IMG/VR virus record: IMGVR_UViG_3300043570_004127
Span: 96,001 to 160,000 of that record
DNA length: 64,000 nt
From: a virus
Strand: one strand, 5' to 3'
Part shown: positions 1 through 64,000 of the stretch, one piece after another
Layout of the letters: each line of letters starts with the position of its first letter
How positions within the stretch are numbered: position 1 is the stretch's first letter
The notes under the pieces: generated by a model
Databases searched by the model: none
Told to the model about the DNA's origin: nothing
What the model saw: only the letters and a program-made list of their open reading frames with translations
Translations under genes and position numbers: made by a program

Positions 1-383
1 TCTTGGTCTTCGCCAAAGAATGTTATGTTATTGAATGCTTCGCGACCGCGTTCCGATTTAAGGTTAAATTGAACTCTCGTATAGAGTCCACCCACGCCAT
101 TTGCTCGCATTTTTGCAGGCAAACGTGGGTCGTTTGGACCAACCTCGTAGATGTCTAAAACTTTACCAATAGGCTCATTCCAGTTGTGACCCCAAACGAC
201 TCGTGGCTTACGTCTACGGAGCGAGGAATCAAAGCAACCAGGCAAGCAAATGTCGCCAACACTGTCCTTGTTCCCAATAGCGGCAGTGAAACATTCAACG
301 ATACCCAATGCCTCATTGGTGCTTATCTGTCCAGGCATGGACTTGTATTGAGTTTCAGTAAAGTTTTCGGTAATATTTGTCAT
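1..383 (-). CDS. HK97-type prohead maturation protease (5' part; runs off the window's left edge)
   Basis: Not in the ORF track. Hand translation from ATG at 383: MTNITENFTETQYKSMPGQIS...GIVECFTAAIGNKDSVGDICLPGCF...PRVVWGHNWNEPIGK...GGLYTRVQFNLKSERGREAF. These are U35/S78-type protease motifs, and the gene lies directly downstream of the portal. Confidence 0.85.
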   Translation of the reverse strand, partial: MTNITENFTETQYKSMPGQISTNEALGIVECFTAAIGNKDSVGDICLPGCFDSSLRRRKPRVVWGHNWNEPIGKVLDIYEVGPNDPRLPAKMRANGVGGLYTRVQFNLKSERGREAFNNITFFGEDQ

Positions 384-482
384 TGTTTACGCGCTTTCAG
401 AGAACTGTATTCACAATAATAAGCGCTGGAGACACTCTTTTGGCATAAGAGCGGATTAAATTACTGGACTTTAATTAAAGTC

Positions 483-2735
483 TCAGTTCAAGCCGAATTT
501 TAATCTGCAACGACAGTTCATTGTCATGCGAGCTGGGGATAGTGGGTCGCCTGGGAACCTAATTACATCATCACCAACATTGAATGCATCGCCAACACTA
601 ACCGTTTTCCCGTCGAGAAGTCTGTGCTCTGCTCTTGTTTTTGAATCCTTCAAAGAAATCCAAGTTTTTGATGCCGCACCAACCTGTTTTGCTCCAAAGT
701 AGACACCAGCATTATATGAAGTCTGCGCCTCATGTTCAGCAATGACCCTTTGCTTCTTGGAAATTAGATTAATAAAGATTGCCACCAGGGCAGCCTTTAG
801 CATTCCGGAACGGTCCTCGTCATCTTCAAGCGCAGAGGATATAAGTATGGCTGCTGCTATTTCTTCCTTGGTTGATGAGTTGACTTTTTGCATTCTTTCA
901 ATTTGTGCATCAATCAACTGTTTGATTTCTTCTTCATCAATTTCTGTCGGCATTCCTGTCTGTTCATTTATCAGACGAGCTGCGTCATTTGTAATACCGG
1001 AAAGAAGCGGTCTGAAGTCTTCAAGCATTTGCTTGTCCCAAACATCAATGTCAAAAATTAAACTCGATTCTAGGGAGCCTGCTGCAAGTGCCTTTTTTGA
1101 TTTTGCGCCCATGGCCTTTTCAAGGACAACTCGTTGCTGCCGTTCGAAAAATCTATCTAAATTTCTATCCAAAATTTCAATCCAGCGTTTTGAGTTTTCT
1201 TCTGCTTTTGAGTCCCAGTCATCGATTTGTTTGTTATCTGATTTTGACTGCATCGTCGGTTCGTATGCAGACAACGCACTCGGTGACATTTGTGGTTGTC
1301 CACCCTGCTCTGCTGCGAGTGCTTCAGTCATAGTGTTTGGCTTTTGATTCATGTCAACTATTTGTGCCGGTATCTCTTGGTCTTGCGGCGCACCTTCAAC
1401 TGGAACCTCTGGTGTTGGCATTACCCCCGCTGCTGCGACGCCAGGCATACCTGGCTGTTGTCCAGCCGCTGCAGCATCGGCTGCTTGCTTGGCGGAGTCA
1501 AACTCTTTGTCTGTATAACCAATCGGAGTAAGGTTTGGATTGGCAAGAAGAGCCTGCATGAGGTCTGATTTGATATGAATTCTTCCGGTTGCGGCTCGAT
1601 ACTCGTTGCCACTTATAAGACCATTCTGAAATTCGTCTAACAAATATCTTTCACGCTCTTGCTTGTAGAGAATAAGGATTGGTACATCAGACGTATCGAA
1701 GTCAATATAAAACTCATCGTCCAGTTCGTCTAATGCCCGACCAATCAACTCCATGTGCGGAAGCATTGTCTCGTTCCAAAAAACCCTATGTTCTTCAGCG
1801 GCATTTGAGAATGTTCGACCGGATGCATTGCCAATAACGGATTCCGGAACACCGAAGGATGCAAGGATTTCCTCTTTTGTAATCTGTCGCATCTGTATAT
1901 AGTTGGCATCACGAGGGGATGCACCTGTATCGACGTAATCAACACCGTCGTCAGATGAGACAACAGTTATAGAGCCAGCCCTATTTATATTTCCACGAAA
2001 TCTACTGCGAAGCTCATCTTTGTCATCGTCATCAATTTCTCCTTTTACAACAAGCAAGCCGCCTGGCCGACCGTCGTTAAGAAGGAAGTTGCGATTATAT
2101 ATTTTAGAAAGGTTTTCAATTTCAATGGCGATACCAGCAGACTCAAGTGGAGTCATGGACAGGTATGGGTCTAGTGGATGTGGCTTTCTTACCCAGCAAA
2201 CATCTTCCGGCTTTAGGATTACCTTTGTTCCGTTTCGCATATCAACTTCAAAACCGGAAACAAACTTTTTCGGGTCAGGTATTGGCGATGTGTGTTGTGG
2301 CGGAAGTAATTGAAGGGCGATGATTCCACCATCACGACCGCGTACTTTTTCAATAAATGCCCCACGTGAGGACATTAACAATTGAGAGGAAAGTCTGTAT
2401 CTAAAAACAAATGAGTTTTCACCCATGTTTGATTTAGAGTTCAAAATATCCAATATTTTGTTACTCTGATTGTCTGTGACAATTTTCCCAGTTGGGGAAT
2501 TATCTTTTCGCAACATTGCAGGTAGGCGGGCCTGATTTCCTGCTATCGCATCAATGCACCTGTTAACCCAGGTGACCTTGGCCATTCCTTCTCTGTAGGC
2601 ACGCTCAATATCCCAAGAGTCTCGATATGGCTTTCCAGCCTGGCTTGGGTTGAACGCGACAGGAGCACCTGGCCCGAGTATCGATTTCTGTCCTGGTGAC
2701 TGGAGAGATTTGTTTTGCGAAGAGTTCCACGCCAT
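483..2735 (-). CDS. Portal protein (HK97 family) fused to a C-terminal MuF/SPP1 gp7-like head morphogenesis domain
   Basis: Portal motifs: WVNRCIDAIA, LQLLPP, MTPLESA, NDGRPGGLL, EILASFGVPESVIG, TFSNAAE. C-terminus KTWISLKDSKTRAEH...FPGDP...NCRC is MuF-like. Confidence 0.9.
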   Translation of the reverse strand: MAWNSSQNKSLQSPGQKSILGPGAPVAFNPSQAGKPYRDSWDIERAYREGMAKVTWVNRCIDAIAGNQARLPAMLRKDNSPTGKIVTDNQSNKILDILNSKSNMGENSFVFRYRLSSQLLMSSRGAFIEKVRGRDGGIIALQLLPPQHTSPIPDPKKFVSGFEVDMRNGTKVILKPEDVCWVRKPHPLDPYLSMTPLESAGIAIEIENLSKIYNRNFLLNDGRPGGLLVVKGEIDDDDKDELRSRFRGNINRAGSITVVSSDDGVDYVDTGASPRDANYIQMRQITKEEILASFGVPESVIGNASGRTFSNAAEEHRVFWNETMLPHMELIGRALDELDDEFYIDFDTSDVPILILYKQERERYLLDEFQNGLISGNEYRAATGRIHIKSDLMQALLANPNLTPIGYTDKEFDSAKQAADAAAAGQQPGMPGVAAAGVMPTPEVPVEGAPQDQEIPAQIVDMNQKPNTMTEALAAEQGGQPQMSPSALSAYEPTMQSKSDNKQIDDWDSKAEENSKRWIEILDRNLDRFFERQQRVVLEKAMGAKSKKALAAGSLESSLIFDIDVWDKQMLEDFRPLLSGITNDAARLINEQTGMPTEIDEEEIKQLIDAQIERMQKVNSSTKEEIAAAILISSALEDDEDRSGMLKAALVAIFINLISKKQRVIAEHEAQTSYNAGVYFGAKQVGAASKTWISLKDSKTRAEHRLLDGKTVSVGDAFNVGDDVIRFPGDPLSPARMTMNCRCRLKFGLN

Positions 2736-2744
2736 AAAGTGCGA

Positions 2745-2912
2745 TTATTCCAGTCCTAGTAGAAACCCGAGGGCGCCAGAACAAACCCCTGCGGTAATAA
2801 AGCCCACAGGCAACGAAATGTAAAAAGCGCCAATTGTTGTCATAATTATAAATGACACCATGAGCATATTGGCAGTTCTCCGTCTAGTAAACCATTGTAG
2901 TACTTTTTTCAT
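2745..2912 (-). CDS. Small membrane protein (55 aa) upstream of the portal
   Basis: Hand translation MKKVLQWFTRRRTANMLMVSFIIMTTIGAFYISLPVGFITAGVCSGALGFLLGLE has two hydrophobic segments. Small TM genes often sit next to HK97-type portals. Confidence 0.65.
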   Translation of the reverse strand: MKKVLQWFTRRRTANMLMVSFIIMTTIGAFYISLPVGFITAGVCSGALGFLLGLE

Positions 2913-2978
2913 ACACCCACCGGTTCTGCATCTTTCATATGGTTAAATACTAGTACGAAATACGTTGATGACAGGAAC

Positions 2979-4286
2979 ATGATGACAAATTGGAACGAAG
3001 TACTCAGATACCTAGAACCCAAGAAGCCTTTGTACTGCCCTGAAGAGGCATCGATTACACAAAGAGTATTCCTTAGAACATACGACATAGAAGCCCTTTT
3101 TGGTGGTGCAGCAGGCGGAGGAAAATCGTCTGCGTTGCTGATGGCTGCTCTCCAATACGTTGATATACCTGGCTATTCTGCAATTCTTTTCAGAAGAACT
3201 TATGCCGACTTGTCTCTGCCTGGAGCCTTGATGGACCGTTTTAAGTCGTGGATTGCAATGCATGACGATGTGCACTGGAACGCAAATAGCTTCATAGCTA
3301 CCTTCCCGTCAGGCGCAAGAATTTCTTTCGGTTACCTAAACAACGTTGGCGACTATCTTCGTTACAAGGGTTCTGAATTTCAGTTTATTGGTATGGACGA
3401 GGTTACCGAAATTAGAGAATCTGATTATCGCTATCTCTTTTCTCGTCTACGTCGTCCATCAACTGGTGAATTATCAAAAGTCCCACTAAGGATGAGGACT
3501 GCGTCTAACCCTGCACCCAATTGGGTTAGACAGAGGTTTATCGTTGAGGGACGTGAGCACGGTCGGATATTCGTTCCATCCATGCTTACCGATAACCCAG
3601 GAATTGACGCTGAGTCATACCGACAGGCGCTATCCGCCCTTGACCCCATTGAGCGCAGACGGCTGGAAATGGGCGACTGGTGGGCAACTAGCCTCGGAAC
3701 GATTTTTGATAGAACAGCATTTGTCCCAATTGACCCGATAGATGTGCCACAAGTCACATCATCAGCTAGGGCTGTTAGATTCTGGGACCTTGCAGCAACC
3801 GAGCCAAGCCATTCAAACCCAAATCCCGACTGGACCGTAGGCACTTTGATGCTTTTCGACCAAGGAATCGCCTATGTCTTGGATGTCAAAAAGGCCCGAG
3901 TAAAGAACGAACGGGTTGAGCAATTAGTGGCTCAAACAGCCTATGAAGACGGCCATACGGTGACGATACGAATGGAGCAAGAACCAGGTTCGTCAGGAAA
4001 GGCCCTAATCGACCAGTATGCCCGCTACATCCTTCCAGGGTATGACTTTGGTGGAATTCGGTCTACTGGGGACAAATTAACTAGGGCACGCCCTTTTTCT
4101 GCGGCCGTAGCCAACGGTAACGTTCGGGTTGTCCAAGCCCCATGGCTATCGGATTGGCTTGATGAATTTTCTGCATTTCCAGAAGCATGCGACCACGACG
4201 ACCAGGTTGACTCTGCCGTTGGAGCTTTTACACATTTAACTGGTTTGGGGTTGCCACAGAGGAGACCAGTCTCTATAATCATCTAG
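2979..4286 (+). CDS. terL: Terminase large subunit
   Basis: Walker A GGAAGGGKS, Walker B FIGMDE, ASNP coupling motif, nuclease motifs WDLA and HDDQVD. Confidence 0.93.
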   Translation: MMTNWNEVLRYLEPKKPLYCPEEASITQRVFLRTYDIEALFGGAAGGGKSSALLMAALQYVDIPGYSAILFRRTYADLSLPGALMDRFKSWIAMHDDVHWNANSFIATFPSGARISFGYLNNVGDYLRYKGSEFQFIGMDEVTEIRESDYRYLFSRLRRPSTGELSKVPLRMRTASNPAPNWVRQRFIVEGREHGRIFVPSMLTDNPGIDAESYRQALSALDPIERRRLEMGDWWATSLGTIFDRTAFVPIDPIDVPQVTSSARAVRFWDLAATEPSHSNPNPDWTVGTLMLFDQGIAYVLDVKKARVKNERVEQLVAQTAYEDGHTVTIRMEQEPGSSGKALIDQYARYILPGYDFGGIRSTGDKLTRARPFSAAVANGNVRVVQAPWLSDWLDEFSAFPEACDHDDQVDSAVGAFTHLTGLGLPQRRPVSIII

Positions 4287-4317
4287 GAAGACCTACAAAC
4301 CTAACTATTGGAGACAT

Positions 4318-4827
4318 ATGAATATTGAGGGGAAAGAAGCCTGGAATAAGGCTTTGGACGATGCAAATCGTTCATTAATGGAATTAGAGCGCGCTTTTAG
4401 CAAGCTCGGAGAAAGCAAGGACATTGAAACTGTTTGCTCCGCATTGGTAGAAGCACACCTGCTCAAAGCAAGCATGTCCGTGGCTTACGACTCTCTTTGC
4501 CACATCGTCGATGGAGTGATGGGAAGTCTCCCAGAATTCATTACAACCGATGGAAGCAAAGTTGAAAAACGAGCCGGCAATGACCGCAAGAAGTGGAGGC
4601 ACGAAGAACTTGCGCAGAACATTGCGTCACGTTTAAGCGATATGTCGGTTGATATGTCAACTGGTGAAATCACAATGACACCGCAAGAAATGGTTGTCAA
4701 ACTTCTTGACTACTGTGCGCCATCATACTGGCGAGTAAAAGAACTTGCAAAAATTGGAATTTCCGCAGATAAGTTCTGCGAGGTAGAAGAAAAAGAAGCA
4801 AGCATTATCGTACGAAAGGCTAAATAA
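4318..4827 (+). CDS. Hypothetical protein (recombination module)
   Basis: 169-aa ORF with GGAG RBS, immediately upstream of the Sak-like gene. Confidence 0.6.
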   Translation: MNIEGKEAWNKALDDANRSLMELERAFSKLGESKDIETVCSALVEAHLLKASMSVAYDSLCHIVDGVMGSLPEFITTDGSKVEKRAGNDRKKWRHEELAQNIASRLSDMSVDMSTGEITMTPQEMVVKLLDYCAPSYWRVKELAKIGISADKFCEVEEKEASIIVRKAK

Positions 4828-4828
4828 A

Positions 4829-5473
4829 ATGTCAGACATATACCAACAACTATCAGAGTCGTTCCCACCAGAGATGGTGCGTTCAGTTAATAAAAGTGGA
4901 ACGAATCTTCTATACATCCCAGTTACCGAAGTAACCAACCGTCTCAATAAGGTTCTCGGTGTTGGGAAGTGGTCGCGCGAGGTAATCAAGTGTGAACGCG
5001 ACGCAATTGATACTGACTGGATTATGGCTCATGTCCGCATTACTTGGCTTGCAACGGATGAGCACCCAGCCGTATCTCGCGATGGAATTGATGCAGCAAA
5101 GATTATGCGCACCAAGCAAGGTCAGATTGTCGACCTTGGCGATGCGTACAAGAGTGCAGAGTCAAACGCGTTCAAGAAAGCAGCCCAAAGCCTTGGTGTC
5201 GGTTTGTACTTATCTCGTACTGACGACGCAATCGAAATCGAACAAGCAATGGATGCTGTTCCAGCAAATGCTGATGCTCATCCAATTTGGGACAACTTCA
5301 TTGGTATTAGCAAGAAATTCAATGCTGAGCAAAAAGCCGAACTCCGCTCCAAGTGGAGCGAATGGAGTGGTGGAAAAGCCGTTCCAACAAAAGACACGGT
5401 GACATCTGCAGAGGCTGATTTCCTTCATGTTGAAGCAGTTGCGATTGCTTTCTCCGAAAAGAAGAAAGACTAA
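4829..5473 (+). CDS. Rad52/Sak-like single-strand annealing protein
   Basis: LYIPVTEVTNRLNKVLG..W and YKSAESNAFKKAAQSLGVGLYL are Rad52/22-family motifs. Confidence 0.85.
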   Translation: MSDIYQQLSESFPPEMVRSVNKSGTNLLYIPVTEVTNRLNKVLGVGKWSREVIKCERDAIDTDWIMAHVRITWLATDEHPAVSRDGIDAAKIMRTKQGQIVDLGDAYKSAESNAFKKAAQSLGVGLYLSRTDDAIEIEQAMDAVPANADAHPIWDNFIGISKKFNAEQKAELRSKWSEWSGGKAVPTKDTVTSAEADFLHVEAVAIAFSEKKKD

Positions 5474-5475
5474 AC

Positions 5476-6264
5476 GTGACAACGGAGTTGAATCCACTCC
5501 CACCACACCTTTCAGCATCATCTATTGGGACATTCCAACAATGTCCGCTACGTTTCAAGTTGTCGCGAATCGATAAGATTTCGGAACCGCCAACCCAGCA
5601 GACGTTGATGGGGAATTTTGTTCACGACACCCTTGAGTATTTCTACAACACATATCAACCAGAAGACCGCTCGCTTTCTAACGCGCAACATTCTGCTCGA
5701 TTTGTTTGGGAATCATCTGGATGGGTGGAACGTGTAACGCCGTATCTTCGGACATTATCTATAAATGACTTCCGATGGAATTCATGGTGGTGTATCGAGA
5801 ATCTTTTCGGACTTGAAAACCCTGGGATAATTCATCCTCGTGGAGTTGAGTTTGAGGTCAACGGTGCAATCAATGGAGTTGTAATCAAGGGTTTTATTGA
5901 CCGCTGGATACATGACGAAGACAAAATAACCATCAGTGATTACAAGACTGGAAAAGTTCCATCTTCGCGCTACATGGAAGGTAAGTTTTTTCAGTTGGTC
6001 CTTTATTCCCTGCTCCTCAAGGAGATGGGGATTACATCAGAAAACACAGAACTTGAATTGCTCTATCTAAAAGATGGGGTTCGTAAGACCAATAAGCCAA
6101 AAGAAATTGATTATGAGTCAGCAATAAACTTAATAACAACGGTAAAAAGGGAGATAGACCAAGCTTATGAAGACAACAAATGGCCAGCTGTTCCGTCGCG
6201 ACTCTGCGACTGGTGCGTTTACAAATCAAGTATCTGCAGCCATTGGAACAAAAAAAATGAATGA
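5476..6264 (+). CDS. PD-(D/E)XK RecB/Cas4-like exonuclease
   Basis: LSASSI..FQQCPLRF, GNFVH, GFIDR, DYKTG, QL..Y and C-terminal CDWC..C (Fe-S ligands). Confidence 0.88.
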   Translation: MTTELNPLPPHLSASSIGTFQQCPLRFKLSRIDKISEPPTQQTLMGNFVHDTLEYFYNTYQPEDRSLSNAQHSARFVWESSGWVERVTPYLRTLSINDFRWNSWWCIENLFGLENPGIIHPRGVEFEVNGAINGVVIKGFIDRWIHDEDKITISDYKTGKVPSSRYMEGKFFQLVLYSLLLKEMGITSENTELELLYLKDGVRKTNKPKEIDYESAINLITTVKREIDQAYEDNKWPAVPSRLCDWCVYKSSICSHWNKKNE

Positions 6265-6748
6265 TGAGACTTTTGCTCGGATTGTCGCAGAAGATGTAAA
6301 AAACAACGTAACCGAAAGCCAGCGAGAATATTTGATGCTCCCACAGAATCGGGCACGCTGGAAGTTTGCATTAAAAGTCTTGTCCGAAAATATCAGTTCA
6401 CAAATAAAGGACATCAACGCAGACAAGGAGGCCGACAGTATTCGTTATTCGGCACTTGGTTCGCAGGGGAAGTCGATGCTTGTCGAATCAGGTGCTGCCT
6501 ATGACGCGAAGCTCAATAAGATTAGTCGCTTCATGTTCTACGTTGAAAGCCGTCTTAATTTTGTAGAAAACCTCGTTGAGGATGAGTCTGAGATGTCTCG
6601 AAAAGAGCTCTTAGAAGCAGCAATTCACAAGTATCTTGAGATGCTTGATGAGATGGACTTTGAACGCACCGAACTTGACGATGCACTTGAGCACGCATTG
6701 ATTAACAACTCCCTATCTGCGTTTGACTCAGTTACACTTGAAGAGTGA
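6257..6748 (+). CDS. Hypothetical helical protein
   Basis: Start moved to ATG 6257, which overlaps the upstream gene's end. Coupled to the next gene. Confidence 0.6.
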   Translation: MNDETFARIVAEDVKNNVTESQREYLMLPQNRARWKFALKVLSENISSQIKDINADKEADSIRYSALGSQGKSMLVESGAAYDAKLNKISRFMFYVESRLNFVENLVEDESEMSRKELLEAAIHKYLEMLDEMDFERTELDDALEHALINNSLSAFDSVTLEE

Positions 6749-7047
6749 GATATAGGTCAAAGAAAAAAGAAGAAGAGTACAAACTACGAAGACCTCTCGT
6801 TATTCGCTTGCTCGAAGAGCGACCATGGTGCGAGGCATGTTCAAAATTTGCCGAACACGATGAAGTTGTTACCTATACAAGAAACAGAAGCAGCGACATA
6901 CATGAAATTATTCGTCGTTCACAGGGCGGCTCGATACTCGATGAAGAGAATCTCATGTCGGTATGTAGGCCGTGCCACATGAGAATCGGAAACTATCCGC
7001 AGTTGGCTTTTGACCTAGGTCTGGCTAAGCACGGCTGGGAGCGTTAG
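6745..7047 (+). CDS. HNH-like endonuclease / Zn-finger protein
   Basis: CxxC...DIHE....SQGG....ENL..VCRPCH pattern. Confidence 0.7.
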   Translation: MRYRSKKKEEEYKLRRPLVIRLLEERPWCEACSKFAEHDEVVTYTRNRSSDIHEIIRRSQGGSILDEENLMSVCRPCHMRIGNYPQLAFDLGLAKHGWER

Positions 7048-7078
7048 GTTTTAACTAGCTAAGAGTTTTTGGGTATAA

Positions 7079-7115
7079 AAAAACCACCTCACCCACTAGT
7101 GATGAGGTGGTTTTT
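7079..7115. terminator. Bidirectional intrinsic terminator
   Basis: AAAAACCACCTCA...TGAGGTGGTTTTT inverted repeat between the convergent genes 6745-7047 and 7130-7480. Confidence 0.85.
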
Positions 7116-7129
7116 GTTAAAGGGTTTAT

Positions 7130-7480
7130 TTAGCCTTGGATTACGGTGAATGCAACTGTCATGTTTGAACCAGCAGTGCCGGAACCGACAGCCGATACGT
7201 CAAGGCTGACAAGAGCGCCTTGTGTGAAATCGCAGTTGGCTGCAGTAAGCGTGCCTTCGTCTGAAGTTCCTGCAGCTGCGATTGAGAACGCTGCTGCTAC
7301 ATCAGAACCGACTTTAAGGTCTGCGGTAAGTGCTGAACCTGCTGGTGCTGTGGTTACGGCTACGTAAGCGCCGGTGATTCTGCCAGCAAACGGCATGGCC
7401 ATTGTGACGATGCTGCTGGTTGACAATCCACCAGCAATGTTCATTGTGATGGTTGTTGGTGCGAGTACTGCTGTTGACAT
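7130..7480 (-). CDS. Small beta-rich virion/decoration-like protein (paralog of 62699-63115)
   Basis: ATG 7480 with AGGAG RBS. Shares VxTAPxGSxxxxD and xxLDVxxVGS...GxNxTV with 62699-63115. Confidence 0.6.
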   Translation of the reverse strand: MSTAVLAPTTITMNIAGGLSTSSIVTMAMPFAGRITGAYVAVTTAPAGSALTADLKVGSDVAAAFSIAAAGTSDEGTLTAANCDFTQGALVSLDVSAVGSGTAGSNMTVAFTVIQG

Positions 7481-7592
7481 TTTTTCTCCTATGTATAAAT
7501 GGGGTACGCGAAAAAGTATACACCAAACAATCTTGACCAAAGGAGAATAAAAAAAAACGTTTATTTTACGTGAGTGAAAAATGTTGCGGGTG

Positions 7593-7598
7593 TATTGT
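7593..7598 (+). promoter_or_regulatory. -10 element for sRNA-1
   Basis: TATTGT lies 6 nt before the rRNA-antisense 17-mer, the same spacing seen at leaderless genes in this window. Confidence 0.55.
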
Positions 7599-7604
7599 TG
7601 TAAT

Positions 7605-7667
7605 CCTTAGGACCGTTATAGGCGCGAAAGTCGGGTGGGGAAACTCACTCGGCTTTTGCGTTTTTTT
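7605..7667 (+). ncRNA. Candidate sRNA-1: 5' seed antisense to 23S rRNA helix 69, followed by an 18-bp GNRA-capped terminator hairpin
   Basis: CCTTAGGACCGTTATAG (7605-7621) is the reverse complement of 23S CUAUAACGGUCCUAAGG. Hairpin 7622-7661 has 5 G-U pairs and a GAAA loop, then a U-run. Confidence 0.7.
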
Positions 7668-7715
7668 GTTTTACAAACACCATAAAGCTATTTACTTTCG
7701 TAAGGCATCGCTGAG

Positions 7716-7724
7716 TGTTACTCT
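7716..7724 (+). promoter_or_regulatory. Extended -10 (TGn-TACTCT) for sRNA-2
   Basis: TGTTACTCT about 6 nt upstream of the structured segment starting at about 7730. Confidence 0.55.
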
Positions 7725-7729
7725 GAAAT

Positions 7730-7865
7730 CCTCTAGCCGGTAGCCGTTTCCAAGGGAAGAAAGGCAGGTGGTCAAAGAGTCTAGTGATTTTTCACGGCAA
7801 AACAATTCCTCTATGCTCCGAGGACATTGGAAACCCGCCTGATGCTAGAGGTCAGGCGGGTCTTT
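7730..7865 (+). ncRNA. Candidate sRNA-2 / structured leader with a 16S 3'-end complement and a terminator
   Basis: AGAAAGGCAGGTGGTC (7758-7773) resembles the complement of the 16S 3' tail. Long-range pairings 7730-37/7844-51 and 7746-53/7827-34. Terminal hairpin 7833-7861. Confidence 0.6.
7833..7865 (+). terminator. Intrinsic terminator hairpin
   Basis: ACCCGCCTGAT-gctagag-GTCAGGCGGGT followed by CTTT. Confidence 0.7.
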
Positions 7866-7888
7866 GCTGTACGGGGTAGTATTCGTCT

Positions 7889-8404
7889 GTGAAACTACTT
7901 GGACTAGACCTTTCTCTCACTTCTACTGGGTACTGTTTCGACGGTGAGAGCGGCGTTATCGCCACTGGCCTTTTAGGGACCGAACGTCTCGAAGCAGTAA
8001 AAGATGATATTTCGAATTTATTATTAGCTAATAAAATTGATTGTGTTCTTCTTGAAGGCTACTCATTTGCGTCTCGTAGCGGGCAAGCGTTTTCTATTGG
8101 TGAGCTAGGTGGAGTTATTAGACTTTTGATACACAATCTAGGGATAAATCTCATAGAGATACCCCCAACATGTAGGGCCAAGTTTGCAACAGGAAAAGGG
8201 AACGCCTCCAAGAATGAGGTTATCTCAGCAATATCTGCCCGAACCGGAATCGTGTGGGGGAATCCTGGCGCTGATGATAAATGTGATGCTTGGATTCTTG
8301 AAGAGATGGGTCTTGCTCGTCTCGGCAAACAAAGATATTCTTGGCCAGACGTAAACATGTCTGCTCTGGAGAAGATAGATTGGACTCCTCTCGAAGGGAA
8401 TTAA
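7889..8404 (+). CDS. ruvC: RuvC-like Holliday junction resolvase
   Basis: LGLDLSLTSTG, LLEGY, ELGGVIR, KFATGKGNASK, DxCDA. Confidence 0.85.
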   Translation: MKLLGLDLSLTSTGYCFDGESGVIATGLLGTERLEAVKDDISNLLLANKIDCVLLEGYSFASRSGQAFSIGELGGVIRLLIHNLGINLIEIPPTCRAKFATGKGNASKNEVISAISARTGIVWGNPGADDKCDAWILEEMGLARLGKQRYSWPDVNMSALEKIDWTPLEGN

Positions 8405-8407
8405 TAC

Positions 8408-8746
8408 GTGGACCGCAGCAAACCGATTAGCCAAGTTGACATCGAGCAAGAGCTTCTTCGCCTGATGGATATTTTGGAAAACGAAACAGAAGCATTCGAA
8501 CAACTCGCTGTTGATGCAGCCAAAAAAGAAGCAATGTTCAAGGGTGAATGGGCAAAGCAATACCTTTCCGCAAAGGGTTCAATCAAAGAGCGTGAAGCAT
8601 GGTCGGACTACAAGCTTGCAGACCAGATATTGGATTACAAAATCGCAGAAGGCCTCGTAAAAGCAAAGCGTGAAAAACTTCTTTCATTACGTACGAGCAT
8701 CGATGCACTGCGCACACTGAACGCAAACGTGCGAGCACAAGTATGA
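8408..8746 (+). CDS. Hypothetical coiled-coil protein
   Basis: 112-aa helical ORF coupled to both neighbours. Confidence 0.6.
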   Translation: MDRSKPISQVDIEQELLRLMDILENETEAFEQLAVDAAKKEAMFKGEWAKQYLSAKGSIKEREAWSDYKLADQILDYKIAEGLVKAKREKLLSLRTSIDALRTLNANVRAQV

Positions 8747-9309
8747 GTAAAAAGTATGTAGGACCAGAGTCTATTTCAATTGATGTAAAAACCCTGAACG
8801 AACCGGAGTGGCGAGCCACACATGTTCTCAAACCAGACCTGGAATTACTCCAACAATCAGTAGTTGATTACGGTCTCCTATCACCAATCATCGTCCAAAA
8901 AAAAACACTGCAAATAATCGACGGTTATCATCGTTGGATTATTTTCCGTTCTAATAAAGAAATCATGTCACGACATGAGGGGAAGATTCCTGCTCTCATC
9001 TTTGACATCGACGAGATAGATGCAATGATGATGCACCTGCGGCTAAACCGAGGGCGTGGGAACATATTTGCCAATAACATGTCAAGAATTATCAAAGATG
9101 TCTATTACAGCGAGAAGTATGACATCAACGAAATCCAAGAACTTTTGAACATGAACGTCATTGAAGCAGACATGATGCTCGATGGCTCACTCTTAAAGAG
9201 TAGAAAAGTCAAGGACCATACGTACTCAAAAGCATGGGTTCCAATTGAGGTTCCATCTGGCAAAGTAGAGAAAGCAGTTCTTGAACGACCTCCAAACGTT
9301 GACCGCTAG
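8743..9309 (+). CDS. ParB/Srx-like nuclease-domain protein (IbrB-like)
   Basis: LQQSVVDYGLLSPIIV...IIDGYHRW...LNRGRG. Confidence 0.8.
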   Translation: MSKKYVGPESISIDVKTLNEPEWRATHVLKPDLELLQQSVVDYGLLSPIIVQKKTLQIIDGYHRWIIFRSNKEIMSRHEGKIPALIFDIDEIDAMMMHLRLNRGRGNIFANNMSRIIKDVYYSEKYDINEIQELLNMNVIEADMMLDGSLLKSRKVKDHTYSKAWVPIEVPSGKVEKAVLERPPNVDR

Positions 9310-9364
9310 CAGACGTAAGTAAAATGGTGTAAACTTTGGTAAAACTTGTCCACAGTGAGGTTTT

Positions 9365-9544
9365 ATGCCAACACCAAGCAATGCAACCGATAGCGAACTA
9401 ACGCCTCCTACAAGAGCAAGAATTTTGCCATCCCGAGACAGGAATCAGCGTCCTAGTTTTTTGCGTCGCGCTGCGGCTTCAGGCCTAAATCGTCTAGCTA
9501 ATATTGTTTCGCCACAGCAGCGGCCAGCCGCTGGCACAGCGTAA
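9365..9544 (+). CDS. Small basic protein (59 aa)
   Basis: Hand translation MPTPSNATDSELTPPTRARILPSRDRNQRPSFLRRAAASGLNRLANIVSPQQRPAAGTA, with GAGG RBS and an upstream TAAACT -10. Confidence 0.5.
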   Translation: MPTPSNATDSELTPPTRARILPSRDRNQRPSFLRRAAASGLNRLANIVSPQQRPAAGTA

Positions 9545-9557
9545 AAGGTAATTCTAC

Positions 9558-10433
9558 ATGCTCGATACAACGGAAATGCTCGTTTCCGACAATGACCTCA
9601 GCATATATATGGATATATCTTTTTCCATGCGTCAGAAGGACGCGGCGGAGTTTGTCCTAAAGGGTCTACAGATGGAATTAGAAGCTTACCTAGGTAGGCC
9701 GGTAAGGCCTCAGGATTTTACGGAGAGCCATGTCATACCAAGCTCCTACGTTGGAATTCCTGCAACATCCTTCTTCTATGATTCAAGTCTTAACTCAACT
9801 GGGGAGAGCCTTAATTATTTAATGCCCGCAATAAATATTTCCTTGAGGAATACTCCAGTTATTAAAGTGACAGAAGTTAAGTTTAGAAATATTGCTGCCC
9901 CATATCAATTAATGGGCGAAGCTGTGACCCGTACCTGCGACATAACCGCCGCTCAACAAACTTCTGCATCAGTAACATACACATCGACCGGACACAGTCT
10001 AACGGTTGGTCAAACAGTGTCGATTAAAAACACAACTCCCTCAACATACAATCTTTCAAATAAACAGATAGTCTCCATAACATCAAATACTTTTACAGTT
10101 GCTGAAGTTGTTGGTTCGCTCGGTACTTATGTTAGTGGTGGTGTTGCAACAGCAACAGGAAATGATTATGTCGTTCATCGTTACGGTCTTGAGCTTTTTA
10201 GGGGATTTGCCAACGATATAGTTGATGTCACTTATCGCGGAGGCCTCGAAGGCGACATACAGGAAATGTTCAAGCTAATGATTCTTCGCGCTGCAACACG
10301 TGAAATGCAAAACATGCATGACGACGTTGTTGGTATAAAAGATTTGAATTCCAGGAACGTTGCTCCGCTTGAGACTGGATTCCTGGAAAAAGAACTAAAT
10401 GCTATGAAAACTTACAGGCGAAGAAGAATTTAA
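9558..10433 (+). CDS. Head-tail connector/adaptor with an inserted small beta domain
   Basis: ELEAYLGR N-terminus, VDVTYRGG, basic C-terminus YRRRRI. First gene of the neck module. Confidence 0.7.
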   Translation: MLDTTEMLVSDNDLSIYMDISFSMRQKDAAEFVLKGLQMELEAYLGRPVRPQDFTESHVIPSSYVGIPATSFFYDSSLNSTGESLNYLMPAINISLRNTPVIKVTEVKFRNIAAPYQLMGEAVTRTCDITAAQQTSASVTYTSTGHSLTVGQTVSIKNTTPSTYNLSNKQIVSITSNTFTVAEVVGSLGTYVSGGVATATGNDYVVHRYGLELFRGFANDIVDVTYRGGLEGDIQEMFKLMILRAATREMQNMHDDVVGIKDLNSRNVAPLETGFLEKELNAMKTYRRRRI

Positions 10434-10894
10434 TGGCTGAAACAGAAATCAAAATCTCCACACGGGGACTGGGGTCGATGATTGCTAGCCTAGAAAAAAA
10501 AATAGTTAGAGCACAGGATTTTGCTCCAATTTTTCCAAAGGCAAAGGCAGAAATTGCTTTATCAACTGCCGCAAACTTTACATCCAATGGTCTCTTGGTT
10601 GGCGGGTGGTCTCCTCTTGACGCACAGTACGGCGCCTGGAAGATGACTCGTTTTCCCGGAGCACCACCAATGGTTCGTACTGGAAGATTGTTTGCAAGTT
10701 TGACATCTCAGAATATGGCGTCTGTAAACATTGCCCCAAAATCATTTACCATTGGGACAAACGTCGAGTATGCAAAGTTTCACCAATATGGAACTTCCAA
10801 AATGGCAAAGAGAAAAATACTTTTTGTTCCTGCGGAGTTTTCTGCAAAGTTTGCAAACGATGCCGCCAAATGGGTTAACTCAGGAAACATCTAA
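10433..10894 (+). CDS. Virion morphogenesis / tail completion protein (Mu gpG / P2 gpS-like)
   Basis: WSPL...RTGRLFASL...IGTNVEYAKFHQYGT.KMAKR. Confidence 0.8.
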   Translation: MAETEIKISTRGLGSMIASLEKKIVRAQDFAPIFPKAKAEIALSTAANFTSNGLLVGGWSPLDAQYGAWKMTRFPGAPPMVRTGRLFASLTSQNMASVNIAPKSFTIGTNVEYAKFHQYGTSKMAKRKILFVPAEFSAKFANDAAKWVNSGNI

Positions 10895-11541
10895 TGGAAC
10901 CAGCCGAGTTGATGTATGGGGCTCAGTTTGCAAAAAAGTTTGTAACCGACTACCTAAAAACCGATATCCCAAATCGATTGGTCATGTACAGAAACGGCTG
11001 GAACCTTGACGACATTGTTCTACCCAATCCTGAATCATATTTGACATATGAGCCTCTTGCCCTTGATGCGTGGCCCACGATAATTACAGTGGTTCTTTCA
11101 ACCAAGACCTTCGATAGGCGTGGTTTTGCAAATGGCCTAGACCCTCTTTATAGAGTTGTATACGGTATGAGAACATACGTATGGGTCCGCACGGAGGGTT
11201 CTGAGCAGACAACCGATATGCGCGACAGATTGACCACCGTTGTCCGCTCCGCACTCCTTGACTACCCGTGCCTTCAGAGGGATGGGGCTGACAGGGAGGC
11301 AATGATTGACGAATCTACGGTTGGCGAAGAATTTTCGGATTTAACCCTTCTCAAAGGTGACAGAGTTCTTGCGGGAGCATATATCGCCTACGACCTAGCA
11401 ATAGACGAAGTCATAGCCAGACAGAATATTGCCGATGAAGTGACGAGATTTGAATTTGAGGTGGGACAAAACCCACTCTCTACGGCGATTTCCGGAATCA
11501 CAAACTTTGACGGAACTCCGGTTTCTATATCTGCAGACTGA
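10894..11541 (+). CDS. Putative tail terminator / neck protein
   Basis: Position just before the sheath and size; no specific motif recognised. Confidence 0.5.
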   Translation: MEPAELMYGAQFAKKFVTDYLKTDIPNRLVMYRNGWNLDDIVLPNPESYLTYEPLALDAWPTIITVVLSTKTFDRRGFANGLDPLYRVVYGMRTYVWVRTEGSEQTTDMRDRLTTVVRSALLDYPCLQRDGADREAMIDESTVGEEFSDLTLLKGDRVLAGAYIAYDLAIDEVIARQNIADEVTRFEFEVGQNPLSTAISGITNFDGTPVSISAD

Positions 11542-11542
11542 C

Positions 11543-11908
11543 ATGGACGATAGTTTCTTTCAACCACTAGACAACTATACAGAAAAACTGGATAGCTCAT
11601 ATTCCGACTGCGTCCAAATACAGAATTTATCTGGGGGAATACTTCAGGCCGTAGAGGGCATTTATATGAGAAACTATTCATTCGGACTTGTTTCTAAAAG
11701 CAACAAGAATATCGAAAAGTTTTTAAAGCAAAGAAAAATAAAAGTCTATGAATTCTCTGTGGTGAAAGCTGCAAAGAAAAAGAAAACTGAAGAAAAAAAG
11801 AAGATTGAGATGCCCCCAGCAGAAAAATCAGGACAAAGCATTGACATCGGTAATTTAACAGCACTATTTACCAAAGAAGAAAGCAACAAAAATCAAGACG
11901 AGATTTAA
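11543..11908 (+). CDS. Hypothetical protein with a Lys/Glu-rich C-terminus
   Basis: ATG 11543 directly after the upstream stop. Confidence 0.5.
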   Translation: MDDSFFQPLDNYTEKLDSSYSDCVQIQNLSGGILQAVEGIYMRNYSFGLVSKSNKNIEKFLKQRKIKVYEFSVVKAAKKKKTEEKKKIEMPPAEKSGQSIDIGNLTALFTKEESNKNQDEI

Positions 11909-12008
11909 GCGTTCCGGTTAAAACGTACGCCAAAATCAAGCTGCGAGTAGTTATACTCTCAGTAGTCTCATAACAAATAGTTCCGATTTAAATGGGACGG
12001 AGGAAACA

Positions 12009-13469
12009 ATGCCAGGCATAATTGTAACCACATCAGTTCGTACGGGTCCAACAAACACTCAGACAGCAGCGACCGCGACAATGTTCGTAGTCGGTGTAAC
12101 AGAGCGCGGGCCAGATGGCACCTCGCATCTTGTTACCAGCATCTCTGACTTCCAAGATATTTTTGGTGGTTACGTTTCGGATGGCTGGACATACCAAACT
12201 ATTGAAACATTCTTCGAAGAAGGTGGCGCACGTGCATACGTGTCACGTGTCGTCGATGAAAGCGCAGTAGAGGCAAGTATCGATTTGTCGGTTTCGGGCA
12301 GCGTTGCTGTAAGCCTTTTGGCATCAGGAACCGGAACATGGGCAAACACATCAGCCCTTGGTGGGTTGACCGCGCAAGTGACGCACCCATCTGCTACGAC
12401 TTTCAAGGTATTGATTGCTCTGAATGGAACACAAGTTTTCGCCAGTCAGTCACACACATCGATTGCAAACTTTGTCGAGGAAATAAACAACAACTCAACC
12501 GCAGCCTTGTACCTGACAGCTTCTGCTGGAACTACAACCACTAGACCTGCGGTAATGGCTGCAACAGCTTTCTCTGGTGGAACAAACGGTTCAGCACTTG
12601 TTGATGCAGATGTTGTAACAGCGCTTAACACTTTTACATCGAACCTTGGACCAGGCTCTGTCTGTGCTCCAGGATTCACATCGACAGCAGTTCGTACTGC
12701 CCTTCTCGACCATGCAGAAGATAACAACCGTATCGCGCTCATGGGATTTGACAAGGAAGACACGGCTTCACAGGCAATCGCGGACGTGACTGATTTCTCG
12801 GGTCTGGCAAATGCCCAGTTTGGTGCATTCTTCTACCCATGGGTAAAGATTCCAAACGGAACTCTCACTTCGGTGATTCCACCAGAGGGATACGTCGCTG
12901 GAAAACGCGCACAGGTGCAAAATCAGTTCGGTGCATGGAATCCGTACGCTGGCGAAAGAACAGAATCAGATTTCGTAACCGGGCTTTATACATCGCTTTC
13001 GAAGTCCGAGGCTGACGCGCTCGATGCCGGTTTCGTTAACCCAATCAGAGTAATTAACGGCACCGTACGTGTTTATGGTGCTCGTTCGGCCTCTGATGAC
13101 ACCGACAACTACAGATTCATCATGGCTCGCGAAGTTCTTAACCAGATTACGTACGAAGCAGAACAGGCTCTTGAAGCACTGTTGTTCTTGCCAATCGACG
13201 GACGTCGGTCAACTTTCTCGCGAGTTGCTGCAACGCTCACCGCAATCATGGACAGAATCCGCATTGGCGGTGGCCTCTATGAAGCATTCGGTGCAGATGG
13301 AAAACAAATCGACCCTGGCTACACAGTTCAGGTTAATGAAGCGAACAACCCGCTTACCCAGCTTGCAACTGGTGTCATCAAGGCGAAAGTTGGAGCAAGA
13401 GTCTCCTCGATTGGTGACACAATTGAAGTAGAAATTACAAAGTCCAATCTAACGGCGACGTTGGTATAG
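12009..13469 (+). CDS. Contractile tail sheath protein
   Basis: MPGI, GVTERGP, FFEEGG.RAYVSRV, FYPW, PP.GYVAG, VNPI..VYGARS. Strong GGAGG RBS. Confidence 0.92.
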   Translation: MPGIIVTTSVRTGPTNTQTAATATMFVVGVTERGPDGTSHLVTSISDFQDIFGGYVSDGWTYQTIETFFEEGGARAYVSRVVDESAVEASIDLSVSGSVAVSLLASGTGTWANTSALGGLTAQVTHPSATTFKVLIALNGTQVFASQSHTSIANFVEEINNNSTAALYLTASAGTTTTRPAVMAATAFSGGTNGSALVDADVVTALNTFTSNLGPGSVCAPGFTSTAVRTALLDHAEDNNRIALMGFDKEDTASQAIADVTDFSGLANAQFGAFFYPWVKIPNGTLTSVIPPEGYVAGKRAQVQNQFGAWNPYAGERTESDFVTGLYTSLSKSEADALDAGFVNPIRVINGTVRVYGARSASDDTDNYRFIMAREVLNQITYEAEQALEALLFLPIDGRRSTFSRVAATLTAIMDRIRIGGGLYEAFGADGKQIDPGYTVQVNEANNPLTQLATGVIKAKVGARVSSIGDTIEVEITKSNLTATLV

Positions 13470-13485
13470 GTTCACGGAGGAATAT

Positions 13486-13932
13486 ATGGCATCAGGTAAA
13501 TTAGCTCAGAGGCAAATAATTGCCGAAATCACACCCCTTGCGGGTGGTGACGTAGTGGGTCCAGCCCTTTCCGGATACTTTGCACAGGTATCTGGTGGCG
13601 AAATCACGGCCGCCGTTGAAAAGATTTACGTCGGTGGAACACCGTTCCCCGAAGTACTTTGCGCCCCTTCAGAAGTCGGCGACATGACCCTCACTAGGCA
13701 TTACGATACAGACCTTCGAACCATCATGAAGGACCTCCGCCTTGTTGTCGGTCGTGCGTACTACGAATTGAAGATTTACGACACAGACTGCGACCTTAAA
13801 AACTCACAGTCAGAGCGCATTTATTCCAAGGTTCTTTTGACGGGTCTTTCGGAACCAGAAGGTGATGCATCAAGCGGTGCACCAGCAACCATCGCGTTGA
13901 CCTTCGCTGTTTCTGGCGCTCCAACTCAATAA
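13486..13932 (+). CDS. Tail tube protein
   Basis: Follows the sheath. FAQVSGGEI and GDMTLTR are gp19-like. Confidence 0.8.
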   Translation: MASGKLAQRQIIAEITPLAGGDVVGPALSGYFAQVSGGEITAAVEKIYVGGTPFPEVLCAPSEVGDMTLTRHYDTDLRTIMKDLRLVVGRAYYELKIYDTDCDLKNSQSERIYSKVLLTGLSEPEGDASSGAPATIALTFAVSGAPTQ

Positions 13933-13979
13933 GTATTGACATCCGCCACTAAGGGCATAGCCCTGATAGTGTTGCGGCC

Positions 13980-14489
13980 ATGACAAACTTCTACCAAGAA
14001 CAAAACGAACTGTCCAAGCCTGCTCCATCTTTCGACGGAGCTGACGAAAATGTGCTTGACGCACTTAAAGCTGTTATCTCCAAAAAGGTACAGCGGAACG
14101 AAATATTCATCAACGTTCCAGAGCGTCCGGGCGTCACACTGTTGATTAGTCCGAATATCACGCAGAACCAAATCAAAGCGTGGCAAAAGAATTCCGGCTC
14201 GGAGTCCAAGAACGGTATTGATGCAACCAAGTTTGCATGTCAAGTCATTGGTCATACAACAAAAGGCATCTTCCTCAATGGCGAAGAAGTCCTTGAAGAT
14301 GGCAAGTCGCTCGGCTTTGCATCTCCAGCCGTACTCAAGATGACTGGTGCTGCACGCGCACTCCCAGATGGTGTTCAAATGTTTTTCGGTCTCGACCCAC
14401 ACGTCGAGTCTGCTGCTCTTGCAATCATTGATGCTGCAGGTTACGGTGACACCGTAGAACAGCAAGAAAACCCCTCGAATCAGTCCTAG
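13980..14489 (+). CDS. Tail assembly chaperone (G)
   Basis: Between tube and tape measure; ends ENP at a slippery site. Confidence 0.75.
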   Translation: MTNFYQEQNELSKPAPSFDGADENVLDALKAVISKKVQRNEIFINVPERPGVTLLISPNITQNQIKAWQKNSGSESKNGIDATKFACQVIGHTTKGIFLNGEEVLEDGKSLGFASPAVLKMTGAARALPDGVQMFFGLDPHVESAALAIIDAAGYGDTVEQQENPSNQS

Positions 14490-14665
14490 AAGAATTAAGC
14501 GAAGACACGCGCATTCAGACGGCTGCGCGTCTAGGTGAGGTTTTCGGTACAGACCCAATAAAACTACTCAATTGCTCGTTCGAGGAATGGGTAATTAGGC
14601 TTGCTTGTGCTAAAGTTGTTCAAGAAGACCGCGAGGCAGCCGAGAGAAAATCTAACGGCTTCTAG
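14468..14665 (+). CDS. -1 frameshift extension of the tail chaperone (GT)
   Basis: Slippery heptamer A AAC CCC (14468-74). The -1 frame is open to TAG 14665 (..VLEELSEDTRIQTAARLGEVFGTDPIKLL...) and has no ATG of its own. Confidence 0.75.
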   Translation, partial: KPLESVLEELSEDTRIQTAARLGEVFGTDPIKLLNCSFEEWVIRLACAKVVQEDREAAERKSNGF

Positions 14666-14700
14666 TGTGTCGCAGATATTTATCTAAGGCATAAGAGACT

Positions 14701-17700
14701 ATGGCAGCTGACGAACGCGCAACGATAACTATTGACGTAGACGTCAAAAATCTGAATAGGCTTCAGCAGGTTACCGCTGCGCTTGAAGCAATGGGCGTCG
14801 CATCCGAAGTAAACGCCGCTAAGTTCGGCAATCTTACGGGAGCAATGACTGGTCACTCAAGGGCATCAAATAAAGCATCAAAAGATTCACAAAGACTATA
14901 CGAGAAAATAAGCATACTCGACAAAGTAAGCATGCAATTTACTAAACAAGCGCGAAAGTTGATGCTTGGAGTAATGGCTATGAGCATTGAATTCGGCGTA
15001 TCTGCTCTCGCCTTGGCCTCAGTCAACGCACTGTTCGTTATAGGAAAAGTTCTTGTAAAGAGCTATCAACTTGCAATGCAGGGACTGGCCGCAGGTCTCG
15101 CATCGGTTGGCGTTGCCGCTATTGCCGCCGCCGCTGCGTTTAGCGAAATGCAAACAGCTCAATTCGCATTTAGATACTCGAGCGATTCAACGACTAATTC
15201 AATGGATAAATCCTCGCTCGCGCTCAGAGGTTTATACAAGGACACTCAGTTAAACATCTACGGCATGAAAGCTCTTTCTGCAGCATTTGCTGGAGTGAGC
15301 AAGAATTCTACGTTTACTGCTGGTTCGCAAAAGATGCTCCAGGGTTTTTCAGATTTTATTGCATCAAGTGGTGACCCAACGAAAGCGATGCAGGCAGCAG
15401 CTAATGCTATTGGTTTAATCCAGAAAAAACAAACTGGAACGTCAAAGCAGATGTCCACAGAAGCAATTAATGCAATCAAACAAATAAACCCAGCTTTGGC
15501 TGATTTGGCCAAAAAGGGTGGTGGTGGATTTGGCAATAAAGATAAATTTATTGAGGCTTTGCTTGATGGTTCACTTGCAGAAAAATCTGGTGTTGCTGGT
15601 GCTGCATCCAATGTTGCCGGAACACTTTTCGCCCAATTCAAAAGCTACCTAACAAGTTCTTTTGTTGAATTAGCAGATGTTGGTAAGCGTGTGCTTGAAC
15701 CAGTCAAGAAGGCAATGCATGCAATATTTACTAGCTTGACCAAGAATTTTAGACGGATTAGTTCTGACCTTGTAGCTTTTGGTCAAGGACCATTCCTCAA
15801 GTCACTCGTTACTGCTGTTGACAAGCTCGGCGAGTTTGCAGTCATGCTTATCAGGAAGGTCCTTCCCACAACTGAGGGTTTCTCTAAAAGGATAAGCGGA
15901 ATCTTTTATCAGTTACAAAGATATTTTTATCAGGTTACAACATCGTTGGACAAAATGCGTGACGGTGGGACCATTGTTATCAAAACTTTTGGTGAACCAA
16001 TACTCGAAATATTTAAACAGATTGGTAAAAGTGCTCGAAACATCGGGGAGCTAGCGGTGAAGCACAAGGATAGCTTCCTTAAATTCGGAGAAGCCCTAAA
16101 AAATATTGTTGTTGGATTTTTTGATTTATCAAAAACTTTTAAAGAAGCATTTACTGGAGCCTTGCCGGTTATCACAACCGTCCTTAACGCTATTGCAAAA
16201 ATAGTTTCGGCGGTGAACAAAGTTTTTGGAATGCTAACGGGTCCCAACAACCCAATAGGTTCTGCTATAGGAATATTCGCAATGGGCGGAATGGCGCTTA
16301 AAGGTACCAGAGCTGCACAAAGGAAAAGGAGATATTCGGGAAGTGGTGGTGGTGGTATTCCTGGATACAACGAAGTCAGCGAAATGGACTGGGCTGCTAG
16401 AGGACTGCCAATGCCCAGCAATGCAAGCGGAGCAGCAACCGCAGCAGGTGGTGGAACATCCCTAAGCGGTGCAATGGCCGTAGCCGCAAGTGCTGCATCA
16501 GAAGCTCTAACAACAGGTCTTGCCCCTGGAATAGGTTCTGTTACTGGTGCTTCCAATGCAGCTGCAACAGCATTAAACAAACTCGCAACCACGGCAAGCG
16601 GAGCATCAATGAAGGGCGGCATGAAGGGTGGGTCGGTCGATGACTATGGATACATCGAAAAGATGCCTACGCGTTTGCCTGGACAATCACAAGCCGACTA
16701 CATGCGAGATAGAACAAGATACATAATGAATAATAGGGGCGACGACTTACGTGACCTTGAATCTCGCGGTCCCCTATACGAACCATTGATTGCACCAGAT
16801 GGACGAGTTGGTAGTGGAGGAGGGAGAACTCCACAAATAAACCGCGGTCAAAGATATGACTCATTTGGATTACCAATTGCTGGGGGCGCAGCGACAACCA
16901 GAGAGCAATACAAATCTCAACGGTTTGATATAAGCAAAAAATCAGATGCTTTTGCACGCTTACTGGGTTATAGCGACACTACCGCTGGACGCGCAGCTGA
17001 CAGCCTGTGGAATTCGCCCGAATTTTTGAACTCTGCAGCTCAAGACAGTATGACCAGAAGTCAAAAATTGATGTCATTTTTACGTCCTAAGGGCAAGAGG
17101 GCATCTGACCTATATGCGGAAACTAAAGGTGGTCTGAAATCATTTTTGCCAAACACGGGCGCAACGATGAAAGGTCAGGCTCTACAAGTAAAAGACACCT
17201 TAAAGAATTCCCCACAAGCGCTTAAGTCATTTTGGAGAGGTTCTGGTGGCGGGATAACTGGAGCAATGTCAGGTGGCGGCACAACTGGTGCATCTGCGGC
17301 CGCTGGTGGAGGTCGAGTGATTAATGCTGGTCCAGGAAGTATCAGGGACATTGGACTGAAGGGGAAGCTTGGATACTTGGGAGGTAGAACCTTATTTGGT
17401 CAAGGGTATAAAGGCGGAACCTTCGGTACAGAACTGAAGAATTTGGTCACCGGCAAGAACATGAGAGACCGTTATCAAATGTCTCTAGCTAATCAGCAAG
17501 CTGTTTTTGCGAAGAATAATCCAGAAGCCGCTGCAGCAGGCGTAAAGATGCAGGGCAGCAGACTGAAGGCAATGAAGGCTGCAACAAAAGCAAATCTCAG
17601 CGGCCTTGGTGGTATGGGTGCAATGGCTGCTGGTTACGCGGCTAGCAGATTTGGCAATGAAGAAAATATGGGCGCTCTGCAAGCTGGTGCTGGAATGATG

Positions 17701-19716
17701 GCGGTAAATCCGCTTCTTGGTATTGCCACTGCTGGACTAGGAAGCGCAATGTCAGCAAAAACAAAAATGGGTGGTGTTGCTTCCGGTGCTGCCGGTGGCG
17801 CGGCACTTGGAATGATGGTTGGTGGACCACTCGGTGCCGCTGCAGGAGCTCTACTAGGTGCGACGTTTGGTTTTTTTAAAGCAAAAGCAAACCAAAGCAA
17901 AATGGTTAAAGATGCGGTCAAGAAAATTGGCATGAATCAACTTGCTGGAATAGCTGCGAAAGCTGTTGAAGGAGCGTTGATAGGTACCACAAATCTTGCA
18001 CGAAAGAAGATGGCGGATACTAGTAAATTAGCCGATGCTTTCAGAGGTGCAAAAACAGAAGAGGAAAGAAAGAAAGTTCTCGCTCAATACTCCACTGGTC
18101 CTGGTGCAATTCTTTCCGGCAATACATTAAGCCTTGCAACTGGTAGCAATTACACCTCTACACAAGAACAATTGGATAAAAACGTCGAAGAACAAAAAAA
18201 ATTAACTCCAATGTTCAACCGTTTCGACGGCGTAATGAAAGCGCTCGGTGGAACCACCAAAATGACGTCTGCCGAAATATTTGATTTGGCAATGCGCAAA
18301 AACGTAGACCTGTATGACAGCACCCAGAGCCTTGCTGACATCACCAAGAAGCTCGGTATTGGAATGGCAAAAACAGCCCAGCAGATGAAAGATGCGTTTA
18401 AGGACATACGCATTGGTGCTCAGGGTGTGTATAACGAGTACAAAAAAGGAAAAGAGATAAAGGACTCACTGCAGGGTGCGGGAAACACTCTAAGAGGTGG
18501 GAATAACTCCGCAGACGCAATGGCTGATTATCTCAATAAATTTGGCGACTATCTAGATTACAAAAAACCCAACTCTCCGCTCTCAAACATTGTCCAAACA
18601 ATAAAGTCATTTGGTAGTGGCGAGGCTTTTGGTACCGGTGCATACTTCCAAAAAGGAGGGGTTCTGAGTGGTGTAACACAGACCGCAGAAGCACAGGCAC
18701 TGGGCGCTGATTACACGTCTCAATTAAAAATAGGCGCTGCCGAAACAGTTGCAAATCAACTTGGTTCACAGTTACTGGGAGCAAACATTCAGGGTGTTGA
18801 CCCAACCTTGTTGCGCAATCAAATCAAAGGTCGAACACTGAACCTTATGAGCACCGTAGAAGCTGGAAGCGCAGCCGGAGCAACAGAAGAACAAAAAACA
18901 GCTGCAGCTGCTGCAGCAGCCCAAATAAAACAAATTGAAGAATTTGTGTTGGACCCAACCAAACTTCAGGGCAAGACCGCTGGTCAGGCCACGGATATGC
19001 TCAACAAGCTTTTGTATGGTGGTTCGAAAAATTCGCCGTTTGGCAAAGGTCAGCTTTCGCTTGAGAACGTAGCCAAGGATTTAATCGAAGTAAAACTTGA
19101 TAGGGACCAGTTGGAGAAAGATTTCTCGGCTGCCGTCAGTGCGGCTTTTGCACAAACATTAGATTCGCCAGACTGGTGGAATCAGGCTCCAAACTGGTGG
19201 AACTGGAAATTCGACCCTGCCACTGGACAGTTCTCGCCACCAGACACACGGTCCCCACGACGTGGCCGTATAGGCGACACAGGAGCCCCTAGAGCGCTTG
19301 GAGCCACAATGTCGGCACATAATGCTATGAACTCAAAACTGACCGGAAAACGCACCGTAACAAGCTCATTCAGAACAAACAACCTAGGTTCTCCAAGTAG
19401 CGACCATGCAGCCGGAAGGGCGTATGACCTTACAGGACAGAACCTGGGCCAGTACGCGTCGCTAGCTAAGGCGTCAGGAGGTTTTGCTGAGTTCCACGGT
19501 GCCGCTAGTTCCAGGCATCTTCATGTTGTTCCTTCACTTGCACCATCTGGAGATACATCTAGTCCGATGAGTTCCAACATGTCACCTACTGGAACCACGT
19601 ACAACGGCGGAAACATATCAATTACCATTGTTGAGTCTAAAGATGCCAGAGCAACAGCAAGGGAAGTCGCTAACGAAATTATTGCTATGCAAAAGAACGA
19701 AAGAAGGAGAATGTAA
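14701..19716 (+). CDS. Tape measure protein with a C-terminal M15/LAS-type peptidase-like domain
   Basis: 1671 aa, Ala/Gly-rich and helical with TM-like stretches. C-terminal TSSFR...SDHAAGRAYDL...HLHV. Confidence 0.88.
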   Translation: MAADERATITIDVDVKNLNRLQQVTAALEAMGVASEVNAAKFGNLTGAMTGHSRASNKASKDSQRLYEKISILDKVSMQFTKQARKLMLGVMAMSIEFGVSALALASVNALFVIGKVLVKSYQLAMQGLAAGLASVGVAAIAAAAAFSEMQTAQFAFRYSSDSTTNSMDKSSLALRGLYKDTQLNIYGMKALSAAFAGVSKNSTFTAGSQKMLQGFSDFIASSGDPTKAMQAAANAIGLIQKKQTGTSKQMSTEAINAIKQINPALADLAKKGGGGFGNKDKFIEALLDGSLAEKSGVAGAASNVAGTLFAQFKSYLTSSFVELADVGKRVLEPVKKAMHAIFTSLTKNFRRISSDLVAFGQGPFLKSLVTAVDKLGEFAVMLIRKVLPTTEGFSKRISGIFYQLQRYFYQVTTSLDKMRDGGTIVIKTFGEPILEIFKQIGKSARNIGELAVKHKDSFLKFGEALKNIVVGFFDLSKTFKEAFTGALPVITTVLNAIAKIVSAVNKVFGMLTGPNNPIGSAIGIFAMGGMALKGTRAAQRKRRYSGSGGGGIPGYNEVSEMDWAARGLPMPSNASGAATAAGGGTSLSGAMAVAASAASEALTTGLAPGIGSVTGASNAAATALNKLATTASGASMKGGMKGGSVDDYGYIEKMPTRLPGQSQADYMRDRTRYIMNNRGDDLRDLESRGPLYEPLIAPDGRVGSGGGRTPQINRGQRYDSFGLPIAGGAATTREQYKSQRFDISKKSDAFARLLGYSDTTAGRAADSLWNSPEFLNSAAQDSMTRSQKLMSFLRPKGKRASDLYAETKGGLKSFLPNTGATMKGQALQVKDTLKNSPQALKSFWRGSGGGITGAMSGGGTTGASAAAGGGRVINAGPGSIRDIGLKGKLGYLGGRTLFGQGYKGGTFGTELKNLVTGKNMRDRYQMSLANQQAVFAKNNPEAAAAGVKMQGSRLKAMKAATKANLSGLGGMGAMAAGYAASRFGNEENMGALQAGAGMMAVNPLLGIATAGLGSAMSAKTKMGGVASGAAGGAALGMMVGGPLGAAAGALLGATFGFFKAKANQSKMVKDAVKKIGMNQLAGIAAKAVEGALIGTTNLARKKMADTSKLADAFRGAKTEEERKKVLAQYSTGPGAILSGNTLSLATGSNYTSTQEQLDKNVEEQKKLTPMFNRFDGVMKALGGTTKMTSAEIFDLAMRKNVDLYDSTQSLADITKKLGIGMAKTAQQMKDAFKDIRIGAQGVYNEYKKGKEIKDSLQGAGNTLRGGNNSADAMADYLNKFGDYLDYKKPNSPLSNIVQTIKSFGSGEAFGTGAYFQKGGVLSGVTQTAEAQALGADYTSQLKIGAAETVANQLGSQLLGANIQGVDPTLLRNQIKGRTLNLMSTVEAGSAAGATEEQKTAAAAAAAQIKQIEEFVLDPTKLQGKTAGQATDMLNKLLYGGSKNSPFGKGQLSLENVAKDLIEVKLDRDQLEKDFSAAVSAAFAQTLDSPDWWNQAPNWWNWKFDPATGQFSPPDTRSPRRGRIGDTGAPRALGATMSAHNAMNSKLTGKRTVTSSFRTNNLGSPSSDHAAGRAYDLTGQNLGQYASLAKASGGFAEFHGAASSRHLHVVPSLAPSGDTSSPMSSNMSPTGTTYNGGNISITIVESKDARATAREVANEIIAMQKNERRRM

Positions 19717-19718
19717 TC

Positions 19719-20354
19719 ATGGCACTTTCAGTGACAGGGAGACCAGTGGCACAATCGACTTATACCGGAATCAGCTTTAATGCTCTCAAAAGAACAGCTA
19801 GGAACGGTTCAGCGTTTCGTGCAATGAATCAAATAAACTCGTTTGTCCGTGGGAAAAAACCGCTTGAATACCTGTTTCTTTATGCTCCGGCATCGTTTAC
19901 CCATGAGGGCTATGGCGTTAACCTAAACGAAATACAGAGACCATATTTAGCACCAATCGTTGATGTGACTGGTGGTAAAGCACGAAAGGCGAGTTTTCAG
20001 TTCATCATTACTGACGCGGATGACTCTTTCTTTACTGCCGTAGATGATGAAATATCCTATGTTCAAGCATTTGCCGACAACGGAATACCGGTCAGTTTTA
20101 ATTCAGTTCATAAACAATTAGATTCTTCTTTTTGGTACATAGACAACATGACATTTACTCATGCGCGCTCCAACCTAGCTGGCAGAACAGTGAGCGCTCA
20201 GTGCGATGTTTCCCTAACAGAGTACCTACCTTCATCAAAAAACTTCATCCAACTCCCAAGGTTTAAGTATGGGAATATTACTCAGATAACTAAGAAAAAG
20301 ATTACGACTCCAGGAGTGGACCCGGACGACATTGCGGCAGCGCTTAAAGGATAA
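19719..20354 (+). CDS. Tube initiator / baseplate hub-associated protein
   Basis: Position after the TMP. RPYLAP and VSLTEY resemble P2 gpU / CIS tube-like proteins. Confidence 0.55.
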   Translation: MALSVTGRPVAQSTYTGISFNALKRTARNGSAFRAMNQINSFVRGKKPLEYLFLYAPASFTHEGYGVNLNEIQRPYLAPIVDVTGGKARKASFQFIITDADDSFFTAVDDEISYVQAFADNGIPVSFNSVHKQLDSSFWYIDNMTFTHARSNLAGRTVSAQCDVSLTEYLPSSKNFIQLPRFKYGNITQITKKKITTPGVDPDDIAAALKG

Positions 20355-20363
20355 ACACTTACG

Positions 20364-21779
20364 ATGTTTCCTGATTATCCAACTGCTGACGAAGCAAAAA
20401 TAAGTGCGTCATATATTCTTGCTTATGGAAATATAAATCTTCGCACCCGTCCATTGTCTCTTCTTGTCAGCGGAAAAGTTGACGCATCTTTTTGCTTCCT
20501 TCACCCGACAGTTTTTGATGATGGTACTCCGATATTTGCTTTAATACCGCAAGTATCGGATGACGGAAGAAAATTGACTCAAAAACAAGCCATAGATTTG
20601 TATCAAATTTCTAATAGGCATTTCGGCAAATTTGCATTTAAGGTAGCCGGAAAACCACCGGTACACCCAGCGCGTCTATATCAGAACGTTCTCATTGCCA
20701 GAGAACTCGCTATTTTGAAATCTCAAAAAGCGGCAGGAATAGTAGCCGGAGACGCATACTTTCCAGTATCTCTCAATCCAGACGAGAACAAACGAAATCT
20801 CAGCGGAATACTGCAAGTAACAGATTTATTTGGAGCAGCCCAAAAGTATTTCGAGGAAAACTTATTCGAGGTAACAGTTGACTACAAGATGGACATGGGC
20901 TCAGAAGTCACGTTCAAGGTCATGGATAATGGCTACAACATGATGGATAAAAACTATTTTGTGGTACGAAGGGACATCACCTACAGAGGACGCAATTACG
21001 AAATAGCCGCTGTTAATTCCGGACCCGGGGAGGGTGGTTCACCAATAATCAGTGTTTCTGCCAGAAATAAAGGGATACAGCAAATGCGCAGAGATAAACT
21101 TCCGAGAACGATAAGCGGTGGAACGGCCTACGAATACGCAGCCGCAGCTGCCAAAAAATTTGGTATGGGGTTTATTGGTCAGAAAACAAACACGGTCCAC
21201 TCCACATTTAAGTCGGGTGGTTCAAATAACAATAAATCAACATGGGATGTTTTGAAAGACCAAGCGCAGGGCAATCAATATGTGGTTTTCGAAATTGACA
21301 ACATTCTAATATTTGGTTCTCATCAGTGGCTAATGTGGAAATTTGGGAACTGGATGAAGGGGGGGAAGAGGTTTGTTCCATTATTATATGTACCAGGATT
21401 TACTGGAGAGGATTTAAGTAAAGTACTCATTGATTCGGACGATACCTCGAACATTTTTCAACTCGAAAAATGGCACACTTTCAATACTGACGACCAAGAC
21501 CCTATGGCTGCCACGGGAAGCTGCAGTGTATTAATGCCAAACGGTGGTGCCTTGAGGCCAGGAATGACGGCCGTATGCGGACCATACCCTGACTATTTCT
21601 ATGGTGGCTACATAATCACAGACGTGAACTATACTGAAGGTTCTCCAGGCCCAGCAAGTGTCTCATTTAGAACGCCAGAAGAACCCCGAAATCAAAAAGG
21701 GCTCCCAATCAAGCCAAGAACAGGTAGCAAGCCAGCAATCCCAATCCCGGTTGGAAGCGTATCCGTAGTTGCGGTGTAG
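20364..21779 (+). CDS. Baseplate hub protein with an extra N-terminal domain
   Basis: Position, plus STWDVLK, LRPGMT and YIITDV hub-like motifs. Confidence 0.65.
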   Translation: MFPDYPTADEAKISASYILAYGNINLRTRPLSLLVSGKVDASFCFLHPTVFDDGTPIFALIPQVSDDGRKLTQKQAIDLYQISNRHFGKFAFKVAGKPPVHPARLYQNVLIARELAILKSQKAAGIVAGDAYFPVSLNPDENKRNLSGILQVTDLFGAAQKYFEENLFEVTVDYKMDMGSEVTFKVMDNGYNMMDKNYFVVRRDITYRGRNYEIAAVNSGPGEGGSPIISVSARNKGIQQMRRDKLPRTISGGTAYEYAAAAAKKFGMGFIGQKTNTVHSTFKSGGSNNNKSTWDVLKDQAQGNQYVVFEIDNILIFGSHQWLMWKFGNWMKGGKRFVPLLYVPGFTGEDLSKVLIDSDDTSNIFQLEKWHTFNTDDQDPMAATGSCSVLMPNGGALRPGMTAVCGPYPDYFYGGYIITDVNYTEGSPGPASVSFRTPEEPRNQKGLPIKPRTGSKPAIPIPVGSVSVVAV

Positions 21780-21786
21780 GACAATC

Positions 21787-22194
21787 ATGACTTTTTATGA
21801 CCACATAGACGATTTTAGCAACCCGGTTAAGGGTAACGCTGGCGCAAAACGTCCTGTAGGGCTGTATCTGGGTAAGGTCGTTCGTGTTTCTGGGGGGATA
21901 TTTATATCCATACCAACGCTTGCTCCTGGTAGTACTTTTGGCCCCTGTAAAACATTTGGAAGTTACCCAGTGATTGGTCAATCTATTTTATGTGGATTCC
22001 TTGACGGTAAATTTGAAGAACCTGTCGTAATAGGTAAATCTACTCAGTCAAAAGTCTTGAAAGATGTAGATACTCCAGTCGACAGCACCGATGGAAGTAA
22101 TAAACTATATGTGGACACTCAGATAGCAAACCTGCTTTCTTATGTAAATACGCAGCTAGCGACAAAGGCGAACAACGGTCATGGACACTCTTAA
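21787..22194 (+). CDS. Baseplate spike (gpV/gp5 OB-fold-like)
   Basis: GLYLGKVV...P.IG..ILCGFLDG..EPVVIG, ending in HGHS (possible metal-binding tip). Start moved to ATG 21787. Confidence 0.7.
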   Translation: MTFYDHIDDFSNPVKGNAGAKRPVGLYLGKVVRVSGGIFISIPTLAPGSTFGPCKTFGSYPVIGQSILCGFLDGKFEEPVVIGKSTQSKVLKDVDTPVDSTDGSNKLYVDTQIANLLSYVNTQLATKANNGHGHS

Positions 22195-22483
22195 ACTCCC
22201 AATAGTATTTGATAAGGGTAGGGTTGGTTTGTTGCAGGAAAATACCCGTGATTACTATAACCAGGCCGTAGCTATTGCGTGCCGAATCGAAAAGGGCGAG
22301 TTGGCTCTTGAGCCAACATATGGTGTAAAAGATTCTACTTTTGAAACATTTAGGAAATCCGAGCTAAATTACACGCTTTCAACATTCTGGCCAGAAATTC
22401 GAATAGTAAAACTTGAACAAGACAGGCCTGATAAAAACGGCTCATCTCGTTTGCTTATCGATTTTGCTTTTGAGGGAGAGTAA
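22181..22483 (+). CDS. Baseplate wedge gp25/gpW-like
   Basis: KGE..LEPTYG, WPEIRI; 100 aa, upstream of the J-like gene. Confidence 0.8.
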   Translation: MDTLKLPIVFDKGRVGLLQENTRDYYNQAVAIACRIEKGELALEPTYGVKDSTFETFRKSELNYTLSTFWPEIRIVKLEQDRPDKNGSSRLLIDFAFEGE

Positions 22484-22485
22484 TC

Positions 22486-23979
22486 ATGGCATCTCCGGAT
22501 TTTTCGAACTACATCGACCTAACAGTAAACGACAAGCAACCAGATGAGATATACAACGAGGCTGTTGATTATGCAAAAATAGCATTGCCCGAGTTTTCTC
22601 CTCGCTCCGGAACGGTTGAGGATGCAGTTTTGCAATCAACAGCGTACATGGCTGGCGTTACATCTGGAGCGATAAACCGACTTCCGAATGGCCTCATGGA
22701 AGGAATAATGAGGTTAATCGGTGTTGTTAGAAAAGAAGCAACATTCGGTTCTGTGGATGTTGAATTTACCCTTAGCGGTGATGGACTAACGGTTCCAGCT
22801 GAAACAATTGTTTACTTCCAAACGACGGATGGAGACATAACGGTTCAATATCCATTTATTCTATCGGCCGATACAACTGCTGTTAGTAGTGAGTCGACAG
22901 TAACCGCCACCCTAACATCCCAAATCGGTGGAATCCTGCCAACAATGGACATCGGAACAATTCTTAGTTTGTCGCAAGCAAATACTGTTGTTCTGTCGGC
23001 AGCGACCGCGTCGAACGTAACGCAGGGAGCAAGAGCAGAAACCGAAGCCGAATATTTTGAAAGGGCAACTACTTACTTGGAATCGCTTTCCTCCTGTCTC
23101 GCCACGGCCAAACAGGTTGAGAACTATATTCTTGCAAACTATTCCGAAGTATATAGATGCAAGGTTTACGATTTAACACAAGCGATTACCTACGAAGCAC
23201 CCGCGAGTGCCGTAAATGCTGAAAAATCCGGATACTCAACAACCGTTCTTGCGGATTCCGATTTCGTCATAGCTCTCTATCAGCTCGACTCTCAGATAGT
23301 TAGAGCCGTGACTCCTTCATTGTCTCTCTCTAGTTATGAATCAACAATTCCTTCTGGACATTACATTGGAGCATCGGTTGGGGCTTCGGCTGGAAGCTCT
23401 TCGGTTGCTTACTCAGATTCAGCATCCGTGCTCGGGCAATATGGTCCTATAAGCCTTATTGCACTTGAATCGCTGCTTCTCGCAGACGTAGGCGACAACC
23501 CAGGGCATTTTGTTATCTTCATGTGCGACCAGGACGGAATGCCGGTTCTATCCAGTATTAAAAATGAGATTTACACTGATGTGGCTGAAAAAATCACAGC
23601 CGGTTTAACCTTTAAGATATTAGACGCATTTCCAGTGGACATCGATTTCACTGTAACTATTTCTGTTGATGCAGAGTTCGGAGCGAGCACTGTTGCCACA
23701 TCGCTAGCCGCAGACCTCGAAACGTACATGTCCGTTGCGGAATGGCCAAACTGGAACTCTTTTGTCCGTATATTCGACGTCGTTGTAAGGTCAAGCAAGA
23801 TTGCCGGAGTATCTTACGTTTACAGCGTTACACCATCGATACCAACTTCGGCAGAAGGTGCAATGGAGGGAAATGAAGACCTTCTCTCTGAGGTAACTGA
23901 CGATGGAAACCTTCTTGGTTATCAATTTCTTTATGCTGGAGTGATGCCTAGGGCGACAGTGGAAGTGCTCGTTATTTAA
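22486..23979 (+). CDS. Baseplate J-like protein
   Basis: LPEFSPRSG, GVVRKEA, GARAETEAEYFER. Confidence 0.85.
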   Translation: MASPDFSNYIDLTVNDKQPDEIYNEAVDYAKIALPEFSPRSGTVEDAVLQSTAYMAGVTSGAINRLPNGLMEGIMRLIGVVRKEATFGSVDVEFTLSGDGLTVPAETIVYFQTTDGDITVQYPFILSADTTAVSSESTVTATLTSQIGGILPTMDIGTILSLSQANTVVLSAATASNVTQGARAETEAEYFERATTYLESLSSCLATAKQVENYILANYSEVYRCKVYDLTQAITYEAPASAVNAEKSGYSTTVLADSDFVIALYQLDSQIVRAVTPSLSLSSYESTIPSGHYIGASVGASAGSSSVAYSDSASVLGQYGPISLIALESLLLADVGDNPGHFVIFMCDQDGMPVLSSIKNEIYTDVAEKITAGLTFKILDAFPVDIDFTVTISVDAEFGASTVATSLAADLETYMSVAEWPNWNSFVRIFDVVVRSSKIAGVSYVYSVTPSIPTSAEGAMEGNEDLLSEVTDDGNLLGYQFLYAGVMPRATVEVLVI

Positions 23980-23980
23980 T

Positions 23981-25252
23981 ATGGGCGCCATAACCAACAG
24001 GCTTTCTGGTGCGCAGTTCACGCTTTCGGAGTTCGGCACTGCCAATTCATGGACCAGCGATGACATGGGCATTTCTGTTGATACAACTTCAGAGCTTTGG
24101 ACTTCTTCGGCCAACAAGCAACTTGCATTAACAATTCTTAACGACGACCATACTGGGACAATACGATTAGATTCTGCAGAAATAGGTTTAAGTGATTTAA
24201 CTAAACCCATCATTTTTACATGTGGTATAAAAATGCCATCTGGAGGAACGGTTGAAGTTAGTCTTGGGCACTCTAGCCAAGAAGAAGAAAACTCTGTCAA
24301 TACCCTCAAGGCAGTGCAGGGCTCGACATCCGTAGTTAACGCAGTTGGAGTTGTAAACCCACAATGGTTCATATTTAGAAGCGACCCGATTATCCCGATT
24401 TCTCCTGTTGGCACAACGGGAATGACAATCCACATAACTTTTACAGCAAACGACGCAACCGCACCTATCTACTTTACTTTGCCGGTTCTATGTCAAAATT
24501 ACGAATTTGCTTCAAAAAACACAATACTTAGCAGCGTGGCGCAGAATATACCAAGAGTGTTTTTGGATATTGACTTTGAACAGACCAGTGGGATAGACCT
24601 CCCATTTATGAGATTGCTTGATATTTTTACAAATGGACTGGATGAATCATATCAACAAATGGGAAAATACGCATATCTGGATATCGAACAAGGCTACAAC
24701 GACTCGGACAACACAACAAAAAGTACGCTAGTCAATCCTGACGTGGCCGACTTTGAAACGCTTACATGGTTGTGTAAATTTACGGGAACAAAACCCGTAA
24801 CACGATACGAATCATCACTAGATACGGTGACAGTACCATTTATTTTGGGAGATGAAATTTCCTCTGGTTCACTTCTTGACAGCGATGATGGTTTGCTGCT
24901 TACCAGTTACACAGAATTGAGTCCTCCGGTTTTCACGCTTGCGAAACAAGTTGAACTACTTAGTTGGCAGGTTGACAATGGGTATTATGGGATTAATGCT
25001 GGTACTCTTCCTGCCGTTGTGGATGCAGCTAAACAACAGCTAACAGGGGAGAAATCAGTTGTTGTGGAGTATGACTATGAAACAACACCATGGGTAATCA
25101 ATCTTTCCAGTGAGTGGTATGAGACATACGGCTCAACGGGCGAGGAAGATGTTGGGAGTTCATCAAAACTCGTTTTGGGTGCTGTTGAATATGCCCGTCC
25201 GCTCGGGGTGAAAATAACACACACAATGACGCATACCGTGACCATACAATGA
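23981..25252 (+). CDS. Baseplate wedge protein (P2 gpI-like C-terminus)
   Basis: TLTWLCKFTG, GTLPAV..AAK, ARPLGVKITH. Confidence 0.65.
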   Translation: MGAITNRLSGAQFTLSEFGTANSWTSDDMGISVDTTSELWTSSANKQLALTILNDDHTGTIRLDSAEIGLSDLTKPIIFTCGIKMPSGGTVEVSLGHSSQEEENSVNTLKAVQGSTSVVNAVGVVNPQWFIFRSDPIIPISPVGTTGMTIHITFTANDATAPIYFTLPVLCQNYEFASKNTILSSVAQNIPRVFLDIDFEQTSGIDLPFMRLLDIFTNGLDESYQQMGKYAYLDIEQGYNDSDNTTKSTLVNPDVADFETLTWLCKFTGTKPVTRYESSLDTVTVPFILGDEISSGSLLDSDDGLLLTSYTELSPPVFTLAKQVELLSWQVDNGYYGINAGTLPAVVDAAKQQLTGEKSVVVEYDYETTPWVINLSSEWYETYGSTGEEDVGSSSKLVLGAVEYARPLGVKITHTMTHTVTIQ

Positions 25253-25346
25253 TTTTGCTTATTGGTACATCTATTGACGTAAATAATTGACATAAATTTA
25301 ATAGGTTATAATTTAGAGACTATCGACGATAAAGGCCCTAGTAACC

Positions 25347-26633
25347 ATGACAATCCAGACATTTACAGCAGGACAAAGACTGACAGCGCTTCAGCTGAAC
25401 ACGCTCCAGGCAAGTGATTTTAATTTTACACGTAACGTTCGAAATGATTTGACGTACACTTTCGCCCTTTCAGATAAAGGTAAATTGGTAGAAAGCACTA
25501 ATGCTGGTGCGGCTGTTTTCACGATAGCCAATGACAGTTCTGTCGAATTTACCGTCGGCGACAGAATCGATGTTCTTCTTGCTTCTGTTGGCTCGGTAAC
25601 CATTTCTCCTGCCTCTGGGGTGACCCTGTATGCCGAGGGCGACATCACAACAGTTGCCTCAGCATGGACAAGGCTCACCCTTATCAAGAGAGCGGAAAAT
25701 TCCTGGGTTATGACCGGTACTGGAATGTCTGTCCAGACCGTGGAACTAGACGACCTTGCAGTCACGACTGCAAAAATCGCCAACCTCAACGTTACAACTG
25801 GAAAAATAGCAGATGATGCGGTTAACGGCGACAAAATTGCGGACTCTTCTGTAACCTCGGCACACATTGTTGATGGGACCATCGTCAACGGGGACGTCAG
25901 TGCTTCTGCAGCGATTGCTTATAGCAAATTGAATCTTGGGACGTCAATCGTTAATGCTGATGTGAGTGCATCTGCTGCGATTGATTATGCCAAGTTAAAT
26001 CTTGGCACATCAATTGTTAATGCTGACGTCAGTGCATCTGCTGCGATTGTTGACACAAAACTTGCAACCATCTCAACCGCCCTAAAGGTATCGAACTCAG
26101 CAACGACAGCAACGAATGCTAATACGGCTTCTGCAATTGTTGCCCGCGATGCTTCTGGCGACTTTTCCGCTGGAACCATTACTGCAAATTTGACAGGCAT
26201 AGCAACCTATACGGCGGAGTGGGTTCTTGGAGCAAATGGTTCTAGTCACTACACTTTTGCAGGACCAGGTTTCACTGGTTCTGAAGACGACCCCATCCTC
26301 CACCTGGTTAGAGGGCAAAAATATAAATTCACAAATACGATGGGAGCTCATCCGTTCAGAATCCAAAGCACTGTAAATGGTTCTACGGGAACTGCGTACA
26401 ATGACGGAATAACAAACAACGATGTTTCGAACGGAACATTAATTTGGGATGTTCAGTTTGACGCTCCTACTGTCCTTTACTACCAATGCACTGCTCACGG
26501 AACAATGGGTGGCGCAATTTATATTGTTAACGACACTGCTTCAATGATTGGTACTCGCACTGTGTTCGTTCAACAAGCTACGCCAACCGCTCTTGCGACT
26601 GGGGATATCTGGTTCCAGGTAACAGGACTCTAA
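25347..26633 (+). CDS. Tail fibre-associated protein: N-terminal baseplate anchor, shared docking module, repeats, cupredoxin-like C-domain
   Basis: QTFTAGQRLTA, YTFALSDKGKLV module, VTTAKIAD repeats, AHPF...YYQCTAHGTMGG. Confidence 0.7.
   Translation: MTIQTFTAGQRLTALQLNTLQASDFNFTRNVRNDLTYTFALSDKGKLVESTNAGAAVFTIANDSSVEFTVGDRIDVLLASVGSVTISPASGVTLYAEGDITTVASAWTRLTLIKRAENSWVMTGTGMSVQTVELDDLAVTTAKIANLNVTTGKIADDAVNGDKIADSSVTSAHIVDGTIVNGDVSASAAIAYSKLNLGTSIVNADVSASAAIDYAKLNLGTSIVNADVSASAAIVDTKLATISTALKVSNSATTATNANTASAIVARDASGDFSAGTITANLTGIATYTAEWVLGANGSSHYTFAGPGFTGSEDDPILHLVRGQKYKFTNTMGAHPFRIQSTVNGSTGTAYNDGITNNDVSNGTLIWDVQFDAPTVLYYQCTAHGTMGGAIYIVNDTASMIGTRTVFVQQATPTALATGDIWFQVTGL
25880..26062 (+). 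repeat. About 3 imperfect 66-bp tandem repeats (IVNADVSASAAIxxxKL)
   Basis: Seen directly: aatgctgaygtsagtgcatctgctgcgattg recurs. Confidence 0.8.
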
Positions 26634-26634
26634 T

Positions 26635-28521
26635 ATGGCAATTCAATGGGGTGCATACGTTGGCCCTGCGTCAGGCTCAGGATTTAGTACTTCCAACAGG
26701 ATGCGCGTTGGCGTTGAGCTTACCGCTTCAACTCCAGCGTCAGGTCTGGATACAACCAGCACCATAACTGCTCAGATGTACACCCAGAACGAATTGTCTG
26801 GTACATCAAACTGGAATGATGCTCAAACACTGTCATCCGTTGCAAGCGTTGCTGGAGCCACATGGGGAGCGGGTGGTGCGGCTTTTACAAACCAGGAGTC
26901 AAACGGAATAACTGCTAGAGGTGTTCTTAAAACCTACACCTATACATACTCAACCTACGGTTCCAGCCCTGGAAATATCTCTTTCCAAGCAACTCTCGGT
27001 GGAGCGTTTAACGGCATCACTCCGACCGTGACTGCAACTCTTGCAATTCCCGCAAGACCTGTTACAACGACTACCACAACTACTACAACTACTACCACAA
27101 CGACCACACCAGCACCGCCGTTTTTCCCGCCAGAATTTACACCGGCAACGACTACAACAACGACTACCACTACGACGACTACGCTCCCTCCGGCTACTGC
27201 TCCAGGCGCACCAACAACAGTTCTCGGAACTGCTGGTAATGCTCAGGTTGCATTGTCTTGGACAGCTCCAGCTTCGAATGGTGGGGCATCGATTACCGAT
27301 TATGTAGTGCAGTATTCTTCTGACTCGGGCTCAACATGGGCAACATTTGCTGACGGTACATCAACTGCAGCGTCCGCCACAGTAACGGGTCTGACGAACG
27401 GAACAAGCTACATATTCCGTGTCGCAGCAGTGAACAGTGTTGGGACTGGAAGTTACTCAACATCATCGTCGGCAGTGACGCCGGTAACTACGCCGGGGGC
27501 ACCAGTAACGATTACCGCAACTCCTGGTAGTGGAGAAGTTGGATTGACATGGCTTGCCCCTGCATCAACAGGTGGGTCAAGCATCACTGATTATTCCGTT
27601 CAATATTCTTCTGACTCGGGTGGAACGTGGAGCTTGTTTTTTGAGGGCGTGTCAACCGCAACATCAGCAACTGTTACAGGCCTGACGAACGGAACGAGTT
27701 ACACATTCCGTGTTGCTGCGACAAACAGTGTTGGGACTGGACCTTACTCATTGTCATCGTCGGCAGTGACGCCTTCTGCTGCAACAACTACGACTACAAC
27801 CACCACTACAACTGCTGCCCCTACGACGACTACAGCTACAACCGCTGCTCCTGGTGTGAGTATCTCCAAGGTTTGGAATGGTTCATCCTGGGTTGCTACA
27901 ACCCCCCAGGTATGGAACGGAACGGCATGGGTGTCAGCAATATCCCGCGCATGGGATGGTATTCAATGGGTGGCTCCAGGGGCTACGACTACGACGGCTG
28001 CTCCAACGACAACTACCACTACCACGACGACGCTTGCTCCAACGACTACAACAACGACTACCACTGCCGCCCCTACGACTACAACAACGACTACCACTGC
28101 CGCTCCTACGACTACGGCTGCGCCTACAACAACTGGAGCCCCTCCATGCTTCGGTTGTACTACTGCCTCGTGGGACGGTGTCACGTATTCATGCGATGGC
28201 ACAATGAGTTACGAGTATTGGACGGCTGGATGTCCTGGATGTACAGGTGAAGGCGGATATAACGGAGCCTACAGAGACGGGAAGTGCGGTTACACGGCAC
28301 CCGTGACCACCGAGGCCACGGCTGCACCAGTTGTTTGCACTCCTTTCGACGGATATTCCTGGACTGGGGGCTATTACTATGGAGCACTCAACGAAGGTGG
28401 AGCGAGCTGTGCAACTTGGTGTAGCTGCAACCCAGTCACCAATGGCTATAGTCAATCTGTATGGAAAATATACGCCAAAGCCGGTTGTGGAAACGCCAAC
28501 CTATTCATAGGCTGTAGTTAA
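26635..28521 (+). CDS. FN3-domain virion protein with mucin-like Thr-rich linkers and a 12-Cys C-terminal domain
   Basis: Two FN3 repeats (W.AP...GG..ITDY.VQYS...VTGLTNGTSY.FRVAA.N.VGTG.YS), Thr runs, a PPFFPP motif and WNG..W repeats. Confidence 0.8.
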   Translation: MAIQWGAYVGPASGSGFSTSNRMRVGVELTASTPASGLDTTSTITAQMYTQNELSGTSNWNDAQTLSSVASVAGATWGAGGAAFTNQESNGITARGVLKTYTYTYSTYGSSPGNISFQATLGGAFNGITPTVTATLAIPARPVTTTTTTTTTTTTTTTPAPPFFPPEFTPATTTTTTTTTTTTLPPATAPGAPTTVLGTAGNAQVALSWTAPASNGGASITDYVVQYSSDSGSTWATFADGTSTAASATVTGLTNGTSYIFRVAAVNSVGTGSYSTSSSAVTPVTTPGAPVTITATPGSGEVGLTWLAPASTGGSSITDYSVQYSSDSGGTWSLFFEGVSTATSATVTGLTNGTSYTFRVAATNSVGTGPYSLSSSAVTPSAATTTTTTTTTTAAPTTTTATTAAPGVSISKVWNGSSWVATTPQVWNGTAWVSAISRAWDGIQWVAPGATTTTAAPTTTTTTTTTLAPTTTTTTTTAAPTTTTTTTTAAPTTTAAPTTTGAPPCFGCTTASWDGVTYSCDGTMSYEYWTAGCPGCTGEGGYNGAYRDGKCGYTAPVTTEATAAPVVCTPFDGYSWTGGYYYGALNEGGASCATWCSCNPVTNGYSQSVWKIYAKAGCGNANLFIGCS

Positions 28522-28557
28522 GCGCAAATTCTATTCCTAGAATAAACAGGAGAATAC

Positions 28558-28794
28558 ATGTCAGACGCACCAAGATTCATCAACCCACGAGAAACACCAG
28601 ACGGATTCGAATGGTTTGCCTTTGTTGTAGATGGCGAAGTGGCTTGGTCGGAGCCTGTACCAATCCAAGAAGAAGCAAAAATTGCTGCACTTTTGTCTGG
28701 TGTGCAAGCGGTACGTCTTGCCGGAGATGAAAGATTCACGGTTATTTCTGGATACGGATACACGGATGGTGTATTCACTCCTCCGACTGTCTAA
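28558..28794 (+). CDS. Small fibre-associated hypothetical protein
   Basis: AGGAG RBS. FAFVVDGEV...G..Y.DG.F.PP. Confidence 0.6.
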   Translation: MSDAPRFINPRETPDGFEWFAFVVDGEVAWSEPVPIQEEAKIAALLSGVQAVRLAGDERFTVISGYGYTDGVFTPPTV

Positions 28795-28824
28795 ATTTTC
28801 CTTATATTGATGTAGGATGCCTTT

Positions 28825-29055
28825 ATGACAAGTCCATGGCAAGAGTATAAAAAAAAGCTCGGCGACACACGTCCGTGGGATTTGGTAAACCCACATATTG
28901 AACACGTTTCCGAGGACGTTTCATCAGCGCGATACGCAATATGTGAAGCGTGTCCAAGTTTGCTAAAACTTACCCACCAGTGCAAAGAATGTGGTTGCTT
29001 CATGAAACTAAAAGTAAAACTACCTGCAGCAGCTTGCCCGCTCGGCAAATGGTAG
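28825..29055 (+). CDS. Small Cys-rich protein (DUF6171-like, CxxC...CxxCGC...CPxxKW)
   Basis: RYAICEACP...QCKECGCFM..K..L..A.CPLGKW. Leaderless -10 TAGGAT. Confidence 0.75.
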   Translation: MTSPWQEYKKKLGDTRPWDLVNPHIEHVSEDVSSARYAICEACPSLLKLTHQCKECGCFMKLKVKLPAAACPLGKW

Positions 29056-30068
29056 TAAAAGAGAATTTAAATAAGTACAAGATAACCGATGCCCAAATAG
29101 ACCCATTCGGTTACTGTAACGCGAAGTGCTGGTTCTGCCCTGTCAGGTATCAAAAGAATCCCCCACATGCAGCAAAGCATATGCCGGTTGATTTATTGGA
29201 CAAGATATTTTCTGAGTTGATAAAAGAAAAAGAAAAACCAAACGGTGTAGTTGAAGCAAACTTTAATCATTTTTATACCGCTCACTACAATGAGATTTTG
29301 CTATACAAGCACTTGGACGAGATGCTGTATTTGGCCAAATGTTATGGGTTAAAAACCATGATACTTTCAAACGGTGTCAATCTCACCGAAGAAAAGGTGG
29401 AGATACTCCAACGACACAAAGACGTTATAAGCGGAATCAATTTAAACATTCCCGCATTTGAGGATGGTTTATGGCAGGAACGTTCAGGAGTCACAAGATA
29501 CGATTTTGACCATGTAAGACAAAACGTATTACGAACAATGGAAGCGTTTCCAGAATACACAGCAAATGGAGCGTTTTCAATAGGTGTAAATATACCCACC
29601 GCGCCGCACATGGAAGAAAATGGCGGACGGATGGAGATGCTCGAGAATGCACCAAAGATAGATTTGGACCCCTTGACAGGAGAATCTCCGACACAAGTCG
29701 CATTGGCTAAATCGCTATTTCCCGGTCTCACTGTTTATCCAGTGGAATCATTAATTGATAGGGCTGCGATACTGGCAGAACATAAAGTGATTGATAATGC
29801 CAAAGCAATTTTGAGGTACAACAAAGGCGATAAAACTAGAGTAGTTGGTTGTTCTAATGGAACAATTGGGCGAATATATGGCTGGCTGCATGTCAACGCC
29901 CTTGGGGAAGCGTTTCTCTGCTGTAACGATTATGACTTTGACTATACTTTTGGCAACATGAACGACAGCACACTCGACGAGATATGGCGTAGCGACGAAC
30001 ATGCCGCAATGATAGAGAGAGCCTTGGGTTCAATATGTGTGTCTTGCGCAAGCGCTATATGGAAATGA
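29049..30068 (+). CDS. Radical SAM protein with a SPASM/Twitch domain
   Basis: CNAKCWFC motif; C-terminal GC...G.AFLCC.D...FGN....L.EIW...CVSC. Start moved to ATG 29049. Confidence 0.9.
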   Translation: MVVKENLNKYKITDAQIDPFGYCNAKCWFCPVRYQKNPPHAAKHMPVDLLDKIFSELIKEKEKPNGVVEANFNHFYTAHYNEILLYKHLDEMLYLAKCYGLKTMILSNGVNLTEEKVEILQRHKDVISGINLNIPAFEDGLWQERSGVTRYDFDHVRQNVLRTMEAFPEYTANGAFSIGVNIPTAPHMEENGGRMEMLENAPKIDLDPLTGESPTQVALAKSLFPGLTVYPVESLIDRAAILAEHKVIDNAKAILRYNKGDKTRVVGCSNGTIGRIYGWLHVNALGEAFLCCNDYDFDYTFGNMNDSTLDEIWRSDEHAAMIERALGSICVSCASAIWK

Positions 30069-30069
30069 T

Positions 30070-30993
30070 ATGGCATCGATATTCATACAAATACCTTCTT
30101 ATAGGGATTTTGAATTAAACAAAACTGTTGCCAGCGCAGTGACCAATGCGAGCGGAGCAAACAAGCTTTCGTTTGGTATTCATAACTGCATTTTGTTTGA
30201 TGGCGAAATAGAAGTTAAAACAGATTACCCAGAATGGGTCACTATTAACTCGGCGACAAGTATTGCACCGCAAAACATAGGCCTACAGCAGGCAAGGTAT
30301 TTAGCAAACGAGTTTTACGACGGAGAAGACTACTACCTTCAAATTGACTCGCACATGCGATTTTTCGAAAATTGGGACGCATCACTCATCAACGATATAC
30401 GCTACTATCAAAACCTGGGCTTGCCTAAGCCACTTATTACTCAGTATCCGCCAGCTTATACATACAACGACGACGGAAAAGAAAACATTCAATTCAATCA
30501 GCCGTTTTATCAATGTGGAATCTGGTTTGGCGAGAAGGTAGAAAATTTTAAGGAAACCCTAATTCCCACACAGCAAGCTCGGGTTCTTTTTGATACTTGT
30601 GGATTTATTAAATCTGTTTCTGGCGGTTTTATATTCACACTCGGAAGTTTTGCAAAAGTTAAACCAAATCCAAAAATTGCCTTTTGGGGAGAGGAACCAC
30701 TGATTGCCGCAAGGGCTTTTACTCATGGATTCGACCTGGTGATGCCCTTCTCTCACAATGTGTCTCATTTATATCACTCTCAACAGACATTTGCCAAAAC
30801 ACGTCGCCACCACATATGGGGTGATTTTTCAGAAATCTGGGGGATGATGGATGCTGAATCCAGAACAGAATACAAGAGAATATTCACCGAACGAATAATT
30901 GGCGAAGGGGCATTAGGGACAGAACGCACCCTAGATGAATACGAGGAGTTTTCTGGTTTAAATTTCAGAGACGGAACCATAACCTCATTATGA
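30070..30993 (+). CDS. Gnt1/GT60-like polypeptide (hydroxyproline/Thr) GlcNAc transferase
   Basis: IFIQIPSYRD, YYLQIDSHMRF..NWD, F.GEE..IAARAFTHG.D, HLY are signature motifs of the Skp1-HyPro GlcNAc-T family. Confidence 0.85.
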   Translation: MASIFIQIPSYRDFELNKTVASAVTNASGANKLSFGIHNCILFDGEIEVKTDYPEWVTINSATSIAPQNIGLQQARYLANEFYDGEDYYLQIDSHMRFFENWDASLINDIRYYQNLGLPKPLITQYPPAYTYNDDGKENIQFNQPFYQCGIWFGEKVENFKETLIPTQQARVLFDTCGFIKSVSGGFIFTLGSFAKVKPNPKIAFWGEEPLIAARAFTHGFDLVMPFSHNVSHLYHSQQTFAKTRRHHIWGDFSEIWGMMDAESRTEYKRIFTERIIGEGALGTERTLDEYEEFSGLNFRDGTITSL

Positions 30994-31568
30994 AGAATCT
31001 CAAAAAGATAAGTGACGATATATATATTGTAAACCTTGTTAGCGGTCGACTTGCTGCGAGGATTATGGATTCCATAAAATTACTCGAAAAGAAAGAGCCA
31101 TGTGGAGGAAGTGAACGAAACCAGTTTACGACACATTCCATAAGTGATTCCGCCTGTGTTGGTGGAATAAGACTTACAACAATTCTGCAATCGATATTCA
31201 AGAGACTAACAAATCAATACTTTCTGAGTACTGGCGTAAGACTAGAAGTTCCATCGTTCCCGAATCAAAGCTGCAATATCAAGAGTCAAGTCAAAGGCCA
31301 ATCACACGGGGTGCATACCGATGGAGGGGACAAGGATTACGGAATTGGCAGGATTCTCCACTCGTCGGTTATATGCCTAAATGATGACTACGAGGGCGGG
31401 AGCACGCAGTTTTACCTAACTGGGACAATGGAAGAACCAAACATTGATATTGACATAAAACTCAAGGCAGGTCAAGCATTAATATTTGACGCGAATCTGA
31501 ACTATCATGGGGTTACCGAAGTCCTATCTGGGACTAGGTTTAGCTTGATTCAATTTTGGAGAGAGTAG
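30990..31568 (+). CDS. 2OG-Fe(II) dioxygenase (prolyl-hydroxylase-like)
   Basis: HTD...LNDDYEGG...HGV...RFS. Confidence 0.85.
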   Translation: MKNLKKISDDIYIVNLVSGRLAARIMDSIKLLEKKEPCGGSERNQFTTHSISDSACVGGIRLTTILQSIFKRLTNQYFLSTGVRLEVPSFPNQSCNIKSQVKGQSHGVHTDGGDKDYGIGRILHSSVICLNDDYEGGSTQFYLTGTMEEPNIDIDIKLKAGQALIFDANLNYHGVTEVLSGTRFSLIQFWRE

Positions 31569-31570
31569 TC

Positions 31571-32641
31571 ATGAATACAGATAGCGATAACAGATTCTAC
31601 GGAACGACACCAGATGTCCGCAATGACGAAACTGTGTCCGAAATCTTTAACATGCAATTTGAAGATTTGGGTGGTGGGGTAATTCGTTTCCCGGCAGCAA
31701 TAGATGTTGACAAAGACATGCTTTTACCGTATATAGATAAAAACTCAAAATCCGCGCACGAACAAAGATGGACGTGGGCCAAGGATGAAGAAGGCAATGA
31801 CTACGCAATAAACGAAGATGGCAACAAGTTTTCTCCAGAACAGGTAAAGATGGTTCCAGTAAGACTGCTTGAAGTAGTTAACTCTGGGACAGAGCCAGAG
31901 ATGATAGAAGTGTTTAGATACTGGGAAGACACTATTTACAAGTGTCTCCTGCGGTACATAGATATATTCCCAATGGTCCTTGGAACAATCTGGTGGAGAA
32001 CCAAGGGTCACGTAATGCGCTATGACGAGGGGGCATTCCTTGGCATACACAACGACAACGACTCAAATTACAGGGCCACAGGTGGCGAGCGATTTGTGCC
32101 GCGTGGACAAATACAGATGCGTCAAGTTGTGGCGGTGATGTTCTACATTAACGATTGTGTTGAAGATGAATCAGAACTAGATGGCACAAACTTCACTGGT
32201 GGGGAATTAGTTTTCCCATATCTCGGAATAAAGAACACTCCAAAAACCGGGGATGTTGTTATCTTCCCTGCAAACTACATTGCAACACATGGAGTTGAGC
32301 CAGTGAAAAAGGGCGTCCGATATGGATACCTTGAATTCTTCAGTCAAGGAAGCAGTCACGATGAAGTTGGAATTAACGTTTCAGAACCAGATAAATGTGA
32401 TGGCTGGTGTAGGCCACACTTCATAGATGCGCTTTATGACGACTACAAGCACTACTGCAAGCAAACCGAATTCATGGGGAATGGTGATTCAGCAAAAGAC
32501 GCAAACGGAATGTTTAAAGCAAATCCGGTTTATCAAAACAGAACGCTTGAAGGTGAAAACGGTCTAAAGAAGGCTTATTCACATTCCCAGGTTGTATACG
32601 ACAATGAGCAGCGCGGCAGGGAACACAGCAGCTTGTACTAA
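31571..32641 (+). CDS. 2OG-Fe(II) dioxygenase (LGGG subfamily)
   Basis: HND...FTGGEL.FP...FPANY..THGV...RY. Start moved to ATG 31571. Confidence 0.85.
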   Translation: MNTDSDNRFYGTTPDVRNDETVSEIFNMQFEDLGGGVIRFPAAIDVDKDMLLPYIDKNSKSAHEQRWTWAKDEEGNDYAINEDGNKFSPEQVKMVPVRLLEVVNSGTEPEMIEVFRYWEDTIYKCLLRYIDIFPMVLGTIWWRTKGHVMRYDEGAFLGIHNDNDSNYRATGGERFVPRGQIQMRQVVAVMFYINDCVEDESELDGTNFTGGELVFPYLGIKNTPKTGDVVIFPANYIATHGVEPVKKGVRYGYLEFFSQGSSHDEVGINVSEPDKCDGWCRPHFIDALYDDYKHYCKQTEFMGNGDSAKDANGMFKANPVYQNRTLEGENGLKKAYSHSQVVYDNEQRGREHSSLY

Positions 32642-33372
32642 GTGTTTTCTACGATACCAACGTGAACATAACCCTGCCCGGAATGCTGAACATCTGCTGC
32701 AAGACTATTTAGCTTGTTTTCTTCCTGAACCTCCATCTTTGCATCCCCTTGGCAGAACCACTGCAGATAAGAATTCCTTACCCCGGATGTGATTGGCTCA
32801 ACTTCATGACAGCCCATAAATGACGACGGATATATCAAAACCGAGCCAACTTTTGGACGTACGGTTATACCCCACGGCCTGAATCTTATATTTCCTCCCT
32901 CGTATTCCTCATTGAGGGCCATTGAACCAGTAAGGGTGTTGTGGAGCGGGAAGGTGTTCAGAACATTCCCTTCCTTGTCGTAAGGTAGGGCACAGTCGCT
33001 ATGCGGTCCAATAGTTTGACCAATTGAGTACGAAGCAATCTGCCCACCTGTTCTCCAGCCAATACACTCAATTGCTACTGGGAACGAGCGACAATATTCA
33101 ATTAGGCATCTATAAATGCCGTCATTAATCAAGGTTGTTATTTCTTTTGTGAATTCGGAGCCGTATGAAAGTCCATTAAACCTGGTTGGCATTTTTAATA
33201 CGTGCTCTTGCGTAACCGCGTAACCGCCATCATTGGTTAATGACTCAACATTCACGCCATGCGTTGCATCTAGATTTTCAGCAAAAATTCTTTCAAGATA
33301 TGCCTCGAAATTGGATGCGTCTACCACATCTTCAAACAGCATTACCCCGTTCCCAAGATGCTTCACAATCAT
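32638..33372 (-). CDS. 2OG-Fe(II) dioxygenase (LGGG subfamily)
   Basis: HSD...LNEEYEGG...HEV...RNS. Confidence 0.85.
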   Translation of the reverse strand: MIVKHLGNGVMLFEDVVDASNFEAYLERIFAENLDATHGVNVESLTNDGGYAVTQEHVLKMPTRFNGLSYGSEFTKEITTLINDGIYRCLIEYCRSFPVAIECIGWRTGGQIASYSIGQTIGPHSDCALPYDKEGNVLNTFPLHNTLTGSMALNEEYEGGNIRFRPWGITVRPKVGSVLIYPSSFMGCHEVEPITSGVRNSYLQWFCQGDAKMEVQEENKLNSLAADVQHSGQGYVHVGIVENT

Positions 33373-34241
33373 GAGTGCATACTTTCAACCAGGCTGTGAC
33401 CAACCGAAGTTTTTCCTGGGTCGACCTTATTTAGGTAATCAGTAAAGTCGGAGCGAAGTGTTGGCATGTACACATTGGTTGCGGTTTTTGCCAACTCAGG
33501 CGACTCCACTGGGTCAACTATGTGCTCGTTAACAGCCTCGTTTGGTGTTCCGTGGGAATACCATCCAAGATACGTGTACCTACTACCGCCGGTAGTCTCC
33601 TTGACTTCATGAGCAGCCATGTAGTTCGACGGGAACATCAATATGTCGCCGGCGGAAGGTTTGTAGTCAATGTCAAGATAATTAAAGTAATGATGCCCGC
33701 CTTCAAAATTATCGTTCAAGTACACAATGCATGAGATTGTGTTTCTCGTGGCCAGCTGGTCGTGTGGGTGAGGGAATCCATAGGCATAGTCGGCACTCGT
33801 GTCGGAGTGCGGCCCAAGAAACTTACCACCATTCTCCACAGAATAAGAAACCAGGTGACCTTTTACTTTCCACCAAACGTTCTTGTATGCCAAGGGGAAA
33901 AGATAGAAGTATTTGAGTAGATATGCGTCTTTTGATTTCTCCACAAACTCCAGAAAATCACTTATGTCCTCATCTGGATTCTGGTGTATTCGTGAACCGC
34001 GGCGAGGCATTTGATTCACTCCGTCGGCATCAAAATAGTACCCACTTCTATTTATGAATGCAGGTTCACCTGTCTCTGGGTCTATTGCCTCTTCGTACAT
34101 TTGAGCGCGTTCTTCCGCGACTTGTTTTTCTGCAAATGCGCTTGCCCAATCGTTGTCGAAAGAGATGGCTCCACTAAAAACAACCACTCCACCGCCGAGG
34201 TGTTTGGGCTCCACATCGTTGAACTTCTGCTCTTGATTCAT
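33369..34241 (-). CDS. 2OG-Fe(II) dioxygenase (LGGG subfamily)
   Basis: HSD...YLNDNFEGG...FPSNY..AHEV...RYT. Confidence 0.85.
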   Translation of the reverse strand: MNQEQKFNDVEPKHLGGGVVVFSGAISFDNDWASAFAEKQVAEERAQMYEEAIDPETGEPAFINRSGYYFDADGVNQMPRRGSRIHQNPDEDISDFLEFVEKSKDAYLLKYFYLFPLAYKNVWWKVKGHLVSYSVENGGKFLGPHSDTSADYAYGFPHPHDQLATRNTISCIVYLNDNFEGGHHYFNYLDIDYKPSAGDILMFPSNYMAAHEVKETTGGSRYTYLGWYSHGTPNEAVNEHIVDPVESPELAKTATNVYMPTLRSDFTDYLNKVDPGKTSVGHSLVESMHS

Positions 34242-34259
34242 ACAGTGTATGATAGCCCA
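34242..34259. promoter_or_regulatory. Bidirectional overlapping -10 elements driving two divergent leaderless genes
   Basis: Plus strand: TATGAT (34248-53), 6 nt, ATG 34260. Minus strand: TATCAT (34254-49), 7 nt, ATG 34241. Confidence 0.6.
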
Positions 34260-34583
34260 ATGAGCGAAAAAAACGAGGCATTCAATAGGTGGACTGAAAT
34301 AATGGTTCAGGAGTTCGCCAAGCTACCTAATATGGTCGAAAAAGATGGCTACAACAATTGGGCAGACAACATACTCCCAGGCCAAATCGAGGACAAGTAT
34401 TACACGGTCGGCCGCACTGGAGCAGAAGCAATGATGGCTTTCTGGGGAGACATTGCCGATGGCAAGATGGCCGACTTGTTAAATGAGTTCAACGTACCAA
34501 ATCCACTTGGGCTAATACACTCATCAAGCACGCTTGCTAAACACCTTTTTGTGACCGAAAAGATGTTCTCAAAAAAAACTTAG
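34260..34583 (+). CDS. Hypothetical protein (107 aa), counter-oriented within the enzyme array
   Basis: ATG 34260 (MSEKNEAFNRW...). Fills the gap exactly; its stop overlaps the stop of the 34580 gene. Confidence 0.65.
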   Translation: MSEKNEAFNRWTEIMVQEFAKLPNMVEKDGYNNWADNILPGQIEDKYYTVGRTGAEAMMAFWGDIADGKMADLLNEFNVPNPLGLIHSSSTLAKHLFVTEKMFSKKT

Positions 34584-35440
34584 TGGTCGTCGGCCCTGCT
34601 TAGATAGTCAACTTTTTCTTGCGGAGCATTCGAAATAGAACCATACTTTTCAATTAAATGGTTTTCATAATCCTTGATTATCGAAGGCAGCCACCATTGA
34701 CCGTTGTTCTGGAACATCGTTTCTTCTGGATGCGCTGGTGAGCATCCGCGCTCATCATCTTGCGAACCCTGAGCAAACCATGTCAGGTAGGAATACCTTA
34801 CCCCTCGTGTTACTTCGTTTATCTGATGAGCACCTATATAGTTTGCCGGCATCAGAACAATCGCGCCGGTTGACGGAGCAATATCTATATCGAAATACGG
34901 GATTGTCATGGTTCCACCAGAGAACGAATACTCAACTGATTCGTCATCGGTGCAGTCGTTGAAATATACAAGCGCTGAAAGAACGTTGCGTGTTGCATGT
35001 TGTTCTTTGGGCTCTCTACCGTAGCGATAGTTCACATCGTTGTCGGCGTGAAATCCAAGACCGCCGCTTTTTGCATACCTCAAAACATGACCAGGGCTCT
35101 TCCACCAGAGACACTGCAGGACAGCGGGAAACATTTCTATATAATGCAAAAGTGCGCCGTATATTGCTTTTTCACATTCTTGGAAAAATGGGATATCCAA
35201 GCTTCCTATCCTTATTGGAGCTTTATCCATGTCCTCTAGGTCGTAGATGAACCCACCCTTATTAATTGCGTGGAGTGGATTGCCGTCTTCATCCTTAATA
35301 ATCGTGTACGAGTTATTGAAAGCTTCATCCTTCTTTTTGTCAAGATACTCAAATGCCTCTTTTTGTGGAATATTGATTGCATTCTTAAAAATTACAGTTC
35401 CGCCGCCAAGGTGTTCTGGATTAAAGTTGAAATTGCTCAT
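34580..35440 (-). CDS. 2OG-Fe(II) dioxygenase (LGGG subfamily)
   Basis: HAD...YFND...GG...PANY.GAHQI...RYS. Confidence 0.85.
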   Translation of the reverse strand: MSNFNFNPEHLGGGTVIFKNAINIPQKEAFEYLDKKKDEAFNNSYTIIKDEDGNPLHAINKGGFIYDLEDMDKAPIRIGSLDIPFFQECEKAIYGALLHYIEMFPAVLQCLWWKSPGHVLRYAKSGGLGFHADNDVNYRYGREPKEQHATRNVLSALVYFNDCTDDESVEYSFSGGTMTIPYFDIDIAPSTGAIVLMPANYIGAHQINEVTRGVRYSYLTWFAQGSQDDERGCSPAHPEETMFQNNGQWWLPSIIKDYENHLIEKYGSISNAPQEKVDYLSRADDH

Positions 35441-36048
35441 AAAAGAGATTGTACAGCCTGGATGATGGTCATATCCATCTCGCTAGTTTCTACTGTTTCT
35501 GCTAGTGGTTTAACGCTAAATCTAAATCTGTACATCTGCCTGCCGTCTTTGCCAACTATAAATTTTTCGTAATAAGCATGTATTTTCTGCACCGCCCCAC
35601 CGGCAAGGTTTTGACCCTGGGCAGCAGACAGACTGGTTCCAGCTTTTGTATCATCAACAAGCCTTTTTGCATACCCTTTCATATGTGAGCATATTGGGTG
35701 TTCGTTATCTCCATTGATTTCCACTTTTTCCGTAATAGGAAAAGTCACAAATGGGTAAACTTCTTTAATAAAGTTAGATATTTCATGGTTATCCAAAGGC
35801 TCCATGTTCCAGAATTGGTTAGTTGGAACTCCTACAACGCTAAAATCATCAAACATTTCATGCAGTTTCTGGAGTTCCCACAGATTTTTGGAAGTTCTCC
35901 CGTATGACCAAATGCGACTACATTTTGGCTCGTACCCCGCTTTTGAACCAAAAGGGAAAAAGAGCGTTACTTTACCCTTAAGGCTAGAAAGTATGTTCTC
36001 ATCCCCATCTATCGATTTGATTGGTATGTCGTAAATTGATTGATTCAT
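35437..36048 (-). CDS. Glutathione-peroxidase-fold protein (divergent active site)
   Basis: SIYDIPIKSIDG..LKGKV, GVPTNQF..EP, FPITEKVEING.NEHP, EKFIVGKDG. Confidence 0.8.
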   Translation of the reverse strand: MNQSIYDIPIKSIDGDENILSSLKGKVTLFFPFGSKAGYEPKCSRIWSYGRTSKNLWELQKLHEMFDDFSVVGVPTNQFWNMEPLDNHEISNFIKEVYPFVTFPITEKVEINGDNEHPICSHMKGYAKRLVDDTKAGTSLSAAQGQNLAGGAVQKIHAYYEKFIVGKDGRQMYRFRFSVKPLAETVETSEMDMTIIQAVQSLL

Positions 36049-36950
36049 GACAAATGTCCGGCTATTGAATATTCCGCAAACTGACCAATCTTCGCCAAAC
36101 CCACAACATCACCATTTTCTTCATCGATAGAAAATCTTATACTTATTTCGGCTATTACTGGTGTATCCACAGAGAACGATGCATCGAACGAGGTATCCGT
36201 ATTAGTAAAACTCTCTATAAAGTACTTCCCGGTTGAATTAAATATTTCAGCAACATTTCCTTTTATCCCAAGGTTCACATCTTCTTTTCCAAATGGGGTG
36301 TTAATCCTAAGACAGTAAAACTTATCATACCCACCATTTTCATTTTCGGCGGAGCGAGAGTACGCAGTCCAGTCTTGGGTTGGTTTTACGTTAGGGTCTT
36401 TCGGTGCAAAATTTGCACTTACGACCAAACGTGCTTCCTCTCTGTTTCGATGCCTATTTGTCATGTGTGTTAAATAGGAATTAAAGATTATCAAATCTCC
36501 TGTTTCCGGTTTTATCTCTATGGAGTTTTCGATTGTGTTTCCAGCATTCACTAGAAATATCAAATCGGCGCTTCCGTCTGGGGCGCACGGATAGTAAGCG
36601 ATTGAGAAATACTCTTCGGGGTGTAGATGCGTGTTTGATTTGTGGGAGTGTGCCGAGACCGACTGCCCAAATTCAAGGCTCAGTGTCCATATGTCGCTCA
36701 TAACCATCTCTCGACCAACCGCGGTTGAAACTCGTTCCGTCAACTTGTCAATGAGCTTTTCTGACTCAATCATTCCAAATGGATATTTTCTATCTTCGTA
36801 ATATGTGTGATGCTTGTCGTCCATAAACGAATCGTCTATTTCTCCGTGAGCACCAGCAATCTCTTCCAGAAGTTTGGAATTATCAATACCGATTATCTTC
36901 GTTTTAAGGACATCAATCGACACCAGGTTTATTTTCTCAATATCACTCAT
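36045..36950 (-). CDS. Putative 2OG-Fe(II) oxygenase (TIGR02466-like) with a C-terminal beta domain
   Basis: HSH...FSIAYY...GDLIIFNSYL.H...RLVVSANF. Confidence 0.75.
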   Translation of the reverse strand: MSDIEKINLVSIDVLKTKIIGIDNSKLLEEIAGAHGEIDDSFMDDKHHTYYEDRKYPFGMIESEKLIDKLTERVSTAVGREMVMSDIWTLSLEFGQSVSAHSHKSNTHLHPEEYFSIAYYPCAPDGSADLIFLVNAGNTIENSIEIKPETGDLIIFNSYLTHMTNRHRNREEARLVVSANFAPKDPNVKPTQDWTAYSRSAENENGGYDKFYCLRINTPFGKEDVNLGIKGNVAEIFNSTGKYFIESFTNTDTSFDASFSVDTPVIAEISIRFSIDEENGDVVGLAKIGQFAEYSIAGHLS

Positions 36951-37617
36951 AGAAGAATTCGCCTAATTTTAGCGCAGTTGGTGGATTGTCTCGATGCCAC
37001 ACGTTTGTGACCATGACTTGCCTGATTCCGCTCTTTGCAGGTGTGGTCCCATGGACAACGTGGCCAGTATCAAAAATGATTACACGGTTACCCTTGTAGG
37101 CGATTCTTTCACGCTCTTCAACTGGAACTAATAACGTGTTGATGTTTTCAGACTCAATAGCCAGTTTTTCTCCATCTTTCAAAATGGCTTTATTGTATAT
37201 TTCAACAAAACCACCATCCTGATTGTCGAGACCATAGAATATCGAGCCAGTCAATGGGCCACTAAAAGTCTTTGACTCCTGGTAAAGAAAGGTGTCTTCA
37301 TCGACATGAACATCAAGATACTGGCCTGGGAGATAGGTTCTTGTCCAGTACTCAATACCGAGGATTTCGCTTGTATCGCATGGAAGGTTGTCTTCCCAAA
37401 TTGCCTGAACGACCCGCTTCCTTAATGTGTTTGCTGGAGTGGACCACCATCCATCCCAAAACATATATGGAGCAAAACAACTTGACTTTTCGTAATGGTA
37501 CGAATTCAGCTCTGTAGCTAATCTTTCGTCAGAGCCCATTGACTCTGGGAAAAATAGTTTGTCAGCTAATACATCTTCATACAAAGAATCATTGAGTGCA
37601 TTGTCTTTTATAATCAT
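36943..37617 (-). CDS. 2OG-Fe(II) dioxygenase
   Basis: GIEYW...HVDED...GNRVIIFD..HG....R. Confidence 0.75.
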   Translation of the reverse strand: MIIKDNALNDSLYEDVLADKLFFPESMGSDERLATELNSYHYEKSSCFAPYMFWDGWWSTPANTLRKRVVQAIWEDNLPCDTSEILGIEYWTRTYLPGQYLDVHVDEDTFLYQESKTFSGPLTGSIFYGLDNQDGGFVEIYNKAILKDGEKLAIESENINTLLVPVEERERIAYKGNRVIIFDTGHVVHGTTPAKSGIRQVMVTNVWHRDNPPTALKLGEFFYE

Positions 37618-38348
37618 GATTCTCCTTTGACGACAATAGTCATTCCGTAAAACAGAGGAACGTGATACACGCTGCAGCCGGATATCCTCTTAAGCGCTTC
37701 GTGGTATCCCCAGATTGGAGTTGCCTTTGTGTGATTGTTGTACAGAAACATACTGTCAGAGGTATTTTGGATTATCAGAATCCCGTTATCCTCGAGCCTG
37801 TCGACAAAGGCGCTAACAGGGATTAGTGGATTCTCCATATCCTGCGACCAAGAGAGCATCATGTCGTACTTATTGTTTACATGCTTTTCAAAATCCTGCA
37901 TTGTAACGACGTCATAGTCGTCAATTGGGTCTTGGAACTTTTCATACAGACTAAGTTTTTTGTTGTTGAGAAAGGTAATGTGGGCCCCATGTATCGACTT
38001 AAAAACCTTTAATCTGAACCTATCGAGACCACCTGAAATTGCCAATACATTTTTCTTCTTTGAGATATCCATAATCCCAAGAATTAGAAGAATCGACATC
38101 CATTGAGCCTGACCATACGCACTTGAAAGATTTGGTCTTGGATAATGGACAACGAACTCATAATCGCTCGCACCGCCGGTGGCAATATTCCTTCTATCAA
38201 TACCAACCGTATTGAAAAGATACTCGGCTATAGCGACAGAGTGACCACCATCTTCGCGGTTGCATTGGTCTGCATATTCTTCCCAATTAAACTGAAGAGA
38301 ACTAAAATCAAAAGAAACTTCAGGTTCATACCTTTTATCTTGTTCCAT
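37614..38348 (-). CDS. Methyltransferase-fold-like protein
   Basis: KNVLAI, KYDMML, DRLEDNGILII resemble class I SAM-MTase elements, but the motifs are degenerate. Confidence 0.45.
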   Translation of the reverse strand: MEQDKRYEPEVSFDFSSLQFNWEEYADQCNREDGGHSVAIAEYLFNTVGIDRRNIATGGASDYEFVVHYPRPNLSSAYGQAQWMSILLILGIMDISKKKNVLAISGGLDRFRLKVFKSIHGAHITFLNNKKLSLYEKFQDPIDDYDVVTMQDFEKHVNNKYDMMLSWSQDMENPLIPVSAFVDRLEDNGILIIQNTSDSMFLYNNHTKATPIWGYHEALKRISGCSVYHVPLFYGMTIVVKGES

Positions 38349-38616
38349 TTGTCACCTCGTATAGAGCAGCCTGCACATCAAACCAAGCACGGCGGACATT
38401 TCTTGTCAGTGTGATATTTTGTCTTTTTATATAGTCCTTAACACTGGAATCAATTTCGGTGTCATGGTCATATCGGTATCTGTCTCGAATTGCGTTTACG
38501 CAATCGTCTATTGTGATTTCGTCAAAACGCGATTCATCAAACCCGAGTATGAACAAGTATGCTGCAAGCTGTTCTGAACGATACGCCAAATCGGCAACTG
38601 GGTCATACCTGCTCAT
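38335..38616 (-). CDS. Hypothetical protein
   Basis: 93-aa ORF overlapping both neighbours in the operon. Confidence 0.6.
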   Translation of the reverse strand: MSRYDPVADLAYRSEQLAAYLFILGFDESRFDEITIDDCVNAIRDRYRYDHDTEIDSSVKDYIKRQNITLTRNVRRAWFDVQAALYEVTNGTR

Positions 38617-38794
38617 CTTTTTCCTTTTTCACATCAAACATTGCTACACCTTGACACATTGATACAGGCTTACCAGCAACATAATAGACACCGGTGCTTG
38701 AGTCCCATTCAATAATCTCGTTATCCCACTCTTCGGCGTCAGTTATTGCTTCACCTTTTCTGGTGCTCATCTTGAAGTCTTGTGGCTCATCCAT
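38603..38794 (-). CDS. Small acidic hypothetical protein
   Basis: 63-aa ORF coupled to its neighbours. Confidence 0.55.
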   Translation of the reverse strand: MDEPQDFKMSTRKGEAITDAEEWDNEIIEWDSSTGVYYVAGKPVSMCQGVAMFDVKKEKDEQV

Positions 38795-39002
38795 CTTTAA
38801 GTGCTTCCAATGCGGAGTACTCGTTTGACATAAGCCTAAAAGCGTTGTACTCTATTGTTCCTTCTTCGTGCGTATTTTCCCCAGAATACACGGGGGTCAT
38901 ACCCTCGCTCGCCATCAACTGACTCATCTCCCCTATTGACGCGGTCAGAAATCGTGCAGCCCTATTCTTTGCCATTAGAGGGTCATATTTTCCAAGTTTC
39001 AT
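38787..39002 (-). CDS. Small hypothetical protein
   Basis: 71-aa ORF; ATGA overlap with the upstream oxygenase. Confidence 0.55.
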   Translation of the reverse strand: MKLGKYDPLMAKNRAARFLTASIGEMSQLMASEGMTPVYSGENTHEEGTIEYNAFRLMSNEYSALEALKDG

Positions 39003-39616
39003 AAAAGTTCACGTATCCTCTCGTGCAGGCCAACAAGCTTATCAGTCGTATAAAAAGATGCAAGGGTGTACCTATCCCCACTGAGAACAGGCTTTACCTC
39101 GTGTCTAAACTCGGAGCCGCTTGGGAAGAAAACTAGCTGATTTGCTTTCGGCTTAATCATCAGGTCAAGTTCTTCAAAATACAACTCACCCCCATCGTAA
39201 TCAGCATTGAGGTAGAGGATTGATGAGTACTCATTTAGGACTTCAGACATCTGGTTGTTTGGGTCGTAGTTTCTGAGTGGCTCTGGATTGCCCCCGTAGT
39301 ATCCTTCTGCATCTGCGTGCATTTTAAGATACGAGCCAGGCAGGTACTTTCTTAAATACGGTTCATACAAGAAGCACAACCTCCTACCCACCGTGGCGGA
39401 TACGAGCGCCAATGCTCTAGATGAGACGTCTATGCGTTCCTGGCAGTCTGGTCTTTCGGTATATCTTTCACCGTCTAGATACTCCTGCCAGGTGTTATCC
39501 CAATGAATGAATTCCTTGCACTTATAAAGAATTTTTGACAATTCGTCACTCGTTGCAAAGTTGTCAACAACATGAACATTTCTTATCAATAAATCTTTAT
39601 AATCAAGCATCGACAT
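38999..39616 (-). CDS. 2OG-Fe(II) dioxygenase
   Basis: HAD...YLNADYDGGELYF...FPS...HEV...RYT. Confidence 0.88.
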   Translation of the reverse strand: MSMLDYKDLLIRNVHVVDNFATSDELSKILYKCKEFIHWDNTWQEYLDGERYTERPDCQERIDVSSRALALVSATVGRRLCFLYEPYLRKYLPGSYLKMHADAEGYYGGNPEPLRNYDPNNQMSEVLNEYSSILYLNADYDGGELYFEELDLMIKPKANQLVFFPSGSEFRHEVKPVLSGDRYTLASFYTTDKLVGLHERIRELL

Positions 39617-39618
39617 TA

Positions 39619-40323
39619 TTATTGTCCTGGAATTTTTAGTTTTGGCATTCCCTTGAAAGTGGGTCCAATTTTATTCCCGTCAGCGTCAAGGCCAGTCTTT
39701 ATTCCTTTTGTCCATGTCCAAGGATTCTCTTCGTTGTTTTTCATCTTCACATCGCCATACTTTGCGCGGCTCTTCATAAGCTCCATGTCATCTGAAAGGT
39801 TGCCGATGGTGAATTCAACATTCTCCAAAACGGTACTTTCAAATATTGAGAAAAACATGAATGGCATTCCAGCCTCAAACAAGACAGGTTCACCAATCTT
39901 GTTTATCTTCCAGTTCATTTGGAACTCATCGGGCCACCAACTACTTGGAATGATTGCAGAGAGTGCTTGTGCGTCATCTCTTATGTAGTTAGGCGAACCA
40001 CCAATAAATGTCTCGTACCCTGGTTCGGTTCCGAAAATCCAACCGACAGAGAAAGAAACCATTCCGATTATTCCACCGTAGGCAATCTGTCTGCCGCCGT
40101 ATGAACCGCCTTCAAGTATTGTTGGGACTGTATTACCGCCGTCCCACTGGGCAATAACGTCTTGCGGAAGAACAAGTTCCCAGCCATACACATTGGCTAC
40201 CGTCATTGGCAGGCATTGATATGCATGTTTTTTGTATGTTTCATCCATCCAGTCACGATTGATTCTGGATTGTCGAATCTCTGGTGGGTTATCGTGTGTT
40301 CGTTTTAGATTCACCTTAACCAT
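39619..40323 (-). CDS. DUF6065-family protein
   Basis: RDWMD...HAYQCLP..AN.YGWE, T.PGY, G.PN, F.MNWK, F..G.PF. Confidence 0.75.
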   Translation of the reverse strand: MVKVNLKRTHDNPPEIRQSRINRDWMDETYKKHAYQCLPMTVANVYGWELVLPQDVIAQWDGGNTVPTILEGGSYGGRQIAYGGIIGMVSFSVGWIFGTEPGYETFIGGSPNYIRDDAQALSAIIPSSWWPDEFQMNWKINKIGEPVLFEAGMPFMFFSIFESTVLENVEFTIGNLSDDMELMKSRAKYGDVKMKNNEENPWTWTKGIKTGLDADGNKIGPTFKGMPKLKIPGQ

Positions 40324-40858
40324 AAAGAATTGCCATCTCCTCTGCTAGGACGCGGTTTAATAATTTTGCTGATTTTGGTAGCGTTCTTATTCTCCAAAAA
40401 CCACCAAACAAATCTTTCACTGCATCCGCATGCGGACCAGACAGGTACATTGTTTTTTCGCCAATGTCGTCACTTGATGGTTCGGTAATTGGCCAACCGC
40501 GTAGGGCTCCCTCCACATACTTGACCCCTTTGGGAACGAGTATGTTTTCAAGGTCGGCGTCATTTGAATCAGCCCACATTGCGTTCAGGTCGATATATAT
40601 GCCTTTGAAATTCCGTGAAACTATTTCCTGGCCAAGCTCAAACGGGTCGAAGTTCTTTGCAATACAAAAAAAGAACTCACTCTTTTCTACGAGCGCATCA
40701 AACGTGAGAACGTCCTGTATCCCAAACTTTTCCGCACGGGCCTTAGTTTCGTCAGAGCGGCCCTCGGACGCCCATATGCATTCATGACCGTACAAAGAGC
40801 AAGAGTACGCGACGGTTGAACCCATTGCCCCAGGAGAGTAGATTCCTACGACCGCCAC
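40316..40858 (-). CDS. NAD(P)-binding oxidoreductase (6PGD/beta-HAD N-terminal domain only)
   Basis: VGIYSPGAMG, WASEGRS..T..RA, YIDLNA, YLSGP. Confidence 0.75.
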   Translation of the reverse strand: MAVVGIYSPGAMGSTVAYSCSLYGHECIWASEGRSDETKARAEKFGIQDVLTFDALVEKSEFFFCIAKNFDPFELGQEIVSRNFKGIYIDLNAMWADSNDADLENILVPKGVKYVEGALRGWPITEPSSDDIGEKTMYLSGPHADAVKDLFGGFWRIRTLPKSAKLLNRVLAEEMAILYG

Positions 40859-41523
40859 TACTGACTAAGTGGAGCCTTTACTCCATCGTAGCTGCCCTTG
40901 ATGTCGTGGTTTCTGTCGTTGTAGTCAAACATTGTTACCGCTGAGTACTTGGTTCCACTTATCACGGGTTTTGCTGCGTGGGCATAGATAAAGGTTGACG
41001 GGAACATAACAATGTCTCCAGCTTCGGGCTTAAATGTCAAGTCCAAGTATGGAAACCATAGTTCTCCACCTTCGTAGTCATCGTTGAAATATCCGACAGA
41101 AGAAACTGTACATGTGTAAGAAAACCCATGGTCTGTGTGCACCTGGAAGTGTTGGCTTTCTTTGTACCGAATAAAGTTAATGGCTTCCATGTATTCCATG
41201 TTTATGTTGTAGCGACTCTGGTAATCAGTCATGCACGCACGTATGGCACCAGCCGTGTCTGCATATATATTTTTTAGCTCTGCAAATTGTGGATACTGTT
41301 GAAGGTATTCAATATGTGTTTCCCCAATTTTGCAGTCAACACAGTCTCGGTACTCTGGCATTTTTTGCGAGTATCCAACAAGGGCTTCGTTCCACTTGAA
41401 TAGACCTACCGTACTATTTCCTATAGTCGCCTCTAGACGATTAATTATGTCCAATTCTTTTGGTAGTGCATTTTTGTAGAGAAGAATCCCTAGGCGCGGG
41501 TCGCTGAGTATTTCGGTTTCCAT
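40858..41523 (-). CDS. 2OG-Fe(II) dioxygenase (prolyl-4-hydroxylase-like)
   Basis: HTD...YFNDDYEGGEL.FP...FPS.F.YAH.A.PV..GTKYS. Confidence 0.9.
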   Translation of the reverse strand: METEILSDPRLGILLYKNALPKELDIINRLEATIGNSTVGLFKWNEALVGYSQKMPEYRDCVDCKIGETHIEYLQQYPQFAELKNIYADTAGAIRACMTDYQSRYNINMEYMEAINFIRYKESQHFQVHTDHGFSYTCTVSSVGYFNDDYEGGELWFPYLDLTFKPEAGDIVMFPSTFIYAHAAKPVISGTKYSAVTMFDYNDRNHDIKGSYDGVKAPLSQ

Positions 41524-41577
41524 AGTCCCAGTCTATACATATCGGAGATGTCCATACGCCACCTGGAGATACGTGAT

Positions 41578-42462
41578 TTAGAGCGGAAGGAATGCTTCTG
41601 CAAAATGTATCTGCCTATGAATCCCGGGGTGGACCGAATCGACAGCCTCATCCCAGAACTCCACATTATCTCCGTCGTGCTCACACCCGTCAATCATTAA
41701 CGATTCATTTGGGTTGATGAAATTTTCAATCCCAAGTACGGAATAGACGCGATTATCTACAGGGTCCCACGAGTAAAACTTAAAATTTATTTCTTCTATG
41801 GAGCAGAAATCCTGGAGATTCTTTAAAGAGTTCAATGAGTTTTGGATAACAATATCTAAAGATATCTCTTTACCTCTTGAGCGCCCTGGGAAGAAATTTT
41901 CATGAGACAGAAACTCACGGTCTCTTTTCGACCAGGCGAACCTCTCCCTGTACGGGGGTGTGTCTACGCTTATCCATTGTCTACCTGCTTCTGGGGCGAG
42001 GAAAAGTAAATGTTTTGGTTTGCCATAAATCTTAATGAATTCAAAGACAGCTGTAGTAATCTGCTGAATCGAGCCGCCAGGTATTCCTAGTTGGTTAAAA
42101 GAAAGTTGTGTTCTTTCGCCGACGACATACGGCCAGGAGAGACCAGTGCTTAGTCCTATTCCGGCAGTGAAAGAGCATCCTGCGGCAAGTATTTCAGCAT
42201 TTCTTATGAATTCTTTACCTATAATCCCATTTTTGTTTACGTGGTATTTTACGTTCTCATGCGGTTTATGTGAAGCAGAATCATTCGTGTCCAAGCCAGA
42301 TTCTTTGTAACTAAAAAAACTTGGATTAAATTGTGCTTCACCGCAAAAATCTATAACGTCTTTCGAAAACATGTTTTCGTAAACGTTTTGCAAACGCTTT
42401 TCGTATATTTTTCGATAATGGTTTTCGCGCATCCTGTCAAAGCCCAATGTTTTTACCCGCAA
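41578..42462 (-). CDS. SGNH/GDSL-like hydrolase/acyltransferase
   Basis: GCSFTAG...SWP...NQLGIPGGS...D.VHPG...H. Start uncertain. Confidence 0.7.
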   Translation of the reverse strand: MRVKTLGFDRMRENHYRKIYEKRLQNVYENMFSKDVIDFCGEAQFNPSFFSYKESGLDTNDSASHKPHENVKYHVNKNGIIGKEFIRNAEILAAGCSFTAGIGLSTGLSWPYVVGERTQLSFNQLGIPGGSIQQITTAVFEFIKIYGKPKHLLFLAPEAGRQWISVDTPPYRERFAWSKRDREFLSHENFFPGRSRGKEISLDIVIQNSLNSLKNLQDFCSIEEINFKFYSWDPVDNRVYSVLGIENFINPNESLMIDGCEHDGDNVEFWDEAVDSVHPGIHRQIHFAEAFLPL

Positions 42463-42493
42463 CCTTCACAAACGCTTCATCCATTACTGCAGT

Positions 42494-43156
42494 CTATACG
42501 GTAGTAAAGAATCCTTGTGACATATAGCGGGTACCGGAGATAATCGGCCTCACGCCATGGGCCATATCTTCGTGCCAAGTGTGCGACCAAATCAGTAAAG
42601 AATTAGCTTTTGGTTTTATCGATAGTCCAAGGATTGGCATGTATAACTCACCGCCCTCGTAGTCGTCATTGACGTAGTAGACGCATGAAAAGTCAGTGAC
42701 TGCGCCAGCCTTATCCAAAAACACGCCGTCGCAGTGAAGGCCCATATTGTCGCCTTCTTTGGCCATCGACAACCAGGGACCGCTTTCAAAATAGGTCTTA
42801 TTCCCGTAAGTGTCTTTTATTGTGTCTCTGACATTTATCAACATCCACGACAGAATTTTGTTAACCTTCTCATCTGCTGGTATATGCATGGAAATTTTGT
42901 AATTATCCCCGTTTGTCATGTAGCCACCAGAACTAATTTCATCCCTGGTTGGCAAGAAAGAGGTTTGGAAGGTTATCTCTGGGTTAAGAGAATGGGTCTT
43001 TTTCTTCCAACCAATCTCTGGGTTATGACCAACAAACTCAAATTTATCTTCATTATTCTCGCAATATGCTTTTACTACTCCCCATTCATCTTGTGGTAGG
43101 TAGTCAACGAACAAACCTATTCTTGGCGTATTGGTAAGAAGAGGTTCGTGTCCCAT
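42494..43156 (-). CDS. 2OG-Fe(II) dioxygenase
   Basis: HCD...YVNDDYEGGELY...HGV...RYM. Confidence 0.88.
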   Translation of the reverse strand: MGHEPLLTNTPRIGLFVDYLPQDEWGVVKAYCENNEDKFEFVGHNPEIGWKKKTHSLNPEITFQTSFLPTRDEISSGGYMTNGDNYKISMHIPADEKVNKILSWMLINVRDTIKDTYGNKTYFESGPWLSMAKEGDNMGLHCDGVFLDKAGAVTDFSCVYYVNDDYEGGELYMPILGLSIKPKANSLLIWSHTWHEDMAHGVRPIISGTRYMSQGFFTTV

Positions 43157-43157
43157 A

Positions 43158-43775
43158 TCATTCGACCGTAAAGAATGCTGGGGATGTGTATCGCTCGCCG
43201 CTCGTGACCATTTTCACACCATGTAGATAGTTGATGTCCCCAGGGTGGATTACGGCAAGACCAGGCTCTGGCTTTACGACGATGTCGTGTTCTGGATAGT
43301 AAAGTTCTCCGCCTTCGAAGTCGTCGTTCCAATAGAAAAGCGAATTGATGTCGTATGTTGGGAACGGATTTGGTGAGCCATCATTCATCTGCTTATCCGC
43401 ATGTGGGCGTTGTTCAATCCCACCAAACCACCGAACTATGCATGGTGGCCGTTTCTCTAGTTTGCAATTAAAAATCTCACCTGCAGTCACAGCCATCTTG
43501 TCGAGATAGAAATCAATAAGGTCGTACACCTCTTTGTTGATTCTCTCCAAAATAGTCGAAGTACATTGCCTATTGTTCCAATACGCAGCATTATAAGTGC
43601 ATACGCCGTTTTCGTCAAAGATGTCCGTGTCCGAACCATTTGACCATTCTTTTATGGTCCTAGCAAATGACGAGATGATAGATGCATCTTTTTCATCAAT
43701 GAAGTTCTTTATGACGTGGATATTTTCTGGGCCAGTGCCGAAAAATCCAGGTTCTATCTTCCATGGTGAATTCAC
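43158..43775 (-). CDS. 2OG-Fe(II) dioxygenase
   Basis: HADK...YWNDDFEGGELYY...HGV...RYT. Confidence 0.88.
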   Translation of the reverse strand: MNSPWKIEPGFFGTGPENIHVIKNFIDEKDASIISSFARTIKEWSNGSDTDIFDENGVCTYNAAYWNNRQCTSTILERINKEVYDLIDFYLDKMAVTAGEIFNCKLEKRPPCIVRWFGGIEQRPHADKQMNDGSPNPFPTYDINSLFYWNDDFEGGELYYPEHDIVVKPEPGLAVIHPGDINYLHGVKMVTSGERYTSPAFFTVE

Positions 43776-43802
43776 GGAATAAGACTACATCACCCTTAAG
43801 GC

Positions 43803-44693
43803 TTAATTGAGCCCCAGATATTCATCGATATCAAGACTGATTAGGTCAAGGGACACGTCTACACCCTTTTCCTTTACCTGTGGGTCAATCCATGGTTCGC
43901 CATCATCTTTTGGACCTACGAATGGCTTCCAGTCTTTTTCACCATTGTCTAGAAACTTCTCATCAAGCCACGGATATATTTCGCCAAAGACGTCTCTTTC
44001 GCCGAGCAAGAAACCATTTGAGTATCTCTTGGTTTTGGTTCCAGTTCTGTCAATCAAGAACTTTGTGAAGTTCCCCGTAATTGGAAAGGCGCGTTTTGCG
44101 TCTTTTGGAACATCTTCAGAAATACCCGACCAAGGCACTGATTCTCCAGTATATGGAACACCAAGTTTATTTAGTGTCGCGTTATAGCCCTCTGTTAGGT
44201 AGTACCAAAGAGTATTCTGTGTCTGGGATATTTCCGTATTTGGAACAAAATCGGACTCATATGTAACTTTGTCAACTCTGCCATTAGTGAGTTCTGAGAA
44301 CTCAAATGTGGTTCCAAAGTTCTCTTCCGCGTACTTTTTGGCAAATTCACCAACCGACATATCAATATTGTTCACTGTGCAGTACGAGGCAATCCCATCC
44401 TGGAATTCTTTGTACCCATGGCACTGAAAGTCATCGACAACAATCGCAATAATGTCAAAGTCTGGTTCATTCTTGTAACGCTGATTTAGCTTCTCTATAA
44501 TGCCGTGCTGTGGAATATTGCCACAACCTGCAGCAACGTTGAATAAAAGGGTTACCTTGCCTTTTCTGTTGGCCAGAATATCTTGCACTTTTCCATCGCT
44601 AGAGGCAATTGGTATGTCATAAAGCGAAATCGGATGAACGACCTCTGAGGCCACTGCGTGTTCACTGTTTAGGTAGTTTTCAATCGACGTCAT
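43803..44693 (-). CDS. Glutathione-peroxidase-fold protein with insertions
   Basis: KGKVTLLFNVAAGCGNIPQH...GNFTKFLIDRTG. Confidence 0.8.
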   Translation of the reverse strand: MTSIENYLNSEHAVASEVVHPISLYDIPIASSDGKVQDILANRKGKVTLLFNVAAGCGNIPQHGIIEKLNQRYKNEPDFDIIAIVVDDFQCHGYKEFQDGIASYCTVNNIDMSVGEFAKKYAEENFGTTFEFSELTNGRVDKVTYESDFVPNTEISQTQNTLWYYLTEGYNATLNKLGVPYTGESVPWSGISEDVPKDAKRAFPITGNFTKFLIDRTGTKTKRYSNGFLLGERDVFGEIYPWLDEKFLDNGEKDWKPFVGPKDDGEPWIDPQVKEKGVDVSLDLISLDIDEYLGLN

Positions 44694-45268
44694 TTTGCCA
44701 ACTCGTTTTCAATCATTTCTGATAGTTTTTGGAGCTCTACTTCAGGAGACTCACATCTTCCATCATTGTAAGCATACTCAAGCAGCACACCATTGGTGAT
44801 TCTGGCTACTCTTTCGCCCTTTTTGTTAACCAAGAACTTTTCAAAGTTTCCAGTCATGTCTTGCTTGAGTCTTTTTTCGTCTTCCGTCATGAGGGTTTGA
44901 TACAGCTCATGTGGAGTGTTTTGTTTTTCTTCTTGCTTTTCGTGCCATGAAACAATTAGTTCAGAGAAATCAAACGAAGCGTTCCATTCGTTGACACCGT
45001 AATCCCTTGCGTGCTTTGCATCTCTTACGCCGTCTGCGTACTCTCCGTAGGTAACTCCACCGCCGCAGAAATCATTTGTGGGAACAGCAACAACGTTGAA
45101 TCCAAGGTCTTTGTATTTCTGATAAAGACCCTCAATAATTCCAAACTGGGGTGCGTTTCCACAGTGTCCAGTCGTATTAATGATTAGCGTTACCTTGCCT
45201 TCAGAGTCCTTGAGAATATCTCGTTCGCCATCCCATGACTTGAGGTCGATGTCGTAAATTGATTTCAT
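44690..45268 (-). CDS. Glutathione-peroxidase-fold protein
   Basis: GKVTLIINTTGHCGNAPQF..E.LYQKYKD.GF.V.AVPTNDF...GNFEKFLV. Confidence 0.85.
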   Translation of the reverse strand: MKSIYDIDLKSWDGERDILKDSEGKVTLIINTTGHCGNAPQFGIIEGLYQKYKDLGFNVVAVPTNDFCGGGVTYGEYADGVRDAKHARDYGVNEWNASFDFSELIVSWHEKQEEKQNTPHELYQTLMTEDEKRLKQDMTGNFEKFLVNKKGERVARITNGVLLEYAYNDGRCESPEVELQKLSEMIENELAK

Positions 45269-45271
45269 TTT

Positions 45272-46075
45272 CTACTTAAACCTCGGAGGGAAGTATGGAG
45301 GAAAGAACGGAGGAAAAAATGGCGGGAAAAATGGTGGGAAAAATGGCGGGAAATAAGGTGGGAAAAATGGCGGGAAGAAGGGTGGGAAGTATGGCGGGAA
45401 AAACGGTGGAAAAAATGGCGGGAAGTAAGGTGGAAAAAACGGTGGGAAAAACGGCGGAAAGTAGGGCGGAAAGAATGGCGGAAAGAATGGCGGGAAGTAA
45501 GGTGGAGCTACTGGGGTAACCGAGTTTGATGCTGCAGAAGTCGCAGTGCCGAAGGCGGTCGACGCAGTCACAGTAAACGTATAGGAGGTGCCGTTAGTAA
45601 GGCCGGAGACGGTGATAGGAGACGTTCCAGTGCCCGTAAGCCCTCCAGGCGATGAAGTGGCCGTATAAGTCGGAGAACCCGTCCCTGTGGCTCCTGCGGT
45701 GTATGCAACGGTTGCCGAGGCATTACCGCCAGTCGCAGTACCAATTGTTGGTGCGGATGGACCAACACCCATGACAAGCGAAGAACTCACTTCGGATGAA
45801 TCTGACTCAACTCCGGTTGACGAAATTGCTACAACAGTGAACGTTCTTGTTGTTCCTGCTGTCATTCCACTTACTACGATTGGGCTGGAATTTCCAGTGG
45901 CTGTTTGACCAGAGTCTGAGGTCGCCCTATAGGTTACGGTTCCCTTGCCTATATAGCTAGATGCGGTAAAAACAACGCTTGCCGATGTTCCTGTAGCGAG
46001 CAGCGGCGTACCAATCGTTGGCGCTGTAGGTTTCTTGCCTCCAGAATCGACTTGTTTGTTGCTTGAAACGGCCAT
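45272..46075 (-). CDS. FN3-domain protein with a C-terminal (PP[F/Y]F)x19 repeat tail
   Basis: Two FN3-like domains (SPI.VSGLTNGTSYTFTV), then 19 PPxF units. Confidence 0.85.
   Translation of the reverse strand: MAVSSNKQVDSGGKKPTAPTIGTPLLATGTSASVVFTASSYIGKGTVTYRATSDSGQTATGNSSPIVVSGMTAGTTRTFTVVAISSTGVESDSSEVSSSLVMGVGPSAPTIGTATGGNASATVAYTAGATGTGSPTYTATSSPGGLTGTGTSPITVSGLTNGTSYTFTVTASTAFGTATSAASNSVTPVAPPYFPPFFPPFFPPYFPPFFPPFFPPYFPPFFPPFFPPYFPPFFPPFFPPYFPPFFPPFFPPFFPPFFPPYFPPRFK
45278..45505 (-). repeat. 19 x 12-bp coding repeat (PPFF x12, PPYF x6, PPRF x1) with varied codons
   Basis: Counted directly from the sequence. Confidence 0.95.
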
Positions 46076-46078
46076 AAG

Positions 46079-46858
46079 TTATGTAGCTGAAAGGTCTCCC
46101 GTTGCCACCCATGTATCTGATGCTCTTTTTAGAAGCGTAACACCTGACCACTGAGCGCGCAGATAAACACCTGGAGTTGCGTTCACGGTGACACCAGCGC
46201 CTGCAAGGATTCTCGTCTTGCCAGTTCCTGTTTGAAGAACCTGTATTTGGCTACCGATTGGGAAAGCCACCGACGAGTTTGGAGGTACTGTCAAGTCATT
46301 CGCAGAACCAACACCCATTTCAACAATCTTATTTTTGTCGGCAAGTACAAGTGTGTAGCTTGCGGCTTGCGCGTTTGTCAAGATATCTGCAATTTTTCCC
46401 TGAGCAATATTTGCAGAAGAGCTTATGTCCCCGTCAACAATTGTTGAGTCAGCAATCATTGCCGACGTAATTGTCCCAGAGTCCGTAAGCGTTACTGCTG
46501 TTCCAGCAATCTTTGTTTTGTCAATGGCAGCAGAGGCGTTTACATCGGCGTTGACTATGACACCAGAGCTAATTGCCGCAACACCCGAAGAGTTGATTAC
46601 CACATCACCTGTTGAGTCAACCGCAGTTGCTACTCCAGAGCCATTAAAAACTATTATCTGGCCTGCCGTAGCGTTGAATATTTTTTGCAACCCAACTGTT
46701 CCATCAACAAGAGTAGAGCCACTTATTGAATCAGTTGTGTACATGGCTGTTGGGATAGTTACTAAAATCCAACCAGAACCGTTATACGTCCAAGTCTTAC
46801 CGGCACTTGAGTGCTGGTCGCCGGATTGAGCACCCGATGGGAAGTCAATCGCTGCCAT
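46079..46858 (-). CDS. Short fibre/adaptor protein with a C-terminal docking module
   Basis: N-terminus IDFPS..GD...GKTWTYNG.W; C-terminus YTLVLADKNKIV...VPPNSSVAFPIG...WVATGDL. Confidence 0.7.
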   Translation of the reverse strand: MAAIDFPSGAQSGDQHSSAGKTWTYNGSGWILVTIPTAMYTTDSISGSTLVDGTVGLQKIFNATAGQIIVFNGSGVATAVDSTGDVVINSSGVAAISSGVIVNADVNASAAIDKTKIAGTAVTLTDSGTITSAMIADSTIVDGDISSSANIAQGKIADILTNAQAASYTLVLADKNKIVEMGVGSANDLTVPPNSSVAFPIGSQIQVLQTGTGKTRILAGAGVTVNATPGVYLRAQWSGVTLLKRASDTWVATGDLSAT

Positions 46859-46860
46859 GA

Positions 46861-49617
46861 TTAAGCCTGTGCTTCAGTCCATGAAAGACGAGCAAACACG
46901 TTTACCGAAGCAGAACCAAGGTTACGTACGAGCACGTGAACCACGTCTGGACCATCTGGGAAGATGCCGGTCGTAGTTGCTGTGCCGCCGCCACCAAGAA
47001 CCGAGTTACCAAGGTCTCGAACTGCTCCGAGGTCAATTGAGTTTGCACCAGTTCCTACAAAGAAACCACCAGTCACTTCACCGCCAGAGACGGTTGTTGT
47101 TGTACCGCCGTAGTCGGCCACTTGAGCAAGTGACGAAGTAACCGTGTATGGCTTGGCCCAAGTTTTTCCTGAAGATGGAACGCCATTAAGTACGGCTGTA
47201 ATCAACAAGTTTGCCGAAGACGTAGTTGTGGTTACGTCCAATGCTCGTAGAACCAACTGCATTCTGTTGATAAGTTCTCTTTCACCAAATCCTGCAGAAG
47301 TACCGTTATCCGCAGAAGGAGCAACTCTGATTGCAAGCAGGGCATTGGTTGCTCCTGCAGCCACAGAAACGGCAGAGGTTGAACCATACGTAAACACGAG
47401 CGACTTATCGTCGTCGTATAGTCCGTCCATAATTGCTGAAGTACCCCAGTGAGAAATCGATGGAGCATATGTTGGGAATGCAAGTTCAACACCGATTGGG
47501 TTTGTTGCTGAGTAAGTCCAAGACAGCGCGGCGTTTGTACCCATTGGGACAACGTTTACGGTTGGGTTTGCACCAGTGACAGCGGCACTCAGCTTGATGT
47601 TGGTGCCGTCAATTTGCTGAATGAATGTTCCGTCTGGAACATCTGTTCCGTTCACTCTTTGTCCAACCTGAAGGCCGGCCGCAGAAGCAACAGTTCCATC
47701 GTTTGACCCAGCAGCAATTGTCAAGGCAAGCGAAGCGTTGCCTGTTTGCTGTCTTGTCAATCCAGTGAATGTAGTTGCTGTTTTGCCGGTGTAGTTAACA
47801 TACTCCCAACCATGTGTTTGGTTGAAACACGCAAGCGTTCCCGAGTTTGGAAACCCTGTTGTGCTGTTTACGGTCATGGTCGTTTCAATGTTTGAAAGCG
47901 ATGCTGCCATATATGTAAACGGCGGGTTTGATGTAGTTTCGTATCGTGCTGGAAGGTTTCCTGAACGCATGTACGCTTCAGAGTTGATGTTGTTATTAGA
48001 AATCTTGTGACAGTAAGTTACTTTGCCATTTGTTGCACGCATACCCCAGCGAATAGCGCCAGCACCGTACCAAGAGTAGTCAATGTAAAACATTTGCATC
48101 TTGGAAAGGTCAACGTTGTAACCAGATGCTCCGGTTCCATCAAACTTGTCCAAGTTCCACTCAGACTGAGGGTATCTTTCATCTACCGTTCTTGAGCAGA
48201 TTACATATGAAGTTGTAGCTCCGCGATACGCAGGACTTATTGTCATCGACGTATCGCTTGCTATATCTGTAATTCTGTAAGAAGACCCACGGAGTACGAT
48301 TCTGTCTCCGATGTTTAGCTGCTTTGAAAATCTTGTTGGAAACGCGGCATTTGTTTGAGTGATGGTGCACGAACCATTAGTCGCTGTTACTTTTCCAGAG
48401 ATTTGGAAAGTTGATGAGCGCTTAACTGCATAAAGCGTTTGACCATCAAACTCAAAGAACACTCCGTTTTGGTCATCAAACAATCCGAGTCGGTTTTCAT
48501 TGCCGTACCATCCGGTTACGGTTATGTAATAAGGGCCAGAAGCAGTTGCTGCGGATGGAGTCGATTCCGGCGTGTACGTAAAAGTGTTGTAACCAGTAAT
48601 TGTGTAAACGTTAAATGTTCCGTTGTATCCAGTTTCAGTTGCACCGTAAGTAACGATTACCGAACCTGGATAAAGGTTGTGCTTTTCTTTTGTCTGAACA
48701 GTCACCAATCCAGTTCCTGATGAATAAGTGAGCGAGTCAACCTGAAGGGCTGGCTTCAACAGTGTTCCAGACGACATCTGAATTCCCTTACCTGACTGGT
48801 AACGGAAGTAACGACGCGTTTGACGAACTGCTGTTTCATAGTTTGATGTGCCGTTATTCGTAAAGATAACACCGCCGTCAAATGGTCTGTGTAAAAATTG
48901 ACCAGACGGAACAACATATACAGCAGCAGAAGTGGCCGTCAGTGTTCCTGTTGGCGTTGCTGGGACATAAACAACGAATTGCGTGGCGCTGATTATTCTT
49001 GCAACAAAGTTTGAACCGTTTGGAGGGTTTGTTCCAGATGTGGTTATACCCGTAATTGCAACTTCGTTACCAATCGACAAACCGTGAGGAATTGTCGTTG
49101 TTACGGAAACTGCGTTTCCTGTATAAGAAACAGTTGGAGCCCCACCAATTGCAGCACCAGCAAAAAGACTACCAGTAAAAATGATTGTCTTGTTTGCGTC
49201 AAGGATTGATGTAACTGAGCCCGTGTTTACGGCTTTGCCAGTGTATGTAAACGATGTGTTTGAAGTAACAGACTCGACCAAGTAGTTTCCGTTAGCAATT
49301 GCAAGGTATGTGTCTCTTACCGAAATCGGAGTTCCAACAGCAATACCAGTAGTGCTTGGAAGCGATACGGTAACAGTCCTTGACGATGTGCTCATCGTGA
49401 TTCCTGTTATACCCGAAATCGGGGAAGCAGTGTCATACACGAATGGGCGTGCTCCAACGTTCGTATGGTTTTCCCACTTGGAAATCTGGGTACCATATTC
49501 AAAGTCGGTGTCAATCAGCGCCTGTGGCTGAGAGATGCGCAACTTTTGGACTGGGTCAATCAGCACCTCCTCAGGTGTTATTGGTGTCAGACCTGCAGGG
49601 ATTTGGTTAGCTGCCAT
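46861..49617 (-). CDS. Large virion structural / fibre protein (918 aa)
   Basis: KLRISQPQALIDTDFEYG, RQTRRYFRYQSGK, IDYSWYGAG..RWG, and repeated HGL.xG.V.I.G beta modules. Confidence 0.7.
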   Translation of the reverse strand: MAANQIPAGLTPITPEEVLIDPVQKLRISQPQALIDTDFEYGTQISKWENHTNVGARPFVYDTASPISGITGITMSTSSRTVTVSLPSTTGIAVGTPISVRDTYLAIANGNYLVESVTSNTSFTYTGKAVNTGSVTSILDANKTIIFTGSLFAGAAIGGAPTVSYTGNAVSVTTTIPHGLSIGNEVAITGITTSGTNPPNGSNFVARIISATQFVVYVPATPTGTLTATSAAVYVVPSGQFLHRPFDGGVIFTNNGTSNYETAVRQTRRYFRYQSGKGIQMSSGTLLKPALQVDSLTYSSGTGLVTVQTKEKHNLYPGSVIVTYGATETGYNGTFNVYTITGYNTFTYTPESTPSAATASGPYYITVTGWYGNENRLGLFDDQNGVFFEFDGQTLYAVKRSSTFQISGKVTATNGSCTITQTNAAFPTRFSKQLNIGDRIVLRGSSYRITDIASDTSMTISPAYRGATTSYVICSRTVDERYPQSEWNLDKFDGTGASGYNVDLSKMQMFYIDYSWYGAGAIRWGMRATNGKVTYCHKISNNNINSEAYMRSGNLPARYETTSNPPFTYMAASLSNIETTMTVNSTTGFPNSGTLACFNQTHGWEYVNYTGKTATTFTGLTRQQTGNASLALTIAAGSNDGTVASAAGLQVGQRVNGTDVPDGTFIQQIDGTNIKLSAAVTGANPTVNVVPMGTNAALSWTYSATNPIGVELAFPTYAPSISHWGTSAIMDGLYDDDKSLVFTYGSTSAVSVAAGATNALLAIRVAPSADNGTSAGFGERELINRMQLVLRALDVTTTTSSANLLITAVLNGVPSSGKTWAKPYTVTSSLAQVADYGGTTTTVSGGEVTGGFFVGTGANSIDLGAVRDLGNSVLGGGGTATTTGIFPDGPDVVHVLVRNLGSASVNVFARLSWTEAQA

Positions 49618-49922
49618 TATGCAATCTCCATTCCACTGATGTGGAAGCTGATAGAGGTGGCATTGGCGCCACCTTTAATTGTTTTTGTTGTAGCCAAAAC
49701 CTGTTTGATATCAAGAGTAAAAATACCCTTTGCTGGAACCACTACGGCAGATGCAAGTGCGACATCATCAAGTGAAAGCGTAAAAGTACCATCCGTAGCA
49801 GCAGTGTTTGTGACAATTATGTTTGTCACAATCGTCGAAGTTGAGGATGGCACGGTATATAGAATCGTGCTAGTAGTCGTAGTAGCCGCACCCCTAAATA
49901 ATGCTTTAGCTGAATTAGCCAT
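49617..49922 (-). CDS. Small virion structural protein
   Basis: LYTVPSST.TIV.NI.V.N beta-sandwich type, coupled to the 918-aa gene. Confidence 0.65.
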   Translation of the reverse strand: MANSAKALFRGAATTTTSTILYTVPSSTSTIVTNIIVTNTAATDGTFTLSLDDVALASAVVVPAKGIFTLDIKQVLATTKTIKGGANATSISFHISGMEIA

Positions 49923-49938
49923 TGATTTCTCCAGTCAT

Positions 49939-52900
49939 TTAATACGCTCCCATGATAGACGCAATTTCCACGTCGCTAGTGTTAGTCGAGCTGTTAACAA
50001 GAATCCAAGCACCGTCATAGTAAACAAACATTTCATTAGTCGTGCTCTTGAACCACATCTGGCCGTCTGCAGCGTTCGCTGGAGCGGCATCCTGGGTCAC
50101 AGCACCGATACCAGAAGCACCAATTTCAATCCAGTACGAGTCGTAGTAGACGAATGTAACTGCAGAATCTGACTCAAACCAAAAATCTCCGGTCGATGGC
50201 GATGGCGGAGCAGTAGTGCTGACCGTCATTGTTGCGCCAGCAGCTATTTCTGTGTAGTTTGTACCGTCGGATGTAGCTTCCCATCGGTCTATTGATTCAT
50301 TCCATCTAATGTCAACGTTTGGCTCGGTGCCTCTTTCGACAACAACTCCCGCATTTAGCGTTGGGGAACTAGTCACATTTGAGTTAAGCGTAATAATACT
50401 GTCGGCAACGTTCAGGTTTGCCTGACTTGTCGAAGTCTGACTACCAGTAACAACTAGGTTGTCAACCGTTATTGTGTTAAAAGTTACCGAGGATGAAGTT
50501 GCAACGTTTTGCCCAATGGAAATAGTAGGAGTTGCACCTTCGCCAGCGTTGTCTGTGATTGTTACACCAGTACCCTGTACCAGGTTTGCTACGTAACTAC
50601 CAGTTGTATCCGTTCCCAGAGCAACAGAGTCTGCAGCGATTGTCGCAGTAAGCGTTGCGTTTCCAAGATTAGTGAAAGTAACGGAACCACTCAAGTCTCC
50701 ACCGAGTGTGAGTATCGGCGAAATACCTGTAATCGTTGGACTTGTGAGAGTCTTATTCGTAAGTGTATCGGTTGTGTCTGTTCCGACGAGTTGGGTCGTG
50801 GCGTTTGGAAGAGAAATGATTCTGTCTGCGGTTGGGTCAATTGCAACAATCGTTGTCTCATAAGAGTCAGCAGTGGAACCCTCAAAAGTTATTGCACCAG
50901 CAACATACACCAAGAATGAACCTGAAGCATTGTTTGCTGCCGGCCCAACAGTTGGTTCGTATGTAAAAGTCGTGGAGTCTGGAACAGAGGTGATTGAATA
51001 AGTTCCGTTATATCCAGTTTGTGTTGCTCCGGAAACCGTTATTCTTGCGCCAACAGACAGACCGTGACCAACTGCTGTTACGGTTGCAAGTCCGGTTATG
51101 CCGCTATAGGCAATTCCTGTTGCGTTGACTTGCGCATTACCGATACTCATGTTTGCAAATGTCGGAGAATCTGTTGTTCCGATTGCTTGACCGATATTGA
51201 TTGTTGGGTTACCAGCTTCGGCAGCTGTTCCGTTTGTTAGAGAAACACCTGTTCCGGCATTGATTGAAGATACAAAGTTTCCGCTTGTGTCTGTTGATAA
51301 ATCGATTACATCTGGTACCCAAGCAGAACCATTCCATTTCAAGAACTCGCCCGATGCTGGAGATGGAGCGGTTACGTCTGAAAGCGCATCTAGACCATGA
51401 GTGCCTATTGAGGTTACGGTTCCAGAACTACCAGTTACATCTCCAAAAACATTTCCAGTCAGTGTTCCAGTTACGTTTCCTGCGACGTTTCCGGTTAGGT
51501 TTCCAGTTACGTTTCCATTTACGTCTCCGAACAATGTCGAGGTGACTCTTGCGAAAGTTACTGAGGCGTTAGTCCCAACGTCCTGACCAATTGAAATGGT
51601 CGGTACCGATGATGGACCAGTTCCGCTAGATACCGTAAGGCCTGTTCCAGCAACGAGTGAAGAAACATAGTCACCACTGGTGTCACTGCCAAGTGTGACT
51701 GCGTTTGGTGCGACTACTGCGTTTATGACAACATCTTGGGAGCCGTTAAACGTTACAGAGCCGCTCATGTCCCCTGTCAAACCAATTGAGCGACCAACAT
51801 AAAGAGTGTTGGCTGTTGAGGCGTTTCCTGTTAGCTCTGCAGTAATTCCTCCAGCGACAAAGTTTCCACTTCCATCGCGCATAACAATTGTGCTTGCCGT
51901 GTTATTTGGTGTTGCGTTAGAACCAACAGATACGTTTGCACCCTCGCCAGTTCCAGAAACTGTAATTCCCGTACCGACCGAAGCGGAAACGCTTTGTACG
52001 TAATCTCCAGTTGTGTTTGTACCTAATGGAATTAAAACATTATTTGTTGTAATACCAAGTACGCGACCATATCCGTCTATGCTCACAGCCTCTATGAAGT
52101 TGGACGAACCAGATACAGACGAGCTATTTGACTGAGCAATTGATGGGAGAGCAAGAACATTTTCTGTTATCTCCAAACCATTACCTGGCACCAGTACGGC
52201 CTTGCCGCTTACCTGTGACCAAACAATAGGCTCGGTGCCAACAACGTGCACCATTTCTTCTAGTTCGTTTAGGTATACACTGCCGAAAGATGTAAGAGCA
52301 AAAGTTTGCAACATGTTAACGTCGCCAGTTGCCACTCTTACTGATTTTCCGTACGTGACTTGACCGAATGTTGAGTTATCAAAGTCAACTGCTCTTGTCA
52401 ACTCCCATGTCGAAGTTGAGGTACCGGCTGCTGTGACTTTGTAAATTCCGTTATGGATGTTATTAGCTTGGTCTTTAATTAAGACGCGATAATTCAACGA
52501 TGCTGGTGCTCCGTCGATAGAAAGAACGCCGTTAGTTGTTGCTGTAAGTTTTGCTCCAACGCCAGTTCCGCCGTTTTTATCAGCGCTTCCATCGGTGTAT
52601 GTTGGAGAATTTGTGAGGGGTCCTGTTGTTGCCGCGTATACGTCGTTGTGCCACAGCTGTTGCCTCAATTTTGTTACTACTGTTGCCGTTGTCTCGACTG
52701 GTGAGTAAACGGAACCATCGTTTGTAAGTTCCCATACATCGGATGTTTCGTTGTATTGGAGCAGAACATTTGCTGATGTTCCACGCTCAATCTCAATACC
52801 GGCATTTTGAGATGGGGCTCCAGTTTCATCGTTATTGAGAGTGATGATGTTGTCGCCAATTTCCAAATTGGTTGTGTTCACATAGGAAACCGAACCAGAT

Positions 52901-54069
52901 ACAGTCAATGTTCCAGTAACAACCAAGTTGTCATCAACGGTTGTTGTTCCCCCACTTGAATTAAGTGTCAAACCACCGGATGTAGTGTCAATTGTGTTTG
53001 CATCTGTGACACCAACTCTTATTGCATCGAGATATGCTCCGGCAAATGTTGGGCTATCTGCAGTTGAAACAGCTTGACCAATGGATATTGTTGCGTTTGA
53101 ACCTTCACCTGGGGTGTGACTTATTGTTATACCGGTGCCACCGGTTACTTCTGTCATGTAGTTTCCGGTTGTATCGGTTCCTAGTGCTACAGAGTTTGGC
53201 TGAACGGCGGTGGTTATGGACACATCGCCAGAACCGTCAAACGCAACAGAGCCAGCAATATCGCCAGTGAGAGATATTGTTCTTGATGTCTGAAGAGCCG
53301 CAGCAGTCGAAGCGTTTCCTGTGAGATTTCCTGTTACGTCTCCAAGCACATGAGCGAATTGCACTGATGATGAAGTTCCGACTGCTTGTCCAATTGCGAT
53401 AGTAGGTGATGCTGATTCTCCGGAATTATTCGAAAGAGTTACACCGGTTCCAGCAACAAGTGAGGTCACATAGTCACCAGTTGTATCGGTGCCTAGGGTT
53501 ACAGAGTTAGGCTGAACGGTTGCCGTAATGTTTATGTTCTGTGAACCATCAAAAGATGCAGAACCAGCGACATCACCGCTGACTTCGATTGTTCGCGCAG
53601 TTTGCAAAGCACTTGCCGTGCTTGCGTTGCCAACAACCCCTGCGGTGACAGCAGCAAACGTGACCGACGAAGAAGTCCCAACGGCCTGGCCAATTTCAAT
53701 GGTCGGTGTAGCTTTCTCACCAGAGTTGTTGGTTAGTGTTACACCAGTTCCAGCGACAAGGTTCTGAACAAAGCTGCCTACAGTGTCATCCCCAAGGTTT
53801 ATTGGGTCATTTATCCAGGCGGTTCCGTTCCAGCGGAGGTAGTCACCGTTTTGTGCACTCGTTATGACTACGTCACCAAGCGCATCAAGGCTTGCGTTGT
53901 CAATACTTCCATAAAAATAAGGAAGGACATTCCATTGTGACGAACCATTTCCGAGCTTTATCTTGTTGGTGTTGGTTTCTAGACCGATTTCACCACCAGC
54001 GAGAACCGGGTTAGAGCTAGCCCAGTTCGTAGACGTGTCGCGACGGAAAAGAATTTTTTTATAAGCCAT
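49939..54069 (-). CDS. Long tail fibre with an Mtd_N/hyaluronidase-like N-terminus
   Basis: FRRDT..NW...NPVL..GE.GLETNT.KIK.GNG...W..LPY, LGTDTTG repeats, C-terminal GDxW repeats. Confidence 0.8.
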   Translation of the reverse strand: MAYKKILFRRDTSTNWASSNPVLAGGEIGLETNTNKIKLGNGSSQWNVLPYFYGSIDNASLDALGDVVITSAQNGDYLRWNGTAWINDPINLGDDTVGSFVQNLVAGTGVTLTNNSGEKATPTIEIGQAVGTSSSVTFAAVTAGVVGNASTASALQTARTIEVSGDVAGSASFDGSQNINITATVQPNSVTLGTDTTGDYVTSLVAGTGVTLSNNSGESASPTIAIGQAVGTSSSVQFAHVLGDVTGNLTGNASTAAALQTSRTISLTGDIAGSVAFDGSGDVSITTAVQPNSVALGTDTTGNYMTEVTGGTGITISHTPGEGSNATISIGQAVSTADSPTFAGAYLDAIRVGVTDANTIDTTSGGLTLNSSGGTTTVDDNLVVTGTLTVSGSVSYVNTTNLEIGDNIITLNNDETGAPSQNAGIEIERGTSANVLLQYNETSDVWELTNDGSVYSPVETTATVVTKLRQQLWHNDVYAATTGPLTNSPTYTDGSADKNGGTGVGAKLTATTNGVLSIDGAPASLNYRVLIKDQANNIHNGIYKVTAAGTSTSTWELTRAVDFDNSTFGQVTYGKSVRVATGDVNMLQTFALTSFGSVYLNELEEMVHVVGTEPIVWSQVSGKAVLVPGNGLEITENVLALPSIAQSNSSSVSGSSNFIEAVSIDGYGRVLGITTNNVLIPLGTNTTGDYVQSVSASVGTGITVSGTGEGANVSVGSNATPNNTASTIVMRDGSGNFVAGGITAELTGNASTANTLYVGRSIGLTGDMSGSVTFNGSQDVVINAVVAPNAVTLGSDTSGDYVSSLVAGTGLTVSSGTGPSSVPTISIGQDVGTNASVTFARVTSTLFGDVNGNVTGNLTGNVAGNVTGTLTGNVFGDVTGSSGTVTSIGTHGLDALSDVTAPSPASGEFLKWNGSAWVPDVIDLSTDTSGNFVSSINAGTGVSLTNGTAAEAGNPTINIGQAIGTTDSPTFANMSIGNAQVNATGIAYSGITGLATVTAVGHGLSVGARITVSGATQTGYNGTYSITSVPDSTTFTYEPTVGPAANNASGSFLVYVAGAITFEGSTADSYETTIVAIDPTADRIISLPNATTQLVGTDTTDTLTNKTLTSPTITGISPILTLGGDLSGSVTFTNLGNATLTATIAADSVALGTDTTGSYVANLVQGTGVTITDNAGEGATPTISIGQNVATSSSVTFNTITVDNLVVTGSQTSTSQANLNVADSIITLNSNVTSSPTLNAGVVVERGTEPNVDIRWNESIDRWEATSDGTNYTEIAAGATMTVSTTAPPSPSTGDFWFESDSAVTFVYYDSYWIEIGASGIGAVTQDAAPANAADGQMWFKSTTNEMFVYYDGAWILVNSSTNTSDVEIASIMGAY

Positions 54070-54251
54070 TAAGCATCGCCTCCGTCAGCAACTAATTCTT
54101 CGTTCGATACATTCAATTCAATGTTTGCGAACCCACCGTCAATTATCGCAGATTTAAACCTCTGCCAACGGAACCCGTTCCAACTCCAAGATTTACCCGC
54201 AACAAAAAACTTGTCATTTGTTGACGGAGAAACAGGGAAAACAATTGGCAT
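54069..54251 (-). CDS. 60-aa adaptor-like mini-protein
   Basis: N-terminus resembles that of 46079-46858 (FP.SP...GKSW.WNG.W); two DGG motifs; leaderless -10. Confidence 0.6.
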   Translation of the reverse strand: MPIVFPVSPSTNDKFFVAGKSWSWNGFRWQRFKSAIIDGGFANIELNVSNEELVADGGDA

Positions 54252-54314
54252 GAGGCCAATTATCTCACAAGACAGTCTTTTATGGACACTAGTCTGTTGT
54301 TTTCCGTTAGCTTT

Positions 54315-54902
54315 TTACCACCAATTAGCAATGGAGTACTTGGTGCCGCTTATTACTGGTTTTGCTTCATGCCTGAATGGTGCTCCAGATGGGAAAATTA
54401 CAACATCCCCGGCTACCGGCTCATAAGTAAAATTTAAATCCTGAAAATATAACTCTCCGCCTTCATAGTCGTCATTGAGGTAAGCAACTGCCGAGGCATA
54501 ACGTCTGGTTCTTTCACCATTGTCTAGATGGGATACATAGTGCTCGCCAATTGAGTATTTCAAGATTTGGTAACCAAGTGTTGAGTTGGATTTAATGCTA
54601 AGACCAAATTTGTTATTAAAGTGCTGCAGGCATGGCAGAACGCATTCGTGGATTTTGTTTGCCAGCATGACCTCTGCGGATGACTCATCGCCTTTCTGGG
54701 TCGGCGCTGGGGTGAACATTAGTTGGTTTGTCCTTACATCAGATATAAATACTTTGCCTTCGGTGTCGATAACCGTTGATTGACTCCAGTCGCCCTTGCT
54801 GTCTGTGGAAATATTTAATAATTCTGAAGCTTCTATTATCTCAAAAGGGTAAGCGATTGCGTTCCTGTAAATACATACACCATTGACATTGATGTGCTTC
54901 AT
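54315..54902 (-). CDS. 2OG-Fe(II) dioxygenase (prolyl-4-hydroxylase-like)
   Basis: YQILKY..G.HY..HLD...YLNDDYEGGELYF...FPS..PF.HEA.PV..GTKYS. Confidence 0.9.
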   Translation of the reverse strand: MKHINVNGVCIYRNAIAYPFEIIEASELLNISTDSKGDWSQSTVIDTEGKVFISDVRTNQLMFTPAPTQKGDESSAEVMLANKIHECVLPCLQHFNNKFGLSIKSNSTLGYQILKYSIGEHYVSHLDNGERTRRYASAVAYLNDDYEGGELYFQDLNFTYEPVAGDVVIFPSGAPFRHEAKPVISGTKYSIANWW

Positions 54903-54970
54903 TTTAGAACTCCGCTATCTCTACTGGTGCTACAAGTTATTTGAAAAACAATGTAGCTTGCAGACCAACC

Positions 54971-55435
54971 TTAAACCTCGTTGTTGCTTTGTGTTCTGCT
55001 TTCAATTGCCGTCTTTGCAAACTTATTAACAAAATTTGCTGCTGATTCAGTTGTTTTCAACTCTGACCAACTATCGCTAAATGAAAATTGACGCTGATAT
55101 TCTTGTTCATAATCTGCGACTATCAAGCCAACGAGCCTGGTCATCACTCCTTCTCGCTGATGGTCTGGATGGGTCATGGCCACCCATGGCTTTCTGATTC
55201 CATCCATCATGTAGTCGATGTACACACCAACTAGCAGTCCGTCATCATTTCTAAGCATGTTAAAAGTAAATGGCATCGCATAACCAGGGTTTATTGATGG
55301 CCAAATAAATTCCCTTACCATCTTGCTGAATCCTGGTTCCCCATATTCTCCAACAAGGTTTTCCATGGTAAGCCAGTCTGCAAAGTGGTCAAACTCCGCT
55401 TTAGGTGATATGTCTTGCCAATTATCATCACTCAT
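54971..55435 (-). CDS. GNAT-like acetyltransferase fold protein
   Basis: THPDHQREGVMTRL resembles GNAT motif A (V.P..R..G). Confidence 0.55.
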   Translation of the reverse strand: MSDDNWQDISPKAEFDHFADWLTMENLVGEYGEPGFSKMVREFIWPSINPGYAMPFTFNMLRNDDGLLVGVYIDYMMDGIRKPWVAMTHPDHQREGVMTRLVGLIVADYEQEYQRQFSFSDSWSELKTTESAANFVNKFAKTAIESRTQSNNEV

Positions 55436-55447
55436 GATTAAACCTTA

Positions 55448-56494
55448 TCAAATACATGCACATTCTCCCTTGATGCAAATTAGATAACACCCAGCGGTAG
55501 TTTCAGGCGGCGGCGGAGGCGGCGGAGGCGGCGGAGGCGGCGGCGGAGGAGGCGGAGGAGGAGGAGGAGGAGGAGGAGGAGGAGGAGCATCAGGTGAAGT
55601 TTCCGAACAGAAAACGGTGTCTGAATCTGCATAACCGAATCTTTGAACCTTTAGATATGCGGAACGCGATTCTGAATAGCCAAGTCCTGTCCAGCCTTGA
55701 CTTGTACCGAATGTGTCGTTAGGGCAAAGGCCGCCAGCACAGTCAAAATAGTTGTAGAAATATCCACCGCTAGAGTTTGCAACATATGTTTGGTCGGCTG
55801 GTTCTAAGTAATTGCTAAAGTTGATTCCAACACGTCCTAGTGTATCGTCGTCCATCGCAAATTGAGGGGTTGGTATTTTGCTATTCAACGGAGTGATTGA
55901 ACTAGACGCAGTCGAGTAGCTTCCAGTTCCAATTGTATTTACTGCAGCTACTCGAAACACATATGCGAACCCGTTGGTTAAGCCAGTTACCGTCACCGAC
56001 GTCAAAGTTGACGCAGCGCGACTAAACGTCGTCCATGTTGAGCCACTGTTTGAAGAATACTGAACCGTGTAGTCACTGATTAACGAACCAATCGATGCTG
56101 GAGCTATCCATGAAACAGCAGCCGTAGTATTTCCATAAGTGCTTGGAAGAGTTACTGTTGGTGCGAGTGGTGCGGAAGGAACCCCACCGAGAACAAGCGG
56201 ACTAGATGCTGTTGATACTGGAGATTCTGTCGCCGATGTGTCATCAATTGCAACAGCGGTAAAAGTGTAGGTTTGACCAGCAGTTAAACCAGAAGATATT
56301 GAAACACTTGCCGAGCTAGATGTTTCGGTTACTCCGTTGCTTGCAATGACCCTGTAACGAACTGCTCCCGATTTACCTTTGTACCCAGTATGCGTGATTG
56401 TTACAAGAGCATTACCAAGTGCATCGACGGCTCCAACTACTGCGGTTGGTGGTTCAATGAACTTTCCACCACTTGCCTGATTGCCCGGAATCAC
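55448..56494 (-). CDS. FN3-domain protein with a poly-Pro(27) run and a Cys-rich C-terminal peptide
   Basis: FN3 motif VTGLTNG.AY.FRVAAVN..GTG.YS; P27, then ETTAGCYLICIKGECACI. Confidence 0.8.
   Translation of the reverse strand: MIPGNQASGGKFIEPPTAVVGAVDALGNALVTITHTGYKGKSGAVRYRVIASNGVTETSSSASVSISSGLTAGQTYTFTAVAIDDTSATESPVSTASSPLVLGGVPSAPLAPTVTLPSTYGNTTAAVSWIAPASIGSLISDYTVQYSSNSGSTWTTFSRAASTLTSVTVTGLTNGFAYVFRVAAVNTIGTGSYSTASSSITPLNSKIPTPQFAMDDDTLGRVGINFSNYLEPADQTYVANSSGGYFYNYFDCAGGLCPNDTFGTSQGWTGLGYSESRSAYLKVQRFGYADSDTVFCSETSPDAPPPPPPPPPPPPPPPPPPPPPPPPPPPETTAGCYLICIKGECACI
55505..55585 (-). repeat. Poly-proline tract (27 CCT/CCG codons)
   Basis: (GGA/GGC)n run on the plus strand. Confidence 0.95.
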
Positions 56495-59400
56495 GACGCC
56501 GCCAAGTCACCTATAACAAACCACTCGTTTGCATTTTCTGTTTTGACTATTGTGCACGAAGAGTATCTGGCCCTCAAGTAAACACCCGGTGTTGCGAGGA
56601 GTGTCACTCCGGCACCTGCAAGAATTCTTGTCTTACCAGTTCCTCGTTGAATAACGGTGATGCTTGTACCAGTTCCAAATGCAACACTCGAAGCCGGTGG
56701 AACAGTCAGGTCATTGGCAGAGCTTGAGTCCATAATAATGATTGTCTCTGCAGCATCACCAATCGCAAGTGTGTAGTTGCCAGCCTTTGCACTGAGTGAT
56801 TGAACACCCGTTGTTGAAACTGAAGCTGTAGAACCTTCCCCCTGAGTATGGGAGATAGCAATACCAGTACCAGCCACTACTTCCAGCATGTAATTGCCAG
56901 TTGTGTCAGTTCCCAAAGCAATTGAACCGTTCAGTGCAACTGTTCCGCTCGCATCCGGAAGGCTTACAGTCCTATCTGCAGTTGGGTTAACAACGGTAAG
57001 TACTGTTTCAAACTCATCTGTTGTTGAACCCTCAAATGTGATGAAATGTGGTTCTGGAAGATAGATACCATGAATTCTCGGAGTTCCACCAGTAGCCGTA
57101 ATTTCTGGTCCATTAATAGTTGGCGTCGTAAGAGTTTTATTGGAAAGAGTTTGGGTTGTATCTGTTCCAACCAGAGTTGTGGTTGCATCAGGAAGAGTTA
57201 TAGTTCTGTCTGCAGTTGGGTCTGTTACAACAAGGGACGTTTCGTAATCGTCCGCGGTGGCTCCTTCAAAGATAACTCCGCCACCCACAGTTACACTTCC
57301 TGCAACAGTGAGATGACCTGGGTCAGAAATGGACGAAGATGCAAGAATTTGAGCTGAACCTTGTATCTCTGTTTTGCCACCACCAACTGCAGCGTTTGAA
57401 GTTACTCGCACGAACCTCGTTGCCTCTTGGCTTATCAATTCAACGGTGCCAGTGTTTGGTGCAATAAACCTTATTCCGCTAGCCGTTCCAGCATTATCAG
57501 CCAAAAGCGCACTTCGTGCTCTTCCGTCAGTAAAGTATAAATTTGTAGTTCCCTCTGTTACGTTGTCAGAGTTACCCGTTGTATCGGTTCCTAGGTTGAT
57601 TGGGTCATTGGTCCAATAGCTTCCATTCCATTTTAGAAAATCTCCCGATGCAGGGGAGTTGAAAGCCCGCACTGGACGAACATAGAGTGAGTTACTCTTT
57701 GCGGAAAAACCTTGTCCGCCGTCACCTAGATTTTCATATTTGGCTTGTGTTGCGCTGTGTTCCGTAGAGCTCCAGTAATTATTGCTAAGCAATCCAGGAA
57801 TGGTGCCAGCTTCTAAACTTTCGACTGCATAGAGTTCTTGTAACTCATCAATTGATGGAAGGAACCAGTCTGAAAAACCACCATATTCATATCCGGATGC
57901 GTATGCAGCCGCGCTAGTTGCGGAAACATTTCCAGACTGAGCAACAATGTCTATCGTGTTTTGAGCACCGAAGCCGAATCCGGTTGCATCTGCCCCAGAA
58001 ACCGCCAATGATTGGTTTCCACCAGTAGCCCAACTTCTTTGAACCTGGGACGCAGATGGTGCAACTTCGAAATACTTGCCAGTAGAGTTACCAGTTGTAT
58101 CTGGAGTAATGAAAATTATCCCGCCAGCCGGACCAGTCGCACCAATTTGATATGCGGTTGAAACATCTGGGAGGTCGCTAAGGCTGGTAAGGGATGCTGC
58201 AGATATGTCAGCCGTAGTTCCAATTTCTAAATATGCGCTACCGTCTTCCGTGATTTCCCACTTGTCAGATGTCTCGTTCCAGCGAAGCGCAACATTCGCC
58301 GAAGAACCACGTTCAACTTCAATCCCAGCGTTTTCCGTTGGGGCTGCAGTCACGTTGCTATTAAGAACAACGAGATTGTCGTCAACCATCAACTCTGTGG
58401 TGTTAATTGCTGTCGTTGTTCCAGAAACCGTCAGGTCTCCAGTTATTGTCAAATTCGCAAATGTAACAGATGCGCTTGTTCCAACTGCCTGACCAATTGC
58501 GATAGTCGGAGTCGCCGTTTCTCCAGAGTTATTGGAGAGGGTTACGCCCGTACCTGCAACGAGAGATGAAACGTAATCTCCAGTTGTTTTGACACCAAGG
58601 GCAACAGTGTTGTCTGGAAGCGTTACCGTCCCAGTAAATGTTGGAGATGCAAGCGGTGCTTTAAGGTCAAGCGCAGTTTGCGTTGCTGTAGATACTGGCT
58701 TGTTCGCATCTGATGTGTTGGTTACGTTGCCGAGACCAACCATCGTTGCCGAAACTCCAGAAACAGTTCCAGTGAATGTCGGGCTAGCGAGTGGCGCCTT
58801 ATCATTCAATTGTGTTTGAATTGCAGAGGTTACACCATCTACATAATTGAGTTCAACAGTTGAAAGAGTTGCCCCATCAAGAATGTTTAGCTCTGCAGCT
58901 GTAGACGTAACTCCAGTTAAGTCTGTCGGCGCGATAGATATATCTGACGAACCATTAAATGACTGTCCAGCAATATTTCTTGCTGTTTGCAGTGTAGTTG
59001 CAGTTGAAGCATTTCCAATCAGTGGAGCAGTAATCGCAGCAAACTGCACCGATGATGAAGTTCCAACTGCCTGTCCAATTGCAATAGTCGCATTCGAACC
59101 TTCGCCAGGGGTGTGTGTAATCGAAACGCCTGTTCCCTGCGTAAGGTCAGACATATAATTTCCACTCGTGTCGGTTCCAAGGGTAATTGAATTTATTTGG
59201 ACTGTTGCTGATATGGAAACATCTTGCGAACCATCGAAAGACACAGAACCCGATACATCACCCGATAAAGAGATTACTCGTGCCGTCTCCAAAGTTTCTG
59301 CTGTAGTCGCATTAATTGTTCCACCAAGTAAGTTTGTTACTGAGTCGTTATACCAGTCGTAACCGTCAAACGCAAGAACATCTCCCTCGGCTGCAGCATC

Positions 59401-60123
59401 TATGTATACGTTGTCTAGTTCATCCAGCAATGGGAACTCTGGAGTTAATGTAACTTGTTGCCACGAACCTGAATAGTATGTATAGAGTTCAAGCTCGCTT
59501 GAGTTGTACCAAAGGTCACCGACTCTTACCTCGTCGGTTGGCTCCGTGTCCGAAACAGTAATAAAGTGGATTGTTTCGTTAATCCAAGCAGAAGCGGAGT
59601 TCTTGTAAACCAGGAAATCCCCTTCTTCGGCATCGCTAATTGTTACGTCACCAATGTCGTTCAGGTTGTTGATTGTCGGAATTGAAGCCCACTCAACACC
59701 AACCGATGCCGAGTTATTTGCCTTGAGAAAGTATCCGTCGGTTCCAACGCCAAGTCTGAAAAGACCGTTACCGTCGGTTACAAGCAGGTCGCCTTTTGTC
59801 GTTAACTTGCTTACAAGTTCGTTTGCTTCATCAGCGTCGTTAGCTGTAAATACTGGGTAGATGACAGAGCCAATTTGGTGCTCTGAAGCGGTGGTGTCAT
59901 CCTGGGCTCTAACGAGAGTGAGTGTTGAACCAGATATGGTTGCAAGACACTTTTCTTCAGTGAGTGAAGACGGATTTATGACAACATAGAAAGGGATGCC
60001 AGCAATTGATGGCCATCCAGTGGTCGCCGCAATGTCAACAGTTGTCCCAACGTTAGTTAAGAGTGTTGTTGTAGTCGTATTGCGAGCCGCGCCCGAATAT
60101 TGTTTGCGTGTATATGCTGCCAT
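56491..60123 (-). CDS. Long tail fibre with an internal DUF1566/C-type-lectin-like domain and a C-terminal docking module
   Basis: LGTDTTG repeats; DWFLPSIDEL...YWSSTE...YVRPVRAF; C-terminus YTLAIGDA...VPPASSVAFGTG...WFVIGDL. Confidence 0.8.
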   Translation of the reverse strand: MAAYTRKQYSGAARNTTTTTLLTNVGTTVDIAATTGWPSIAGIPFYVVINPSSLTEEKCLATISGSTLTLVRAQDDTTASEHQIGSVIYPVFTANDADEANELVSKLTTKGDLLVTDGNGLFRLGVGTDGYFLKANNSASVGVEWASIPTINNLNDIGDVTISDAEEGDFLVYKNSASAWINETIHFITVSDTEPTDEVRVGDLWYNSSELELYTYYSGSWQQVTLTPEFPLLDELDNVYIDAAAEGDVLAFDGYDWYNDSVTNLLGGTINATTAETLETARVISLSGDVSGSVSFDGSQDVSISATVQINSITLGTDTSGNYMSDLTQGTGVSITHTPGEGSNATIAIGQAVGTSSSVQFAAITAPLIGNASTATTLQTARNIAGQSFNGSSDISIAPTDLTGVTSTAAELNILDGATLSTVELNYVDGVTSAIQTQLNDKAPLASPTFTGTVSGVSATMVGLGNVTNTSDANKPVSTATQTALDLKAPLASPTFTGTVTLPDNTVALGVKTTGDYVSSLVAGTGVTLSNNSGETATPTIAIGQAVGTSASVTFANLTITGDLTVSGTTTAINTTELMVDDNLVVLNSNVTAAPTENAGIEVERGSSANVALRWNETSDKWEITEDGSAYLEIGTTADISAASLTSLSDLPDVSTAYQIGATGPAGGIIFITPDTTGNSTGKYFEVAPSASQVQRSWATGGNQSLAVSGADATGFGFGAQNTIDIVAQSGNVSATSAAAYASGYEYGGFSDWFLPSIDELQELYAVESLEAGTIPGLLSNNYWSSTEHSATQAKYENLGDGGQGFSAKSNSLYVRPVRAFNSPASGDFLKWNGSYWTNDPINLGTDTTGNSDNVTEGTTNLYFTDGRARSALLADNAGTASGIRFIAPNTGTVELISQEATRFVRVTSNAAVGGGKTEIQGSAQILASSSISDPGHLTVAGSVTVGGGVIFEGATADDYETSLVVTDPTADRTITLPDATTTLVGTDTTQTLSNKTLTTPTINGPEITATGGTPRIHGIYLPEPHFITFEGSTTDEFETVLTVVNPTADRTVSLPDASGTVALNGSIALGTDTTGNYMLEVVAGTGIAISHTQGEGSTASVSTTGVQSLSAKAGNYTLAIGDAAETIIIMDSSSANDLTVPPASSVAFGTGTSITVIQRGTGKTRILAGAGVTLLATPGVYLRARYSSCTIVKTENANEWFVIGDLAAS

Positions 60124-60146
60124 GATTACTCCTAGTTTACTTCATC

Positions 60147-62258
60147 TCAACTAACAAGGGCCTGAAGACCCCAGTATCCAGCTGTGATTCCTTGAATTGG
60201 GTCTGCGTCATACAATGCTGTTTGTCCGGATACACCAGAGCCACTTGCAGTGCGAATATTCGTTACACGTCTTACTGCTGAATCACCAGCTGTTGCCCCA
60301 CCAGAAGCTGTCGCCGACCTGAGGAATGTGATGACTTCACTCAGGTTGGTTGAAGAACTGGTTCCGCTTCCAGATGCGGTTCTTGGCGCCGTATGCAAAC
60401 CTGTTGCACTATCGCCAACAGTCGCTCCACCTGTAGCTGTTCCCGAACGAATATTGCTGTAGAGCGTTAAGTTGCTAGAGCCACCGATTCCTGAGCCAGA
60501 AGCAGTTCTGAAAACAGTTCTAAGTTGCTGAGACACAAGTTCACTGCTCTGACCAGATGCGTTTGCGGTTCGTGGGGCGATGTGCTCCCCTAAAGCGGTG
60601 TCCCCAGCTGTTGCAGAACCAGAGCCATTAGCGGTTCTGATGTTTGAGTACAGAATAGTGGTTGCAGAAGTCCCAAATCCAGAACCTGATGCAGTTCGTA
60701 TGAATGTTGTGACAATTGAAACGGATGAGCCACCGACACCTGAGCCACTTGATGTTCTCGGAGCAGTATGTAGACCGTTGGATGAATCTGAACCCTGTCC
60801 GGAACCACTGGCGGTTCTGACCGGAATTCCAATTGAGGAAGAACTTTCCGAACTGCTTCCACTTCCATCTGCCGACCTAGGTGCAACATGAAGACCAAGA
60901 GCGGTATCTCCAGCAGTCGCTGAACCTGCGCCTACCGCGCCTCTTGGCGAAGTATGTCTTCCGTTTGCCACCTGTGTCGATGTTCCAGAAGATATTGAGG
61001 TTCTGTGCAGAGTCTTTGTTTCGTCGGTACTCTGTGTCCCAGCTCCGGAACCATTGGCGGTTCTTGGTGAGACATGGAGGCCATTTGCTTCGTCTCCAGC
61101 AGTTGCTCCACCAGAAGCACTCGCCGAACGAAGATTGCTATAGAGGATTGAATTACTGGAACCGCTGGTTCCTGCGCCCGATGCAGTTCTAGGGGCAGTA
61201 TGTAGACCAAGAGCTTCATCGTTAACTGTCGCCCCACCATCCCCATAGGCAGTTCTAATTTTTCCGTATCTGTAGGATATGAGTGAGTCAGACTGTCCTG
61301 ATGCAGAGCCACTCCTGCGAACACTGTGCAATTGTTCTGATGTTGACGAACCAATTCCAGTAGCGGATATGGTCCTGAGTAATGTATTTTTTTCTTCCGA
61401 AGACGACGAGCTGCTACCTGAAGCATTTGCAGTTCTAAGATTTGAATGAAGCGTTAGGGCGGTATCGCCCGCTGTCGCAGAGCCTGAGCCGTAACCAGTT
61501 CTAAGGTTGGAATGGACGATTGCGTTATTTGAAGTTCCAGAACCACTAGCCGAAGCGGTTCTGAGATGTGTATGAAGGGCCAGGACAAACGAATCACCAT
61601 TTCCTGAACCGGTAACACTTCGTGGAGAAATGATAAGTCGTGTTGCAGACTCGCTTGATTGTGCAGTATCACTTGCGGTACGTGGCGACGTGTGCAGCCC
61701 AATTGCTGTTGAATTACTAGTTGCCGAGCCTGAAGCAGAAACAACAGATGTTCTAACCCTCGTTGACGATTCGCTTGACTGGCCAGAACCGGATGCACTC
61801 CTAGGTGCAGTGTGTAGTCCGAGCGCCTCATCACCAGCGGTTGCACCACCGGATGCAGTTGCACCTCTAAGGAATGTAATTACTTCGCTTAGGTTGGTTG
61901 ATGAGCCATTTCCGCTTCCGCTTGCTGTTCTCGGCGAAATATGAAGGCCAGTTGCGGAGCTGTTTCCTTCTGCAGAAGCAGAAGCTTGTCTTGGCGAAAC
62001 ATGAAGACCAATTGCTTGGTCGCCGGCTGTCGCGGAACCAGAGCCAACACCACCTCTCGGGGATGTGTGAAGTGAGACAATAGCGTGGCTAGATGTAGCA
62101 GATGCCGAAGCGGTTCTTGGTGCTGTATGCAGTTGCGACGCAGACGAAGAACCGATTGCTGTAGCGGAGGCAGTCTCCGATACTGTTTTAAAGCCTACAT
62201 AGAACGACGACGTCCCTCGGAATGGCTCCGAGAAACCGATTATCTCTTGTTCATCCAT
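60147..62258 (-). CDS. Ser/Gly/Ala/Thr-rich repetitive virion protein
   Basis: Many ~25-aa repeats of the form LH(T/V)(A/S)PRTASGSG..AGD.A.G. Confidence 0.75.
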   Translation of the reverse strand: MDEQEIIGFSEPFRGTSSFYVGFKTVSETASATAIGSSSASQLHTAPRTASASATSSHAIVSLHTSPRGGVGSGSATAGDQAIGLHVSPRQASASAEGNSSATGLHISPRTASGSGNGSSTNLSEVITFLRGATASGGATAGDEALGLHTAPRSASGSGQSSESSTRVRTSVVSASGSATSNSTAIGLHTSPRTASDTAQSSESATRLIISPRSVTGSGNGDSFVLALHTHLRTASASGSGTSNNAIVHSNLRTGYGSGSATAGDTALTLHSNLRTANASGSSSSSSEEKNTLLRTISATGIGSSTSEQLHSVRRSGSASGQSDSLISYRYGKIRTAYGDGGATVNDEALGLHTAPRTASGAGTSGSSNSILYSNLRSASASGGATAGDEANGLHVSPRTANGSGAGTQSTDETKTLHRTSISSGTSTQVANGRHTSPRGAVGAGSATAGDTALGLHVAPRSADGSGSSSESSSSIGIPVRTASGSGQGSDSSNGLHTAPRTSSGSGVGGSSVSIVTTFIRTASGSGFGTSATTILYSNIRTANGSGSATAGDTALGEHIAPRTANASGQSSELVSQQLRTVFRTASGSGIGGSSNLTLYSNIRSGTATGGATVGDSATGLHTAPRTASGSGTSSSTNLSEVITFLRSATASGGATAGDSAVRRVTNIRTASGSGVSGQTALYDADPIQGITAGYWGLQALVS

Positions 62259-62280
62259 GAGGGGTTACTCCCCTTGTGGA

Positions 62281-62643
62281 TTATTCGAGTGTCAGTGTAA
62301 GAGAGGTGATTTCGAAAGTGTCACCTGCGGTAACTGAAGCAGCTGCAGAGAGAGCACCGTACCAGAGAGCGTTGCCACTGGTTTCTGCATCCCACAGTGA
62401 CCAGTGAGTATAGACTTCTGTTGCAGCAACGTTTGTCCATTCAACTGTTCCGCTTGAGGCCTTCGAGCCACCTGACGCAGCGCTGAAAGAAACAGCCTTT
62501 CGACGTGTATCTACAGCTGGGGAGCCAGTTGCATTTTCTCCCGGGTCGCCAAGATGAAGCTTGAGGTACGCAGCGGAAGCCGAGTATGCCGTAGCACTCA
62601 AGGTGTCGAGTAATTTATTTTCTAAGTAACTTGAAATTGTCAT
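62281..62643 (-). CDS. Virion structural protein
   Basis: SYLENKLLD...YL.LH.GDPGE...HWSLWDA.T.GN.L..GAL, a common small fibre-associated family. Confidence 0.75.
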   Translation of the reverse strand: MTISSYLENKLLDTLSATAYSASAAYLKLHLGDPGENATGSPAVDTRRKAVSFSAASGGSKASSGTVEWTNVAATEVYTHWSLWDAETSGNALWYGALSAAASVTAGDTFEITSLTLTLE

Positions 62644-62698
62644 GTTAATGATGCCTTTGTGCTAGGGGCCGGTTTATACCGCTTGCTACAAGAATACA

Positions 62699-63115
62699 CT
62701 AAGGAGTGAATTCTATTTGTACGGTTAGGTTTTGTCCTGGATTCAAGGAGCCAACTTGGTCAACATCGACCGATATGTAATCCCCAGTAGTAAGTGAAGT
62801 CGTATTTGGCGTTGAAGTTGACACTACGTTTTGACCAGCGTAAATCTGCGGTTTTGGGTTTGTTGTAAAAACACTTGTGCCGTTTTTGTTAACGTCAATA
62901 ATTATTGATGAACCAGTTGGGGCGGTACCGACCGAAGCCCTGACGTTACTAAGTGTGATTGCCCCAGGAATGTAGAACCTGGCGCTTCCAACACCGACAC
63001 TCAATGTTCCTGGAACGGTAAATACTTGGACCTGATGGAGGAATTGCTGCACACCAGGACCCCTGGTCGCGGTGACGATTACCCTGTTTTGTGTATTTGT
63101 TACTTGGTTTGTCAT
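62699..63115 (-). CDS. Small beta-rich virion protein (paralog of 7130-7480)
   Basis: VRASVGTAPTGSSIIIDVNKNGT...GDYISVDVDQVGS..PG.NLTV. Confidence 0.7.
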   Translation of the reverse strand: MTNQVTNTQNRVIVTATRGPGVQQFLHQVQVFTVPGTLSVGVGSARFYIPGAITLSNVRASVGTAPTGSSIIIDVNKNGTSVFTTNPKPQIYAGQNVVSTSTPNTTSLTTGDYISVDVDQVGSLNPGQNLTVQIEFTP

Positions 63116-63510
63116 TTTGTGACCTCCTGGGAAAGCGTAAATACACCCTCGATAACCCTGTCTATTTCGTTATTTGGGGAAATTATCTCTATGTCGTACA
63201 CACCAGAAGAGGTAATGTCCAATGTATCCTCGGCGCGAATGAATAGCCTCAACCCACCGGGCTCTTCATCCAGGAATATTCGGCCGTTCTCCGTAGTGAG
63301 GGTGATTAACGATGTTGCCGAGTTGACGTATTTTCGGACTGTCATTCTTGCTCGATACTCGGAAAGCTCCCAATTTAGGTATTCTGGGCATACATTCGGG
63401 TCTTCGCAATCAGCGGGATATTCAGGATTTGGGTATTGCAAAATCATCAAAATGTCAAATGTAGAACCCTGCTGACAGGCTATGTTGTACTTTCCAGCAA
63501 TCATTGACAC
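63112..63510 (-). CDS. BppU/LtfC-like structural protein
   Basis: AGKYNI..QQGSTF...Y.ARM.VR...LTTENG.I...GVYDIEI...R.IEG.F. Confidence 0.7.
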   Translation of the reverse strand: MSMIAGKYNIACQQGSTFDILMILQYPNPEYPADCEDPNVCPEYLNWELSEYRARMTVRKYVNSATSLITLTTENGRIFLDEEPGGLRLFIRAEDTLDITSSGVYDIEIISPNNEIDRVIEGVFTLSQEVTK

Positions 63511-63577
63511 GTGTTTTCTCCAATCAAATACCTAAAAGATTGTAGATGAGATAACACCCTTGTGGGTGTACGTGTAT

Positions 63578-63793
63578 TTAAAGGACTGAGCCAGAATCCT
63601 TGTTTGAGCCAACATTCTTGAGGCCCATCGCCATGGCGATTGAAGCGGCAACAGCCACAACACCGATTTTCACATTTGCCATGTCGGTAAGCGCGTTGAA
63701 GTCAGAACCAGCTACGACCCAGGCGCCAAGGTATGCCTGAACGAATGTCTTTGCTGCTCTTTCGGCTGTATCTACAATGAATTTGCTGTTCAT
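63578..63793 (-). CDS. Putative holin (r1t-like)
   Basis: AERAAKTFVQA motif and two hydrophobic segments; 71 aa. Confidence 0.75.
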   Translation of the reverse strand: MNSKFIVDTAERAAKTFVQAYLGAWVVAGSDFNALTDMANVKIGVVAVAASIAMAMGLKNVGSNKDSGSVL

Positions 63794-63907
63794 GATTTTC
63801 TCCTAGTTCGGGTCGTTCCCGTTGGTCCATCTTACCCGATGAGACATGCAACCAAAGTCAAGTGAATAGCATATTCCTGGATAGTCCTTATCGTATAAAC
63901 TCGACAA

Positions 63908-64000
63908 GTGGAAAAATATATTTCAGAATTTGGCCTATACCCGATTGTCATACGCCAATCTAGGTATTCGGGAATATACGAGGGTGGCTTGTGGTTCGCG
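63908..64000 (+). CDS. Hypothetical protein (5' part; runs off the window's right edge)
   Basis: TAAACT, 6 nt, then GTG; open frame MEKYISEFGLYPIVIRQSRYSGIYEGGLWFA. Confidence 0.55.
   Translation, partial: MEKYISEFGLYPIVIRQSRYSGIYEGGLWFA

Follow-up and report, generated by a model that had tools for sequence, protein, structure and literature searches.

In Dictyostelium and Toxoplasma, a proline of Skp1 is hydroxylated by PhyA and then GlcNAcylated by Gnt1. In mycobacteriophages, according to work attributed to Freeman et al. (2023, Cell Host Microbe), phage glycosyltransferases reportedly act in the cytoplasm on structural proteins of the phage itself, the acceptors being C-terminal extensions of capsid and tail-tube subunits; no radical-SAM partner is said to be involved, and the hosts and glycosyltransferase families are said to differ from those of the GT60 phage cassette described here. 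In the eukaryote Trypanosoma cruzi, the GT60 enzyme is a membrane protein of the Golgi. It adds alpha-GlcNAc to threonines of mucins and starts the O-glycosylation of these Thr-rich proteins (PMC3769586). GT60 and GT27 are sister families that both carry out polypeptide Ser/Thr O-glycosylation, and the replacement of DxD by DxH is their hallmark (PMC7185993). Besides these protein-modifying systems, phage clusters combining a 5mYOX/TET oxygenase, a GT-A enzyme and an epimerase glycosylate 5hmC in DNA. The GT-A enzymes of these clusters display DDD/EDY motifs, resemble JGT and TarP, and are encoded beside DNA-metabolism genes (bioRxiv 10.1101/2023.12.21.572611).

The window analysed here, a stretch of 64,000 nucleotides from a viral metagenome record, includes a gene of the GT60 family (Table 1). 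ORF 30070-30993 matches PF11397, 'Glycosyltransferase (GlcNAc)', with a score of 125.7 bits (cut-off 21; E 4e-36; Pfam, with a six-frame check), covering profile positions 1-36 and 111-303 of 352, and it also matches the glycosyltransferase phrog_24687. The first-pass annotation, which had called the gene Gnt1/GT60-like and named an HMM search as the means to confirm the family, is borne out by this score. PF11397 is likewise present in 120/120 GT60 homologues among the matches listed (588 homologues in all), the closest metagenomic ones including P0001, which is 95% identical. A GTG at 30037, upstream of the ATG, offers an alternative start, less likely because GT60 homologues begin with M-[AS]-S-I-F. 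No second PF11397 copy was found in the 79.5-kb record by six-frame profile search.

The triplet D93-S-H95 (nt 30346-30354) is invariant across 22 homologues, as are W206-G-E-E, H219 and H233. In the structure model of the enzyme (pLDDT 87, pTM 0.90), D93-S-H95 is placed at the end of the core strand 88-92, a position suggesting that it is equivalent to the family DxH. The best fold matches of the model are the mouse GalNAc-T1 (8v9q; Z 21.0 over 266 aligned residues, with an rmsd of 3.4 A) and T. gondii GalNAc-T3 (Z 18.6), other GT-A enzymes scoring Z 16.7 or less and TarP Z 14.0. The 25 top Foldseek matches are all ppGalNAc-Ts, including ppGalNAc-T2/PGANT9. A PDB sequence search with the GT60 profile gave no match, and neither a signal peptide nor a membrane segment was found in the sequence. 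ORF 30070-30993 is a member of the GT60 family with a GT-A fold and a DxH motif, and its product is predicted to be a polypeptide O-HexNAc transferase.

The closest solved structures are those of the animal and apicomplexan GT27 polypeptide GalNAc-transferases, which have the DxH metal site in common with the phage enzyme and use mucin peptide acceptors, as proposed for the latter. The phage enzyme is nevertheless classed in another CAZy family, is only 12% identical to them in sequence and has neither a lectin domain nor a membrane anchor. With the T. cruzi GT60, it shares PF11397 and DxH, a (putative) acceptor made of Thr-dominated mucin-like tracts with Pro spacers and, by prediction, the role of chain starter. 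In contrast to the trypanosome enzyme, it is soluble, limited to 307 aa without extension, encoded beside its putative acceptor gene and, in two thirds of loci, paired with a radical-SAM/SPASM (rSAM) enzyme. As regards isolated viruses, megablast of 28500-33500 against GenBank phages gave no match, and for the large terminase, identity to any isolate does not exceed 42%. A protein search with GT60 gave matches only in four jumbo Xanthomonas/Stenotrophomonas phages (26% identity). The GT60-like genes of these phages stand among DNA-replication genes, with a DNA polymerase, an RNase H and a carbamoyltransferase nearby, so that the family need not always target fibre proteins. A scan of genome contigs retrieved two MAG contigs only and no host clue, and the literature search yielded no paper on the function of PF11397 or GT60 in phages and nothing on DUF6171.

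Table 1. Features of the fibre module, the two-gene insert and the 2OG oxygenase island (positions within the window).
Feature	Position	Strand	Length	Profile or content	Place
Tail-fibre-like protein	25347..26633	+	428 aa	phrog_677, phrog_892	heads fibre module
Mucin-like fibre protein, candidate acceptor	26635..28521	+	628 aa	fn3 (E 3e-26), Thr tracts	
Thr tract	27046-27204		aa 138-190		in mucin-like fibre protein
Thr tract	27763-27858		aa 377-408		in mucin-like fibre protein
Thr tract	27976-28143		aa 448-503		in mucin-like fibre protein
DUF6171 six-Cys mini-protein	28825..29055	+	76 aa	PF19668, phrog_13558	left flank of insert
Radical-SAM/SPASM enzyme	29049..30068	+	339 aa from ATG	PF04055, PF13186	first gene of insert
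GT60-family soluble GT-A glycosyltransferase	30070..30993	+	307 aa from ATG	PF11397	
2OG-Fe(II) oxygenase	30990..31568	+	192 aa	PF13640	right flank of insert
Further 2OG gene	31571-32641				
Further 2OG gene	32638-33372				
Further 2OG gene	33369-34241				
Further 2OG gene	34580-35440				
Further 2OG gene	36045-36950				
Further 2OG gene	36943-37617				
Further 2OG gene	38999-39616				
Further 2OG gene	40858-41523				
Further 2OG gene	42494-43156				

The first protein of the fibre module matches phrog_677 (baseplate wedge tail fibre connector, E 5e-34) as well as phrog_892 (tail fibre), and in most related loci homologues of it (cluster c3) precede the cassette. The second, whose gene lies 1.5 kb upstream of GT60, had been described in the first-pass annotation as a protein with Thr runs and a PPFFPP motif, an accurate description. 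Indeed, it successively comprises an N-domain, a Thr tract including PPFFPPEF (aa 161-168), two FN3 domains, a second Thr tract, Trp-rich repeats, a third Thr tract and a 12-Cys C-terminal domain. Thr represents 154 of its 628 residues (24.5%), encoded by mixed ACN codons, and Pro accounts for 16% of the tracts, in which AAP/PAP spacers recur regularly. No other protein of the window carries such Thr tracts.

Between this module and the oxygenases, the rSAM and GT60 genes form a distinct unit. The rSAM/SPASM protein carries a CX3CX2C motif; its best solved relative by sequence is BtrN (E 2.4e-4), and an Atlas look-up gave only phage clusters of the same family. Its gene stops 2 nt ahead of the GT60 start codon; with this gap and the ATGA overlap downstream of GT60, the rSAM gene, GT60 and two 2OG genes make up a single tightly packed operon. 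The closest GT60-less relatives are also devoid of rSAM, and in the GT60-less relatives L164, L165 and L167, DNA homology to the window stops exactly at both ends of the rSAM+GT60 block. This block (29049-30993) is a two-gene insert between the DUF6171 and 2OG oxygenase genes. Across related loci, the rSAM/SPASM gene is present in 45/69 GT60-positive versus 0/51 GT60-negative ones, and a GalE-like epimerase in 34/69 versus 0/51; in 33 distinct loci, translational coupling links the epimerase to GT60. As an accessory dependent on GT60, the rSAM enzyme may alter the sugar or the Thr tract; a by-eye comparison of the Cys flanking the Thr tracts revealed no difference between rSAM-positive and rSAM-negative loci.

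The left flank is not GT60-specific. The DUF6171 gene (PF19668 at E 2.6e-5, slightly below the cut-off; phrog_13558 at E 5e-17) has only phage DUF6171 clusters as Atlas neighbours. It stands upstream of GT60 in 73/78 GT60-positive loci and might have passed for a conserved partner of the transferase. It was rejected as such, for a sample gathered blind to GT60 has DUF6171 in nearly every relative, GT60 or not.

The distribution of Thr tracts was then compared with that of GT60, strict poly-Thr being defined as at least 13 T in 20 aa or a T run of at least 6. A Thr-rich ORF is found in 66 of 79 loci (78 GT60-positive viral loci and the window), nearly always three to five genes upstream of GT60 on the same strand, and these ORFs fall into many unrelated sequence clusters. 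When all loci are considered, strict poly-Thr occurs upstream in 40/69 GT60-positive versus 0/51 GT60-negative ones. After dereplication at 90% nucleotide identity (74 distinct loci), the counts become 27/45 versus 0/29 (Fisher p 1.5e-8); in the GT60-blind sample, fetched via a neighbouring gene and comprising 80 of the 319 relatives of that gene, they are 5/9 versus 0/28 (p 2.9e-4). Along the tree of the neighbouring gene, GT60 undergoes ten or more changes of state, none of them accompanied by an opposite shift in Thr content, whereas a phylogenetically strict sign test, with 5 well-supported contrasts, gives p 0.125-0.25. Within the clade of the window, GT60-less relatives keep the FN3 protein and poly-Thr is absent from them. 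GT60 co-occurs with poly-Thr tracts, rSAM and epimerase, and the earlier suggestion that a Thr-rich virion protein is an acceptor for O-glycosylation draws support from these presence/absence comparisons.

The association is not uniform. No strong poly-Thr is found in 18/45 distinct GT60-positive loci, most of which carry (PT)n tracts, and the GT60s associated with (PT)n tracts constitute one clade of the GT60 tree (support 100). (PT)n linkers were nevertheless discarded as a GT60 marker, since they are also common in the fibres of GT60-negative loci. In loci L008 and L012, no Thr tract was found upstream despite the presence of GT60 and rSAM. Moreover, GT60 and the fibre gene are located within some 3 kb of each other, close enough for recombination to swap them together, and part of the association of GT60 with poly-Thr could thus reflect linkage rather than function.

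On the right flank, the 192-aa protein scores 38 bits with PF13640 (2OG-FeII_Oxy_3), whose cut-off is 27. Its active site is intact, with H109-x-D111, H173 and R183-x-S invariant in 19 orthologues. The AlphaFold model (pLDDT 80) finds its best Foldseek matches (TM 0.6-0.69) in PHD2, bacterial and algal prolyl 4-hydroxylases and the Dictyostelium PhyA (6t8m), WelO5 and PiuC being also among the best. A sequence search with the oxygenase gave only a weak match to prolyl 3-hydroxylase 1. The modelled fold is prolyl-hydroxylase-like, as the first reading of the neighbouring gene had proposed; such a fold does not show the substrate. This gene is the first of at least ten 2OG oxygenase genes forming an island, with GT60 at its edge. 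Further along, a protein encoded on the minus strand at 45272-46075 displays about 20 PP[FY]F repeats.

The first-pass annotation had linked these two genes into a hydroxylase-transferase pair of the PhyA/Gnt1 type. In such a two-step route, the oxygenase or a paralogue would hydroxylate prolines of the fibre (PAPPFFPPEF, AAP, LAP), and GT60 would then add GlcNAc to hydroxyproline. Gnt1 belongs to the same GT family as the phage enzyme, both being soluble and cytoplasmic (by prediction for the phage); the complete HxD...H...RxS site, the PhyA-like fold of the oxygenase and the Pro content and spacers of the Thr tracts fit this scheme too, and the PP[FY]F-repeat protein would be a plausible substrate for many 2OG enzymes. 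The ATGA stop/start overlap of both genes is real (30990-30993) and had been taken as a sign of coupling. It was not retained as evidence, because such overlaps are routine in the window, where a 4-nt overlap is found at 8/54 same-strand junctions and 10 more junctions overlap otherwise. Adjacency to an oxygenase is itself expected by chance for a gene bordering an island of ten or more 2OG genes. Orthologues of the oxygenase (56-83% identity) directly follow DUF6171 in L164, L165 and L167, relatives devoid of both GT60 and rSAM, whereas none was found in the 78 GT60-positive loci (0/78), and the rSAM+GT60 insert stands between the two genes in the window. Among GT60-positive loci, 18/69 have a 2OG gene after DUF6171, versus 25/51 of the GT60-negative ones, so that 2OG genes are not enriched with GT60. 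The oxygenase was therefore rejected as a conserved partner of GT60; it goes with DUF6171 as an older pair, and the cassette does not require it. Unlike in the PhyA/Gnt1 system, the hydroxylase and the transferase are not inherited together, and it is Thr, not Pro, that tracks GT60. The pairing proposed at first finds no support in these data, and a Skp1-type route appears improbable.

Two other targets deserve consideration, namely DNA and components of the host or of a peptide pathway. Hypermodification of DNA, in which a 2OG oxygenase would make 5-hydroxymethylpyrimidine and the GT-A enzyme would glycosylate the base with the help of an epimerase, has a precedent in phage GT-A and epimerase pairs glycosylating 5hmC (bioRxiv 10.1101/2023.12.21.572611). 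As in those clusters, coupling to a GalE-like epimerase is frequent among GT60 relatives, and 2OG oxygenases lie nearby; the replication-gene setting of the jumbo-phage GT60-like genes and a weak Tet_JBP match of the oxygenase (about 23.6-23.8 bits) point the same way. However, no frame of the 79.5-kb record passes the Tet_JBP cut-off of 34.9 bits, no TET/JBP structure is among the top fold matches of the oxygenase, and the record contains no TET/JBP-class oxygenase. GT60 displays DxH instead of the R..DDD..EDY/F of DNA GT-A enzymes, its model is nearer to GalNAc-transferases than to TarP, and the cassette sits in a tail-fibre module and tracks poly-Thr tracts. Neither a PF00303 thymidylate-synthase-like hydroxymethylase nor a PF00145 C5-methyltransferase is found in the record, an absence of little weight because the record is about 54% complete. 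Modification of DNA is, on balance, highly improbable. It also appears improbable that GT60, with rSAM, modifies a molecule of the host (for instance a surface protein, a pilin, a flagellin or an envelope glycan) to assist takeover or superinfection exclusion, or that the cassette produces a small glycosylated peptide from a DUF6171 precursor. It is well known that phage glycosyltransferases can alter host surfaces, rSAM/SPASM enzymes typically act as peptide maturases (the one in the window has weak NCBIfam matches to CbpB, DynA and KxxxW maturases), and a small six-Cys protein is encoded directly upstream. Yet GT60 lacks an export signal or membrane anchor in its sequence, and this explanation does not account for the link with poly-Thr fibre tracts. 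DUF6171 is conserved at 50-80% identity over its full length and is present in 51/51 classifiable loci without rSAM and GT60; it is therefore neither a hypervariable precursor nor cassette-specific. A RiPP cluster made of a DUF6171 precursor, an rSAM/SPASM maturase and a glycosyltransferase was rejected, DUF6171 not being co-inherited specifically with the maturase.

The explanation that appears probable, with moderate confidence, is a soluble O-HexNAc transfer by GT60 to the Thr tracts of fibre proteins. According to this proposal, a mobile two-gene cassette of rSAM/SPASM and GT60 would have been inserted in the tail-fibre module of an uncultured myovirus. GT60 would be a soluble, Mn-dependent GT-A enzyme of the family that starts protist mucin-type O-glycosylation and, in the cytoplasm of the infected cell, would most likely move HexNAc from a UDP-sugar to Thr hydroxyls. 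Its target would be the poly-Thr/(T4-9-A-A-P)n tracts in the product of the fibre gene immediately upstream, and the glycosylated linkers would become stiff, protease-resistant and glycan-coated stalks. The sugar is probably GlcNAc in the window, where GT60 has no epimerase partner, and may be the 4-epimer in relatives with a GalE-like partner. The acceptor, the sugar and the benefit to the phage are inferred, the first two from the gene neighbourhood. Given the Pro content of the tracts, hydroxyproline may also contribute. Compared with virion glycosylation in mycobacteriophages, the proposed acceptor is a poly-Thr fibre stalk, and an rSAM partner is present.

A more speculative extension, judged rather unlikely, gives both enzymes a part in the chemistry, because rSAM occurs only with GT60 and is packed against it. 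Together, they may install a radical-modified sugar, or a glycosylated and radical-altered Thr, on fibre stalks, as a portable 'mucin stalk' kit for evolving poly-Thr linkers. If this is true, it would be a type of protein glycosylation without described counterpart, and the cassette would be a portable kit letting phages evolve poly-Thr linkers in their receptor-binding fibres.

These results correct the appealing comparison with the Skp1 oxygen-sensing pathway, which finds no support. They give a simple genomic rule, namely that, in the related loci examined, poly-Thr fibre tracts occur only where GT60 is present, and they point to an uncharacterised radical-SAM partner. GT60 itself is a small, soluble, bacterial-expressible candidate for making mucin-type glycopeptides. 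Tail fibres decide host range and face proteases and grazers. If O-HexNAc transfer to their Thr tracts is true, an enzyme family whose study has until now been confined to protists would be at work in phages, virion glycosylation in phages would reach tail fibres, beyond the actinophage cases, and uncultured freshwater-type tailed phages would make their own mucin-like glycoproteins.

The predicted glycosyltransferase of the cassette is a GT60 enzyme by profile, fold and motif, with a predicted catalytic activity. It matches PF11397 at 125.7 bits in a profile search (cut-off 21), as the first-pass annotation had anticipated. Across 22 homologues (57-86% identical), D93-S-H95, W-G-E-E at 206-209, H219 and H233 are invariant. 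DxH in place of DxD is characteristic of GT27 and GT60, two sister families whose common activity is polypeptide Ser/Thr O-glycosylation, GT60 having so far been described only in prokaryotes and protists (PMC7185993). No solved structure was detectable by sequence-based search, and the confident structure model (pLDDT 87, pTM 0.90) places polypeptide GalNAc-transferases at the top rank in Foldseek. In an independent all-against-all structural search, mouse GalNAc-T1 (Z 21.0, 266 residues, 3.4 Å) and Toxoplasma GalNAc-T3 (Z 18.6) are followed by chondroitin polymerase (16.7), SpsA (15.3) and TarP (14.0). As the protein starts directly at the first core strand, without signal or membrane segment, it is predicted to be soluble and cytoplasmic.

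The source record is a 79.5-kb IMG/VR virus record, estimated to be about 54% complete. Proteins encoded in the window include a portal, several that resemble fibres, a tail sheath, and a large terminase that reaches no more than 42% identity to any from an isolated phage. Plus-strand genes are tightly packed from the tail-fibre-like protein through the 356-aa oxygenase, with 2 nt between the stop of the radical-SAM/SPASM gene (rSAM) and the GT60 start codon, and an ATGA overlap between the GT60 stop and the start of the 192-aa oxygenase.

Features of the window and of related viral loci (L-numbers)
Locus	Feature	Coordinates	Strand	Match
Window	Tail-fibre-like protein	25347-26633	+	
Window	628-aa protein: three Thr tracts, two FN3 domains, Cys-rich end	26635-28521	+	
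Window	Cys-rich C-terminal part of 628-aa protein	28139-28521	+	
Window	78-aa ORF	between 628-aa protein and DUF6171 genes	+	
Window	DUF6171 six-Cys mini-protein	28825-29055	+	
Window	Radical-SAM/SPASM enzyme	29049-30068	+	
Window	Glycosyltransferase GT60	30070-30993	+	PF11397
Window	192-aa 2OG oxygenase	30990-31568	+	PF13640
Window	356-aa 2OG oxygenase	31571-32641	+	
Window	2OG-Fe(II) island, at least 10 genes	30990-43156	both	PF13640 or PF13759
Window	Glutathione-peroxidase-family protein, in island	35437-36048		PF00255, E 6e-16
Window	DUF6065 protein, in island	39619-40323		
Window	267-aa PP[FY]F repeat protein	45272-46075	-	
L037-L042	DUF7164 protein, opposite strand to GT60	about 9700-10720	-	
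L053, L055	Tandem copy beside GT60			
L057	594-aa fusion	7131-8915		
L172 (Xanthomonas phage XacN1)	GT60-like gene	6992-8365		
L173 (Stenotrophomonas phage RAS14)	GT60-like gene	7001-8437		

The 192-aa oxygenase keeps its HxD...H...RxS signature in 19/19 aligned orthologues. Fold matches of its model are prolyl hydroxylases, Dictyostelium PhyA among them, as well as WelO5 and PiuC, TET/JBP enzymes being absent from the top matches. A prolyl-hydroxylase-like gene does overlap GT60, as first described, but the proposal that both form a coupled pair is not supported. Of 78 GT60-positive viral loci onto which the window genes were mapped, none carried an orthologue of this oxygenase (best match 44% over 68 residues, in the common core). 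Orthologues exist (56-83% identical), and ten viral loci carry one. The closest of these display the order fibre, FN3 protein, DUF6171, 192-aa oxygenase orthologue and the window's oxygenase array, with neighbouring oxygenases 83-91% identical to those of the window and with both rSAM and GT60 absent. DNA homology to these GT60-less loci ends at 29054, the DUF6171 end, and restarts at 30987-31192, at or just within the oxygenase start; rSAM and GT60 are therefore an insert of two genes that spans 1.94 kb. Of the 120 loci that could be classified, 18/69 with GT60 and 25/51 without it have a 2OG gene immediately after DUF6171, hence no enrichment with GT60. Since GT60 stands at the edge of the 2OG island and four-base overlaps occur at 8/54 same-strand junctions in the window, adjacency and overlap are expected from compaction and chance.

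DUF6171 followed directly by a 2OG oxygenase of about 200 aa is a recurring, GT60-independent backbone pair (L082-L159, L162-L167 and the window). DUF6171 is conserved over its whole length with its six Cys kept; this conservation and its distribution contradict the idea that DUF6171 is the precursor of a peptide natural product. It was also rejected as a GT60 partner, being upstream in 73/78 GT60-positive loci yet also present in practically all relatives from a GT60-blind control (80 loci retrieved through a conserved 198-aa gene that precedes the fibre), so that it belongs to the backbone rather than the cassette.

Two other genes travel with GT60. The presence of rSAM depends on GT60 (45/69 loci with it, 0/51 without); among solved structures it is related by sequence only to BtrN, a sugar-oxidising enzyme (E 2.4e-4), its NCBIfam matches being weak and limited to the core. 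A short SDR enzyme, usually overlapping the GT60 stop codon, occurs in 34/69 vs 0/51 loci and is GalE-like (PF01370; TIGR01179 at E 1e-28, below that model's cut-off). Compared with locus L004, rSAM is 95% identical, GT60 74% and DUF6171 68%, which suggests recent recombination inside the operon. A second transferase-like gene adjoins GT60 in some relatives, as a DUF7164 protein, a tandem copy or a 594-aa fusion (see the table), a hint that some phages extend the glycan.

The candidate acceptor, the 628-aa protein, contains 24.5% Thr encoded by mixed ACN codons, and its PPFFPPEF sequence sits between two Thr runs, in agreement with the initial description of Thr runs and PPFFPP upstream of the pair. 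In 66/79 loci (window included), a same-strand Thr-rich ORF precedes GT60 by three to five genes, most of the other loci ending short on the upstream side. These ORFs belong to many unrelated sequence clusters but have in common tracts such as poly-T, (TTTTAAP)n, (TTTTVAP)n and (T6PAP)n (pooled composition: Thr 52%, Pro 16%, Ala 15%). Strict poly-Thr (at least 13 T in 20 residues or a run of at least 6, in an ORF at most 4.5 kb upstream of DUF6171) was found in 40/69 loci with GT60 vs 0/51 without, in 27/45 vs 0/29 after dereplication at 90% nucleotide identity (Fisher p 1.5e-8), and in 5/9 vs 0/28 in the GT60-blind sample alone (p 2.9e-4). A tree built from the 198-aa neighbour shows at least 10 changes of GT60 state. 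In each contrast the side with GT60 has the higher Thr measure, never the reverse, a strict sign test being unable to reach significance because only five contrasts lie on well-supported branches. GT60-less relatives in the window clade keep the FN3 homologue of the 628-aa protein but lack any Thr tract (no more than 9 T in 20, no run longer than 4). (PT)n linkers are not diagnostic since they also occur in fibres without GT60; GT60s whose fibres have only (PT)n linkers group in a single well-supported clade, which fits enzyme-acceptor co-variation or common descent.

In the last ~125 residues of the 628-aa protein, 12 Cys are interspersed with Gly, Tyr and Trp, and Cys often flanks Thr tracts in relatives; possibly these are mini-domains, stabilised by disulfides or metal, at the tip of the fibre. 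The 267-aa protein carries two FN3-like modules, then about 20 tandem PP[FY]F units (PPYFPPFFPPFF...) at its end, a motif occurring once in the 628-aa protein, as PPFFPPEF. This repeat region is possibly a polyproline-type stalk, and the protein could conceivably be a substrate of the many 2OG oxygenases.

Transfer of the sugar onto hydroxylated Pro would suit the regular Pro within the tracts, but it lost its genomic argument with an oxygenase not inherited with GT60 and is improbable. Even less credence is given to DNA glycosylation by GT60 with a 2OG oxygenase or epimerase. Phage GT-A/epimerase pairs do occur beside TET-like oxygenases (10.1101/2023.12.21.572611), and GT60-like genes (26% identity) among replication genes of jumbo Xanthomonas and Stenotrophomonas phages call for caution, whereas the motifs and fold neighbours of GT60 differ from those of DNA GT-A enzymes, the cassette sits in a tail-fibre module, and the record, itself incomplete, revealed neither a TET/JBP-class oxygenase nor a methyltransferase/hydroxymethylase. 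Those jumbo-phage genes, of about 460 aa, are the only GT60-like ones in GenBank phage records and adjoin DNA polymerase, RNase H, a NUDIX protein and a carbamoyltransferase; this different context may mean a different substrate.

Among known systems, the T. cruzi Thr-mucin GlcNAc-transferase (PMC3769586) is the most similar to the predicted mode of action of phage GT60, whereas the Skp1 pathway is the least similar. In the literature, no account of GT60 function in phages, nothing on DUF6171 and no report of a radical-SAM partner for a GT60-type enzyme were found. Phage enzymes reportedly glycosylate virions in mycobacteriophages (Freeman et al. 2023).

Family, fold, motif, insertion and co-occurrence of GT60 are demonstrated by the results above, whereas we infer the acceptor, the sugar and the benefit to the phage as follows. 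During infection, soluble GT60 would place O-linked sugar on the fibre protein's Thr tracts ahead of assembly, using UDP-HexNAc and a divalent metal held by DxH. In the window phage, where no epimerase is present, the most likely donor is UDP-GlcNAc because it is ubiquitous, a 4-epimer donor being plausible in loci with the GalE-like partner. Dense O-HexNAc would make the linkers stiffer and protected, as in mucins, and would extend the distal FN3 and Cys-rich domains outwards.

What the first reader, a model, noticed from the sequence alone, without database searches (positions are those of the whole stretch)
45272..46075. Extensin-like (PPFF/PPYF)19 tail with a higher-order Tyr period
The tail reads (PPYF-PPFF-PPFF)x4, PPYF, (PPFF)x4, PPYF, PPRFK. 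Codons vary between units, so the repeat is maintained at protein level rather than by recent slippage. It sits directly upstream of two peroxidase-fold genes and a run of prolyl-hydroxylase-like genes. This recalls plant extensins and mussel adhesive proteins (Hyp, glycosylation, Tyr cross-links). The analogy is inference.
Basis: partly seen in the sequence, partly recalled or inferred. Interest (0 to 1): 0.8.

Follow-up and report, generated by a model that had tools for sequence, protein, structure and literature searches.

The report
Phage fibre protein with Pro-Phe rod
An uncultured lake phage ends a small tail-fibre-associated protein in 19 Pro-Pro-Phe/Tyr-Phe units; this undescribed rod-like module recurs in over a hundred related phages, almost always just before collagen-type proline-hydroxylase-like genes, so it is a testable candidate substrate, but no chemistry has been shown.

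Summary
ORF 45272-46075 (-) encodes 267 aa: a short conserved N-terminal peptide, two FN3 domains, and a tail of 6 PPYF, 12 PPFF and 1 PPRF plus Lys. Contigs from independent lake metagenomes span the tail unchanged.

The window is about half of an uncultured freshwater myovirus. Its host is not established.

- **A conserved module.** I found 148 distinct proteins with 4-35 units. Position 3 is Phe 59%, Tyr 24%, His 11%. The run follows FN3, PASTA or other Ig-like domains, or sits as an internal linker in long fibre proteins.
- **The run's end is a mature C-terminus.** Some homologues continue directly into a self-cleaving Peptidase_S74 trimerisation chaperone or a Hint-like domain. S74 cleavage would leave the ...FK end seen here.
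- **It swaps with other proline spacers.** In a paralogous cassette the same slot holds Pro27, (PPPS)n, (PFF)5 or (TPAP)5.
- **Synteny is near-constant.** The order is fibre gene, tail gene, then 2OG oxygenases, in 105 of 118 contexts. The first oxygenase folds like P3H1, PBCV-1 vCPH and PHD2.

Hydroxylation is plausible (about 40%) but unproven, because all loci belong to one phage lineage. Tyr cross-linking by the GPx-fold genes is not supported. This scan had already found the family in at least 13 other genomes.

The parts
45272..46075 (-). ORF of 267 aa: N-terminal peptide, FN3, FN3, then a (PPxF)19-K tail
   Evidence: ORF list. Pfam fn3 E 2.3e-6. AF2 gives two beta-sandwich domains with pLDDT above 95. 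Foldseek top hits are tandem FN3 pairs.
46028..46075 (-). Conserved N-terminal peptide (aa 1-16, motif D-S-G-G-K-x-P)
   Evidence: D10, G12, G13, K14 and P16 are nearly invariant in alignment A1. The paralogue 55448-56494 carries a similar motif. Its role as a docking peptide is inference.
45767..46027 (-). FN3 domain 1 (about aa 17-103)
   Evidence: AF2 strands E25-E85 with pLDDT above 90. Fold matches to FN3 tandems.
45506..45766 (-). FN3 domain 2 (about aa 104-190), ending in the conserved ...SNSVTPVA junction
   Evidence: Pfam fn3 match at aa 145-178. AF2. The junction is nearly invariant in A1.
45275..45505 (-). Aromatic-proline tail: 6 PPYF, 12 PPFF and 1 PPRF, then a C-terminal Lys
   Evidence: Unit-by-unit read-out. 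AF2 pLDDT is 47-71 with no DSSP structure. The same module occurs in 148 distinct proteins.
46079..46858 (-). Upstream fibre-type protein (259 aa), ending 3 nt before the FN3 gene starts
   Evidence: PHROG minor tail / tail fibre families, E 4e-23. tblastn matches minor tail proteins of Gordonia and other phages.
46082..46372 (-). C-terminal domain of about 97 aa, shared by the fibre genes that precede FN3/Pro-rich-tail genes
   Evidence: 58% identical to the C-terminus of 56491-60123, E 1e-29. It sits at the extreme C-terminus of 208 of 208 ORFs in related loci, and 138 of 155 are followed by an aromatic-proline gene (the sample is biased).
44690..45268 (-). GPx-fold thiol-peroxidase-like gene 1, starting 3 nt after the tail gene's stop
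   Evidence: Pfam GSHPx E 5.5e-11. Best PDB hits are yeast Hyr1/Gpx3 E 7.6e-12 and other GPx proteins.
43803..44693 (-). GPx-fold-like gene 2 (296 aa, with a C-terminal extension)
   Evidence: Pfam GSHPx E 1.6e-5, 24.9 bits, just under the gathering score of 27. phrog_5295.
43158..43775 (-). Prolyl-hydroxylase-like 2OG-Fe(II) oxygenase; its orthologue is present in nearly every related locus
   Evidence: Pfam 2OG-FeII_Oxy_3 E 1.4e-5, 26.4 bits, just under the gathering score of 27. PDB sequence hits are P3H1, B. anthracis P4H and LH3. AF2 pLDDT is 93. Foldseek top hits are P3H1, PBCV-1 vCPH, PHD2 and Chlamydomonas P4H. H125, D127, H185 and R195 are invariant in 23 orthologues.
34580..43156 (-). 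Rest of the enzyme island. 2OG oxygenases at 42494-43156, 40858-41523, 38999-39616, 36943-37617, 36045-36950 and 34580-35440. DUF6065 at 39619-40323. A third GPx-fold gene at 35437-36048. Unknowns at 41578-42462, 40316-40858 and 37614-38348.
   Evidence: Pfam scans. The same genes in the same order occur in related loci.
54315..60123 (-). Paralogous cassette. A fibre with the same C-terminal domain (56491-60123), an FN3x2 protein with a Pro27 linker and a Cys-rich tip (55448-56494), an unknown 154-aa protein (54971-55435), and a P4H-like oxygenase (54315-54902).
   Evidence: Orthologues swap the linker for (PPPS)n, (PFF)5, (PVDPGF)3, (TPAP)5 or (PPSF/PPDF)8.

Best explanation
The gene encodes a small accessory protein of the tail-fibre module of an uncultured freshwater myovirus.

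Shown:
- It has two FN3 domains followed by a 77-residue tail of PPxF units.
- The tail is a conserved, mobile protein module restricted to one phage lineage.
- The end of the run is the functional C-terminus.
- The gene always lies behind a fibre gene that ends in one particular 97-aa domain, and nearly always in front of a battery of prolyl-hydroxylase-like oxygenases.

Inferred:
- The (PPxF)n run works as an extended, stiff polyproline-II-type rod or spacer. If fully extended at 3.1 A per residue it would be about 24 nm long. Orthologous slots hold poly-Pro, (PPPS)n or (TPAP)n instead, and the same run serves as an inter-domain linker in long fibre proteins.
- The N-terminal peptide probably docks the protein onto the C-terminal domain of the preceding fibre protein, so the FN3 domains and rod decorate the fibre tip.
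- The rod is probably oligomeric, likely trimeric, because homologues carry the trimer-nucleating, self-cleaving S74 chaperone directly after it.
- It may be hydroxylated on Pro by the adjacent enzymes, at about 40% likelihood. This would be comparable to collagen, extensins and the Pro-rich repeats of chlorovirus PBCV-1.
For: **Anatomy.**

**Module character.**
- 148 distinct proteins carry 4-35 units.
- N-terminal partners are FN3, PASTA, He_PIG and Flg_new domains.
- The run is an internal linker followed by FN3 or Hint domains in proteins of 900-1200 aa.

**Restricted to one lineage.**
- Only 12 pattern hits in 185,579 prokaryote genomes. Six are the same phage type mis-binned in MAGs, three are short repeat ORFs with no phage context, and three show no such ORF.
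- No match in 50,697 cultured phages.

**Mature C-terminus.** Pfam Peptidase_S74 (E 4e-12 to 1e-11, above gathering) starts at the Ser right after ...PPAFK in L227 and L214, and after ...PPNFY in L080. The window protein and 57 of 148 relatives end ...FK. Hint-like domains follow in other homologues.

**Interchangeable with proline spacers.**

**Synteny.**
-. All 56 informative loci anchored on DUF6065 have such a tail once a frame break is read through.
- 105 of 118 contexts have a 2OG gene within 2.5 kb.
- The fibre C-terminal domain is shared.

**Enzyme class.**

**Hint of co-variation.** In the paralogous cassette, the four linker types that contain Pro-Pro have an oxygenase gene behind them. 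The three types without Pro-Pro do not.
Against: - No structure is available. AF2 gives the tail pLDDT 47-71 and no regular structure. PPII, trimer and orientation are all inferences.
- Half the rod's residues are aromatic. That is unlike known soluble PPII spacers and needs burial or modification.
- A 4-residue repeat does not match the 3-residue PPII turn, and there is no Gly for collagen-like packing.
- The S74 domain could serve other parts of those homologues, and the window protein has no S74 domain.
- All loci belong to one phage lineage, so conserved adjacency may be inherited gene order rather than a functional link.
- The co-variation count (7 linker types) is small and not corrected for phylogeny.
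- The published readings of such phage oxygenase arrays differ: control of 2OG levels and DNA repair (PMC3037559), or peptide secondary metabolites (PMC2938197).
- About ten oxygenases are far more than one tail seems to need.
Confidence: 0.6

Rival explanations
1. The tail is an unmodified spacer, and the oxygenase island is unrelated to it. The 2OG enzymes would serve host metabolism, DNA repair or a small-molecule or peptide product, and they lie next to the fibre module only through inherited gene order.
For: - Published readings of cyanophage 2OG oxygenases are 2OG/nitrogen physiology and DNA repair (PMC3037559), and peptide secondary metabolism for the Syn9 ten-dioxygenase array (PMC2938197).
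- Cultured cyanomyoviruses have 2OG oxygenases but no detectable homologue of this protein.
- All tail-bearing loci are one lineage.
- Thirteen of 118 tail genes lie several kb from the cluster.
Against: - Adjacency survives divergence down to about 40% protein identity, and survives swaps of the N-terminal domain type.
- The island and the tail are co-restricted to the same lineage.
- The nearest enzyme has the fold of protein prolyl hydroxylases, not of nucleic-acid or small-molecule oxygenases.
- A second Pro-rich cassette has its own P4H-like gene.
Confidence: 0.35
2. One reading: the tail is hydroxylated, glycosylated and cross-linked through Tyr by the two peroxidase-fold proteins, like extensins or mussel adhesive proteins.
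For: - GPx-fold genes directly follow the tail gene here and in the closest relatives.
- Tails with a GPx-fold gene within 2.5 kb are richer in Tyr (0.36 against 0.21) and lack His (not corrected for phylogeny).
Against: - Tyr is dispensable across the family (Phe 59%, Tyr 24%, His 11%), and several tails are all-Phe.
- A GPx-fold gene is close in only 23 of 118 contexts.
- GPx-fold enzymes are Cys/Sec thiol peroxidases. Dityrosine and isodityrosine are made by haem peroxidases, and DOPA by tyrosinases (established knowledge). Neither enzyme type was seen in the genes I scanned around the tail.
- The best PDB match, yeast Hyr1/Gpx3, is a thiol oxidase. That fits disulfide formation in the Cys-rich tips of sister proteins better than Tyr chemistry.
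- There are no Ser-Pro4 or YxY motifs.
Confidence: 0.05
3. The (PPxF)n run is itself a new kind of self-assembling trimeric fibre shaft. Three extended strands would pack around an aromatic core, nucleated from the C-terminus, rather than acting as a passive spacer.
For: - The S74 intramolecular chaperone, known to drive trimerisation and then cut itself off (PMC8326128 abstract), lies directly after the run in three homologue types.
- The ...FK end is conserved.
- With half its residues aromatic, the run needs burial.
- A 12-residue super-period (Tyr or His every third unit) recurs in several sub-families.
Against: - No multimer model could be made with these tools.
- The 12-residue period is not family-wide.
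- Single-chain linkers of the same sequence occur between domains of long proteins, though those proteins may themselves be trimers.
- Other proline linkers with no aromatic residues replace it in orthologues.
Confidence: 0.2
4. It is not a real coding feature: a simple DNA repeat, an assembly artefact, or the antisense ORF 45295-45519 (+) is the true gene.
For: The DNA is a 12-nt tandem array, and an antisense ORF of 74 aa exists.
Against: - The frame is continuous with two well-folded FN3 domains.
- Synonymous sites are randomised while the peptide is kept.
- 148 relatives keep the same frame.
- Independent metagenome contigs agree exactly.
Confidence: 0.01

Closest known systems
Chlorovirus PBCV-1 prolyl 4-hydroxylase (vCPH, PDB 5c5t) and that virus's own proline-rich repeat ORFs
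   Same: A virus encodes both a collagen-type prolyl hydroxylase and proteins with short proline-rich tandem repeats. vCPH is the second-best fold match of the oxygenase next to the tail gene.
   Different: - The host is a eukaryotic alga, not a bacterium.
- It has one enzyme, not about ten.
- From my own knowledge of the literature (not checked here), the PBCV-1 repeats are of the Pro-Ala-Pro-Lys type, not aromatic.
- No fibre-gene synteny is known for it.
- vCPH activity on peptides has been measured; nothing has been measured here.
Tandem dioxygenase array of Synechococcus phage Syn9 (ten dioxygenases plus a dUTPase-fold protein; Iyer, Abhiman, de Souza and Aravind 2010, PMC2938197)
   Same: A myovirus carries a long tandem array of diverse 2OG-type dioxygenases of unknown substrate, together with a small conserved non-oxygenase partner. 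Here the partner is DUF6065.
   Different: - The authors proposed peptide secondary-metabolite synthesis and named no virion protein as substrate.
- I saw no tryptophan halogenases here.
- Cultured cyanophages lack the PPxF protein.
- Their oxygenases are only 25-34% identical over most of the length, with one 48% match over a 58-aa piece.
- I did not test whether DUF6065 is the same as the dUTPase-fold protein.
Plant extensins and algal hydroxyproline-rich glycoproteins
   Same: Both are extracellular structural proteins with short proline-rich repeats in polyproline-II form that are hydroxylated by P4H-type enzymes. An orthologue of the paralogous cassette has a (PPPS)n linker.
   Different: The window protein has no Ser-Pro(3-5) motif, no YxY or VYK cross-link motifs and no secretory pathway. 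Half its residues are aromatic. No glycosylation evidence links to it.
Collagen-like (Gly-X-Y) segments and Gly-rich PPII bundles in phage fibres (such as the S16 gp38 adhesin and the cyanophage tail-spike fibre 7YFW noted in PMC13243192)
   Same: Both put extended left-handed helical repeats in phage fibre or adhesin proteins, encoded next to fibre genes.
   Different: Those depend on Gly at every third position or on poly-Gly strands. This tail has no Gly, a 4-residue unit, and bulky aromatic side chains.
Fibres and tailspikes that end in the Peptidase_S74 intramolecular chaperone (endosialidase type)
   Same: Homologues L227, L214 and L080 carry this domain directly behind the run. The predicted cleavage leaves the same ...FK end as in the window protein.
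   Different: The window protein has no S74 domain. Known S74 clients are triple beta-helices or coiled coils, not proline-aromatic repeats.

Membership tests
Fibronectin type III domain proteins on phage virions | FN3 beta-sandwich fold | tested here: met
   Pfam fn3 E 2.3e-6, 28.1 bits against a cut-off of 25. AF2 gives two domains with pLDDT above 95. Foldseek top hits are tandem FN3 pairs, E about 1e-8.
Fibronectin type III domain proteins on phage virions | Encoded within the structural (tail or fibre) module | tested here: met
   It is flanked upstream by fibre-type genes. The same order holds in more than 100 loci.
Fibronectin type III domain proteins on phage virions | Physically present in the virion | not testable with these tools
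   There is no cultured relative and no proteome data.
Extensins (plant HRGPs) | Ser-(Pro/Hyp)3-5 repeats | tested here: not met
   The tail is PPxF only, with no Ser.
Extensins (plant HRGPs) | Tyr cross-link motifs (YxY, VYK) and class III haem peroxidase partners | tested here: not met
   Tyr occurs singly, in PPYF. The neighbours are GPx-fold thiol peroxidases.
Extensins (plant HRGPs) | Hydroxyproline and O-arabinosylation | not testable with these tools
   This needs mass spectrometry.
Collagen-like proteins | Gly at every third residue (Gly-X-Y)n | tested here: not met
   The tail contains no Gly.
Mussel foot (DOPA) adhesive proteins | Tyr/DOPA- and Lys-rich repeats with a tyrosinase partner | tested here: not met
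   The tail has 6 Tyr and 1 Lys in 77 residues. No tyrosinase was seen in the Pfam scans of the neighbours.
Peptidase_S74-terminated fibres | C-terminal S74 intramolecular chaperone domain | tested here: not met
   The domain is absent from the window protein. It is present in homologues L227, L214 and L080.
Prolyl 4-hydroxylase-type 2OG oxygenases (for neighbour 43158-43775) | DSBH fold nearest to protein prolyl/lysyl hydroxylases, with an intact HxD...H plus a basic 2OG-binding residue | tested here: met
   Foldseek top hits are P3H1, vCPH, PHD2, P4H and LH3. H125, D127, H185 and R195 are invariant. Pfam PF13640 scores 26.4 bits, just under the cut-off of 27.
Prolyl 4-hydroxylase-type 2OG oxygenases (for neighbour 43158-43775) | Hydroxylates peptidyl proline | not testable with these tools
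   This needs an enzyme assay.
Glutathione peroxidase family (neighbours 44690-45268 and 43803-44693) | GPx fold with a peroxidatic Cys | tested here: inconclusive
   Pfam GSHPx scores 42.4 bits (met) and 24.9 bits (under the cut-off of 27). PDB hits are Hyr1 and GPx proteins. A Cys stands at the expected place in 44690-45268 (...GHCGN...). I did not check the full catalytic tetrad.

The most novel reading that the evidence does not exclude
The (PPxF)n run would be a new self-assembling, probably trimeric, aromatic-proline helix that forms the tip of phage fibres. It would also be the long-sought natural substrate of the large tandem arrays of P4H-like dioxygenases in aquatic myoviruses. That would be a bacterial-virus counterpart of collagen or extensin biosynthesis, carried out in the host cytoplasm.
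Probability: 0.15. Interest if true: 0.85.

Novelty: new variant of a known kind. Interest (0 to 1): 0.6.

Why it matters
Aquatic myoviruses carry striking tandem arrays of up to ten or more 2OG-Fe(II) dioxygenases. Their substrates have been unknown since they were first described. Proposals range from 2OG/nitrogen physiology and DNA repair (PMC3037559) to peptide natural products (PMC2938197).

A conserved, lineage-specific proline-rich module sits at the junction between the fibre genes and such an array. Its nearest enzyme folds like collagen prolyl hydroxylases. This gives a concrete and cheap hypothesis to test: co-express, then look for +16 Da.

If the hypothesis holds, it would show post-translational hydroxylation of virion proteins in bacteriophages. 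It would also add a new fibrous repeat (Pro-Pro-aromatic-Phe) to protein structural biology and materials design.

If it fails, the module is still an undescribed, swappable rod element of phage host-recognition proteins. I found no paper that pairs PPFF repeats with phages. This scan has met the family repeatedly, in at least 13 other genomes.

Tried and rejected
I obtained genomic context through the search for related loci instead.
- **Cultured phages.** tblastn of the protein and of DUF6065 against 50,697 cultured phages found nothing. BLAST's low-complexity filter masks the tail, so only the FN3 part was really tested.
- **Late-promoter and terminator scans.** TATAAATA gave 3 hits against 1.4 expected. 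The sigma-70 and terminator scans were at or below shuffle expectation. They gave no transcript boundaries. Co-transcription is suggested only by the 3-nt gaps between genes.
- **RNA evidence.** No RNA holder was listed, so nothing can be said about expression.
- **Tail conformation.** AF2 of the monomer gave low confidence for the tail. No multimer prediction is offered.
- **The 3-unit Tyr period as a PPII-face constraint.** Twelve residues would be four PPII turns. This is attractive, but the period is not family-wide and I could not test it. It is also not explained by recent block duplication, because synonymous identity at lags 3 and 6 is not raised.
- **psbA in the contig.** None was found, but the record is only 54% complete, so this does not settle the host. 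Other follow-ups of this scan suggest actinobacterial hosts for relatives. I leave the host open.
- **NCBIfam.** The scans added nothing beyond weak PiuC-type and GPx hits, all far under their cut-offs.
- **DUF6065.** No PDB sequence relative was found.
- **Population variation in unit number.** The laid contigs showed no clean 12-nt indels. The depth spike over the tail is cross-mapping from related phages.
Full report
**What is there.** The ORF 45272-46075 on the minus strand is open and encodes 267 residues. From residue 191 it reads PPYF-PPFF-PPFF four times, then PPYF, four PPFF, PPYF, PPRF, Lys, stop.

Codon choice differs from unit to unit: CCA 16, CCG 14, CCT 6, CCC 2; TTC 15, TTT 16. 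Third-position identity between units at lags 1 to 9 is 0.29-0.52. This is indistinguishable from a null in which synonymous codons are shuffled among units of the same peptide. Tandem Repeats Finder sees only 76-82% matches. The repeat is therefore old and held at the protein level.

Contigs of two other lake-water metagenome runs span the whole tail without a single difference, so it is not an assembly artefact. The 74-aa antisense ORF at 45295-45519 is a by-product of the repeat.

**The rest of the protein and the genome.** Pfam finds FN3. An AlphaFold2 model built on 23 homologues gives two beta-sandwich domains at pLDDT above 95. The tail scores 47-71 with no regular secondary structure. 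The best structural matches are tandem FN3 pairs.

The window belongs to a 79.5-kb IMG/VR virus record rated 54% complete. It carries portal, terminase and tail-sheath genes. Its 918-aa structural protein is about 44% identical to virion proteins of Synechococcus myoviruses. The small fibre protein upstream, however, resembles minor tail proteins of Gordonia and other phages. No psbA lies in the fragment. I therefore call it an uncultured freshwater myovirus with an unestablished host. Twenty-four lake-water runs hold the stretch.

**The tail is a module.**
- A protein search returned many metagenomic FN3 proteins ending in (PP[F/Y/H]F)n.
- Scans of IMG/VR gave 80 and then 79 loci. In six-frame translation I counted 148 distinct proteins with at least four consecutive units: 4-35 units, median 12. 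Position 3 is Phe 59%, Tyr 24%, His 11%.
- A tail-only search found 82 near-length and 27 longer protein clusters. Their N-terminal parts are FN3, PASTA, He_PIG, Flg_new or unassigned.
- In proteins of 900-1200 residues the same run is an internal linker followed by an FN3-like or Hint-like domain.
- A degenerate DNA pattern for three units hit only 12 places in 185,579 prokaryote genomes. Six are the same phage type mis-binned in MAGs, three are short repeat ORFs with no phage context, and three show no such ORF.
- The cultured-phage collection has no homologue.
- No paper in the library pairs PPFF repeats with phages.

**Where the run ends matters.** In three homologue types (L227, L214, L080) the run continues directly into the Pfam Peptidase_S74 intramolecular chaperone. 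E is 4e-12 to 1e-11, above gathering. Profile position 1 falls on the Ser that follows ...PPAFK or ...PPNFY. This domain is known from phage tailspikes to drive trimerisation and then cut itself off (PMC8326128). Cleavage would leave ...FK, which is how the window protein and 57 of the 148 relatives end.

Other homologues carry a Cys-initiated Hint/intein-like domain (Pfam Intein_splicing E 1e-5, below gathering) or a small Cys-rich knob. The end of the run is thus a mature C-terminus or a junction to a small terminal element. The S74 link suggests, but does not prove, that the run is part of a trimer.

**It behaves like a proline spacer.** The window holds a paralogous cassette. It has a 1210-aa fibre (56491-60123), an FN3x2 protein with 27 consecutive Pro and a Cys-rich tip (55448-56494), an unknown 154-aa protein, and a P4H-like oxygenase (54315-54902). 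The two FN3 proteins are 36% identical.

Both preceding fibre genes end in the same 97-aa domain, 58% identical, E 1e-29. In the fetched loci this domain sits at the extreme C-terminus of 208 of 208 ORFs. In 138 of 155 cases it is followed within 2.4 kb by an aromatic-proline gene (the sample was largely collected through such genes, so it is biased). An earlier first-reader note of this scan had pointed to this domain. I confirm the observation; its role as a docking site is inference.

Orthologues of the Pro27 protein carry (PPPS)n, P8-VD-P7, (PPSF/PPDF)8, (PFF)5, (PVDPGF)3 or (TPAP)5 in the same slot before the same Cys-rich tip. This interchange is my main reason to read (PPxF)n as an extended, polyproline-II-type rod. 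At 3.1 A per residue, 77 residues would span about 24 nm.

**The link to the oxygenases.** Downstream on the same strand, with gaps of a few bases, lie:
- two GPx-fold genes;
- seven 2OG-Fe(II) oxygenases;
- DUF6065;
- a third GPx-fold gene;
- three unknowns.

The first oxygenase (43158-43775) has weak sequence matches to P3H1, Bacillus anthracis P4H and LH3. A confident model (pLDDT 93) has as nearest structures P3H1, the PBCV-1 viral collagen prolyl hydroxylase, PHD2, Chlamydomonas P4H and LH3. Its HxD...H...R residues are invariant in 23 orthologues. So "prolyl-hydroxylase-like" is justified at the level of fold.

The order fibre gene, tail gene, oxygenases plus DUF6065 holds in essentially all loci found through the tail. 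To test the reverse direction, I collected 80 loci through DUF6065 alone. Of these, 56 reach back to a fibre gene, and 39 show a tail ORF outright. The other 17 also encode a tail, in a gene interrupted by a +1 frame break.

Over all data, 105 of 118 distinct tail contexts have a 2OG gene within 2.5 kb downstream. The 13 exceptions are second tail genes lying deeper in the fibre module.

In the paralogous cassette, the four linker types that contain Pro-Pro are followed by an oxygenase gene. The three types without Pro-Pro are not.

All this fits a substrate-enzyme relation. But every locus belongs to one phage lineage, in which the tail, DUF6065 and this oxygenase set are all co-restricted. 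The counts are not phylogenetically independent. I put hydroxylation of the tail at about 40%.

**What is not supported.** The Tyr-centred part of the analogy fails.
- Tyr is replaceable by Phe or His across the family, and some tails are pure PPFF.
- The 3-unit period of Tyr (or His) recurs in several sub-families but is not general. Lags 3 and 5 are only mildly enriched.
- GPx-fold genes are close in only 23 of 118 contexts. Those tails are richer in Tyr (0.36 against 0.21), but that is probably a clade effect.
- GPx-fold proteins are thiol peroxidases. Dityrosine chemistry belongs to haem peroxidases (established knowledge).
- The best PDB relative, yeast Hyr1/Gpx3, is a peroxide-driven thiol oxidase. 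That would suit disulfide formation in the Cys-rich tips of sister proteins at least as well.
- Extensin, collagen and mussel-protein motifs are absent.

**Comparison with what is known.** Functionally, the nearest precedent is PBCV-1, a virus that encodes a collagen-type P4H and proline-rich repeat proteins. Genomically, the nearest is the ten-dioxygenase array of cyanophage Syn9. Its authors proposed peptide natural-product synthesis and noted a dUTPase-fold partner (PMC2938197). Sullivan and co-workers proposed 2OG/nitrogen physiology or DNA repair (PMC3037559).

Known extended-helix elements in phage fibres are Gly-based (PMC13243192). The aromatic-proline unit, its modular use, and its fixed place before an oxygenase battery are not described in the papers I could search.

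Within this scan the family has been reported before, in at least 13 other genomes, with the same reading. I reached the synteny and module conclusions before reading those notes. From them I took the Syn9 paper and the caution about the host.

The best reading is a fibre-associated FN3 protein that ends in a stiff, probably oligomeric Pro-Pro-aromatic-Phe rod, and that is a credible but unproven substrate of the adjacent hydroxylases. It is a new variant of a known kind of element (proline-rich rods and linkers of fibre proteins), of moderate to high interest because it makes the old question of phage oxygenase arrays directly testable.

Noticed in passing
L213:2960-3480, L219:1090-1580, L228:5490-6010, L241:6820-7270, L245:760-1280 and about 12 more (not in the window): In related phages the PASTA-type tail gene is split. 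The N-terminal part (M...KKQNRKAPKPT[V/I]AARN, then stop) is in frame 0, and the rest (GTADS...(PPxF)n...FK) is in frame +1. Seventeen distinct DNA variants keep GCN-GCN-CGG-A at the break. In-frame homologues (L214, L222, L223) read GCA-GCT-GGT there. This is a candidate programmed +1 frameshift at a rare CGG codon.
   Followed up: partly
window 55448-56494; L255:516-1562, L252:5001-6041, L259:5001-6047, L257:251-1102, L258:1584-2414, L031:463-1434: Orthologues of the Pro27 protein swap the linker before a conserved Cys-rich tip: P27, (PPPS)n, P8-VD-P7, (PPSF/PPDF)8, (PFF)5, (PVDPGF)3 or (TPAP)5. Only the versions that contain Pro-Pro have an oxygenase gene right behind the cassette (4 of 4 against 0 of 3; small, related sample).
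   Followed up: partly
L050:9968-10891, L040:9965-10891, L088:101-1429, L157:9992-11299, P0139: Many homologues carry a Cys-initiated Hint/intein-like domain directly after the aromatic-proline run (Pfam Intein_splicing E about 1e-5, below gathering). This suggests self-cleavage, or transfer of the rod's C-terminus to another molecule.
   Followed up: partly
L213:3467-4183, L219:1573-2292, L241:7264-7938 and relatives: A very hydrophobic ORF of 224-239 aa, which looks like a membrane protein, follows the PASTA-type tail gene and precedes the oxygenases in one sub-lineage. It has no counterpart between the tail gene and the GPx-fold genes in the window.
   Followed up: no
window 27064-28098 (+), inside ORF 26635-28521: Six poly-Thr tracts of 8-15 residues lie in a 628-aa FN3-bearing tail protein. 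An earlier follow-up of this scan links such tracts to the GT60 glycosyltransferase at 30070-31568.
   Followed up: no
window 45293-45523: Contig depth rises several-fold over the tail in all four laid runs, with many short, diverged pieces and loose ends. These are fragments of related phages' tails cross-mapping, which shows that many such genes coexist in the same lake samples.
   Followed up: partly
window 44690-45268 and 43803-44693; related loci: Tails with a GPx-fold gene within 2.5 kb have more Tyr (0.36 against 0.21 of units) and no His (0 against 0.13). Mann-Whitney p = 8e-5, without phylogenetic correction, so this is probably a clade effect.
   Followed up: partly
window 45295-45519 (+): The 74-aa antisense ORF (a MAGK-type repeat) is the mirror image of the tail repeat and is not a gene.
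   Followed up: yes
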